DNA of 64,000 bases from Octopus sinensis. Taxonomy: Eukaryota. The stretch lies in assembly GCF_006345805.1 (NCBI RefSeq), contig NW_021835987.1, positions 1 to 64,000 of the forward strand, read 5' to 3'. This document shows positions 1-64,000 of the stretch, one piece after another. Both the position numbers and the translations under genes were made by a program. Positions within the stretch are counted from its first letter, which is position 1; every line of letters begins with the position of its first letter. The notes beneath the pieces were generated by a model, which ran no database searches, had not been told where the DNA came from, and saw nothing but the letters and a program-made list of their open reading frames with translations.

Positions 1-232
1 TTTCTTTACTACCCACAAGGGGCTAAACATAGAGGAGACATACAAGGACAGACAAACGGACTGAGTCCATTATATCGACCCCAGTGCGTAACTGGTACTT
101 ATTTAATCGACTCCGAAAGGATGAAAGGCAAAATCTACCTCGGCGGAATTTGAACTCAGAACGTAGCGGCAGACGAAATATGGCTACGCATTTCGCCCGC
201 CCTGTTAACGGTTCTGCCAGCTCGCCGCCAAC
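1..232 (-). mobile_element. SINE family 3 (also 44340-44530 +, with remnants near 1300 and 61340)
   Basis: Shared core tcgacyccgaaaggatgaaaggcaaa...cctcggcggaatttgaactcagaacg in opposite orientations at these sites. Confidence 0.75.
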
Positions 233-904
233 TTGTGTAAATATTGGTTTAGTGGAACAGAGTATTGGGAAACCGTGAATAAGGTGCAGGTTTCGAGTAT
301 TTGTCGGAAAATGTTTTCTTCTTGTCTTCTAATAGTAATAAGCCAAATTTCGAGGTTCTTCTCAGAGCTATCCCACATTCAAAAATTATACGGGTATTTA
401 AAAAATTTTCATTCTATAAATAATAAATTACGCATTATATTAATAGAATAAACTGTCGGTTTTCCAAATAGCAAATAAAAATTTAAAATAGTAAGTGAGA
501 GGCATTGCAAATGAGAATAGAATACTCTTCAGTCAATGCAAAGAATACTTAAATTTGTGATTAATTGGACGCAGGGAATGCAAAGAATATTTTAAATTGT
601 GATTAACTGGACGCAGTGAATGCAATGAATATTTAAATTTGCGAGAAATGAGAGTTGAAAAATACTTCAAGAAACTTGAGAAATGGAAGTTATAGGAAAT
701 TTCTTTAAAAATATTTCCAGACAATTAGTCCTTTAATAATTGCAGTTTTTTTTAGTACTTTAATTATCGTCACATGCCTAATTAATAAGAAGTTTTCTCC
801 ATTGTAGTATAGATAGTTCAGATAATCTTCATTTGCTGGCAGTTTTCGCACAATACAGAGACAAGTCCTCAAATATCTACACACACGCACACATACACAC
901 AACT

Positions 905-956
<52 letters not shown>

Positions 957-961
957 CATTC

Positions 962-1125
962 TTGTGTCCCTTAATTGAGAATTCAAGTCCGGTGGCTGAA
1001 GCCAGGTCGTTCCATGGTGAACTTTTCAAGTTTTTCCGAGAGAACCAGCTTTCAATGGTTGTATTTCGTCCATTAAATATCATAGTTACCACATCGGTTT
1101 GGTTTTTGCTAATCACTAGTTTCAC
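962..1125 (-). pseudogene. Copy D: isolated exon 3 paralog with a GT>GA donor
   Basis: ttgttttgcag acceptor; [54 protein letters not shown]. 164 nt to the homologous phase-2 boundary, which reads AA|gaatgt (B: GG|gtatgt). No exon 1 or 2 on the minus strand nearby. Confidence 0.7.
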
Positions 1126-2440
1126 CTGCAAAACAAATGAACATGTAGCACACATAGACACGTACACATGCATACATACACGCACACGTTAGCACTCTCA
1201 TAATGAAGAATAATCGGCTCAAGTTAAAGAGATCGAGATACTTTAAAATGTATTTCTTTAGTTGTTAGCCTAATTTCCACTCATTTTTATTACATCCTTT
1301 CGTCTTTTGGAGCTCGGTAAATTAAGTACCAGTTGTGTACTGAGGTCAATGTAATGAACTGGTACCCTCACAACATAAATTTCAAGCCTAGAAAAGTATA
1401 TTGTGATAATTACAGAATGTAGAAAGTAATGTAACACCAACGACTACTTAATCCAACCAAAATATCTCAGATACAAAAACGTAAACGGAATCACTATTTA
1501 ACCTTAAAATACATCGTACGTATTCAAAGAACCTTCTTGGTTTCGTGTTACGGAACGTTTTTCTGGTATTCTTTTATTCTTCTACTTGTTTCAGTCAATT
1601 GAGAGTGGCCATGCTAGAGCACCACCCTTTAGTCGAAGAAATTTACCCTTGGACTTATTCCCTGTAATCCTGGTGTTTATTCTATCAGTCTCTTCTGCTG
1701 AACATCCAAATAACAGAGACACAAACACACCAACATCGGTGTGAAGCAATGTTGGTGGTGGGACAAACACACACATAAACACACACACACACACGCACAC
1801 AGACACACACACATACATACATACAAACATACATACATACATACATACATACATGCATACATACATACATACATGCATGCATACATGCATACCTACATAC
1901 CTACATACATACATACATACATACATACATACAGACATACATACATACATGCATGCATACATGCATACATACATATATATGATGAGCTTGGTGGCAGTGG
2001 TGTGTCCGGCTGGGGGGATTTTGTGGTTTGCTGGTATGCCGAGAGATCCAGAGGGTCACACATGCATGCAAGCACATACACAAACACATACCTAGGGACA
2101 GAGACAGACAGACAGACAGACAGACTATCCTAAATTATAATTTACTTCAAATCCGTTTCTCTTTTTTTGCAAGCACCCTTCCTCTCACACGCAAACGTTC
2201 TCCATCTTGTCATTTCAGGATTTTCTCTCTTCCAGGATTTCTCCCTCTTACTCTCTAATATTTCCTCATCTTCAGTAATACCCTCTGACGCATTTTCCCC
2301 TTACATATAAAACTCCCTTCTGTCTCTCTCTCCTATCTCTCTCCTCTCTCTCTCTCTCTATTTCATGCCATTTCTTTCCCCCTTCTAACTCCTTCCGGTG
2401 AACAAGAATATCGCAGTTTTCCTTCATTCATCAAGAAGTG

Positions 2441-2741
2441 ATGGAAGTGACGCTGTTAACCCTTACAACAATCCTGGCTGTCACCTCAGGTCTGGGAATT
2501 AAGGAAGCTAACTACAAACGTTTGGAACCTGGTTATTCCTATGATTATATTGAGACACCTCCAACACAACAACAATTCCCCACCGCACGAAGTCGACTGG
2601 AATGTAACGCCATCGCTCTAAACAGCCAATCAGAATTCTTTACTTACAACAGCGTCAGCCGTGTTTGTAAGAATTACTCACCGAAAGATATAATGACAGT
2701 CGTCAGCACGAATGACAACAACGAGATTTCCTTCTATAGAT
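2441..2741 (+). CDS. Gene A exon 1: signal peptide plus degenerate PAN/Apple-like domain of a secreted protein (gene model join 2441-2741, 5324-5502, 8147-8301, 10340-10503, 10733-10782; 282 aa)
   Basis: ATG at 2441, MEVTLLTLTTILAVTSG hydrophobic leader, then LECNAIALNSQSEFFTYNSVSRVCKNYS (PAN-like C...FTYN...C pattern). Phase-1 donor T|gtaagt at 2742. Paralogous exons at 29296-28999 and 61749-61450. Confidence 0.85.
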
Positions 2742-2754
2742 GTAAGTGAAGCAT

Positions 2755-3096
2755 TCTTCTTTTCTTCTTCTTCTTCTTCTTCTTCTTCTTCTTCTTCTTT
2801 CTTCTTCTTCTTCTTCTTCTTTTCTTCTTCTTCTTTCTTCTTCTTCTTCTTTTCTTCTTCTTCTTCTTCTTCTTATTATTTTATTATTTTTATTATTATT
2901 ATTATTATTATTATATTATTATTATTATTATATTATTATTATTATTATTTTATTATTATTATTATTATTATTACCATTATCATTATGGCTGCTGTTGTTG
3001 TTGATGTTGTTGTTATTATTATTATTATTATCATTATTATCATTATTATCATCATCATTATTATCATTATTATTATTATTATTGTTGCTGTTGTTG

Positions 3097-3139
<43 letters not shown>

Positions 3140-3165
3140 CATTATTATTGTTGTCGTTGTTGTTG

Positions 3166-3217
<52 letters not shown>

Positions 3218-3220
3218 TAG
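2755..3220. repeat. Compound (TTC)n/(TTA)n/(TTG)n microsatellite at the start of gene A intron 1
   Basis: Direct inspection. Confidence 0.95.
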
Positions 3221-3865
3221 GGTACTCGTTAAGCGATGTGTGGCTTAATGATCTATTTTTCTCTTGTATACCCAAAAGTAAATGAACGTATCAATAACCA
3301 GTTTTACAAGTGTGTGTGTGCGTTTATGTGTGTGCGTGCATGTGTGTGTGTATGCGTGTATGCGTGTATGCATGTATGTAATCTTTCTGTCGAACAACGT
3401 AGACTCGAAACGTAAAAGACTTTTTTCTATTCCTGAGCGCTATACTAATATATTTGTTTGTTTCTACTCCACCTGCCTTCGTCTTTTGTTTATTTTCGTA
3501 AACTTTCCCTTTATGTATGTATTATACAATTTTATTAAATATTTTATACACAGAGGAAAAATCCATGACAAAAATCGAATAATCGATTATAAGTAATAAC
3601 CAGCCTCTCCTGTTGATGAAACCTGGATGCTTCTCTTCTCTGGCCAGCAATATCAATATTCGTAACGGACTTTTGATAGTTACAAAACTAAGAAAATGTA
3701 TGTTTAAGTAATGACTTCAAATTTATCAAAATAACGGCGTGGTACATTGACGGAGTTTTATCAGTTTGAAATACCACTATATATTCTGCTTCGTTTCCAT
3801 TAATATAGTATGGATTCTAATGAGCAAATCTTTATTAAAACATAGAGGTAATAATAAATTTAAAT

Positions 3866-3990
3866 GTTGGGTTGTCCGAAAAGTTCGTGCCGATTTTAAA
3901 GGAAAGAAAAAGGTCAATAAATACTTGACTTAACATTTTTAATCAACCAAATATGAACCATTTTGTTGCAGAATGCGTCTCCATCTTTCC
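3866..3990. mobile_element. Mariner-type terminal repeat remnant
   Basis: ttgggttgtccgaaaagttcgtgccg resembles mariner TIR ends. Followed by (CATA)n. Confidence 0.4.
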
Positions 3991-4689
3991 TTTCACTTGA
4001 AAATTCATACATACATACATACATACATACATACATACATACAAACATACATACACATACATACCCACACATACATACCCACACATACATATATATACAT
4101 ACATACATACATACATACATACATACATACATACATGCATACATACATGCATACATACATACATATATATACATACATACATACATGCATACATACATGC
4201 ATACATACATACATACACACATACATACATATATACATACACACACATACATACATACATACATACATACATACAAACATACATACACATACATACCCAC
4301 ACATACATATATACATACACACACATACATACATACATACACACATACATAAATACATACATACATACATACATACATACATACAACATACATACATACA
4401 TACATACATGCAAACAAAAATACCCTGTTGTTGATCTTGAAATTCCAATGAAGGAGCTTGGATGTAGGTTAGAAACTGATTATTTCTCTATGGGAAAGAA
4501 ATTTTGAAGTAAACTGAATAATGACATACATATGAGACTCTTTGTGTGTGTATGTATGTATGGCTGTGTGTGTGTGTGTGTGTGGTGTGTGTGTGTGTGT
4601 GTGTGTGAGAGCGAGCATGAATGCGTGTATGTCTACAGTGATAGATCCGAGTGTTTCATTTATTCACAATTTGATTTATTAATTTCACC

Positions 4690-5180
4690 GGACTATGAAT
4701 ACCTATAATGGTGCCTACGCAGTCGTCCACACCTATCACTGCCCTTATCAGTGGTTACAGGGAAATGATTGCGGAGTCCCTTTTTGCCTTATGCTTTTCC
4801 TTATCCTTTTTGTATTTCTTCCTTTGTTTTGCCGTTTTTTTCTCGGCTTTCAATACTCCCTCAGTCCTAACTGCCACTAGCAAGCTTTCCTCGCTTTAGC
4901 ATATCTGTCTCATCAAGTTCCCGAGTTCGATACCTACGCAGTCTTGCACACTTATCAGTGCCCTTCCTCCATTTGCCCTCTTCGTGTAGAGACGATCAGT
5001 GTCTGCACGTGGATGATGGCCTCCATGCATCATTAGACGCTTCCTTGTCTTCCTGTCCAACTCTTATCTCTCCTCCTCTGTTCAGTTAAGGATCCCAGCG
5101 CCATACCGAACTACTGCGGCTGCGCATAAGTTCATGGCCGAAATTATGTTCCAGGTATTCAGATTTGAAGCCAATACTAT
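4690..5180 (-). mobile_element. Degenerate R4/Dong-like LINE fragment in intron 1 of gene A
   Basis: Minus-strand VLASNLNTWNIISAMNLCAAAVVRYGAGILNW...HHPRADTDRLY.KR..GGR, matching the 57200-57420 part of the long element. Abuts an (ACT)n/(AAT)n tract. Confidence 0.72.
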
Positions 5181-5198
5181 TACTACTGCTGCTGCTAT

Positions 5199-5263
<65 letters not shown>

Positions 5264-5323
5264 ACAATAATAATAAAAATAACAATAATAATAATTATAA
5301 TAATACTATTATACTTATTTCAG

Positions 5324-5502
5324 ACAGACAATGGATTAAAACATATGCCCTAACAATGAGAGCTGGTTCGAAAATTTATAATTCATTCCTGAATATAGGA
5401 AGTCCTTCAACCTGGAAAGTGGACAAATGCAATGGTACCTTCTGTCCTAACTTCTTCCGACATCCCTTCCTTGATTTCTGGGAACATCTTCCAATTGATG
5501 AG
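5324..5502 (+). CDS. Gene A exon 2
   Basis: ttatttcag acceptor; (Y)RQWIKTYALTMRAGSKIYNSFLNIGSPSTWKVDKCNGTFCPNFFRHPFLDFWEHLPIDE; donor gtacgt. 179 nt, phase 1 to 0, same length as exon 2 of B and C. Confidence 0.88.
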
Positions 5503-5562
5503 GTACGTAGCCGTATGCATACACATACACTAATATATATATAATAATAGTAATAATCGTGA

Positions 5563-5820
5563 CGTATATTTGCCATTTAAATATGGCTAACCCCTAAGGG
5601 TGGATGCTACTGTAGTTTGTAGCCCCAGGAGGACACCTCCCAGAAACTCGAGTCCGTGTGTATCATAAGTTAAAGACGGGAAGGATGGCTTCACTTTGCA
5701 AATACTGATAGGGCACAGAAAATGTGTCTATAGCCAGCGGAAGGAGGTGTCCTCCTGGGACTACAAACTACAGTAGCATCCAACCTTAGGGGTTAGCCAT
5801 ATCTAAATGGCAAATATACG
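5563..5820. mobile_element. MITE or fold-back element with 78-bp terminal inverted repeats
   Basis: 5563-5640 is the reverse complement of 5743-5820 with 3 mismatches; about 100-bp spacer. Confidence 0.8.
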
Positions 5821-7326
5821 TTACGGTGTGTTGTAGCTACCGTTTATAACTCGCTCTAAGATTTATTATTAATAGTAATAATGATTAACAGATATTTAGA
5901 TCAATTCAATTGCTTGTTACATTTTTGACCTACAAAAATGATTTATGAGGAAGGCGAAACAATGTTGAATAGAATTCTATCCGCGGCAAACCGCAGTAAT
6001 AAGAAAAGATTATCACAGACAAAAGAATCTCCTTTTGGGGTTTGATGAGTAAATGGGAAACAAAATCGATGAAATCAGCTTACAATTCATGACTGGTAAA
6101 AGTTTTATTGAGCTCGGCAGAAAGTAAAGCACGTGGACCTCGGTGGTACTTGGATTCAAAGCTGAATTAGTTTGTCATTCTTCTTGTGAGATGGCAAGAT
6201 TGAGTAACAAACAAAACCTTGTGGGAACAGACGAACCAGGGACCTGTCAGAGCCCAGATCAAGAGCAGTCATGGATCATGGCTAGTTCAAAATTGAAATT
6301 TATTTCGTCACTGTATTTATTGCGGAGATGTGTCAATTCATGGAATGTTTTACTCTAGATATTTCGTGTTTTCATCCACAATGGAGACGAACACCCTCCT
6401 TCCAGGTAATCGGCTTGGAAAATTGTTGACATATTAAGACATTCGCCCTTAAATGAAACCAATAATAGCCTTAATACACAAATGAAGAAATTTTAATCAA
6501 CAATGCGGTTTTGAGCGAAATACATGACCTCAGCCCGAGGTTAGCTCATCATTTTTCGGTCATTTATATACATTCAAAAATTGTCGCTTTAAAATCGGAG
6601 GTTAAATATCATTATGATATATATTATATAGAGTTATTGTACAGTTATTATACTATGAGCCTTCCATAGTAGCTTTTTCTCCGTAACTCGCAAATCCTTT
6701 CGGGTTTACTCTTCTACTCTTTTGCATTGGTTGTCAAGAAATGCTAGGGGGACAAACACAGACACACAACCACAAACACACACACACACATATATATACA
6801 TATTTACGACGGGCTTCTTTCAGTTTCCGTCTACCAAATCCAGTCACAAGGCTTTGGTCGGCCCGAGGCTATAGTAGAAGACATTTGCCCAAGATGCCAC
6901 GCAGTGGGACTGAACCCGGAACCATGTGGTTGGTAAGCAAGCTACTTACCACACAGCCACTTCTGCGTTTGTTTATAAAAATATTATTTATGTCTGACTC
7001 ATACACTCTTTGCTTTCCAGACATTTCTACATTACTGCATATATTTTATACGCACTTTCTGACAAGTTGTGGTGCACCTGAGCACTGTATACATTAATTT
7101 CATTATTATTATTATAGCAAGATACGGATTAGGTGATAGGCCAATCAAAATCATTAATTTCGCCTGTTATGCAAATTCGTTTCGATCAAAAGAATGATGA
7201 GAGTGAACATTAGTCTAACAGCTTTGTTTGTTATTCGAACTTGGCATCTCACAAGAAGAATAACAAAATAATTCAACTTTGAGTCCAAGTGGCACCAAGG
7301 TCCACATGCTTTACTGTTTACTCTGC

Positions 7327-7443
7327 GTGTGTGTCAGTGTGTCTCAGTGTGTGCGTGTGTGTGTGTGTGCGTTTGTGTGTGTGTGTTTGTGTGTGTGTGT
7401 GCGTTTGTGTGTGTGTATGTGCGTTTGTGTGTGTGTGTCTCAG

Positions 7444-7474
<31 letters not shown>

Positions 7475-7655
7475 TTGTGTGTGTGTGTGCGTTTGTGTGT
7501 GTGCGTGTGTGTGTGCGTGTGTGTGTGTTTGTGTGTGTGTGTTTGTGTGTGTGTGTTTGTGTTTCTGTGTGTGTGTGCGTGTGTGTGTGTTTGTGTGTGT
7601 GTGCCAGTGTGTTTGTGTGTTTGTGTGTGTGTGTTTGTGTGTGTGTGCGTTTGTG

Positions 7656-7724
<69 letters not shown>

Positions 7725-8050
7725 GTTTGTGTGTGTGTGGTGTGTGTGTTTGTGTATTTGCGTGTGTGTGTGTGTTGTGTGTGTGTGTGTGTTGTGGTGT
7801 GTGTGTTTGTGTGTGTGTGTCAGTGTTTGTGTGTGTGTTTGTTTGTGTGTGTGTGCGTTTGTGTGTGTGTGTGTCAGTGTGTGTGTGTGTTTGTGTGTGT
7901 GTGTGTTTGTGTGTGTGTGGTTGTGTGTGTGTGTTTGCGCGTGTGTGTGTGTGCGCGCGTGTGTGTGTGCGTGTGTGTGTGTTTGTGTATTTGTGTGTGT
8001 GTGTTTGTGTATTTGCGTGTGTGTGTTTGTGTATATTTGTGTGAGTTTGT

Positions 8051-8083
<33 letters not shown>

Positions 8084-8125
8084 GTGTATGTGTGTGTGTG
8101 TACCCGTGTGTGTATATGTGTGTGC
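7327..8125. repeat. (TG)n-rich microsatellite upstream of exon 3 of gene A
   Basis: Direct inspection. Confidence 0.95.
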
Positions 8126-8146
8126 TACATGCTCATTTTTTTGCAG

Positions 8147-8301
8147 GTAAAAGTGGTAATCTATAAAAACGAAATCGCTTCGGTAACTATGATATTTGAT
8201 GGACGAAATACAACCCTTAAAACCTGGTTCTCTCAGAAAAATTTGAAAAGTTCACCATGGGACGACCTAGCTTCCGCCACCAATCTGTATTTCTCAATGA
8301 C
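8147..8301 (+). CDS. Gene A exon 3 (using the derived donor at 8302; the ancestral-position donor is at 8311)
   Basis: tttttgcag acceptor; [51 protein letters not shown](T); AC|gtgagt donor; 155 nt, phase 0 to 2. Homologous to 26117-25951, 49196-49033 and 1125-962. Confidence 0.8.
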
Positions 8302-9327
8302 GTGAGTATAGTATATCTATATATCTTTTATGCTTGTTTCTTTTTCTTCGTTACGTAGAGACTTATCATGGTACAAAACATATAACTTTCGTAGGCAACA
8401 GATATAAAGTTTAACCTATACATTTAGACGCTAAACTTTCTGGAGACGAACAACATATGCCCAGGCTTTCAACAGTATATCTTCATTTGTTATGATATAC
8501 AGAATGCTAATTTGAACTAATACTGCTGCCGTCTGTAAAGATGAAATATATCCAGGCATTCGGCTAACTACAGCACCGCTGATTTGCTAAAAGCAACAGA
8601 AATAGATTTAGCTATTCCACCGCCGCTGCTGTGGAGGCACATGGCCTAGTGGTTAGAGCAGCGGACTCGCGGTCGAGGGGTCGCGGGTTCGAATCTCAGA
8701 CCGGGCGATATGTGTGTTTATGAGCGAAACACCTAAGCTCTACGCAGCTTCGACAGAAGGTAATGGCGAAACTTCTGCTGATTCTTTCGCCACAACTTCC
8801 TCTCACTCTTTCCTTCTACATCTTACAGCTCACCTGCGACGGATAGGCGTCCCGTCCAGGTGGGGAACCTGTACGCCAAGAAACCGGGAAACCGGCCCTT
8901 ATGAGCCAGGTATGGCTCGAGAAGGAACAACCAACCGCTGCTGCAAGAGGCTATAACTCTATTAATGGTACATTTCTGTATTTTCAACACTACACGACCA
9001 AATGAAATGCTTTCTCGTTACGAACAGCAGAGTTACCAGAATTTCACATTAAGTAGCATATTTTAAAGTGGGAAGCACGAAAATGTATTTTCACCTTAAA
9101 ATGTACACTCTTTTATTCTTTTACTTGTTTCAGTTATTTGACAGCGGCCATGCTGAAGCACTGCCTTTCAGTCGAGCAAATCGACCCCAGGACTTATTCT
9201 TTGTAAGCCTAGTACTTATTCTATCGGTCTCTTTTGCCGAACCGCTATGTTACGGGAAAGTAAACACAGCAGCATCGGTTGTCAAGCGATGTTGGGGGAC
9301 AAATACAGACACAAACACACACACACA

Positions 9328-9420
<93 letters not shown>

Positions 9421-9537
9421 CAGTTAATCTAAACATGAAAACACAAAAATATACAACAACGCGACATATATATACTTGGGCAAGTGTCTTCTACTATAGC
9501 CTCGGGAATAGTAGACGGAAACTGAAAGAAGCCCGTC

Positions 9538-9607
<70 letters not shown>

Positions 9608-9710
9608 GTTGTGTGTGTGTTTCTGTATGTTTGTCTGTGTTTCTCCCCCCAACATCGCTTGACAAATGATGCTGGTGTGTTTACGTCCCCGTAACTTAGC
9701 GGTTCTGCAA

Positions 9711-10283
9711 AAGAGACCGATAGAATAAGTACTAGGCTTACAAAGAATAAGTTCTGGGGTCGATTTGCTCGACTGAAAGGCGGTGCTCCAGCATGGCCGC
9801 AGTCAAATGACTGAAACAAGTAAAAGAGACCGATTGAATAAGTACTAGGCTTACAAAAATAAGTCCTGGGGGTCGATTTGCTCGACTGAAAAGCGGTGCT
9901 CCAGCATGGCCGCAGTGAAAATGACTGAAACAAGTAAAAGAGACCGATAGAATAAGTACTAGGCTTACAAAGAATAAGTCCTGGGGTCGATTTGCTCGAC
10001 TGAAAAGCGGTGCTCCAGCATGGCCGCAGTCAAAATGACTGAAACAAGTAAAAGGGTCCGATAGAATAAGTACTGGGCTTACAAAGAATAAGTCCTGGTG
10101 TCGATTTGCTCGACTGAAAAGCGGTGCTCCAGCATGGCCGCAGTCAAAATGACTGAAACAAGTAAAAGGGTCCGATAGAATAAGTACTGGGCTTACAAAG
10201 AATAAGTCCTGGTGTCGATTTGCTCGACTGAAAAGCGGTGCTCCAGCATGGCCACAGTCAAAATGACTGAAACAAGTAAAAGA
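9711..10283 (+). repeat. Five tandem ~114-bp copies of a SINE 3' segment
   Basis: Units start at 9711, 9824, 9938, 10052 and 10166 (aagagaccgatagaataagtact...gactgaaacaagtaa). Confidence 0.9.
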
Positions 10284-10339
10284 GTAAATGTTTAGGTTTC
10301 CATATTCTGAAACCCATCCAACTTTTATTAACTCCACAG

Positions 10340-10503
10340 GAAAGATCGTCTCTTCCATATATCGAAAAAAATAAATAGATGTTTCAAGATGACTGGCTGG
10401 TTGGTTACTGATGACAATCCGCCGGCGTGTTCGTTCGGTTACACACGTCGTTCTCCGTCAATCCGTTATTCTCATAAAAACAAGAAAATCTTATGGGACA
10501 ATG
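10340..10503 (+). CDS. Gene A exon 4
   Basis: ttttattaactccacag acceptor; KDRLFHISKKINRCFKMTGWLVTDDNPPACSFGYTRRSPSIRYSHKNKKILWDN; G|gtgagt donor; 164 nt, phase 2 to 1. Shares F.IS...C...GWL...C......P.I.Y....W.. with exon 4 of B and C. Confidence 0.8.
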
Positions 10504-10732
10504 GTGAGTGATATTTTTATTTTGTGTGTGTGTGTGCGTGTTTATGTGTGTGAGCATTGATTCAACTGATTTATTATTAAAAGCGGTCCGACCATGACCC
10601 TCCTGTATGTTTCCCACTCAACGATGTAAAGATTTGGCTGCTATTTCTAGTAATTCGAGTGAACGCGTATGAAGACCTTCCACGATTTATTTCCATTCCT
10701 TTGGTTATTGATGTTGTTATTGTTACTTCCAG

Positions 10733-10782
10733 GTTATACATTAGCAGACTCCATGGCCGTATTCATCCGCCTGAGGCAGTAG
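10733..10782 (+). CDS. Gene A exon 5 (terminal coding exon)
   Basis: ttacttccag acceptor; (G)YTLADSMAVFIRLRQ then TAG. Near-identical to the terminal exons of B and C. The five exons sum to 849 nt, a multiple of 3. Confidence 0.85.
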
Positions 10783-10813
10783 AATTTATCCAGCACATGA
10801 TACTATAGTTGTT

Positions 10814-11377
10814 GTTGTTAACGTCCATCCAATCCTGCTGACCACCACTAGTGATCCCAGTAGGTCAAGTATTACCTGTTAATAAAGAATCCATATAAAT
10901 ATTCAAAGTTGTTAACGTCCATCCAATCCTGCTGACCACCACTAGTGATCCCAGTAGGTCAAGTATTACCTGTTAATAAAGAATGCATATAAATATTCTA
11001 AGTTGTTCACGTCCATCCAATCCTGCTGACCACCACTAGTGATCCCAGTAGGTCAAGTATTACCTGTTAATAAAGAATGCATATAAATATTCTAAGTTGT
11101 TCACGTCCATCCAATCCTGCTGACCACCACTAGTGATCCCAGTAGGTCAAGTATTACCTGTTAATAAAGAATCCATATAAATATTCAAAGTTGTTAACGT
11201 CCATCCAATCCTGCTGACCACCACTAGTGATCCCAGTAGGTCAAGTATTACCTGTTAATAAAGAATGCATATAAATATTCTAAGTTGTTCACGTCCATCC
11301 AATCCTGCTGACCACCACTAGTGATCCCAGTAGGAAAAGTATTACCTGTTAATAAAGAATCCATATAAATATTCGAA
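10814..11377 (+). repeat. Six tandem 94-bp units in the 3' UTR of gene A, each with AATAAA
   Basis: Units start at 10814, 10908, 11002, 11096, 11190 and 11284. The unit is homologous to the 3' UTR of B (about 24800-24700) and C. Confidence 0.92.
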
Positions 11378-12303
11378 GTCCGTCTTTCGAGTTGTGATTG
11401 GCTTTCTCTGACCCCACAGACAGAGCTGTTGTTGTTGTTGTTGTTGTTTATGTTCTAGTTCATACTAAATGCGTTGCACCTTAGGTAAGTGTCTTCTACC
11501 AAAGCCTTGTGAGTGGATTTAGTAGGCGGGAACCGAAAGAAACATGTCGTGTGTGTGTGAGTGTGTCACTTACTGTATGTATGTGTGTGTGTGTGTTTTT
11601 ATGCGTGTGCCTGCCACCCTCCCCACCAACATCGCTTGATAAACGATGCTGGTATGTTTACGTCCCCGTAACTTTGTGGGTCGGCAAAAGAGACCGATAG
11701 AATAAGTACTAGGCTTACAAAGAATAAGGCCTGAAGTTGATTTGTTCTACTAAAGGCGGTGCTCCAGCAGCGCCGCTGTCAAATAACTGAAATAAATACA
11801 AGAAAAGAATAATAAACGGCTAGTATTCTGATTTCGAATTTAAACCTTAAGTTCGTGATGAGGTCGATCTTATAGCAGTTTATATATATTGTTAAAATCT
11901 ATTATCCTTTATGGAAAATAACGTAAACCTCTGTAGAGACAACTGGAATTTCAGAAGTATAAGTGATTAATATCAAAGAAGAACCAACGGTATCCCCTAG
12001 TATATATACATATATAGAACTTCCAATATCGTTAGTCGATATAGAGCAAAACTGGTGTACACTTGGATAAAATTTATCCCTAGGAAAAAACAACCTCTTT
12101 CCGTACAAACTTATATATATGTGTGTGTGTGTGTGTGGAGGCGCAATGGACCATTTGTTAGGGCAGCGGACTCGCGATTGTAGGATCGCGGTTTCGATTC
12201 CCAGACCGGGCTTTGTGAGGGTTTATTGAGCGAAGACACCTAAGGCTCCACGAGGCTCTGACAGTGGCTGGTGGCGATCTCTGCTGTACTCTTTCGCCAT
12301 AAC

Positions 12304-13190
12304 TGCCTGTCCGCCACGGAAGATATCTTTAAGGCCGCAGCCCCCTATTACAACGAGGCCCTGGCCCGCAGTGGCTTTAAAGATAAGATTACCTATACTA
12401 GTATAGCCCCACGCCAACCCAGGAAAAATAGACGAAGACACATTAGCTGGTACAACCCCCCTTCAACCGTGAGGTCGCTACACCTGTAGCTAAAATCTTC
12501 TTCACTCTCCTACAGAAACACTTCCCCACCCAACATAAGTACTACACTATCCTAAATAAGAACACTATTAGACTCTCCTACTCTACCACGCCCAATCTAG
12601 CCAGGAACCTAGCCAACAACAATGTGAAAAAAACTTAACATATCTACTTTTTCCGAGGCCCATCCAACGTCCGATAGCAATTGCAACTGCCCTGATAAAA
12701 CCACCTGCCCCCTCAACAACAACTGCCTACAGAGGGACCTAGTATATACATGCGAGGTAAGATCAGGCCTGACGATAAAAGAAAATCCTACATCGGAATG
12801 ACGTCAAACAGCTTTAAGACCCGTTGGTACGCACACACACACTCGTTCCGGCGACCGGATAAATCCAACCAAACTACCCTCGCCGCCCACATCTGGTACC
12901 TTAAAAGGAACTCCATCCCCTTCAAGACCAAGTGGAAACTACTACAGAAGGCGCGTTCGTACACAGGAGGCCATACCTGCTGTGACCTTTGCATTTCGGA
13001 GAGCCTAGAGATCTTGTTCGCCAAAGGCCCTCTCCTAACAAGATTTCAGAACACTCCCCAAATTGCATGCATAAGAATTATGCAAACTACAAGAACTATA
13101 GACCTACCCGGCAACCAGATTGATGACACCCCACCCACAAACCCCCCCAATCCCACCGTTCCCTAGCTACCCCGACTACCTTTCTCCTAA
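12304..13190 (+). mobile_element. Penelope-like element fragment (RT C-terminus plus GIY-YIG), Naiad-like
   Basis: APYYNEALARSGF..WYNPP..HFP..LNKNTIRLSYS, then CNC..CPL..CL..VY, YIGMTSNSFKTRWYAH, C.LC. Frameshifted and fused to a truncated SINE. Confidence 0.8.
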
Positions 13191-13209
13191 GACCTTTCAC
13201 ATATTGTAT

Positions 13210-15715
<2,506 letters not shown>

Positions 15716-16000
15716 GAGAATTTCCTTATTTACCTAAAACTCTATTCTTCTATATAATTTTATATTTTTTATTCTTTTTTTATTCTTTTAGTTATTCTTC
15801 TATCTAATTTACCACTGACTCCTTGACCACTCCCCCAAGTATGATTTTTTTGCGCTATGCCTACCCCCAAAAAGTCCCCCACCACCACCCCTATAAACCT
15901 GCCTAAATGTATAAATGCCAATACAATTCTTGTTAACTAGCTTCCTGAAGATTTCTCTTGAATGAAACAGTTCTAGTCCTGTAGAAGCTCCTTCTATATA

Positions 16001-16041
<41 letters not shown>

Positions 16042-18123
16042 GCAAAGTACAAACGATAGAGTTGTGTTCAATATACTAATTGATTATATGTATAAATATA
16101 TTAATTTTATTTATTAATAAACTGGGGACAATTATAATAATGATCATAAGAATGATAATAATGAATAAATAGTTTTTTTAATTACTAAATGAATCTAATA
16201 ACCAAAATAATAATTATTATAGTATTGGATAGTATATAACTTGTATTCTTTTTACAATAATGTTATTTCGCTACTTCTGAAAGAATTAATAAAACTTGGA
16301 TATATATAATTCATAGTCCTTTAATATATTTCGATAGCTGTAGATTATACTTATCTAATTATTTTGTCCGTTATAATTATTTTATTGTTTTTTAATTGTA
16401 ATTGATATGTAGTTGAATAGTTAACGCTCACGCTCATAATACATAGGCATTGGAATTAATTTTTGCAATCCAACCATATTTTCACACGGAATTTCGTCAA
16501 TCTTTAAACCACTGCCTCCGATGAGCCTTATATAAGGAAAATCAATTGTTTATATATCAAAAGATGTATATAAACCGAAACAAATTGGCTTTTTTGGTTT
16601 TTTTAATAATTGTTACATAATAATCATAGTATATTGTTATAATATAAATAAATTAATGGATTGAAAATTGTATCTCTGTATTTAATTTATTATTTATATA
16701 TGTTTTTTTTTGTATCCGTGAATGTGTTACCTCCATTGGGGATGACGTGTTACTAAACAACTGCAACAGAAACAAAGTGGATGATGTAACCATAAATACA
16801 TTATGACTTAACAAAAGATGAGATGGTCACATTTGGAATACTATAGATCATAGCTCTATTGGATCAGAGTTGATCTGTTGATTAAACATTGTCTCAAAAC
16901 CTTTCTCACTTCACAATTCGCGATTACAGACACACTCACCTCCTAATCATAATACATACGGTCGCAAATAAAGCAGAATGCGATAAAAAAAAGAAAACAC
17001 TTACTTTAACTGAGGTGGAGGGCCGCCCCTACACTTTAGGTGGTTATGTGAGGACTTCTTGTCAGGACTGTTCATTAAGGGCACAACTTCTTTCTGCTCT
17101 CCTTCCTTTCTTCTATTGTAAGTACTTTCTTCTATTAACCACAGTAGAATGTACAGATATCAGGACTTTTCCTAAATGCCAGCACTGTCCAATGCTGTCT
17201 GTCCTATGTTCTCTTATCAGTATCACCTTCAGACTTAGACTTGTCAGAAAATTACCAAAACACGCAAATTGACCAAAAAACACAGAACCATCCACTCAGA
17301 TCAATCTTCTTTACTAATATGCCTATATTTCCACAAAAAATTGAAAATACACCAAACTTTTCAATACGTCTTCTTTGTTACTACGAAGAAAAGAAGTTCT
17401 TGAGTAGAGAAATGCGCTTCACGAAACATACAGAAGATACGCCTGTGTAGTTGTTGAAGTCGTTCCGATGTTAGCAGTAATGCAGCTCTGGTGTTTTTGA
17501 TACCGACGTTGCAGTGTTAATACCTGGTGATTGCGTGATGTGATGTTGGTGTTTCTGTAGGTGGAGATATGAAAGCTGAACGTTGAATGTCGCTGGACCG
17601 AAGTCTTCCATTAAAGAAAATCATTGAAATCAATCACCATGGATGATGAAAAGTAAACATATTTCTGAATCAGCGCACTCATTATTTCAACCATAACACA
17701 GACTGCTTTCATGACTGTGTGTGTGCGTGCTCGAATGTGTGAGTGTATGCGTGTGCGTGCGCGCGCGCTTATGTGTATCCCCTAATCAGGGCGAACGAAT
17801 TTTTCAATATTTCCATAGCAAGATATTAATATATTTCGTGACTGACCGCAGATTTGCTTTCAGGGTGCCGAGAGAAACATGAGAAGTGCTCGAGAGCCTC
17901 GGATCCAAAATGGACCAAACAGGAAAAACTCCAACGAGTTTACATCGGAGCTTCTTGAGGTTCATTCATCCTTGCTTATGAAAGACTGAATGCTTTCTGA
18001 ATCGAGTGTTGTGTCTGCTTGGAGCTGTGGAACTGTGGTGATTCCTGCTGGAGTCTCGAAGGTGACCCTGGAAAGTCCTCATCAGCCCATAGAAACGGTT
18101 CAGCTAACTGAATGTCGCTAATG

Positions 18124-19299
18124 TTAGTTAGTTAGTTAATTTGGCTCAAAAGTAAATAGCAAGGCCATGTAGGGGGACATGGAGTTAAGTACAGGGTGGT
18201 GTTCATGTAAAGAGTTCAGGCCACTTGAGGTCCAGGGAGGCTTTGAACAAAGCGGTCGTCGGCATCTTTACCGTCTCGTCTGGCAGCTTGTTCCACGGAT
18301 CCGCAACCCGGACGGAGAAAGTTCCTCTCCTTCGATTGAGATGAAATCGTCGCAGGTAGAGCTTTTCGGAATGACCCCGCAGCCGACGCTCTTGAGCAGG
18401 AGTGAAGAACAGCTCTTTCGAGAGGTTACACTTTCCGCTTATGATGTTGTGGGCGAGAATGAAATCACCACGGCGGCGGCGTTTTTCAAGAGAATAAAGG
18501 TCGAGCGTCCTCAGCCTTTCTTCGTAGGACAAATTTTTGAGACCATGAACCATGCGGGTAGCCAGCTTCTGGACTCTTTCGAGATGCTGTATGTCTTTGA
18601 GGAGATAAGGAGAAGAGGCTTGAATCCCATACTCCAATATGGGTCTCACCAGCGTGACATAGAGTGGTAGGAATATGGCTGCTGTGAGCATTCCGAATGA
18701 CCGTCGAATCAAGAACAGAATTCCGCGTGCTCTGTTGGCAGCATGGACGCACTGGGCCGAAGACGAAAAGGAGGAATCCACCAAGATACCCAGGTCCTTT
18801 ACCTGATCGGTCCTCTCCAGCAGCAGACGACCCGGCTCGAAATCAAGTTGAGTTGCAGGAGTAGAGCCGACTGGCAGATGACAGCACTTTGACACGTTCA
18901 GACACAGGTCCCAATCGTTAGACCACTTCCAAATTTGGTGGAGGCATCGACGAAGATCCTCTATATGACCGCGAGGAGCGACCAGTTTGATATCGTCGGC
19001 AAATAGAAGGGTGTGTTGTGTGAGGTCGTCGGGCAAGTCATTTATGAAGACTAAGAACAACAAGGGCCCAAGCACTGAACCTTGAGGCACGCCACTGCTC
19101 GCACTGGAGACGTCGGACCGCGAACCATTAACTTAGACTTGGAAGAAGCGATCTGAGATGAAGGCACCAACCCATCGTACAATATCCGGATGGAAACTAT
19201 ATGCTTGAAGCTTGACAAGTAATAGGCGGTGGTTTACCGAGTCAAAAGCTTTGGCAAAGTCCAATAAAACGATGTCAACAGCATCACTATCATCGAGGA
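18124..19299 (-). mobile_element. 5'-truncated CR1/L2-type LINE inserted into a Tc1/mariner remnant
   Basis: DFAKAFDSVNH, PQGSVLGPLLFLVFINDLP, LFADD, open 295-aa ORF 18203-19090, (TAAC)n tail. The empty site is visible in the paralog at about 39920. Confidence 0.9.
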
Positions 19300-20360
19300 T
19301 TGCTGGGAATTCGTTTCAACATCCGAGGTCACAAAAACGAGAGGAGACCATCTAGTAGCTGTCACAACAGTCCAAACCTCAAGTGACAGTGGATTTGGAC
19401 GTCGATTTACGAGTCTAATCATGACAGAGCCAGATACCCTCGAACGTTGATCCTTCTGGTAGTTTACTGTCAGTTCGATGCCAAGTATCTTTTCATCTGC
19501 AAGCGTGCCTTCAGCAATCTGACACATGATAAGACGATTTCTCTCCAGTTTGGGGGGCCTTGTATACTTGCGTGATCTCCAGATGTCGGATTATCTCCTA
19601 GGTGTAGGTCATGGAACAATTTTTTTTTAATATGTGGGCCCCTTCTTTTTCCTTCTTCGTAGTCACTTGTACTACGCTAGCCTCAATAGATAATTGCTGC
19701 CACATATATAATTAATGCTCCATTAATATATAACTACTGGCATATATAAACTTAATACTATATTTTTATGTTAGTTTTCAATCTATTTATCTCTCAATAA
19801 ATGCAATCATGTATTGAACGTATGACAACACTGATTCTCCTGATTGTTGAACTTAATCGAAAGTTATCGATCTAAACAATGAATTATTTTCTGTCGCCCA
19901 ACCATGAATTTCTTAACCTGAAAGCCAGTCATGTTAACGAGAATCAACATAAGATTTAATTCAACCAACCGCATCTGTCGATTTTCTGAACTGAACATTT
20001 ACTCCAACATTTTCAGTTCTCATTATTGGTTTCATACTTTACTCGCGTACCGACATACTATTAAATACAGTTCACTATTAAAAATTGTACAACGTATATT
20101 CTAGCTTTTAAGCGATGAGTTTCTTAAAACTGAGCAACATGTCTACAAAATCCATATCCGCTCGTGGCTTCATTTTAATCTTGTCATTTTCCAAATGATT
20201 TTCTGTTATATTTAATGTTTTCCATTACTCACAAGAGTTGTGTTTCCTAGGCCAACGAAAAGACAACAAAATTCAGTATAGAAACAAATCTATATTACAA
20301 CAGATACATATATGCATACATTCGTACAAATATACTCATACATACAAGTATATATATATG

Positions 20361-20416
<56 letters not shown>

Positions 20417-20431
20417 CATATATATGCATAG

Positions 20432-20533
<102 letters not shown>

Positions 20534-20899
20534 CCACACACAGATATATCATATATATGTATATATATATCAGGGAAAACTGATGAAGGGCACTATTTGT
20601 TTTCTGTTTTTTCGCTGTTCGAAAACAGTTCGTTTTCCATGTCTTCGTGTGTCATTGTTTTTAACGAGTTTTTTATGTCCTGTACCCATATATGCATGTA
20701 TATATACATATATATGTGGGTATGTACATGTATGTATATATATGGATATATTTATAAATTATTTATATTTTATACATATATATATGTATATGTGTGTATA
20801 TATATATATACGTATATATATATACACATATGTGTATGTTTGTGCGTATATATAAGTATGTGCGTATGTTTGTATATGTGTATACACACACACATACAC

Positions 20900-21610
20900 A
20901 TATCCAAAATGTCCAGCCAGAACTTGACAATTGCATAAATAAAACTAAACACAAAATTCCCTTTCAAAATAAAAGTATCTTTAAAAAATACAAAATTATC
21001 AACTAAATTATGTTTCGATATGACAATTTCCTCACATTGGCCACCCTCGACACGCACCACGGTTTGAAGACGGCTCCGGAACATGGTGCATGCGTTCATC
21101 TCTGTGTACCTAGGAAAATCTCAGTTAGAATCAGAGGAATTAAGAGGCCATGAGTGGGGGCTGATGATGTTGTAGAAATTTTCTGACAACCACTTCTGAG
21201 ACTTTCCAAAGACATGGCTAAGATCCGAATCCTGCTAACACACACATAGACTTCCAACAGCAACGCTCTCAAGCTAATATTTCACTAGTCCCCAAAAGCT
21301 CTAAATAGCCGTTTGAAATGTGCATAAGGCTTTCTTCATCAGTTTTAGTACGAAATCCAGCGTGCCGTCGTTGTCAGAACGCCTGCTGTGTAACCTCCTG
21401 GTGGTCATAGGTTCCTCGTTTCTCTTGTAACTACTTATCACGTGTCTCAGAGACTCTACAGTGTTCAAAGCGCATTGAACCTGATACACACACATACACA
21501 CCTACGTACATACACACTCACATACATACATACATACATACATGCATAGATACATACATACATACATGCATACATACATGCATACATACATACATACATA
21601 CATACATACA

Positions 21611-21641
<31 letters not shown>

Positions 21642-21780
21642 CATGCATTGTGCTCCCAAGCTGTCACTCTGTCTCCAGTATACGAGATTACTGCTCATTT
21701 AGATACACGAGAAAGGACGCAGGTCTTTGAGAAATCTCCTGGACGGACGAGAGGAAAGTAAGAGCAAAATGTGAAATGAA
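20900..21780 (-). mobile_element. Mariner-like transposase remnant interrupted by (CATA)n
   Basis: C-terminal ACTMFRSRLQTVVRVEGGQCE and KSQKWLSENFY motifs. Confidence 0.6.
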
Positions 21781-22393
21781 AAACAAATCAACAGTTGTAT
21801 ACATTTTGTGAAGCAGAAAGATCTCATATTCTTTATAGATGTGAAACTTCCACAGGTCGACTAAATTCTTGATCTGAAATTTTTATCAAATATAAACATA
21901 AGGACAAATTTCCACCTTTGAGCTGGTGAACAGCATCCTCTCCGGATTAAGCATTCAGTCTCATAGATTTTGATCTCCTCCCCGTTGTATCACTCTACGC
22001 CAACCGTGCTCTCATTCGAACACCGTCCACATTAATACTTCTTTGAACGGCAAAAGATCTTCTTTCGTTTATTTCTTTTACTTTTCTTTTCTTTCCAATT
22101 CCACCTTACTCTTTCTCTCATTCCACTATATGCATTTATTTGCCTTTCACTCTTTACCGTGGTGTTTTCCAAACGTGACCAGCCACGTTGAAAATTTAAT
22201 ATATAAGCTTGCTCGTTTATTGTAGTTTCATAGTACGAGAGTAATTATAGCTGGTAATTGAATATTGTGTTTGTTAAATGATATTAACCTTTCACTGGAT
22301 GCAAGATACAGTTTGTTGATCTCACCAATTACAGAAGATTAAATTATTTGTGTGTGAACGTGTCCACATACACACACACACACATAAGCCCTC

Positions 22394-22507
<114 letters not shown>

Positions 22508-22574
22508 TCATATATGTGTCTATATATGTATATATACCTCTACGTATATATATTTATATTTATAGATACGGGTA

Positions 22575-23480
22575 TATATATATAGCAGTTTCGTTCTTAT
22601 ACATTACTGGTTGTTTAATTTGGTCAATCTCTACTTCAGTTAGAAATTGTTTTCAGAATGTTTCCTCTGGTGTTGGCAAGTTTGTTACTGTCTATGTAGG
22701 GTCTTACTTCAAGGTGTTTCCATCTCCAGTTTCAGTACGTTTGTACAGTATTAGATTTATTTGTGGGGAAATATATGGCATGGGACTTCTTTATTTTTTT
22801 CCCTAGACCATTTTTCATTTGGTTTTTTGATGACGATCATGGATGGCCATCTGTTGGAATATTCCGATTGCGGGGTACTTCCAGCGCCTGTGGGTCGGGA
22901 AGATTTGAACCAGTAGCTTAAAACCGTATCGGGACAGCTGCTATAAAGAGGAAACTACAACACATAGGAATTCAGGATTTCATCTCCTTCGAAGTATTTC
23001 TCTTCTGAAGCAACACAATTTATGAAGCATCGTTTCAGTCGTCAGGAACATCCCTGGAACTCATTTCTGAGGATAGCGAGCATCTACCTCGTCGCATTCT
23101 CTAGGATTTTCTCGACATCTTCAAATCTTTTGGGCCTTCCACTACGAAGACCTTGGTTCTATGGTCATAGCAACAGGTACAAGATTTTCACCTATAATGA
23201 CGTTTTTCAAAAAGTCTTCGACTTCCAAGTCACAATCAAAAAGAGATTCTGCACCGCTGACAGCCTTTCTTCTTCTTGGGACAACCACACTCAAGACACT
23301 TTACTTCTAAACACTGCTATCAACAACGGAAGTGAATGGAAACTTTATAACCACCGTGAATGATCGCCATATTTCATTCTGTAACTGCCACATCTGAAGT
23401 GTGCAGTGTTACATAATAGATCGGACTCTTACCTAACATTCCATTGAACCCTTACTGACAAAACGATGGGTTAGATCGGC
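22575..23480 (-). mobile_element. Shorter paralogous copy of the same R4-like 5' fragment (B duplication unit)
   Basis: Highly similar to about 45960-46850. Confidence 0.72.
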
Positions 23481-23657
23481 TGTAATGTATGTATACAACT
23501 GTGCATATTATATATATAATACATATATTATATGTATGGATATATGAATATAAATATATATATATACACATACATATATGCATATATATACATACATACA
23601 TTCATACATACATATATGCATATATATACATACATGCATACATATATGCATATATAT

Positions 23658-23716
<59 letters not shown>

Positions 23717-23747
23717 TATATACATATATCTATAAACATATATTTAC

Positions 23748-23796
<49 letters not shown>

Positions 23797-23811
23797 TATG
23801 TTAATATATAT

Positions 23812-23893
<82 letters not shown>

Positions 23894-23899
<6 letters not shown>

Positions 23900-24141
23900 A
23901 TAGTTATCGCCATACTAATATGGCATTCTTATAAAAATAAGAATAAAGCTGTCCGCTTATTAGCTCCATGAGGCCATCGCCTTAAGTTAGCTATTTGATA
24001 CACAAACTGTATCCATATATGGATACAGTTTGTGTATCAAATAGCTAACTTAAGGCGATGGCCTCATGGAGCTAATAATCGGACAGCTTTATTCTTATTT
24101 TTATAAGAATGCCATATTAGTATGGCGATAACTATTATTTT
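23894..24141. repeat. 248-bp spacerless palindrome
   Basis: 124-bp arms centred on 24017/24018 with 1 mismatch. The same peptide ([25 protein letters not shown]) appears in ORFs on both strands. Confidence 0.92.
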
Positions 24142-24198
24142 CCGGGAACGCTGCCGTTGTTCTCTTTTAGAGAGACTTAGTAATTTTAATATTTCTAT

Positions 24199-24256
<58 letters not shown>

Positions 24257-24570
24257 ATCATTTCATGTATTAAGGCAACTATTTGCTTCATATTTTAAAA
24301 AAATCGCAACACCTTACAAATTTTCAAGCCGAATACATGTTATCTGCTTCCATTTAAGTTTAAAACACAAAATGGAGACGAACGCTGTTCCTTCATTTGA
24401 TCCCCTTGAAAAATTGTTGAGGTATTAAGCTATTTTCTTCACGTGAAACTATAAACAGACTTAATACAAATATACAATATTTATTCACAAATGCGATGTT
24501 GAAAACTCACTCTAATTGTTTGACATTTACGACAATATGTATATACACACATAAACACGCTCGTACACAC

Positions 24571-24609
<39 letters not shown>

Positions 24610-24839
24610 TATATATATATATGTGGTCAAATAGGAAATGGAACAATAACAACAACAGCTGGAAAGAGAGAAAGAGAATCAAAAACTTCAAAGACCGATG
24701 TTGGATATATTATTTATATGGATTCTTTATTAACCGGTAATACTTGACGTGTGTGCATCACTAGTGGTGGTCAGCTAGATTGGGTGAATGTGAACAACAA
24801 CAACAATTGTGTCAATGGATTTCATGTGCTGGGCTATTT

Positions 24840-24889
24840 CTACGGCTTCAGGCTGATGAATATGGCCATGGAGTCTGCTATTGCATAAC
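24840..24889 (-). CDS. Gene B exon 5 (terminal coding exon)
   Basis: ttacttgcag acceptor; (G)YAIADSMAIFISLKP then TAG. Exons sum to 855 nt. An AATAAA follows in the 3' UTR near 24730. Confidence 0.87.
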
Positions 24890-25124
24890 CTGCAAGTAAC
24901 ACAACAACATCAATAAACAAAGGAAATGAAATATATCGTGGAAAATACTCATACGCGGTCGCTCGTGTTAATAGAAATGGCAGCCAAATCTCCACAAAGT
25001 GTAATGGGAAGCATACAGGTAGGTCACGGTCAGAACTCTTTTGATCATAAATCTGTTGAATCAAGGCTGATTGGCTGTGAACTATAATTACAAAAATAAC
25101 TTCTGCAATCACTACTCACATTAA

Positions 25125-25163
<39 letters not shown>

Positions 25164-25216
25164 GAGAGAGCGACAGAGAGACATACACAAACTCACAAAA
25201 TGAAAACATCACTTAC

Positions 25217-25377
25217 CGTCGTTCCAGATGACACTCGAGCTTGCATCAGCATATTGAATTGCAGGATAACGATCCAGTTTCTCATATTCACAGTCTCTTT
25301 CAGTTTGAATTAATTGTAGCCAGCCTCTAACCACCGCACAGTCAGCCATCATCGATATATAGAAGTTATGTTTACCG
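25217..25377 (-). CDS. Gene B exon 4
   Basis: ccaactctgtag acceptor; GKHNFYISMMADCAVVRGWLQLIQTERDCEYEKLDRYPAIQYADASSSVIWND; G|gtaagt donor; 161 nt. Confidence 0.87.
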
Positions 25378-25950
25378 CTACAGAGTTGGAAAAATACTTG
25401 TTTTGGTTTCAGAATGAGAAAATATAAGCATTTAATAAATATAGCATTATGTTCCATGCACACATTTGAATCTGTCTGTATTTAATTAAAATAGCCATTT
25501 GTGTATCATATTTAAAGTATAAACACACTGTCAATAAACTAGTTACTTTAGTAGTATAATCTCTGAGATAACATCTCCTATGGATTTGCTTTGTTTCGAA
25601 CAATAAATATTGGTGACACGAAAATTCGTTCCAGCAGCGGACAATGAGAGAAAAAGACGCTATCACAGGACAAATATTGCAGAAACTGGTCTCTCGGGAG
25701 TGTGTCTACGTTAGGTATGATATGTAGACGTCTATACCAGTATGTTAGAATCTGCATTGACAGCTCCAACAGCCGTCTGTAGAATCGTTTGTTCAGACTG
25801 AGGGTAAATTCAGGAGATCAAGAAAATATGGTGAATAAGAATATAGATTTAAAAACAGATTTGTATTAGTAGCATAAGAAAAGTGCGTTTAGCTCAATAC
25901 GACAATACGTCTCTACATAGGGAAACAGAAAAAATATATTTAGAACATAC

Positions 25951-26117
25951 CCATATCCTCCTGAAAGTCTGAAAATATCTGGCTTGGCTGAAGATAGGTC
26001 AATCCATGGAGAACTTTTCAAGTTCTCATAAATGAACCAGTTAGATAATTTTGAATTTTGTCCATCAAAAATCATAGTCACCACAGCAGTTTGGTTTTTA
26101 TAAATCACTAGTTTCAC
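25951..26117 (-). CDS. Gene B exon 3
   Basis: ttttcag acceptor; VKLVIYKNQTAVVTMIFDGQNSKLSNWFIYENLKSSPWIDLSSAKPDIFRLSGGY; GG|gtatgt donor; 167 nt, phase 2. Confidence 0.87.
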
Positions 26118-26574
26118 CTGAAAAATAAGAGTAAACATATAACAGAGACAAATACACACTTACACACACACATAAATAGATCAAATTTACATTAATCGAG
26201 GTAATTTGACAGCTATTTCATTAGATGCGAGCCTAAAGTCTACTCCAGAAGGAATTAATACTAATGTTATTTTATATATATATATATACATATGTATGTA
26301 TGTATAAAATGCGCCCTTTTAAAGCCTAGCCAGGCTTATGGACCCGGTTTCCCGGTTTCAATGGCGTATGGACGCCAGTCCATCGCAGCGTTACACATTT
26401 TTGCCAGCTGAGTGAACTGGAGCAAATTTTGCTCAAGAATACAACGCCTCGCCCGGTCCAGGAATCGAAACCACAATCTCATGATCATGATGCTGACACA
26501 CTAACCACTAAGCCATGCGCCTCCACACACACACACACACACAAACAAACAAACACACATATATGTTCATGGTA

Positions 26575-27125
26575 GCTAAAAAGCCTCTGTGAGTTTTCAA
26601 TTGTTGATAATTCTTTTATCTTTTGATATTGCAAACTTGTGTGCTTCTTGGGTTGTGTGTTGTAATAAAGGGTAGCTTATTGTACGTATCTGGAGCGTTT
26701 TCCGTTTTTTGTAGTTCTTCGATATTTATTGCTTTGGCACATTCTATTCTGTTGCCTGTTAGCATTAATGGATATTGACTTTTAAGTATTACTTATTTTA
26801 GTTCTTGGTGTCTTTTAGAGAGAGTTTCAGGGTTTGAAACAATTGTGCAGATTCTTCTTGCAAGATTAAAGGGGATTTTATTCTTGGTGTGTTTGGAATG
26901 GCACGAGGAGAATAGTAAGTACTCTTTAGTGTCTATTCATTTGCAATGAATATCTGTTTCAATGATTTTTTAATCTCTGTTGATGTTTAGTATATCCAGG
27001 AATGGTAGTTGGGTTTTACTGTATTCCATGGTAAACTGAATATTGTTGTTTATGCTGTTGATTAGAATTTTGTTTTAGTTGGATTATTTTCTTGTCAAAT
27101 TAGTCTTGAATTGTCATTCTGAAAT
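26575..27125 (-). mobile_element. Penelope-like RT remnant in intron 2 of gene B (paralog 49660-50205 in gene C)
   Basis: LPFLDIL..ETDIHCK..DTKEYLLFSSCHSKHTKNKIPFNLARRICTIVS..LPFITTHNP, with stops. Confidence 0.75.
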
Positions 27126-27577
27126 AAAAAAACAGCTAATTATTACAGTGGAAAAATTATCATAATTCTTATAATGAAGACCGCTCATAAACACCTTTGC
27201 ACCTGAACATTAGTCAATATCTATTAATTTTCTATGAGAAAGATGACCTTCAAAGTCATTCCAGGATTGTCCTGCTTGGAATCTGATGCTGACGATAGCA
27301 AAAGTGCTTGGAATGCGTACATCGGTCCATGGGAGCACTTTGAAATGTTTGTAGGTGTGTTAACAACTGTTGCCCAAGGCAAGAATTTTCTCCACGGTAA
27401 ATCGCAGTGAAAACCGCCGTTTTTACGGTTAAAATATGTCTGAAATATATGTGAAGTGATCCAAAAGATAGTTTATCTTTATTATTATTATTAATATGAT
27501 AACGTGTGCGTGATGGAATCTCATTTTGTTTGTATGAGTTTGTGTGTGTGTGTGTGTGTATGTGTGTGCTGACATAC

Positions 27578-27756
27578 CTCATCAATTGGAAGATTGTCCC
27601 AGAAATCAAAAAGGGGATGTCGGAAAAAGTTCGGACAGAAGGAACTATTGCATTTGTCTACATTCCAGGTTGAAGGGTCTCCATAATTCCAATACGAATA
27701 CATGACTTTTGAACCAGCTCCCATAGATAGGGCATATACTTTAATCCATCGGCTAT
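27578..27756 (-). CDS. Gene B exon 2
   Basis: tatttcag acceptor; (N)SRWIKVYALSMGAGSKVMYSYWNYGDPSTWNVDKCNSSFCPNFFRHPLFDFWDNLPIDE; gtatgt donor; 179 nt. Confidence 0.88.
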
Positions 27757-27772
27757 CTGAAATAATAACAAT

Positions 27773-27826
<54 letters not shown>

Positions 27827-27833
27827 AATAATG

Positions 27834-27895
<62 letters not shown>

Positions 27896-27896
<1 letters not shown>

Positions 27897-28452
27897 CCCT
27901 GATGCAGTACCAGGCAGTGGCTCTCATGGCTTCTGATCTTAACTGATTGGAAGTGTTATCATGTACATTGTTTTGTCTTGGTATAAAAGATGGGCTACAG
28001 CAAATATTCTGCTCAATACCACAGATTTGCTTGTCAGTTGTTTGACCTTAACCAGTTGAGCATGTCCCTTAGTGGCTGACGATATGTGCATCTCTGATCA
28101 CGAGCAGAAGTAGTGGGGGAGCATCATAGCCATGTGTTGAGAAGGATTCTTTGGGGGTTTGAATAATTCACCTCTGGAAACATGGGTGTTTCGTTCAACG
28201 TCCTTAAACAACCCTTATTCAGGGACCTTTTGAGCGGGATGGGTTACTCGATCTGAAGAAAATTCTAACTGGGCTCCACCTGCAAGGTCATGTGCTGTTT
28301 ATCTTGATATGAGATCACCATGTCGCGCACATATGGTTGTGATGCATGTGCCTGGTGTACCCTTATCAGACGGGTAGTCATGATGGGTATACTGGGCTTC
28401 GTATATTTTACCCCAGTGTCACTTTGATGGCATGCTCTGCTCGCTCACTCAA
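27896..28452. mobile_element. ~550-bp non-coding interspersed element embedded in (AAT)n (copies 60097-60645 and degenerate 59478-59972)
   Basis: Three similar copies from gatgcagtaccaggcagtggc to gcatgcactgctctctcactc, each ending in (AAT)n. Confidence 0.8.
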
Positions 28453-28998
28453 TAATAATAATAATAATAATAATTATAATCTTCCAGAAATTCTGCTTGT
28501 TTCTCTGTTCCTAAGCCCATTCGTAACTCTTTCACATGATTAGCTAAAAGTTGAAGAAGGGGAAGGTTGGGAAGAGGGAGAGTGGTGGTGAGTGAAACGT
28601 GTTACTTTTTTAACACGTTTTTAGCCGGTCTCTAACGCTTTCATGTATTGAGTTGAAGGTAAAGGCGAACAGTGAAGAAAAGCTATTCTGTGTCATGCCT
28701 TTATGGCAAAATTTTTGAAATAAAGTAGCTTACTTACGAACCATATGGTTCCGGGTTCAGTGCCACTGCGTGACACCTCGGGGCGACCAAAGACTTGTGA
28801 GTGGATTTGTTAGACGGAAACTGAAAGAAGCCCGTCGTATATATGTATATTTATAAATGTATGTGTGCGTGTATATGTTTGTGTGTCTGTGTTTGTCCCC
28901 ACCAGCATCGCTTGACCACAGACATGACCACAGTCAAATAACTGACACAAGTAAAAGAGAGTAAAAAAACGAGATTATAATAAAGAAGCTTCACTTAC

Positions 28999-29296
28999 TT
29001 TTAAAGAAGGAAATCTCGTTGTTGTCATTCGTGCTGACGACTGTCATTATATTTTTCGGTGAGTAATTCTTACAAACATGGCTGACTTTGTTGTAAGTAA
29101 AGAATTCCGATTGGCTCCTGAGAGACAGAGCGGTACAGTCGAGTAGATTTCGTGTTGTGAAGAATTGTTCTGTTGGAGGTGTCCCAATGTAAGCATAGGA
29201 ATAACCAGGTCCCAAACGTTTGTAGTAAGCGTCATCACATTTCTGACCTGAGGTGACAGCCAGGATTGTTGTAAGAGCTAACAGCAGCACTTCCAT
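28999..29296 (-). CDS. Gene B exon 1: signal peptide plus PAN-like domain (join complement 29296-28999, 27756-27578, 26117-25951, 25377-25217, 24889-24840; 284 aa)
   Basis: MEVLLLALTTILAVTSGQKCDDAYYKRLGPGYSYAYIGTPPTEQFFTTRNLLDCTALSLRSQSEFFTYNKVSHVCKNYSPKNIMTVVSTNDNNEISFFK; A|gtaagt donor; 298 nt (3n+1). Confidence 0.88.
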
Positions 29297-30449
29297 TGCA
29301 GCAGGACGGGTAAAAGGAAACAGAGACATTCTTGGCTCTATGATTGCCAGATGGAAAAAGAAGGGAGAAAGAAATGGCATGGAAAAGAGGAAGAATGAGG
29401 GGGGGAGTGATATAAGGAGATTCAGCAAGGAGACAAGATGAATTTTAATTAATAAAGAGGGAATGGGGTATGAAGAAAGGGTCGCACAGCATGAAAGAGT
29501 AACAGAAAAATATCCTGCAAAAGAAGAGAGAGATACAATGAGAAGATGGAGAGTGTTTGTGTGTGAGTGGAAGAATGTTTGGAAGAGAAAACGAAAAAGA
29601 AGAAATTATAATTTAGAAACATAGGTCTTGGGAAGTCTTTTAAATTGCATTCAGTACGGGCCCCTAATTGGAGATTCCCAGGGTTTTAAAGAGTTTAGAA
29701 TCATCTCTCAACCAGTGTTGTTCCAAGGTCTTATCTGACCCGGAGACGAAGTATTCGTCAAGGTCCCAGCTTTAGGTTAATTAGTAATTCAGTATATAAG
29801 ATTGGGCTCATTAGCCTGGGGGTGTTGGATGGGGGGCAACCCATTTAGGAGAAAGAAAACTCTAATTCCCAACCTCCGAAACCTTGCAACAATACTAAAC
29901 CAAGGGAAGGTGTTTGGGTCTAAACACTGAGGGAAAATCGGGCATGAAACACCCTGAGGCAGTTCGATGCTGTCTATCAGCTCACTCTCGCAACTCCTAC
30001 GACGAGGCCGATAGGGAATTGCAACGCTTCTTGCTGTTCCTTTAGGTCCATCAATGATGCAAAGAGCAGGGACATATTGCATGGCAACAATCTCCATACC
30101 AATGTGCCCAGGGTTGGGTCAAATCGAACTCTCTGTTCCATAGGTATAATTCCGAACGTTACAGCGGAATGGAAGAACATAAAAACTCAAACACCATAGG
30201 TACAACCAACAAGTGTGACTAATGTGGAAGGTACTGGCATTTGCGCATAGGACTATTCAAACACAGACAACACTTTCCCAGTTGGGTGGAAATCTAGGGC
30301 TTTCATTCACGGTCATCAATGAACGACAGAGACGGCACAATATAAGCGCAGGCACAGCAGTAAGATTAAGAAGGTCGTTTGGTAATCACGCTTCAGTGAA
30401 AATGAGCGGCTACTTGGGAATTTGGTAGACGGAAAGTGTATGGAAGTAC

Positions 30450-31684
30450 GTCAACATCCGTTAAAAGGAGGGCTGGGTATGCCGTGGTTGATGATGCGCA
30501 GACACGCGCTGAGACTGCGACATCTCCGGCTCTACGTAGACGACGGTGAACAGGTGTGGCCGCCGTTTGTGAGGCACGCATTCCCGCAGCTCGTCCCCAT
30601 GACCGAACTGCAGTCGTGGATCAAAAAGAGGTCCAGGAAGGGCGAATGGCACCGCGAGTGTCGTGTTGCTCTCAAGCAACTCTGCCGTCTCGGGTCGACC
30701 TTGAGTGACTTCAACACAACCAAAGCATTCTATAGGGGATTAGTGGAGGGGAGGTACGACGACGATCTTGGGGCAAACCTGGGCGTCGACGAAGAATACC
30801 TGACCCGCCTGTTTGAAACGACTTTCGGGCCGGGACCTATGGACAACTTCCAGAGATCCCTGGCCTGGCTACCCGTTCGGGATAAGCTCTATAGACATGG
30901 CTCGAGAAACACGGGACCGACCTGCCCAAGATGCGGGCAGAGCGACGAAACCGTTCAGCACGCAAGCGTGCAGTGTCCAACAATATCCGACCTGTGGGCT
31001 TATGTCGAACGACTGCTGTCACGTGTGGGACGTGTCGGTTTATCAGCTGAGTCTATCGTTAATATCGTCACGGCTCCTTCCTTCAAACGGGAAGGAAGAG
31101 CTATTTTTATCATACATGCGGCTATGGCAAAATAATGTATCTGGTGGACGCGCCTGAAAGGATTAGAGACAAACAATTTCCTCTCTGGTCAATCTCTCAT
31201 CAACTTCTTCAAGTATCACTTGAAGAGGAAAGTGAGAGTAGAGAGGCAAGTTTTGTCTAGTGAAAGTTTTAAAAAAAGATGGGTGAATGTAGCGAGGATG
31301 GCACGTATGAATGACGAAGCCACCTTGACTATGATCCTATGAACCATAAAAATTAATACAGAGAGTTGCTTAAAAAAAAATATATAACATGTGACTTCAT
31401 TGACCGAGGTTACCATGGTCTTTTCCGTAGGCTTTTCTTTCCACGGGTAAACCTCACCTGTCCTCCGCTATACACCTTTTATTGACATTTCTGTGATAAC
31501 GATCCCTATTGATCGATTTTTTTTCCTTTTCCTTTTTTATCCCCCCACCCTTTTTTGTCCTCTTTCTTTCCTTTTACGATCCCTTTTGATCGAAAACCAA
31601 ACCCCCTTTTTATCCCCAAAAGAAAAGCTCTACCTTGTAATTTGTCCTGTCTGTGTGCAGCCCTGTGTGGCTAATAAAGAAACA

Positions 31685-31685
<1 letters not shown>
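30450..31685 (+). mobile_element. Second, shorter Tx1-like LINE copy in tandem
   Basis: Very similar to 32873-34155, same 3' end, followed by (TATC)n 31686-31975. Confidence 0.88.
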
Positions 31686-31753
<68 letters not shown>

Positions 31754-31764
31754 GTCTGTCTATC

Positions 31765-31795
<31 letters not shown>

Positions 31796-31842
31796 CTATC
31801 TAGCTATTTAATCTACCTATTTATCTATCTATCTATCGATCG

Positions 31843-31927
<85 letters not shown>

Positions 31928-31931
31928 ACTG

Positions 31932-31975
<44 letters not shown>

Positions 31976-34155
31976 CTGGTCGACAGGGCGCAAACATGCG
32001 CCGTGCCAGGCCGGACCATCCATGACAACCTCCACCTGATGCGCTACATCATAGACAGGGTAGTTAACGAACCTGGCATGGGTGGGGCGCTGATCAATTT
32101 GGATCAATCGAAAGCTTTCGATAGGGTGGACCATCGATACTTGGAGGCGGTCCTCGGAGCGGCTGGCTTCGGTCCCGTCTTCCGCGGCTGGATAGCCGCT
32201 TTGTACAGAGGCATCCGTTCGGTAATTCGCGTTAATGGACATCTATCGAGACCCTTCGACATCGCACGTTCGGTCCGTCAGGGATGCCCCCTCTCGTCGC
32301 TTCTATACGTATTGACTCTCGAGCCATTATTGCGGAAGCTGGCAACCTTGAGAGGCATCCCGCGAGAACTGGGATGCGGGACGAGCGTGTCTGCATACGC
32401 GGACGACGTCACCGTCATAGTGTCTAGCCACGAGCACATCGAGCAGGTCGGCGAGACACTGAAAAACTACGAAGCGGTGACAGGAGCGAAAATCAACCGG
32501 GAAAAGTCAGTGGGCTTGCGACTAGGCACCTGGAGAAGCAAGCCCATGCCGTCCACCAGCGCCTCCGTCGTGGGACGCTGGACCGACGGCCCGGTTGAGT
32601 TGCTCGGGGTCTGGTTTGGTCCGGACCTCCAAGTGGAGAAGAACTGGAACGAGATAACGAGTAGGGTGGTCACTCTCGCCCGGCAATGGGCCGAGAGGAA
32701 ACTGTCCCTAAAAGGTCGGGCGGAGGTGGCGAACACGTACATCGCGTCCGTCATCTACTACCGCCTGACCGTCGTACCTTGTCCCGACCCTACCATCACC
32801 AAACTACAACGCATTCTCTTTCGCTTCTTGTGGAAAGGATGCGTCCCGATGGTCAGGCGATCCATTTGCTGTCAACACCCGTTAAAAGGAGGGCTGGGCA
32901 TGCCGTGGTTGATGATGCGCAGACACGCGCTGAGACTGCGACATCTCTGGCTCTATGTAGACGACGGTGAACAGGTGTGGTCGCCGTTTGTGCGGCACGC
33001 TTTCCCGCAGCTCGTCTCCATGACCGAACTGCAGTCGTGGATCAAAAAGAGGCTGAAGAAGGGCGAATGGCACCGCGAGTGTCGCGTTGCTCTCAAGCAA
33101 CTCTGCCGTCCTGGGTCGACCTTGAGTGACTTCAACACAACCAAAGCATTCTATAGGGGTTTAGTGGAGGGGAGGTACGACGACGAGCTCGGGCGAACCT
33201 GGACGTCGACGAGGAGTACCTGACCCGCCTGTTCAGGACGACTTTCGGGCCAGGACCCATGGACAACTTCCAGAGATCCCTGGCCTGGCAGTGCTACCGA
33301 GAAGCGCTACCCGTTCGGGATAAGCTCTACAGACACGGCTCGAGAAACACGGGGCCGACCTGCCCGAGATGCGGTCAGAGCGACGAAACCATTCTGCACG
33401 CACTCGTGCAGTGTCCAACAATTTCCGACCTGTGGGCTTGTGTCGAACAACTGCTGTCACGTGTGGGACGAGTCGGTTTATCAGCTGAGTCTATCGTTAA
33501 TATTGTCACGTCTCCTTCCTTCAGACGGGAAGGAAGAGCTATTTTCATCATCCTTGTGGCTATGGCGAAAGAATGTATCTGGTGGACGCGTCTGAAAGGA
33601 TTGGAGACAAACACTTTCCTCTCTGGTCAATCTCTCATCAACTTCTTCAAGTACCACTTGAAAAGGAAAGTGAGAGTAGAGAGGCAAGTTTTGTCTAGCG
33701 AATGTTTTAAAAAAGATGGGTGAATGTAGCAAGAATGGCACGTATGAATGACGAAGCCACCTTGAGCATGATCCTATGAACCCAGAAATTGAAAACAGAG
33801 AGTTGCTTATTTGCAAAAAAAAAAAAGAAATATAACATGTGACTCCATTGACCGAGGTTACCGTGGTCTTTTCCGTAGGCTTTTCTTTCCACGGGTAAAC
33901 CTTACCTGTCCTCCCCTTTACACTTCATATTGACATTTCTGTGATAACGATCCCTATTGATCAATTTTTTTTTTTTTTTTTCCTCTCCCCCTTTTTTTTT
34001 AATCCCCCTTTTTTTGTCCTCTTTCTCTCCTTTTACGATCCCTTTTGATCGAAACTCCCCCTTCCTTTTTTTTTTTTTTTAAACCTTCAAAAGAAAAGCT
34101 CTACCTTGTAATTTGTTCTATCTGTGTGCAGCCCTGTGTGGCTAATAAAGAAACA
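31976..34155 (+). mobile_element. 5'-truncated Tx1/L1-clade LINE (RT plus zf-RVT) flanked by (TATC)n
   Basis: [48 protein letters not shown]. One frameshift near 33190. 3' UTR with AATAAA, then (TATC)n. Confidence 0.9.
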
Positions 34156-34201
34156 TATCTATCTATCTAACTGTCTGTCTGTCTATCTGTCTATCTATCT
34201 G

Positions 34202-34248
<47 letters not shown>

Positions 34249-35639
34249 GTCTTTCTGTCTGTCTATCTATCTATATTTATCATCTCTCTCTCTCCTCTCT
34301 CTCTCTATCTATCTATCTATCTATTTATCTATTTATGTGTAAGAGAGAGTGGATTAGATAGAGAGTGTGGGGGGAGAGAGAGAGGGGAGAAGACAGAAAG
34401 AGAGTGACTAAACATTGCAACATTTAAAAGAATGCAGGATTAACGTTTGCGTTTCTGTGTTTCAACTGTTGTCACCTGTCATTGGTAGCATGGCGTAGTA
34501 AAGCCATACAACTCGAGGGAAGGGTCGCTCTTCTGATTCTAAGCTCAGAAATCAGTTGTTGTAAGCGTGAATATTAATGAAGGTTATACACTGAGGTTTG
34601 TCTGTTCTTTGCTCGAACACCCGAGGTCTCTGTCGGCGTATCTCACTCATTACTGCTATATTACCTTAGGCACATTACGTGATCAGGTGGAATTAATGTT
34701 TAGGAACATCTGCTCAAAGTTTATTATCTGACGAAACGATCCAGCTGGATTACCAGGATGCTGCGATGTGGATCTGTGTAAATCTTATTTAATCATCTAA
34801 ATAGGAATAAGTGTATTTTTCAGCTTTGTTTAATCATTATTTGTACTTGGAGTGAGGAGAATACACAGTTCGCGGTGAATAAAATGTACTTAGACTAGTT
34901 TAGCGATTTCACAGGGAATTCCTTCATAATTAAACGAGTGAACTTGAAAGGGTAACGTTTTGTAGTTATGTATCGTATTTTATGGCATATACGAAGCACA
35001 TTTCCCTCAAAATGTTGCCTAAACATATCACCACGGGTCCTATAAGCGAATTTGGGTCTGCATTACATGCTTTAATGCACTAAAATATGTTTTCCTAAAC
35101 CTTTCGCTCATGAAAGTGGGATGCATCTAAGGTGTACGGGAGTTTTTTATACCATCAAATAGCAACAGAAAACATTAGGTAAGAGGGAGAGACAATCAAT
35201 GGTTTAGAAGAGGGACTGTTGGAAGTTGAAGGCCGAAATTAATAAGAACCAGAATTTTACTTTGTTATTACATTGATGATAAAGAAGAAGGCTGTATCGT
35301 TAGATTAAGGACCATCTTCTAAGGTACGAGGGAGCCAAATTTATAGGAGAGGACCGAGTGGCAGAATCGACGATATTGTCTTTGACGAATGAGGGATGGT
35401 GTATGGTAGCCAGTTTCAAGGGGATGTGTATGTTTTTGTAATGTTTTATTTTGGTGTGTAAACACAAATACACACGCACACACATAAACACACACACAAA
35501 CACCCAGACATAAAATTCATTCAATATATACATTTTAGCCACTCCCTTCTGAGGAACAGACAAATATTTCTTTTAGACAATAGATAACCACACCCCTTGT
35601 CTCTCTCTCTAAAACTTTGAACTATATACCGATCTATAT

Positions 35640-35842
35640 TTAAAGAAAATTTCCACCGGACAGAAGATGAACTGTTTTAACTTCAAATTTTGATATATTT
35701 TAATGATATTTGAAAAGATGAGATGAGATTCATCGAAGCCGTCTTAAATTGAAATGTCATAGACTTACTTGTGTGCTATCTCCACCTCCTTTTCTTGAAT
35801 ATAGAAATTGGATTTGTATAGATCGCTAATACATTTTCAGCA

Positions 35843-35880
<38 letters not shown>

Positions 35881-36045
35881 TATGAAAGTTCCTATATATT
35901 CTCTCTCTCTCTCATTCTCTCTCTCTCTCCCTCTCTAAATATATATATATAATGCAAATTACCAACAATAAAGATGTCTTCATTATACTCAATGAATGTA
36001 TGTATATATTAATTTTATTTATTAATAAACTAGGGACAATAATAA

Positions 36046-36113
<68 letters not shown>

Positions 36114-37340
36114 GTAATGATAATGATAATAATATTCTCTATCACCCGCTCTCTCTCTAAATATATATATAATACAAATTACAAACAATAAAGTTGTGTT
36201 CAATATACTAATTGATTATATGTATAAATGCATTAATTTTATTTATTAATAAACTGGGGACAATTTTAATAATCATAAGAATGACAATAATGAATAAATA
36301 GGTTTTTTTACTTACTAAATGAATCTAATAACCAAAATAATAATTATTATAGTATTGGATAATATATAACTTGTATTCATATTACGACAATGTTATTTCG
36401 CTACTTCTGAAAGAATTAATAAAATTTGAATCTATATAATTCATAGTCATTTAATATATTTCGATAGCTGTAGTACGTATGTATTTTTGTATCCGTGCAT
36501 ATGTTACCTCGATTGGGGATGACCTGTTACTAAACAACTGCAACAGAAGCAAACTGGATGATGTAGCCATAAATACATTATGACTTAACAAAAGATGAGA
36601 TGGTCACATTTGGAATACTTTAGATCATAGCTCTGTTGGGTCAGAGTTGATCTGGTGATTAAACACGGTCACAAACTCTTGTTCATTTCTCAATGTGCGC
36701 AAACAGACAGACTCACCTCCCAATCATAATACATACGCGCGCAAATAAAGCAGAATGCGATAAAAAAAAACACTTACTTTCACTGAGAGAGTGACTAAAC
36801 ATTGCAACATTTAAAAGAATGCAGGATTAACGTTTGCGTCTCTGTGTTTTAGCACACGCAGTCACCCTTATTTCAACTGTTGTCACCTGTCATTGGTAGC
36901 ATGGCGTAGTAAAGCCATACAACTCGAAGTAAGGTGTGTGTGTGTGTGTGTGTGAGTGTGTATACAAGGTATCCAAATTCAGGGCAAACAAATTTTTCAA
37001 TATTTCCAGAGAATGATATTAATATATTTCGGGAATGACCATTGCAATGCAATGGTAAATGAAACAGATTTAAGATATGACCACCTCTGCTTCGAATCAC
37101 AACCTTAAGTCTAGTGTGAATGCTTTACACGCGGCACGCAACAGTTTTTGTTGAATGGAGCCTATTCCTGGCGCAGTTTTACTTTCAGGGTTGCGAGCGA
37201 AGCGTGAGGAGGACTCGAGAACTTCGCTTCCAAAATGCACCAAACAGAAAAAACCCTCGTTTGTCATCGGAGCTCCTTGAGGGCCATACATCCTTGCTTA
37301 TGAAACACTGAATGCTTTCTGATTCGACAATTGTGTCTGT
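35640..37340. repeat. Partial extra tandem copies of the gene-distal flank
   Basis: 35640-36100 and 36140-37340 re-use blocks found at 37347-39800 and 16040-18000; 36787-36930 repeats 34400-34510. Confidence 0.8.
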
Positions 37341-37539
37341 TCGGATTAGTTCAAATTTTGATATATTTTAATGCTATTTGAAAAGATGAGATGAGATTCA
37401 TCGAAGCTGGTAATATTTACTTTAAATAATATTTACAATCATTTTAATTAAATTGCGTCTTAAATTGAAACGTCATAGACTTACCTCCTTTTTTGTATAC
37501 AGAAATTGGATATGTGTAGATCTCTAATACCTTTTCAAC

Positions 37540-37633
<94 letters not shown>

Positions 37634-39639
37634 AATATAGAACGAAAGTTTCTATATATTCTCTATCACCCGCTCTCTCTCTAAATATATATATAATACA
37701 AATTACAAACAATAAAGTTGTGTTCAATATACTAATTGATTATATGTATAAATATATTAATTTTATTTATTAATAAACTGGGGACAATTATAATAATAAG
37801 AAGAATGATAATAATGAATAAATATTTTTTTTTACTTACTAAACGAATCTAATAACCAAAATAATAATTATTATAGTATTAGATAGTATATGACTTGTAT
37901 TCTAATTACAATAATGTTATTTCGCTACTTCTGAAAGAATTAATAAAATTTGGATATATATAATTCATAGTCCTTTAATATAATTCGATAGCTGTAGATT
38001 ATACTTATCTAATTATTTTTTCCGTTATAATTATTTTATTGTTTCTTAATTGTAATTGATATGTAGTTGAATAGTTAACGCTCACGCTCATAATACATAG
38101 GCATTGGAATTAATTTTTGCAATCCAACCATATTTTCACACGGAATTTCGTATTTCTTTAAACCACTGGCTCTGATGAGCCTTATATAAGGAAAATCAAT
38201 TGTTTATATATCAAAAGATGTAATATAATTCGAAACAAATTGTTGGCTTTTTTGTTTTTTTAATAATTGTTATATAATCATAGTATATTGTTATAATATA
38301 AATAAATTGATCGATTGAAAATTGTATCTCTGTATTTAATTCATTGTTTCTATATGTTTGAATGTATTTTTGTATTCGTGAATGTGTTACTTCGATTGTT
38401 ACTAAACAACTGCAACAGAAACAAACTGGATAATGTAGCCATAAATACATTATCACTTAAAAGATGAGATGGTCACATTTGGAATACTTTAGCTCATAGC
38501 TCTGTCGGATCAGATTTGATCTGGTGATTAAATACCGTCACAAAATCTTGCTCACTTCTCAATGCGCGCAAACAGACAGACTCACCAATCTTTACACCTA
38601 CACCTTCTTATCATAATACATACGCGTGCAAATAAAGCAGAATGCGGTTAAAAGAACCGACTTACTTTCACTGAGGTGAAGGGCCGCTCCTACACTTTAC
38701 GTGGTTACTTGAGGACTTCTTGTCAGGACTGTTCATTAAGGGCACAACTGCTCTCTGCTCTCCTTCCTGTGTTCTATTGTAAGTACTTTCTTCTATTAAC
38801 CACAGTAGAGTCTACAGATATCAGGACTTTTCATAAATGCCAGAACTGTCCAATGCTGTCTGTCCTTTGTTCTCTAATCTGTTTCACCTTCAGACTTAAA
38901 CTTGTCCGGAAATTAACAAAACACACAGATTGACCAAAAAACACAGAACCATCACTCAGATCAATCTTCTTTACTAATATGCCTGTATTTCTCCACAAAA
39001 GTGAAAATACACCAAACTTTTCAATACGTCTTCTTTGTAACTACGAAGAAAAGAAGGTCTTGAGTAGAGAAATGCGCTTCCCGAAACATACAGAAGATAC
39101 GCCTGTGTAGTTGTTGAAGTCGTTCCGATGTTAGCAGTAATGCAGCTCTGGTGTTTTTGATACCGACGTTGCAGTGTTAATACCTGGTGATGGCGTGATG
39201 TGATGTTGGTGTTTCTGTAGGTGGAGATATGAAAGCTGAACGCTGAAGGTCGCTGGACCGAAGTCTTCCATTAAAGAAAATCATTCAAATCATTCAAATC
39301 AATCACCATGGATGATGAAAAGTAAACATATTTCTGAATCAGTGCACTCACTATTTCAACCATAACACTGACTGCTTTCATGACTGTGTGTGTGCGTGCT
39401 CGAATGTGTAGGTTTATGCGTGTGCGTGCGCGCGCGCTTATGTGTGTCCCCAAATCAGGGAAAACAAATTTTTCACTATTTCCATAGCAAGATATTGATA
39501 TATTTCGGGACTGAGCGTTGCAATGCAATGGAAAATGAAACATATTTACGGTATGACAACATTCATTCGAATCACAACCTTAAGTCTAGGTTTGAATGCT
39601 TCACACGCAGCTGGCAGAGGTTTTTGTTTAATCGAGCCC

Positions 39640-40620
39640 ATTCCTGGCACAGATTTGCTTTCAATTTGCCGAGAGAAGCATGAGAAGTGCTCCAGAGCCT
39701 CGGATCCAAAATGGACCAAACAGAAAAACTCCAACGAGTTGGCATCGGAGCGTTTTGAGGTTCATACATCATTGCTTATGAAAGACTGAATGCTTTCTGA
39801 ATCGAGAGATGTGTCTGCTTGGAGCTGTGGGAATGTGGTGATTCCTGCTGGAGTCTCGAAGGTGCCCCTTGAAAGTTCTCATCACCCCATAGAAACGGTT
39901 CAGCTACCTGAATGTCGCAAATGTATTGCTGGGAATTCGTTTCAACATCCGAGGTCACAAAAACGAGAGGAGACCTTCCAGTTGCTGTCACATCAGTCCA
40001 AACCTCAAGTGACAGTGGATTTGGACGTCGATTTACGAGTCTAATCATGACAGAGCCAGATACCCTCGAACGTTGATCCTTCTGGTAGTTTACTGTCAGT
40101 TCGATGCCAAGTATCTTTTCATCCGCAAGCTTGCCTTCAGCAATCTGACGCATGATAAGACGATTTCTCTCCAGTTTGTGGGGGTCTTGTAAACTTGCGT
40201 GATCTCCAGACTTCGGATTATCTTCTAGGGGTGGGTCGTGAGATCCACCTTCAGCACTCAATAGGTCGCTGCTCTGCTTGTTTTTGCTGTGGTAGCAAAT
40301 TTTCTGACGGAACGAGGAGAATTTCGCCGTGTCTTTCATCAGGTACAACTGATCAGCTGAAGGGTAGGCCAACTTCATTTTCGGCGACGTCTAAGTCGAT
40401 CGTCGATGCAACCACTGTCTTGAAATTTCTGTACAATTTTCGAAACTATTATTCGGTTAATTTATGTTTTTTTCTATAGCCCCCTGTGTGGAGGGTTACG
40501 ATTATATTTCGGTCTCTAGCCATGACTCGAAATTTATTTAGTCTGAAATAAAAAGAAAACACACAGAGTTTTTATAATGATGTATAATTTTCATATCTTA
40601 TCACATTTATTGATAGTTAT
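39640..40620 (-). mobile_element. Tc1/mariner-type transposase remnant (paralogs at 17850-18123 plus 19300-19610, and 37090-37340)
   Basis: VW..VTATGRSPLVFV....NSQQYI.DI...LQQES..SH and FSVWSIL-like segments typical of DDD-transposase catalytic regions. Frameshifted. Confidence 0.65.
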
Positions 40621-40629
40621 TAAAGCCCG

Positions 40630-41090
40630 AAACCTCGTTTGCTTCCTCCATGCCCATTTCTAGGGGAGACTGGCCACCCCGTCTTTCACCTCGCGCCAAT
40701 TCTAGTCCACTTGGAGATCTGGACTTAGAGATCCAGAGCAACGTAACAGGTCCATCCTTCCAGCGCCCACAACACTGTAGGTTAGCAAGGGCCTGCCACT
40801 CCAGGTGCCGAGCTGCAGACCCCCTGACATCTTCTGTTTAATCATTGATCCTGTCACTGCTTCGAATTGCCTTAGGGTACTGCCGACCATCTCAATTTGC
40901 GAGGTGTCCAACACTATCACGGTGAATTCACCCGCATACGCCGACACGAAACTTCCATATCCAAATTCACGCAGAATGCCCCTCCAAACCCTGAGCTTCC
41001 GCAGTAATGGCTCGAGTAGCAGTACGTAGAGATGGGATAGAGTGTATACCACGGATGGAAACTAATCGCATGTCTGGGTTCTGTTGGAAA
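40630..41090 (-). mobile_element. Old Tx1-like RT fragment
   Basis: LYVLLLEPLLRKL...VSAYA...FEAVTG...GLQLGTW aligns with the 32300-32560 RT segment. Confidence 0.7.
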
Positions 41091-41872
41091 AAGTGCTTCA
41101 GAAACAATTTTTTTTTTAATATGTGGGCCCCTTCCTTTTCCTTCTTCGTAGTCCCTTGTACTACGCTAGCCTCAATATATAATTGCTGCCACATATATAA
41201 TTAATGCTTTATTAATATATAATTACTGGCATATATAAAATTAATACTACATTTTTATGTTGTTATGCAATCTATTTATCTCTCAATAAATGTAACCATG
41301 TATTGAACTTATGACAACACTGATTCTCTTGATTGTTGAGTTTTATCGAATTATTTTCTGCCGCCGAAACATGAATTTCTGAATCCGAGAGCCAGTCATG
41401 TTATCGATAATCAATATAAGATTTAATTCAACCAACTAACCTCATCTGGTGTCTGTCAGTCGATATATAAGTATGAACCTCTTAGACGTAATACTATCAG
41501 CTTGAACTAAATTAATTTATTGAACTGATTTTTTGCTCCAACATTTTCAGTTCTCATTATTGCTTTCATACTTTACTCGCGTACCGACATACTATTAAAT
41601 ACAGTTCACTATTAAAAATTGTACAACATATATTCTAGCTTTTAAGCGATGAGTTTCTTAAAACTGAGCAACATGTCTACAAAATCCATACTCGTGGCTT
41701 CTTTTTATTCTTGTCATTTTCCAAATGATTTTCTGTTATATTTAATATTTTCATTGCACACAAGATTTGTGTTTCCTACGGCAACGAAAAGACAACAAAA
41801 TTCAGTATAGAAACAAATCTATATTACAACAGATACATTTATATATACATATATACATACATACATACATAC

Positions 41873-41988
<116 letters not shown>

Positions 41989-42019
41989 GTGTATATATAT
42001 TTATGTTTATAGATACGGG

Positions 42020-42071
<52 letters not shown>

Positions 42072-42081
42072 TATATATATG

Positions 42082-42181
<100 letters not shown>

Positions 42182-43435
42182 TATATCTAATTCCATTTGC
42201 GATTGTAGAATCAAAGATTATTGTTTATTTGGAATTTTTTATAATCGACAAGAAGTATTTTATTGAACTAAAGTTATTTCTGAGGTTAATGATTACTTTG
42301 ATATTGTTTCTTCAGCTAATTATATTTAGAAACGGGTATCGAATCATTACCATTTCTTTCAGAACTGAAATAGGGCTACTTCTACTAGTCTTAGTAACTT
42401 CATCTGGAATCTTAAGATAATAATAAAACGTTCTTTATTAAATGGAGCATTTTAGGGACAGCCCTGGCTTATAGGATTGATAATGCTTATACACGTGTGT
42501 ACATGCACTCATACATAGACACATACATAATCACACAGACATACATACACATAACTATAGAATCAAAATGACAAAGGCCAACTCAGATATCTCCCCCTAA
42601 ATCACCCTCTTTCCAAAACTTAAGAAGACAAATTCACTCCAGGTTCTTTTCAACTCACTTCTTTGTAAAAGTTATGAACTTCCGATAAGAAATCATTCAT
42701 GATGAATCCCTGCAAGAGACGAAAGCTCTAAATAAATAGATTTTTATTCAAATCCTGCCCTGACTACCATTTCTTATTAACATATGAAATCTGTACACCA
42801 CTTCAAAATTTTACACACACTCATCTTTACTACATCAATCATCAGCATCACAACAAACACAACAACACCACCGCCACAACCAACAACAATATCGAACACT
42901 TCCCATTGAATGTGCATTTGGGTATCCAGCGTGTTCAGTGAAGTGTGACTGTCCATTTTCCTGTGAGACATCGAGTTTAGTTCTCTTAAGGTGAAGGCAT
43001 GATTTCATTAATGTGCTTTGTTGATCATTATACAGTTATTGATCATTATACAATTATTGATCTTTATATAGAGTTGTGATATCTGCAGATACTGGTGACA
43101 GTAGCGAGCAGTGCTGCTATCAGTGAACAGTTCGAAAACCTTCGCTCCGGTTTCACTTCTAGAGACAGTGCTAACATTGTGATTTGTAGGGGTCCTGACT
43201 TGACATCTACGGACAGTGGTGACATCTGTGGTAATTCTGAAAGCGGCATTTGTAGATATCCATGATATTTTGTGACATTATATTCATAAGTGGACAGTCA
43301 TCCGAGGAAAGGACATTACTGGACGGTCATAGTGGACAGACCTGACAACGTCTTTCGTTTCCCTCGAATAGCATAATCATTGCATCTACCCACAACAATG
43401 GTAAGATTACGTTTGTGCGTGCGTATTTGTTAGTT

Positions 43436-43471
<36 letters not shown>

Positions 43472-44764
43472 TGTCTGTGTGCATGCGTGTGTGTGTGCAC
43501 GTGCTTGTGTGTGTGTGAGTCTGTGTGCATGTGTGTATGCATGTGCATACGCGCGTGAGTGTATTAGATTTAAGCTTATAGGACGTGGTGTGGCGGTTAT
43601 CGTTTCCAGTTCACTCACGGTCAAAAGATTGTGACTTCTGAATCGAGTGGTGCATTGAGCCCTTCGGCAAGATACTTCATTTTGACTCCACTCTATTGAA
43701 AATAAATACAAGTGACAGCTGGAGAAGGGTCCACTATAACCCTTGGCAACCTGAATAAGCTTCGGCCTGGAGGCTTGAGTCAGACTTTATGATGTGTTTG
43801 TCTGGAGAAGGGAGCGACGATATTTCTTGCTGTTTAACACTTGGTCAGTAACGATTAAGCAGATCTATGATCAAAGCCGTTTCGACCGTGGCCATCGCAC
43901 AATATACTCAAAAATACGCTTGTTATGAATGTATTATCATGTTGTTATTTTTGTTTGTGTGTTTGTTTGTTTGTTTGTTGTTAGCGACATCATTATGCGC
44001 CAGGTCTGATCAAACGGTTCTTCAGTCAAAGATATTCCAGCCATGACCATCCCATTTTTTTATTCAGATATTCTCTATTAGCTTTTTCTCCCTTTCATTT
44101 CCCCTTAGAAATGTATCTCTTGCACTTCATCTCTTCCTTTATCTCGTCCCTTCTCTGTATTACTATCTATTTCTAGCTGTCTCGTACGTTGTCTCTTCCC
44201 TTCTCTATATTTTACGCTCTCCTCTACTTCTCTCTATGTTTCTCACTCTCCCTGATGACTCTCACTCTCTTTTATATGTTAATCTTTCTTTTTATATCCC
44301 CCCTTGTCCCTTTCTCTGTCTCCTTATACCAGAATCGTTAGCATGCCGGGCGAAATGCTTAGTGGTATTTCGTCTGTCTTTACGTTCTGAGTTAAACTTT
44401 TGCAGAGGTCAACTTTGCCTTTCATCCTTTCGGGGTCGATAAATTAAGTACCAGTTTCATACTGGGATTCGATCTAATTGACTGGCCCACTCCCACCAAA
44501 TTTCAGTCCTTGTGCTTACAGTGGAAAGGATTATTATTATTATTATTATTATTATCATTATTATTAATTCAGCCGATGTAATTTCTTTTCCATATAAATC
44601 GAATCTCGTCTGCGTGTGTGTAGATCATGGTGTCCGTATGCGCGTAGATACGTGTGCGTAGAGAAGAGAAACTGTGTACAGTTTTGGAAATTAGCTGCCC
44701 AGCGGATGTTAACATAAAACTGAAGGTCAGTTGAAAAGAGAATACCTATGCTGAATAATTGAGA

Positions 44765-46850
44765 AAAGTGTAGTTACTCAATCAATGGCTCTCTGGGAAG
44801 GCATTCAAACAGAAGTTAGGGATTCTATCCTTTCCTGGAGACTTCCATTTATTTCTCCTCCTGAGAGCAATCTTATATCTTCTACCTTGACACCCTCCCA
44901 CTTTTGCTCCTTTTGGCTGTCTGAGTCTCTAGATATTCAATCAATCGAAGGGGTCTTTTCATTGTGTGTTTTTTCTTCTGCCCAAATTTTATTCCAAAGT
45001 GTAGTTACTCAATCAATGGCTCTCTGGGAAGGCATTCAAACAGAAGTTAGGGATTCTATCCTTTCCTGGAGACTTCCATTTACTTCTCCTCCTGAGAGCA
45101 GATCTTATATCTTCTGCCTTGACATTTTCCCACTTTTGCTCCTTTTGGCTGTCTGAGTCTCTAGATATTCTATCAATCGAAGGGGTCTTTTCATTGTGTG
45201 TTTTTTCTTCTGCCCAAATTTTATTCCCAAATTCCTGCACTTCTTCTTTCGATGGGACAGACTTTACTGTAACTGGTATCTTCCCTATCTTCCTATAAAA
45301 CATTTTTGGTTTTTTTCTGAACATGTTGTTGTCCTTGAACAATCTAACGCGCCTTTCAGACCTTGCTATGCGGGCAGCTTTAGCACATAACTTTTGCTTG
45401 ATAGTTTCTATGGTGGTATCATTGTCAAATATGGTTTTCATATATTTTTTTTTTAATTTTCGAAGTTTTGTAGGTTTGATAGTCTTGTTAGACTTAAGGT
45501 TCTTGAAACATTCTACGTCAGATATAAGTAGCTTAATTTGGTGTTGAATACGCTCTTGCCAAGAAGGCTTTCTGTGGGAATGTTGTCCTTTTCTAATCTT
45601 TTCACCTTAAGTTCAAGGCGAATTTTACCAATTATTTTAAGGTTTTGGTTAGAATTGCGATTTTGTGTGAGAGTATCACGTTCATTCGTACTGATTTCTT
45701 TAATTTTCAGCCGTTCAAGCAGGATTTGATTTTTTAATTCATGTAGTTCTGTTGGGTCAATTACCCAATTACCCTGTGACTTTCCTCAGCTATTTGATTT
45801 TCATCTGCCTTAGTGTTTATGGTGGGTTCAGAGAGTATTTCATTTTGTTTGTTAGTTACATTAACTCTTTCATTCATTACTGCATTTTCATCAGCCCTAA
45901 GCTGGTCCATAATTATTTCCTCTGTGGTATCTTCTTTAGCTGCAACTTCGTTCCTGAACGTTACTGCTTGTTTAATTTGGTCAATCTCTACTTCAGTTAG
46001 AAATTGTTTTCAGAATGTTTCCTCTGGTGTTGGCAAGTTTGTTACTGTCTATGTAGGGTCTTACTTCAAGGTGTTTCCATCTCCAGTTTCAGTAGGTTTG
46101 TACAGTATTAGATTTATTTGTGGGGAAATATATGGCGTGGGACTTCTTTATTATTTTCCCTAGAACATTTTTCATTCTTTTTCATTTTGTTGTTTGATGA
46201 CGATCATGGATGGCCATCTGTTGGAATATTCCGATGGCGGGCTACTTCCACCTCCTGTGGGTCGGGAAGATTTGAACCAGTAGCTGAAGACCGTATCGAG
46301 ACTGCTGCTATAAAGAGGAAACTACAACACACAGGAATTCAGGATTTCATCTCCTTCGAAGTATTTCTCATCTGAAGCAACACAATTTATGAAGCATCGT
46401 TTCAGTCATCAGGAACATCCCTGGAACTCATTTCTGAGGATAGCGAGCATCTACCTCGTCGCATTCTCTAGGATTTTTTCGACATCTTCAAATCTTTTGG
46501 GCCTTCCACTACGAAGACCTTGGTTCCGGTGTCATAGCAACAGGCACAAGATTTTCACCTGTAATGACGTTTTTCAAACAGTCTTCGACTACCAAGACAC
46601 AATCAAAGAGATTCTGCACCACCGACAACCTACTTAATCTTCAGACAACCACACTCAATACACTTTACTTCTAAACACTGCTATCAACAACGGAAGTGAG
46701 TGACAACTTTGTAACAATCGTGTGTAGTCGCCATATTTCATTCTGTAACTGCCACATCTGAAGTGTGCAGTGTTACATAATAGATCGGACTCTTACCTAA
46801 CATTCCATTGAACCCTTACTGACAAAACGATGGGTTAGATCGGCTGTAAT
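44765..46850 (-). mobile_element. Degenerate 5' part of an R4/Dong-like LINE with a ~232-bp tandem duplication at its broken end
   Basis: IKQKLCAKAARIARSERR..MFYRKIGK..EEVQEFGNKIW..WKSPGKDRIPNF resembles 55661-56260. Upstream SRENNKEV...[13 protein letters not shown]. 44767-44999 is repeated at about 44999-45230. Confidence 0.78.
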
Positions 46851-46906
46851 GTATGTATAAAACGGTGCATATTATATATATTACATATATTATATATTAT
46901 ATATAT

Positions 46907-46954
<48 letters not shown>

Positions 46955-46986
46955 CATATATTAAATATATTATATATTATATGTAT

Positions 46987-47059
<73 letters not shown>

Positions 47060-47084
47060 GTTATATATTATATATTATATGTAT

Positions 47085-47122
<38 letters not shown>

Positions 47123-47161
47123 CATATATTATATATGTTATATATTATATATTATATGTAT

Positions 47162-47207
<46 letters not shown>

Positions 47208-47532
47208 ATATTGTTTGTGTCATAAGGCTACCTTTTGTTCAATATTTAGAATATATCGCAATATCTTACACATTTTCAAACCGATCACGTGTTATCTGTC
47301 TCCATTTTGGTTTAAAACACAAAATGGAGACGAACGCTATTCCTTCATTTGATCCCCTTGAAAAATTGTTGAGGTATTAAGCTATTTTCTTCACATGAAA
47401 CGATAAATAGACTTAATACAAATATAGAATATTTATTCACAAATGCGATGTTGACCACTCACTCTAATTGTTTGGCATTTCCGCCAATTTGTATATATAC
47501 ACACATAAACTCGCTCGTACACACACACACAT

Positions 47533-47570
<38 letters not shown>

Positions 47571-47877
47571 GTGGTCAGACGTGGCATGGAACAATAACAA
47601 CAACGGCTGGAAAAAGAGAGAGAAAATCAAAACTTCAAAGACCGATGTTGGATATATTATTTATATGGATTCTTTATTAACAGATAATACATGGCGTGTG
47701 TGCATCACTAGTGGTGGTCAACTAGATTGGGTGAATGTGAACAACAACAAGAGCTGGAAAGAGAGAAAGAGAATCGCAACTTCAAAGTGATAATACTTGA
47801 CGTGTGTGCATCACTAGTGGTGGTCAGCTAGATTGGGTGAACGTGAACAACAAGAACAAGAATAGTGTCAATGGATA

Positions 47878-47945
47878 TCATGGGCCGGGATATTCCTGCT
47901 GCCTCAGGCGGATGAATATGGCCATGGAGTCGGCTAATGCAAAAC
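47878..47945 (-). CDS. Gene C exon 5 (terminal, extended by stop loss)
   Basis: ttacttgcag acceptor; (G)FALADSMAIFIRLRQQEYPGP then TGA. Confidence 0.8.
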
Positions 47946-48178
47946 CTGCAAGTAACAATAACAACATCAATAACCAAAGGAAATGAAATAAATCGTGGAA
48001 AGTCTTCTTACGCGGTCGCTCGTATTAATAGAAATGGCAGCCAAATCTCCACAAAGTGTAATGGGAAGCGTACGGGTGGGTCACGGTCAGAACGCTTTAG
48101 ATCATAAATTAGTTGAATCAAGGCTGATTGGCTGCTGAACAATAAGTACAAAAATAACTTCTGCAATTACTACTCACA

Positions 48179-48254
<76 letters not shown>

Positions 48255-48297
48255 CAGAGAGACATACACAAACACACAAAATGAAAACATCACTTAC

Positions 48298-48455
48298 CGT
48301 CGTTCCAGATAACACTCGAGGTTGCATCGGAATAAAGAATAGCAGGATAACGAGCCAGTTTCTCATATTCACAGCGTCCCTCAGATTCAATTATTTGTAG
48401 CCAGCCTCTATCCACCGTACAGTTACTCGCATGCGATATATAGAAGTTACGTCCG
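48298..48455 (-). CDS. Gene C exon 4 (intact)
   Basis: ccaactctgcag acceptor; GRNFYISHASNCTVDRGWLQIIESEGRCEYEKLARYPAILYSDATSSVIWND; G|gtaagt donor; 158 nt. Confidence 0.8.
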
Positions 48456-49032
48456 CTGCAGAGTTGGAAAAATACTTGTTTGGGTTTCAGAATGAGAAAA
48501 TATAAGCATTTAATAAATATACAATTATGTTCCATGCACACATTTGAATCAGTCTGTATTTTATTAAAATAGCCATTTGTGTATCATATTTAAAGTATAA
48601 ACACACTGTGTATATACTAGTTACGTTGGTAGTATATTCCCTGAGATAACATCTCCTATGGATTTGCTGTGTTTCAAACACTATAAATATCGATGACACG
48701 AAAATTCGTTCCAGCAGCGGACAATGAGTGGAAAAGACGCTATCACAGGACAAATATTGCTGTAACTGGCCTATCGGGAGTGTGTCTACATTAGGTATGA
48801 TATATAGATGTCTATACCAATCTGTTAGAATCTGCATTGACAGCTCCAACAGCCGTCTATAGAATCCTTTGTTCAGACTGAAGTTATACTCACAACAAGA
48901 TCAAGAAAATATCGTGAATAAATATATAGAGTTACAAAACAGATTTGTATTAGTAGCATAAGAAAAGTGCTTTTAGCTGAATACGACAATACGTCTCTAC
49001 CTAGTGAAAGAGAAAAAATATTTATAACGTAC

Positions 49033-49196
49033 TAAATTCCTGAAAGTCCGAAACCCTTTGGGATGGTTGGATTTAGGTCATTCCATGGGGAACTTTTCAA
49101 GCGTGTATCATAGAACCAGTAATAAAAATCCGTATTTCTTCCATCAAAAATTAAAGTCACCACAGCAGTTTGGTTTTTATAAATAACCAGTTTCAC
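49033..49196 (-). CDS. Gene C exon 3 (intact)
   Basis: ttttcag acceptor; VKLVIYKNQTAVVTLIFDGRNTDFYYWFYDTRLKSSPWNDLNPTIPKGFGLSGI; TA|gtacgt donor; 164 nt. Confidence 0.8.
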
Positions 49197-50332
49197 CTGA
49201 AAAATAAGAGTAAACATATTACAGAGACAAATACACACATACACACACACATAAATAGATCAAGTTTACATTAATCGAGGTAATTTAACAGCTATTTCAT
49301 TAGATGCGACCCTAAAGTCTACTCCAGAAGGAATTAATACTAATGGTATTTTAAATATATATATATATATGTATAAAATGTGCCCTTTTAAAGCCTAGCC
49401 AGGCATATGGACCCGGTTTCCTGGTTTCAATGGCGTATGGACGCCAGTCCATCGCAGCGTTACTCATTTTCGTCAGCTGAGTGAACTGGAGCAACGTGAA
49501 ATGAAGTGTGTTGCTCGAGAACTCAACACCTCGCCCGGTCCAGGAATCGAAACCACAATCTCATGATCATGATGCTGACATACTAACCACTAAGCCATGC
49601 GCCTCCACACAAACACACACACACTCACACACACACACACACACACACATATGTTCATGGCAGCTAAAAAGCCTCTGAGAGTTTTCAATTGTTGATAATT
49701 CTCTTATCTTTTGATATTGCAGACTTGTGTGCTTCTTGGGTTGTGTGTTGTAATAAAGGGTAGCTTATTGTACGTATCTGGAGCATTTTCCCTTTTTCGT
49801 AGTTCTTCGATATTTATTGCTTTGGCACATTCTATTCTGTTGTCTGTTAGCATTAATTAATATTGACATTTAAGTATTAATTGATTATTTCTTAGAGTCT
49901 TTTAGAGAGAGTTTCAGGGTTTGAAACAATTGTGCAGATTCTTCTTGCAAGATTAAAGGGGATATTATTCTTCGTGTGTTTGGAATGGCACGAGAAGAAT
50001 AGTAAGTACTCTTTAGAGTATCTTCATTTGCAGTGAATATCTGTTTCAATGATTTTATCTCTGTTGATGTTTAGTATATCCAGGAATGGTAGTTGGGTTT
50101 TACTGTATTCCATGGTAAACTGAATATTGTTGTTTATGCTGTTGATTAGAATTTTGTTTTTGTTGGATTATTTCGTTGTCGAATTAGTCTTGAATTTTCC
50201 TTCTGAAAAAAAACTCAGCTAATTATTACAGTGGAAAAATTATAAGGACAGCCATTTCTATTCATATTTTTCAAATATATAATACAGTACCACCGATTTT
50301 CTATTTGCACCACTACTTCTACAACAACTACA

Positions 50333-50387
<55 letters not shown>

Positions 50388-52172
50388 TTGCACAGTCACA
50401 CACACACACGCACATACATACATACATATATATACATATATATATATATATATGTAGAGATTGAGAGAGAGAGAGACAAAAAGATAGAGAGAGAAAGATA
50501 GAGGTGCAAGCATGCATGTCTGGATAGTTATAAGCTAGATTTGTAACCAAGTGATTCTAGTTCAATCTCAGTGCGTGGCAACTTCTGTCATAGTTGTTGG
50601 TCAACCAATGCATTGTGGGTAAATTTGGGAGACATTTATTTGTATTTCCGTGTGTTTATAGCTTGTATTCATGTCTTTGCTTCTGTGTATATGTCTGCCT
50701 GTGTCACTTCTACTACTTGACAAAGGATGTTGTTGTGTTTCTGCACCAGTAACTTAGCGGTTCGGCAAAATACCTCGATAGATTACATACCACAGGATTT
50801 GCCCTATTAAAATCCTTCAAGGTGGTGTCATTACATGGCCACTGCCCAGTGACTGAAACAGGCAGACGATAAAGCTCTATGTACAATGAATATTTGTGTG
50901 TCGACGATTGCTGGATAAATCATTGTCTGTTAAATACTGTTGATTGAATCAATGAATCTATACTTTCCGAAAAACGTGTAACCTTCAGAGAAGCCATTGA
51001 AACGTTCAGATTAGTAGTTAGGTGTACAGGTCAAAACGCCAGACGACATGTCCTCTTAAATCCTTTACCTCCATATAGAGTATAGTGTGACAACAACAGA
51101 TCCCTATTTGTCTCAAAATATGGCGATGTATTTCAGTTGTCCCCAAGTGCAACCGTCAGCCAATTTTTCAGTCCCTCCTAAACTTATTCATATTGTTTTT
51201 GATCTTCACACTTGGGTCTCCCTTGGGATATCCATCAGACGGCTTACCTTGCAAAGAGGTTTGTGGCTAATCTCATTTAATGCTGTTGATCCGAGTTACA
51301 ATAGATTCCTGGTTCACCTCTTCCTTCAAGGTTTTGTTTGTTACTCAGTCTTGCCATCTCACAAGAAGAATGACAAACTAATTCAGTTTCGATTTCAAGT
51401 CTCACCGGGGTCCGCATGCTTAACTTTCTGCCGAGTCCAATAAAACTTTTACCAGTCATGTATCGTAAGTCATGGATCATAAGTTGATTTTATCGATTTT
51501 GTTTCCCATTTCCTAGTTACTCCCAGAAAGGAGAGCCTTTTGTCTATGATAAATATTCTTACTACCGTGGTTGTCGCGGATACATTTCATCACAACACAG
51601 TTTCTTGTGTCTGATCTATAATTAGTAGTCACCGGAAAGTGAAACCACGAGATTTCGATCTTGAGCTGAATATCCTGTGTGTATGTGTGAGTGCTGGTGT
51701 TTGTATATGTGTATGCTTGTACTAAAACACTCAATATTTAAGCAGTGAATGAACTCTAAATTATCAAAATGAAGACCGCTTTTGTAAACTTATGAACACC
51801 TTTGCACATGAACACTAGTCAATATCTATTAATTTTCTATGAGGAAGATGACTTTCAAAAGTCATTCCAGGATTGTCCCGCTTGGAATCTGATGCTGACA
51901 ATCGTAAAAGTGCTTGGAATGCATACATCGGTCCATGGGAGCTCTTTGAAACGTTTGTAGGTGTGTTAACAACTGTTGCCTAAGGCAAGAATTTTCTCCA
52001 CGGTAAATCGCAGTGAAAACCGCCGTTTTTACGGGTAAAATATGTCTGAAATATATGTGAAGTGATCCAAAAAATAGTTTATCTTTATGGTTATTATTAT
52101 GATAATGTGTGTGTGAAGGAATCGTTTTTGGTGTGAGTGAGTTTGTTTGTGTGTGTATGTGAGTGTGTGTAT

Positions 52173-52217
<45 letters not shown>

Positions 52218-52242
52218 TGTATGTGTGTGCGTGCTTACATAC

Positions 52243-52421
52243 CTCATCAATTGGTAGATGCGCCCAGAAATCAAGAATAGGATGTCGGAAAAAGTTCGGA
52301 CAGAAGGAACCATTGCATTTGTCTACATTCCAGGTTGAAGGGCTACCCCAATTCCAATATGAAAGCAAGACTTTTGAACCAGCTCCCATAGATATGGCAT
52401 ATATTTTAATCCATCGGCTAT
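52243..52421 (-). CDS. Gene C exon 2 (intact)
   Basis: tatttcag acceptor; SRWIKIYAISMGAGSKVLLSYWNWGSPSTWNVDKCNGSFCPNFFRHPILDFWAHLPIDE; gtatgt donor; 179 nt. Confidence 0.8.
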
Positions 52422-52477
52422 CTGAAATAATAACAATAACAACAACAACAACAACAACAATAATAATAATAATAATG

Positions 52478-52507
<30 letters not shown>

Positions 52508-52510
<3 letters not shown>

Positions 52511-53448
52511 GCAGATGTTGGCAAAGCCCTGACCCATCAATGGCTAATGGCCTCTGGCTTAAAATCTGAAACAGAGGGGTTTATCATAGCAGCTCAAAAT
52601 CAATGCCTACCAACAAGAAGCTACCAGGCCAACATATTAAATATCAGAAGCAGCCCAACGTGTCGTGTATGCCAGCAACAAAATGAAACCATTGACCATG
52701 TGGTCTCCAAGTGCAGTCTTCTAGCGCCTACAGAGTATCTCAACAGACACGATAGAGCTGCACAATATATTCACTGGGTAATCTGCAAAAACCTGGATTT
52801 GCCCCATGAAAAAAACTGGTGGGAACACAAACCACCCCCAGTGCTTGAAAATGACCATATCTCACTCCTCTGGAACTTCACCATTCAAACTGACAGAAAG
52901 ATAGATGCAAATAGGCCAGACATCATATTGAAAGACTTCAAACAAAGAACATGCCTCCTCATTGATATGACTGTCCCAATCGATATAAACGTATCTGTCA
53001 GGACCTACCAAAAACTGAGCAAATATAAAGATCTTGAAATAGAAATCAGCAAAATGTGGAACCTGAAGACTAAAACAATACCTGTTGTCATGGGTGCCCT
53101 GGGAATGATAGCAAAAGGGGCTGATAGCTGCCTAACTCAGATACCAGGAAACCCAAAAATGGCAGAAGTTCAAAAGATAGTGCTCATGGGAACTGCTCAT
53201 ATCCTACGCTAAATACTCTCTATGTAATCTCAAGGTTTAAAACAAACATAATTTTCGGTTTAAAAAAACAAAAAAAAACAAAAAAAAAACCTTTTTTTTT
53301 AGACATTCATTAGTACAACATTCCCACCCCACAAATATATGGCCCACTAGGCATAACAACAACATGAACTTCCAACCTGTTGTCTCTTGAGGTCTCTGGG
53401 TGAGACTTGGAGCCAACTTGTACAAATATAAAGCAAAAGTCAAACATG

Positions 53449-53452
<4 letters not shown>
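52508..53452 (+). mobile_element. 5'-truncated R4/Dong-like LINE (RLE domain plus 3' UTR) inside an (AAT)n tract
   Basis: THQWLMASGLKSETEGFIIAAQ, CRVC..ETIDHVVSKC, RPDIILKD, QKIVLMGTAHILR. (AAT)n on both sides. Confidence 0.88.
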
Positions 53453-53511
<59 letters not shown>

Positions 53512-54290
53512 GATAGGAGCGCCAGCCTTGACAGCGGCTGGACATATTCCTCACTGCTCTGACAATTTAGTAGCCGAAAGCCATAGAAACACTAATATGA
53601 CCCAGTTTAGCAACGGGGAAAAATAACTCTCAAAGACTGGAACATCTACAATACCTCGTGAGTATTTAAAATTCTCTTCAAAATAAGTTAAGACATTTAC
53701 AAATTTACATATCTACAGTTTTCAAACATACATCCGATCAGCTTTAAAAACTTTAATACCCACAACTGCCTCTGTAAACACCCTTTTTTTTCTTCTCTCT
53801 AAAAACATCACGCTTTTCTTTTTGTGGACTTACAAAACCCTAAAACTTTCTATGAAAATCTGACTTTTCTTTCCTTCCTCCCTGAATATTCAAATATAAA
53901 TGTAAACATATACTTTTTATTGCAAAAACACACCTGTTCTTCTAACTGGACATACAAACATCTCTAGAAAAGTCAACTTCAACCTCCACAATATTACCTT
54001 ACACGAAATATACAAACACTTTTTATTGCAATAACACAAACGATGCTAATAATGATGCTAAGATTCTCTCTGGTCGAACACAACTTCTCTATTCACAAAC
54101 AATACAGAACAGCTCTTCCTTAATTTTTCTTAAGGCTAATAGTAGTAAACATTTGAACTTTTTTTGACCGATAGGACCCCACCTAAAACAAAAAAATATA
54201 TCACTGATGGTGATGGTGATGATGGTGATGATAATGATAATGATAGTAATAGTGCTGATAATCTATCTATCTATCTACACACACACACAC

Positions 54291-54331
<41 letters not shown>

Positions 54332-54769
54332 AAAGAGTTCAACCAGCACAAACCTCACCTCGGCTCTATTGTTAATCAAATATGAAAATATTATTTGATA
54401 AGCAAGAACTCTGGCGTTGAAGACAGTCAGCCAGCCAAGCACCAAGCCAGCCAACGAGACAGACAGACACTACTGTGATGGTGATAATGATAAAAAAACA
54501 AAAATAACAATAATAAGATACTGCTGTGACTACACATAAAACAATATCATTGATGATGATGATGATGATGGTGATGGTGATGATGATGATGATGATGATG
54601 ATGGTAATGGTGGTGATAGTGATGATAGTGATAATAATGGTGATGATAATAACAATAATAAGCCGACTACGGCTGCTATAATGGTACGATTATAATTGTA
54701 ACGGCAATGATTGCCGTCTCCCCACGAGCCAATCAAAGCTCAAAAATGATAACATTATCGTAGCACCAA

Positions 54770-57700
54770 AATGTTTTTGGAAACTAAAAGGAAAACTAAA
54801 TCAGTATACCAAATCGCTTGTCCTATGGTTAATCTGGAAGCGCGTCCCCCAGGGAAGAGCCAGCCTGGGATCGAAAAGTCATCAACTGGCACAAACTCTT
54901 CTCCGAATACGGATGGTCACTTGAACGGGAAATTCCCCAACTCGAGCCCTCCAAGTTCACCACCATAACCACCACAGAAAGAAAAATGTAAGCGGAACAA
55001 ATGGACCCGAGAAGAGTATAAAGAAGTAATATACGCTTATTACTATGCATTAGGTAGGCCATCTCAAGAGAGACACACCGCAAACTCTTACAGTATATGG
55101 AGAACACGGAATCAAGACAGTAGGCCCTATTTGGACGAGAACAAATTAGCAAATGTGAGGAGGGATATCCTTAGAAATAACAGACTCACAGACAGTGAAA
55201 TAAGCGCGATCAAGCACGCAACGGAAAATGACATAAAGATAAGACACATAGGAAATGAAGAATCAGATGAACAGTATAGCCCGCCACGAGGCTTAATTGA
55301 AAGACTGCCATCTGACCAAAGTACGCAAAGGCCTGAAGATACAAGAAATTCTATTGTACCTGTTAAAGATAGCCAGGAAAACGATAAAACAACAGTAACT
55401 GAAGATCTCGCATTAGCTGAAGAACACAGAGAGTCTATGGCAGAAATGAGGCAGAAAATCCTGAATACGCTTGAAGTTGTAAGACATACAAGTATGAATG
55501 ATAGAGAACCACTTCATAAACTCTCAAATACAAACAAAAAAAAAAAAAAATCCAAATTGGCAACTATGTAACAAATGAAATAATACAAGAATTAAAACCT
55601 GATTTTACTGAGTTAAATGAAATTATTTACGCTTCTGCTAGGGCAATTGAAACCAGCCGTATGCCCCCGAAAAAAAAAAGAAAACCAAACCTGGGAAGAA
55701 ATCAAACCTGGAGAAGTAAAATTGAAAAAGAGATTGAATTTATGAGAGGGGAAATATCAATATTAAATGAACTAATATGTGGAAATGATGTAAGATCCAG
55801 AACAGGAAGAAAGATGAAGAGAAAATTTGGATCCTCACCAAGAGAACTGATATCAATAAAAGAAACGCTGAAACAAAAAGTCCAAGCAAAAGCCCAAAGA
55901 ATACGAAGATTTGAGAAGAGAAACAAGTTTTACAAGCAAAATAAGCTGTTCACATCCAATGCCAAACAATTCTACAGAGAAATAGGGAAGGAGAAAATAA
56001 CCGTTAAAGACCCCCCTCCCATGGAAGAAGTTCAAAACTTTTGGAAAAGGATTTGGAGTGACAAGAAACGTAGAACATAATGCAGACTGGATTATACAAA
56101 CTGAAGGATCCTACCAAAATTTACAACAACAAGCATGGGAAGACATCACAATAGCAGACCTAAGAAAGGCACTCACGAAGGCCCATAATTGGAAATCCCC
56201 CGTAAAGATAGGGTGCCGAATTTCTGGCTCGCATCGCTCCCATGCGCACATGGTAAGCTAGTTCAGCTGCTCAATGGAATTATGAGAGACCCAAAGAAAA
56301 CACCTGAATGGTTAGCAAGTGGTATTACTTACCTACTCCCAAAGAATAACGAAACCAACCTTCCAAAAAACTATCGGCCTATAACCTGTCTATCCACCAC
56401 GTATAATATCCTAACATCTATCCTGGCGGAGAAAACATATGCATTCATGGAGAAGAACGATATTTTCCCTATCGAACAAAAAGGGTGCCGCCGAGGCTCT
56501 TATGGATGCAAAGATCAACTGCTAATTAATCGTATGATCCTCGAGAACTGTCACAACAAGCGCAGAATTCTCAGCGCCGCATGGATTGACTATAAAAAGG
56601 CCTTCGACAGTATACCGCATCCATGAATCTTGAGATCGCTGGACATCTTCAAAATTTCCCCTGTGATTTCAAACTCCCTGAAGCACAATATGTCGTTGTG
56701 GAATACGAATCTCCAATTATACCACTCTAATGGAGTACTTGCCTCAGAAAATATAAACATCAACTGTGGAATTTTTCAAGGTGACTCACTTTCACCTCTA
56801 ATATTCTGCATAGCCCTAATACCCCTTACAAGTGAACTAAACAGAACAGGGTATGGGTATAAAATTGCCAATAAAAAAATAAGCCATCTATTTTATATGG
56901 ATGACTTAAAACTCTATGGTAAGACAATGATGAACTTGAAGGCCTATTGCGCACCGTGAAAGCATTCAGCGATGACATCGGGATGGAGTTTGGGCTTGAG
57001 AAGTGTGCCAAGGCCACTTTCCAGAAAGGGAAAGTGAAGACCACAAATTCTGTCGTGTTAGATGTTGACACAGTCATAAGAGAGCTTGATCAAGAACAAA
57101 CATACAAATATTTAGGGATAAATGAAGGCTCTGGTATTCAGCATGCAAGCATGAAAGAGAAGATCAGGAAGGAATGTTATAGGAGAGTTCGTGCAGTCCT
57201 GAAATCTGAACTAAATGCACGTAACAAGGTGTTAGCTATAAATTCCTTAGCAGTTCCAGTTGTTACCTATAGCTACAAGGTGTTGAACTGGTATATGAGT
57301 GAAGTAAAGAATATAGACAGGAAAATACGCAAGATGCTGAGTTGTAATAGCATGCACCACCCAAAGGCAGACGTAGATCGCCTTTACCTTCCCAGAGCCC
57401 AAGGAGTTTGAGGCCTGATCCAATTTGAACTAGCTTACAAAACAACCACAATTGGACTGGCCAAATATCTTGAAATATCGAATGACTGGATGCTAAAGCT
57501 CGTGGAAAATCACGAGAGACGAAACAAGCTTCATTCTATCATAAAGGAAAGCAAAAAATTTGCTATTGATCTCGTGCAGGATACCCAAACTGAACAACCC
57601 GAGGGAAGTACGGCAACTATTGTTGCAAAGAAGGTGAAAATAATGGCAACGAAAAAAGCGCACGAGCAATTGGCTGATAGGTGGAAGGAGAAACCTCTGC

Positions 57701-58612
57701 ACGGCAAATATGTGGCCCGCAGCAAACGAGCTGATGTTGACCAGAAGCAAACCCATCAGTGGCTACGGAGCTCAGGGCTAAAAGCAGAGAGCGAAGGTTT
57801 CATCCTGGCTGCTCAAGACCAAAGCCTATTAACCCGGAACTACTAGGCCAATGTGATGAAAAATGGAGCAGACCCAAAATGCCGATTCTGCAACGACATG
57901 ATTAAAACAGTGGACCACCTAATCTCTGGATGTAAAGTCTTAGCACCAGTGGAGTATAAATTAAGACATGACAGAGTTGGCCAATATCTCCACTGGCTAA
58001 TAAGTCGGCATTACAATATCAAAACTGCCGACAAGTGGTATAATCACCACCCTGAGGCTGTAACTGAAGGAGAAAATGTAACGATTCTGTGGGACTTTCC
58101 AGTACATACAGACCGAACCATCAAGGCCAATAAACCAGATATTGTTGTGAAAGACCAAAACAATAAAGTTTGCTTATTGATCGACATGAGCATCCCCTGT
58201 GATCATAATATCTCAGCGAAAGAGTTTGACAAGCTCAGAAAATATAAAGACCTACTCATTGAAATTGAGAAAATGTGGCATCTCAAGGCGGTTACAATAT
58301 CAGTGATCGTAGGAGCACTAGGAATGATCAAGAAGGGAACCGAAAATTATATGAGAATGATCCCTAGCTTAACATCCCTGCAAGAAGTGCAAAAGATTGT
58401 CTTAACTGGTACATCACACGTATTGAGAAGAGCATTGTCGATGTGAGAACTGTTGCTGCTCATGTATTTTAATATAACTTAAAAAAAAAAAATGAACGAA
58501 CTATTGAGTTTGGTTTAATGGCCTACCAATGTATACTATGGGTTTCTTTGCCCTAGGAGTCGGGAAGACACTCGGCAAGAAATGGAAGCAAATTTGAAAG
58601 AAGAAAAAAAAG
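54770..58612 (+). mobile_element. Near full-length R4/Dong-like non-LTR retrotransposon (RT plus restriction-like endonuclease), several frameshifts and stops, antisense within intron 1 of gene C
   Basis: Consecutive ORF pieces with KKWTREEYKEV, YRPITCL, DYKKAFDS, QGDSLSPLIFC, YMDDLKLY, HHPKADVDRLY, CCHC knuckle CRFC...DHLISGC and RLE KPD..D. 3' UTR ends in (AAT)n at about 58613. Confidence 0.88.
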
Positions 58613-58623
58613 TAATAATAATG

Positions 58624-58654
<31 letters not shown>

Positions 58655-59039
58655 TAATACTCTTACACAAATTCTGCTTGTTTCTCTTTTCCTAAGCTCA
58701 TTCGTAACTCTTTCACATGATTAGCTGAAAGTGGAAGGAGGGGAAGGTTGGGAAGAGGGAGAGTGGTGGTGAGTGAAACGTGTTACTTTTTTAACACGTT
58801 TTTAGCCGATCTCTAACGCATTCATGTATTGTGTTGAGGGTAAAGGCGAACAGTGAAAAAAAAAGAGTAGAAAGAAAAAGAGGATAAGGCTAAGAATGAG
58901 AGAGAAGGAAGGAGAGTGCTGTGTGTTAAGTCTATGAATTGGTGTATAAAGTATATAAAGTATATATAATAAAGTGCGTTAAATAATCATTGTATTGCAG
59001 CTTCCTTCAGTTTTCTTCAATGAGTAGCAGATGAGCGAC

Positions 59040-59475
59040 TATCTTTCGATACAGACACAACACAGGCTACACTTTCAGGTTTTGGGGATAAAGATTTCAG
59101 AATAACCAAAAAAGTTCACCATTAATTCTGTGATATATTCAGGGGCCGTGGCGATCACCTGACCAGACATCGGAGAGTGGGCAATGTTGTGGTGAATTAA
59201 AAAGAAAGTATATGTATCATAATCGACATAGCATGCCCCAGGGACAACAGGATCAATGCGAAAGAAGAAGAAAGAGCAAGCACCTATGACGACTTAAAGT
59301 GGCAAACACGAAGGTTGTGGTCAATGAAGAGAGTAGACTTGATGAAAATAGTAATTGGTGCACTTGGATGTATCAACATGACTGAAAATGATCGGTGAAA
59401 GTGTGAAGGTAGAACGCCTACAAAACTCAGCATTGCTTGGAACTGCAAGAATTCTTTGCAGGGTTCTTGAAGCAT
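59040..59475 (+). mobile_element. Old R4-like RLE-domain remnant
   Basis: IIDIACPRDNRINAKEEE...YDDLKWQ.RRLW...VIGALG-type motifs, with stops. Confidence 0.6.
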
Positions 59476-60641
59476 GACCTGTACATTGTTTTGTCTTGGT
59501 ATAAAAGATGATCTACAGCCCATATTCTGCTCCATGCCACAGATTTGCTTGCCAGTTGCTTGACCATAACAGGTTGAGCATGTCCCTTAGTGGGCTGCGA
59601 TATATGCAAATCTGATCACGAGCAGATGTAGTGGGGAACATCATAGCCATGTTTTGAAAGCAATTCTTTGGGGTTTGAATAATTCGCCTCTGAAAACATG
59701 CGAGTTCTGTTCATCATTCTTAAACAAACATTATTCATGGAACTTTTGAGCAGGATGGGCTAATCAACCTGAAGAAAATTCTAACTGGACCCTATCTGCA
59801 AGGTCGTGCGTTGTTTATATTGATATGAGGTCACCATGCCACGCATATATGTTTGTGATGTATGTGCCTGTTGTACCCTTATCAGACGGGTAGTCATGAT
59901 AGGGTATACTGGGCTTTGTACATTTTACCCCAGTGTCACTTTGATGGCATGCACTGCTCTCTCACTCAATAATGCCAACAATAATAATAATAACAATAAT
60001 AATAATAATAATAATAATAAAATAATAATAATAATAATAATAACAATAATAACAATAATAATAATAACAATAATAATAATAATAATAATAATAATAGATG
60101 CAGTACCAGGCAGTGGCATGGCTTCTGATCTTAACTGATTGGAAGTGTTATCATGTACATTGTTTTGTCTTGGTATAAAAGATGGGCTACAGCAAATATT
60201 CTGCTCAATACCACAGATTTGCTTGTCAGTTGTTTGACCTTAACCAGTTGAGCATGTCCCTTCGTGGCTGACAATATGTGCATCTCTGATCACGAACAGA
60301 AGTAGTGGGGGAGCATCATAGCCATGTGTTGAGAGGGATTCTTTGGGGTTTGAATAGTTCACCTCTGGAAACATGGGTGGTTCTTTCAACATCCTTAAAC
60401 AACCCTTATTCAGGGACCGTTTGAGCGGGATGGGCTACTCAATCTGAAGAAAATTCTAACTGGGCCCCACCTGCAAGGTCATGTGCTGTTTATCTTGATA
60501 TGAGATCACCATGTCGCGCACATATGGTTGTGATGCATGTGCCTGGTGTACCTTTATCAGACGGGTAGTCATGATGGGTATATTGGGCTTCGTATATTTT
60601 ACCCCAGTGTCACTTTGATGGCATGCACTGCTCTCTCACTC

Positions 60642-60676
<35 letters not shown>

Positions 60677-61449
60677 TGACGATGACGATGACGACGATGA
60701 TGATGATGATAACGAGGCTCCTTTCTATTAAAGCATAAGGCTTGGAATTTTGTGGCTCTGGTTTCAAACTGTACCCACTTGGGAAAACTCGATGCGGGAA
60801 TAATGAGGTTACTCTTAACAATAATCTCTTTCATGTAAGCCTAGGTAAAGTTGTAGTACCTGAAAGCCCAAGAGGTGACCTTGAAATACCAGGCTGGCAT
60901 ATGACAGGGGCTGGGCAACCAATTTACGGATGATGTCTCAACAAAAATAACGGTGATTGTATCACCTCATTATCGCAACACTCTGTATGAGTGAAAATGC
61001 CAAATAGAAAATGATCTGAACAATAGTGAGAATGAGATTTGAATAGTGAACGGTGAAGATCTCTCGCCCGGCAGGGTAGGTCCGGCCGTCATCTAGCGAC
61101 TGTAGTACGAAGGAGGAAAGGAAGAAAGACGGATTGCATTGCTGAAGGAATGTTACATCCGGAAAGAAAAACAGCAGAATGAAGATGTGGTTAAAAAGGG
61201 AATGTTTGCTGTAACTCGACAAAGACTAAGTGAACAAGAACGACAAATAAAATTGAAATGCTGGTTAACAGCAATAGAAACAATAATATCAGCAACAGCA
61301 ACAATATGGTTTCGAAATCTTGGCCAGCAATTTCGAGGGTAGATGAGTAGGTAAGTCGATTTCATCGACCGCTGATGTTCAACTGGTACTTTGATCTGAC
61401 CGAACAATGTAAAAATAAGTCAACAGAATAATAAAGAAGATTCACTTAC

Positions 61450-61749
61450 ATCTATAGAAGGAAATCTCGTTGGGTCATTCGTGATGGACGACTGTCATTA
61501 TATCTCGGTGTAATGAGTAATTCTTACAAAACACGGCTGACTTTGTGTAGTAAAGAATTCTGATTGTCTCTGTAGAGCGATGCCGCTACATTCCAGTAGA
61601 CTTGATACGGTGTGGAATCGTTCTGTTGGAGGTGTCCCAATATAATCATAGGAATAACCAGGTCCCAAACGATTGTAGTAAGCTTCATCAAATTCCTGAT
61701 CTGAGGTGACAGCCAGGATTGTTGTAAGAGCTAACAGCAGCACTTCCAT
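61450..61749 (-). pseudogene. Gene C exon 1, frameshifted (join complement 61749-61450, 52421-52243, 49196-49033, 48455-48298, 47945-47878)
   Basis: MEVLLLALTTILAVTSDQEFDEAYYNRLGPGYSYDYIGTPPTERFHTVSSLLECSGIALQRQSEFFT, then several small indels in about 61560-61470 and a premature TAA at 61500-61498. Exon is 300 nt rather than 3n+1. Donor T|gtaagt is intact. Could be assembly error. Confidence 0.75.
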
Positions 61750-63000
61750 TGCAGCAGGACGGGTAAAGGGAAACAGGGACATTCTTGGCTTTGAGATTAT
61801 TAGAGGGAGACAGAAAGGGAAAGAAATGGTGTGAAAGAAAGAACGAATGGGATGAGGAGAGTTATGAGGAGATTCAGCAAGGGGACAAGATGAATTTTAA
61901 TTTATGAAGAGGCAACGGGTAAGAGAAAGATAGAAAGGGTCGCAAAGCGTGAAAGAGTAACAGAAAATTATCCTGAAAAAGAAGAGAGAGATACAATTAG
62001 AAGATGGAGAGTGTTTGTGTGTGAGTGGAAGAATGTTTGGAAAAGAAAACGAAAAAAAAAATTAAAATTTAGAAACATAGGTGTTGGGAAGTCTTCAAAA
62101 TTGAATTCAGTATGGGGCCCTAATTGGAAATTTCCAGGGTTTTAAAGAGTTTAGAATCGTCTCTTAACCAGTGTTGTTCCAAGGTCTTATCTGACAAGGA
62201 GACGAAGTACTCAAGGTCCCAGCTATTCTATAGGACAACCCCCAATCCATGTTAAAATAAAAAAATACACAAATTAAAAACCAAAAACAAAACTGTCCTA
62301 AAAAATCATAACATAACCCTATACTCCCTCTAACATCTAAAAACGGACAAACAATCAACACAACAATAGATATCCTTAAACTAACCACTTCCCCTAATTT
62401 ATTAGGAAGTGGGCGCAAAATAGCGTAAGCAAACAAAAAATATAATTCAGGCTTAATATGAATAGGTGTAACTAAAGGATTTGCAGGAATAAAATTCTCA
62501 GCATCTCCCAACATATTAGGAAACAATAAACTCAACTCAACTAATGCAAATAATATTACAAGAAACCCTAAAATATATTTATATCTATGATAATGATGTA
62601 AAGGAATTTTATCTAAATCTCTATTTAATCCCAGCGGATTATTTGAACCTCCTTCATGCAAAAATAAAAAAATGTAAAATAACCAATCCCACAATAATAA
62701 GAGGAAATAAAAAATGAAAACAAAAAAACCGACTCAAAGTAGAAAATCCTCCTCAAATTCAGTATACCAACACCTCCCCAATATAAGGAACAACAGAAAC
62801 TAAATTAGTATTTACCGTAGCCCCCCAAAATGATATCTGACCTCAAGGTAAAACATAACCTACAAATCCAGTTAACATCACCAAAATATATAACATCACC
62901 CCAACATTTCAAGTATAAATACTTATGTATGAACCATAATATAAACCACGACCAATATGCATATATAAACAAATACAAGAAAAAAAAGATGCTACATAGG

Positions 63001-63402
63001 TGTAGGAGTGGCTGTGTGGTAAGTAGCTTGCTTACCAGCCACATTGTTCTGGGTTCAGTCCCACTGCGTGGCATCTTGGGCAAGCGTCTTCTACTATAGC
63101 CTCAGACCAACCAAAGCCTTGTGAGTGTATTTGGTAGACGGAAACTGAAAGACGCCCGTCGTATATATGTATATATATATAAATATATATATATATATGT
63201 ATGTGTATATGTTTGTCCCCCCAACATCGCTTGACAACCGATGCTGATGTGTTTACGTCCCTGTGACTTAGCGGTTCGGCAAAACAGACCGATAGAATAA
63301 GTACTAGGCTTACAAAGAATAAGTCCTGGGGTCGATTTCCTCGACTAAAGGCGGTGCTCCAGCATGGCCACAGTCACATGACTGAAACAAGTAAAAAAAA
63401 AA
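63001..63402 (+). mobile_element. tRNA-derived SINE (abundant family 1) inserted in the NUMT; other copies near 1565-1800(-), 6735-6968(-), 9118-9475(-), 9480-9825(+), 11470-11805(+), 28735-28960(+)
   Basis: Head ggagtggctgtgtggtaagtagcttgc...gggttcagtcccactgcg (A/B-box-like), shared body gtagacggaaactgaaagaagcccgtcg, tail gcggtgctccagcatggccacagtc...gaaacaagt plus polyA. Confidence 0.85.
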
Positions 63403-63544
63403 ATTAGCATGAATATAACGGAATACCCACCCATAATTAACATCTCGTATAATATGAATAACAGAATCAAAAGAATACTCAATACATGATGTATAATGTA
63501 TCGCAAAAAAAAATACCTCTTATTAACTGAATAATCAAACACAA

Positions 63545-63940
63545 GGCAGAGGCGCAATGGCCCAGTGGTTAGGGCAGCGGACTCGCGGTCGTAGGATCGC
63601 GGTTTCGATTCCCAGACCGGGAGTTGTGAGTGTTTATTGAGCGAAAACACCTAAAGCTCCACGAGGCTCCGGCAGGGGATGGTGGTGATCCCTGCTGTAC
63701 TCTTTCATCACAACTTTCTCTCACTCTTACTTCCTGTTTCTGTTGTACCTGTATTTCCAAGGGCCGGCCTTGTCACTCTCTGTGTCGCGCTGAATATCCC
63801 CGAGAACTTCGTTAAGGGTACACGTGTCTGTGGAGTGCTCAGCCACTTACACGTTAATTTCACGAGCAGGCTGTTCCGTTGATCGGATCAACCGGAACCC
63901 TCGTCGTCGTAACCGACGGAGTGCTTTAAGGAAAAAAAAA
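63545..63940 (+). mobile_element. tRNA(Arg)-like SINE (family 2) with TSD; other copies near 8630-8935(+), 12136-12303(+), 26305-26525(-), 49378-49606(-)
   Basis: ggcgcaatggcccagtggttagggcagcggactcgcgg...ggtttcgattccc head and A-rich tail. Flanked by t(c/g)aaacacaa at 63535-63544 and 63941-63950. Confidence 0.85.
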
Positions 63941-64000
63941 TGAAACACAAACCTAATAAAGAACCAAAATTTCACCAAATAAACAAATTAACAGGTGATG

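What the first reader, a model, noticed from the sequence alone, without database searches (positions are those of the whole stretch)
8291..8316. One G>T change appears to create both a stop codon and the new splice donor that removes it (gene A exon 3)
Seen: aligned to C (TTC GGA CTT TCA GGA ATT TA|gtacgt) and D (TTC TCA ATT AAG GGA CAC AA|gaatgt), gene A reads TTC TCA ATG ACG TGA GTA TA|gtatat. The ancestral-position donor at 8311 gives a 164-nt exon, the same as C and D, but the conserved Gly codon GGA is TGA at 8303-8305. The same T creates a consensus donor AC|GTGAGT 9 nt upstream in the same phase 2, which excises the stop at a cost of 3 residues. Inference: either a self-rescuing nonsense mutation, or a switch between a productive isoform and an NMD-targeted one.
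Basis: partly seen in the sequence, partly recalled or inferred. Interest (0 to 1): 0.7.

Follow-up and report, generated by a model that had tools for sequence, protein, structure and literature searches.

The report
Stop codon spliced out by itself
In an octopus gene, one G-to-T change made a stop codon and, with the same T, a strong new splice site that would cut that stop out; the change is real and older than two octopus species, but whether the repaired gene still matters to the animal is open.

Summary
The window is the first 64 kb of Octopus sinensis contig VCDQ01006028.1. Gene A belongs to an octopus-expanded family of about 296 aa, with a PAN/apple-like N-domain and an unknown C-domain.

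TGA lies at 8303-8305, GTGAGT at 8302-8307, and the ancestral-position donor GTATAT at 8311. Five of six relatives carry GGA at that codon. An O. bimaculoides relative reads GGGAGT, one G>T away from GTGAGT.

The long form has a second stop (TA|G across the junction). The old donor has also lost its +5 G.

This is not an assembly error. The O. vulgaris ortholog has the same 24 bases, and a paralogue there carries the same block. Both O. vulgaris annotated proteins end exon 3 at the new donor. The ortholog model continues in frame through exon 4 (…FSMT|NNRLFHIS…).

The new donor scores 7.2 bits against -0.8 for the old. The three lost residues lie in an indel-tolerant loop.

Against a working gene: RefSeq stops the O. 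sinensis protein at the TGA, no RNA was available, and the coding sequence diverges between the two species as fast as non-coding DNA (12 replacements, 2 silent).

Verdict: a fixed 9-nt donor shift (intronization) that restores the frame. Its functional status is unresolved, and an NMD switch is unlikely.

The parts
2408..2410 (+). Position of the family's ancestral start codon, ATA in gene A
   Evidence: Paralogue V1 has ATG here. A reads AAGAATATCGCAG. The O. vulgaris ortholog is identical.
2441..2741 (+). Exon 1 coding part from the in-frame ATG (MEVTLLTLTTILAVTS...: signal peptide plus PAN/apple-like domain); donor T|GTAAGT, phase 1
   Evidence: O. vulgaris proteins P0057, P0048 and P0040 start at the same MEV. 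The RefSeq CDS starts later, at 2693.
5324..5502 (+). Exon 2
8147..8301 (+). Exon 3, short form (155 nt), ending ...TCA ATG AC
   Evidence: It matches the exon 3 end used in O. vulgaris model P0057 (...FSMT|N).
8302..8307 (+). New 5' splice site GTGAGT. Its T (8303) is the derived base.
   Evidence: Scores 7.2 bits, U1 duplex -7.7 kcal/mol.
8303..8305 (+). In-frame TGA replacing the ancestral GGA (Gly)
   Evidence: RefSeq protein XP_036356015.1 ends here.
8302..8310 (+). The 9 nt (GTGAGTATA) turned from exon into intron. The last two bases, TA, plus G10340 would make a second stop, TAG.
8311..8316 (+). Ancestral-position donor, now GTATAT (the +5 G is lost)
   Evidence: Relatives have GTATGT or GTACGT. 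Scores -0.8 bits, U1 duplex -2.8 kcal/mol.
10340..10503 (+). Exon 4, open in the frame set by either donor. It keeps all family-invariant residues (R, F, C, GW, C, P, YS, W).
   Evidence: It differs at 4 of 164 nt from O. vulgaris exon 4; the exon-plus-flank alignment is 97.4% identical.
10733..10782 (+). Exon 5 coding part, ending in TAG at 10780-10782 (...FIRLRQ*), two codons earlier than in other family members
   Evidence: The same TAG is in V1, V2 and V3.
962..1125 (-).
49033..49196 (-).
25951..26117 (-). Exon 3 of paralogue G2 (167 nt), intact GGA and donor GTATGT

Best explanation
Gene A is O. sinensis LOC118761917. It belongs to an octopus-specific secreted-protein family with a PAN/apple-like N-domain.

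In an ancestor of O. sinensis and O. vulgaris, the Gly codon GGA near the end of exon 3 mutated to TGA. The preceding base was G and the next codon was GTx. The same T therefore turned G-GGA-GT into GTGAGT, a consensus 5' splice site 9 nt upstream of the old one and in the same phase.

U1 now pairs far better with the new site, so intron 3 starts at 8302 instead of 8311. The stop and two neighbouring codons are removed with the intron. Exon 3 (155 nt) joins exon 4 at 10340 in frame. The result is a 282-aa protein that lacks three residues of a variable loop.

The 9 intronized bases and the old donor then drifted. A second stop (TA|G) arose, and the old donor lost its +5 G.

Shown here: the sequence states, their polarity, their presence in two species and in a paralogue, the open frame, the relative donor strengths, and the loop location.

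Inferred: that the new donor is the one used in vivo, and that the protein is made. Whether the gene is still under selection is unresolved.
For: (1) TGA, GTGAGT and GTATAT are at the stated coordinates. The short form is open and the long form has two stops.

(2) GGA is ancestral, seen in D, G2, G3, L003 and V2. L003 reads GAG GGA GTT TT|GTATGT, one G>T from the A state.

(3) The O. vulgaris positional ortholog (L006, colinear with window 948-12304) has exactly TCAATGACGTGAGTATAGTATATC. The two species diverged about 2.5 My ago (PMC10700109).

(4) The annotated O. vulgaris protein CAI9742327.1 (P0057) reads ...NLYFSMT|NNRLFHISKKINRC.... That is the new donor joined to exon 4 in frame.

(5) The O. 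vulgaris paralogue V1 (P0022 gene) carries the same block, with an even better donor (AG|GTGAGT, 11.9 bits). Its annotated exon 3 ends there. Its own exons 4-5 are open in that frame despite about 23% DNA divergence from A.

(6) Donor scores are 7.2 bits and -7.7 kcal/mol for the new site, against -0.8 bits and -2.8 kcal/mol for the old. A's other donors score 7.7-10.1 bits.

(7) The three lost residues align to P0001 223-225. They lie in a loop between two strands with the lowest pLDDT of the domain. That region has 1- to 15-residue indels across the family.

(8) The apparent extra lesions, ATG>ATA at the old start and the early TAG, are shared subfamily features. Annotated full-length relatives use them, so they are not signs of decay specific to A.
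Against: No transcript or junction data could be examined.

The RefSeq model for O. sinensis (XP_036356015.1, 128 aa) ends at the TGA, and its CDS range is 2693-8305.

Both O. vulgaris models that use the new donor are otherwise odd. P0057 jumps from exon 4 to the next gene's exon 3. P0022 joins to a TAG acceptor 2.7 kb away. That annotation mixed transcripts with ab initio predictions, so the models are not proof of usage.

Between A and its ortholog the CDS differs at 17 of 846 nt (2.0%), with 12 replacements and only 2 silent changes. Non-coding DNA differs at 2.4%. The intact paralogue pair L002/L004 shows 6 of 891 (0.7%) against about 1.3-2% non-coding. There is therefore no sign of purifying selection over 2.5 My.

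dN/dS for exons 4-5 is 0.5-1.4 for every pair in the clade, so it has no discriminating power.
Confidence: 0.6

Rival explanations
1. Decaying or dead copy. The G>T was simply a nonsense mutation in one member of a large, rapidly turning-over tandem family. The gene is a pseudogene, or at best encodes the truncated product that RefSeq predicts. The GT is a by-product of G+TGA+GT. Exons 4-5 are still open only because too little time has passed.
For: The RefSeq protein stops at the TGA. Non-synonymous divergence from the ortholog (15 nt in about 650 sites, 2.3%) equals the non-coding rate (2.4%). That is about 4 times the non-synonymous rate of the intact paralogue pair. Neighbours are visibly broken or truncated in annotation: D has a GA donor and no exons 1-2, and LOC118761915, LOC118761916 and LOC118761913 are truncated or read-through models. 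With only about 2% divergence, an open frame would survive by chance.
Against: A frame-preserving consensus donor exactly at the stop is rare by chance. The spliceosome would be expected to use it whatever the gene's fate. The same block sits in a second gene (V1) whose divergent exons 4-5 are also intact and keep every family-invariant residue. There are no frameshifts or further stops in 846 nt in either species. A ratio of 12 replacements to 2 silent changes is also what diversifying selection gives, and intact family pairs show omega near 1 in these exons.
Confidence: 0.28
2. Regulated switch. Both donors are used. The 8302 donor gives the productive mRNA. The 8311 donor gives a stop-containing mRNA that nonsense-mediated decay removes, tuning expression.
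For: Two GT sites lie 9 nt apart in the same phase. The PTC in the long form lies about 170 nt upstream of the exon 4/5 junction.
Against: The old donor is the weakest in the family (-0.8 bits, no -1 G, no +5 G). It lies downstream of a strong site. The long form has acquired a second stop and the old donor has lost its +5 G. That looks like drift of abandoned sequence, not maintenance of a poison segment. No annotation in either species uses the 8311-type junction in the genes that carry the block.
Confidence: 0.06
3. Assembly or sequencing error, or a private mutation of the sequenced animal. The true base at 8303 is G.
For: None found. It was a formal possibility for a single unplaced contig.
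Against: An independent long-read assembly of a different species (O. vulgaris, GCA_951406725.2) has the identical 24-nt sequence at the colinear locus. It has the same block in a second gene.
Confidence: 0.01

Closest known systems
Intronization of a stop-containing 3n exonic segment by activation or creation of a 5' splice site (Catania & Lynch 2008, PMC2586383; related: Farlow et al. 2010, PMC2809761)
   Same: A premature stop arises in an exon. A 5' splice site upstream of it removes a multiple-of-three segment containing the stop. The frame is kept and the change can become fixed. [quoted passage not shown]
   Different: Here the stop and the splice site are made by the same nucleotide, so no latent site or second mutation is needed. 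The intron is extended by 9 nt (a donor shift) rather than born anew. Usage in RNA is not yet shown.
Intron sliding and novel splice sites between close species (e.g. PMC2891723 for Drosophila; PMC3538075 for human-specific sites)
   Same: The exon-intron boundary moves by a few bases between paralogues or orthologs through point mutation, changing a few residues.
   Different: Those cases are generally not coupled to a nonsense codon at the same base.
Disease-type exonic mutations that create or activate a cryptic donor and cause an in-frame partial exon deletion (e.g. CFTR c.523A>G, loss of the last 57 nt of exon 5; PMC7605713)
   Same: A single exonic substitution redirects splicing to an upstream donor inside the exon, giving an in-frame shortened protein.
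   Different: Those are deleterious alleles in patients and the substitution is missense. Here the allele is fixed in two species, and the segment removed carries the nonsense codon the mutation itself made.
Unitary or young pseudogene in a tandem gene family
   Same: In-frame stop relative to the ancestral gene model, neutral-looking substitution pattern, and broken neighbours.
   Different: A complete open frame exists through a consensus splice site, and there are no frameshifts or other stops.

Membership tests
Donor shift / intronization of a PTC-containing segment | The GT of the new donor is a derived state created by substitution in formerly coding sequence | tested here: met
   Five of six relatives have GGA. 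L003 has GGGAGT where A has GTGAGT.
Donor shift / intronization of a PTC-containing segment | The removed segment is a multiple of 3 and contains the stop, so the frame is preserved | tested here: met
   The segment is 9 nt (8302-8310). The short form translates without a stop to 282 aa.
Donor shift / intronization of a PTC-containing segment | The new site is competent and the old site is abandoned | tested here: met
   7.2 against -0.8 bits, and -7.7 against -2.8 kcal/mol. The old site lost its +5 G. The scoring matrix and the U1 sequence were taken from general knowledge, not from an octopus training set.
Donor shift / intronization of a PTC-containing segment | The new junction is the one present in mature mRNA | not testable with these tools
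   There is only indirect evidence. O. vulgaris gene models P0057 and P0022 end exon 3 at the new donor. The RefSeq O. sinensis model does not continue past the TGA.
Pseudogene | No intact reading frame under any plausible splicing | tested here: not met
   The frame is open from 2441 to 10782 through the new donor in O. sinensis, and the same holds in O. vulgaris.
Pseudogene | Neutral evolution (dN/dS about 1; coding rate equal to non-coding rate) | tested here: inconclusive
   17 of 846 coding against 127 of 5300 non-coding differences; 12 replacements to 2 silent. This is compatible with neutrality. Intact family members also show omega 0.9-1.0 in exons 4-5, and the numbers are small.
Pseudogene | Not expressed | not testable with these tools
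   No RNA data were available. No paper mentions the locus.
Alternative-splicing-coupled NMD switch (poison segment) | Two competing splice sites of comparable strength | tested here: not met
   The two donors differ by 8 bits.
Alternative-splicing-coupled NMD switch (poison segment) | The poison segment is conserved above background | tested here: inconclusive
   The 9 nt are identical in the ortholog, but so is 99.2% of the surrounding 260 nt.
PAN/apple-domain secreted proteins | N-terminal PAN/apple fold | tested here: inconclusive
   Foldseek of the AF2 model of P0001 hits HGF NK1 (3mkp_A, prob 0.96, 84 columns, rmsd 3.4) and PAN-bearing copper oxidases, with E>0.001. UniRef names one member 'Apple domain-containing'. 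Pfam gives no hit.

The most novel reading that the evidence does not exclude
The stop-plus-donor block is a self-contained, self-rescuing cassette. One base change made a nonsense codon harmless at the moment it arose. The block (TGA GTA TA|GTATAT) was then copied by gene conversion into at least one other family member (V1). It has been kept with intact downstream exons in two genes and two species. That would make it a natural, datable worked example of the Catania-Lynch 'stop codons as a life line to intronization' idea, in a family whose exons evolve faster than its introns.
Probability: 0.3. Interest if true: 0.55.

Novelty: new member of a known kind. Interest (0 to 1): 0.38.

Why it matters
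If the junction is confirmed in RNA, this is a clean natural case with several useful properties:
- A single nucleotide creates both a nonsense codon and the splice site that deletes it.
- It is fixed for at least 2.5 My.
- The ancestral state is still visible in paralogues.
- The abandoned donor is caught decaying.

It illustrates how exon-intron boundaries slide and why G-TGA/G-TAA nonsense mutations need not be null. It also warns that annotation pipelines can call such genes truncated: RefSeq does so here, while the sister-species annotation does not.

It has no wider consequence unless the gene family, which is uncharacterised and fast-evolving, turns out to be important.

Tried and rejected
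- dN/dS (Nei-Gojobori) on exons 4-5 for A, V1, V2, V3, L002 and L003. Omega was 0.5-1.4 for all pairs, including intact genes, so it cannot separate a live gene from a dead one.
- Comparison of coding and non-coding divergence between orthologs. The difference was not significant (Fisher p=0.29), although the intact control pair is slower.
- A protein search with the exon-4 peptide to find any annotated or assembled protein containing it. It found nothing, because only cluster representatives are indexed. The ortholog was then found as a cluster member of P0003.
- An early blast against /data/L004.fa mixed two loci in one file. The hits were re-assigned.
- Pfam gave no family. Foldseek against PDB gave no significant match for the C-terminal domain; fibrinogen-like hits had prob 0.3-0.6 and TM about 0.3 and were rejected.
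- A literature search for the locus or its accessions found no papers.
- The tRNA-like repeat in intron 3 is not a tRNA gene according to ARAGORN.
- A tblastx self-comparison was swamped by microsatellite translations and was abandoned.

Full report
WHAT THE LOCUS IS

The window is bases 1-64000 of Octopus sinensis contig VCDQ01006028.1 (assembly GCA_006345805.1). The RefSeq protein XP_036356015.1 (LOC118761917, P0003) maps to window 2693-8305.

Gene A lies on the + strand. Its parts are:
- Exon 1: coding from the ATG at 2441 to 2741.
- Exon 2: 5324-5502.
- Exon 3: 8147-8301 or 8147-8310.
- Exon 4: 10340-10503.
- Exon 5: 10733-10782, ending in TAG.

The gene belongs to a family of roughly 296-aa proteins. 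I found the family only in octopods: O. sinensis, O. vulgaris, O. bimaculoides and Argonauta. There is no Pfam match.

I made an AlphaFold model of the close paralogue P0001 (mean pLDDT 72). Its N-terminal part resembles PAN/apple domains (HGF NK1, Foldseek prob 0.96). The C-terminal beta-rich domain has no significant structural match.

The window holds three more copies on the minus strand:
- G2, with exon 3 at 25951-26117.

THE OBSERVATION

Exon 3 ends ...TTC TCA ATG ACG TGA GTA TA|GTATAT. The TGA is in frame at 8303-8305, GTGAGT is at 8302-8307, and the old-position donor is at 8311.

With the old donor the exon is 164 nt, as in C and D. With the new donor it is 155 nt in the same phase 2. 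Joining 8301 to 10340 gives an uninterrupted frame...NLYFSMT-KDRLFHISKK....

- The long form has a second stop. Its last two bases, TA, plus the first base of exon 4, G, make TAG.
- The old donor is GTATAT, where relatives have GTATGT or GTACGT. It has lost the +5 G.

POLARITY OF THE CHANGE

I aligned six exon-3 copies and later added O. vulgaris copies.
- The codon under the stop is GGA in D, G2, G3, the O. bimaculoides relative LOC106882933 (L003) and the O. vulgaris paralogue V2.
- It is ATA in the closest O. sinensis paralogue, L002.

TGA is therefore derived from GGA.

L003 reads GAG GGA GTT TT|GTATGT. The hexamer at the place of the new donor is GGGAGT, exactly one G>T from GTGAGT. V2 reads AAA GGA GTA AA|GTATGT. 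From that state a silent A>G in the preceding codon would also be needed.

The last four codons of the exon are hypervariable in the family (EITK, EGVF, KGHK, SGIY and others). 'One change did both' is therefore plausible but depends on which ancestor is assumed.

The coincidence is partly structural. G+TGA always gives GTGA, and the next codon was already GTx. GTGAGT itself is rare, with 46 copies on both strands of the window.

NOT AN ERROR, AND OLD

P0003's 90%-identity cluster contains a 283-aa O. vulgaris protein, CAI9742327.1 (P0057). Its locus, L006, is colinear with window 948-12304. Its exon 3 with flanks is 99.2% identical to A.

It includes the identical string TCAATGACGTGAGTATAGTATATC. 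The T, the new donor, the TA and the decayed old donor therefore all predate the split of the two species, put at about 2.5 My (PMC10700109).

A different O. vulgaris gene, V1 (protein P0022, locus L005), carries the same block. It reads ATG AGG TGA GTA TA|GTATAT, with a G at -1 that makes the donor even better.

In exons 4-5, V1 is closest to V2 (dS 0.13) and far from A (dS about 0.28-0.31). Yet V1 shares the end of exon 3 and the start of intron 3 with A. The three genes are mosaics, so gene conversion most likely moved the block between genes. That step is an inference.

IS THE NEW DONOR USED?

Direct RNA evidence was not available. The indirect evidence points both ways.

For usage:
- P0057 reads ...NLYFSMT|NNRLFHISKKINRCFKMTGWL.... 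That is exon 3 ending at the new donor, joined in frame to exon 4.
- P0022 ends ...KYLM|SSY, which also requires ATGAG|GTGAGT.
- A position-weight score gives 7.2 bits for the new donor against -0.8 for the old. The U1 duplex energies are -7.7 against -2.8 kcal/mol. A's other donors score 7.7-10.1 bits, and the old-position donors of relatives score 1.6-6.0. The matrix and the U1 sequence come from general knowledge of metazoan splicing, not from octopus data.
- V1's own exons 4-5 are about 23% different from A's at the DNA level. They are also open in the frame set by the new donor and keep every family-invariant residue.

Against usage:
- RefSeq ends the O. sinensis protein at the TGA.
- Both O. 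vulgaris models are otherwise odd. P0057 skips exon 5 and runs into the next gene's exon 3. P0022 joins to an unusual acceptor 2.7 kb downstream.
- That annotation combined transcripts, protein alignments and ab initio predictions, so the models are hints, not proof.

COST OF THE RESCUE

The three residues removed correspond to P0001 223-225. In the model they sit in a loop between strands 217-220 and 231-234, in the block with the lowest confidence in the C-domain. In the family alignment this stretch has indels of 1 to 15 residues. A three-residue loss there is likely to be tolerated. That is an inference.

IS THE GENE STILL UNDER SELECTION?

This remains open.

Two apparent extra lesions are not specific to A.
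- The ancestral start codon is ATA at 2408-2410.
- The stop is two codons early, with the original TAA changed to TTA.

The ATA start is shared with the O. vulgaris ortholog. The early TAG is shared by the ortholog, V1 and V2. Several annotated O. vulgaris proteins begin at the same MEV... start.

Between A and its ortholog, however, the 846-nt coding sequence has 17 differences. Twelve are amino-acid replacements and 2 are silent. That is 2.0%, against 2.4% (127 of 5300) in cleanly aligned non-coding DNA.

The intact paralogue pair L002/L004 differs at 6 of 891 coding sites (4 replacements, 2 silent), against about 1.3-2% in non-coding DNA.

A therefore evolves about as fast as neutral sequence, both upstream and downstream of the stop. 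That fits a decaying gene. It also fits the diversifying pattern of this family: omega is 0.9-1.0 in exons 4-5 between genes annotated as intact, and several exons differ more than their flanking introns. The numbers are too small to decide.

CONCLUSION

The best-supported reading is a fixed 9-nt donor shift. One G>T made a stop and the splice site that removes it. The frame is preserved at the cost of three loop residues, and the abandoned bases have since drifted. My confidence that the new donor is the working one is about 0.6.

The main rival is that the copy is simply dying and the open frame is a relic (about 0.28). A regulated productive/NMD switch is unlikely given the very weak old donor and the second stop (about 0.06). 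Assembly error is excluded.

Conceptually this is an instance of stop-driven intronization through a 5' splice site, as proposed by Catania and Lynch (PMC2586383). It is also related to intron sliding and to disease mutations that create exonic donors (PMC2891723, PMC7605713). It is a neat new example of a known kind, not a new mechanism.

Noticed in passing
No exon 1 or 2 of it lies between it and gene A, and it runs toward the contig start. The colinear O. vulgaris region carries a 92-aa gene call (L006 158-2608). It is probably a gene fragment or pseudogene.
   Followed up: partly
window 8147-8301 and 10340-10503 versus L002, L004 and L005: Exons of this family often differ more than their flanking introns. 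A and V1 exon 3 are about 85% identical, while about 45-50 nt of intron on each side are about 99% identical. A and L002 exon 4 are 74% identical, while neighbouring intron blocks are 85-94%. Similarity is mosaic between A, V1 and V2. This suggests diversifying selection, frequent short gene conversion, or both.
   Followed up: partly
window 2408-2410 and 10780-10788: In gene A the family's usual start codon is ATA, and the next in-frame ATG (2441, MEVTLL...) is used. The stop is TAG two codons before the usual one, whose TAA has become TTA. The ATA start is identical in the O. vulgaris ortholog. The early TAG is shared by the ortholog, V1 and V2. A subfamily therefore has shifted ends.
   Followed up: yes
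window 9709-10285 and 10814-11379: Two tandem arrays: about 5 copies of a 114-nt unit in intron 3, and 6 copies of a 94-nt unit starting about 30 nt after the stop codon (96-98% identical copies). Related units occur at the same places in paralogues and in O. vulgaris.
   Followed up: no
window 22590-27843 vs 45947-52508; 16026-20558 vs 36158-42084: Large segmental duplications (about 88-90% identity, introns included) carry paralogues G2 and G3 and neighbouring sequence.
   Followed up: no
window 25951-26117 (G2); L004 and L005 (O. vulgaris); L003 (O. bimaculoides): Many annotated proteins of the family are chimeric or truncated. P0033 reads through the exon-3 donor of G2. P0025, P0038 and P0021 join exon 3 directly to exon 5 in the wrong frame. 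P0049, P0050 and P0054 fuse several genes. Annotation of this cluster is unreliable in all three species.
   Followed up: partly
window 8630-8810, 12134-12311, 63549-63728: A repeated element of about 180 nt with a tRNA-like start (ggcctagtggttagagc...gggttcgaatc) sits in intron 3 and elsewhere. ARAGORN calls no tRNA in the first two copies; the third (63549-63728) lay outside the range scanned (1-13000). It is probably a tRNA-derived SINE.
   Followed up: partly
window 61451-61773 (-) and 55338-55451 (+): A further exon-1-like piece of the family has an in-frame stop (…VVHHE*PNEISFYR). A nearby segment matches the middle of the chimeric O. vulgaris protein P0054.
   Followed up: no
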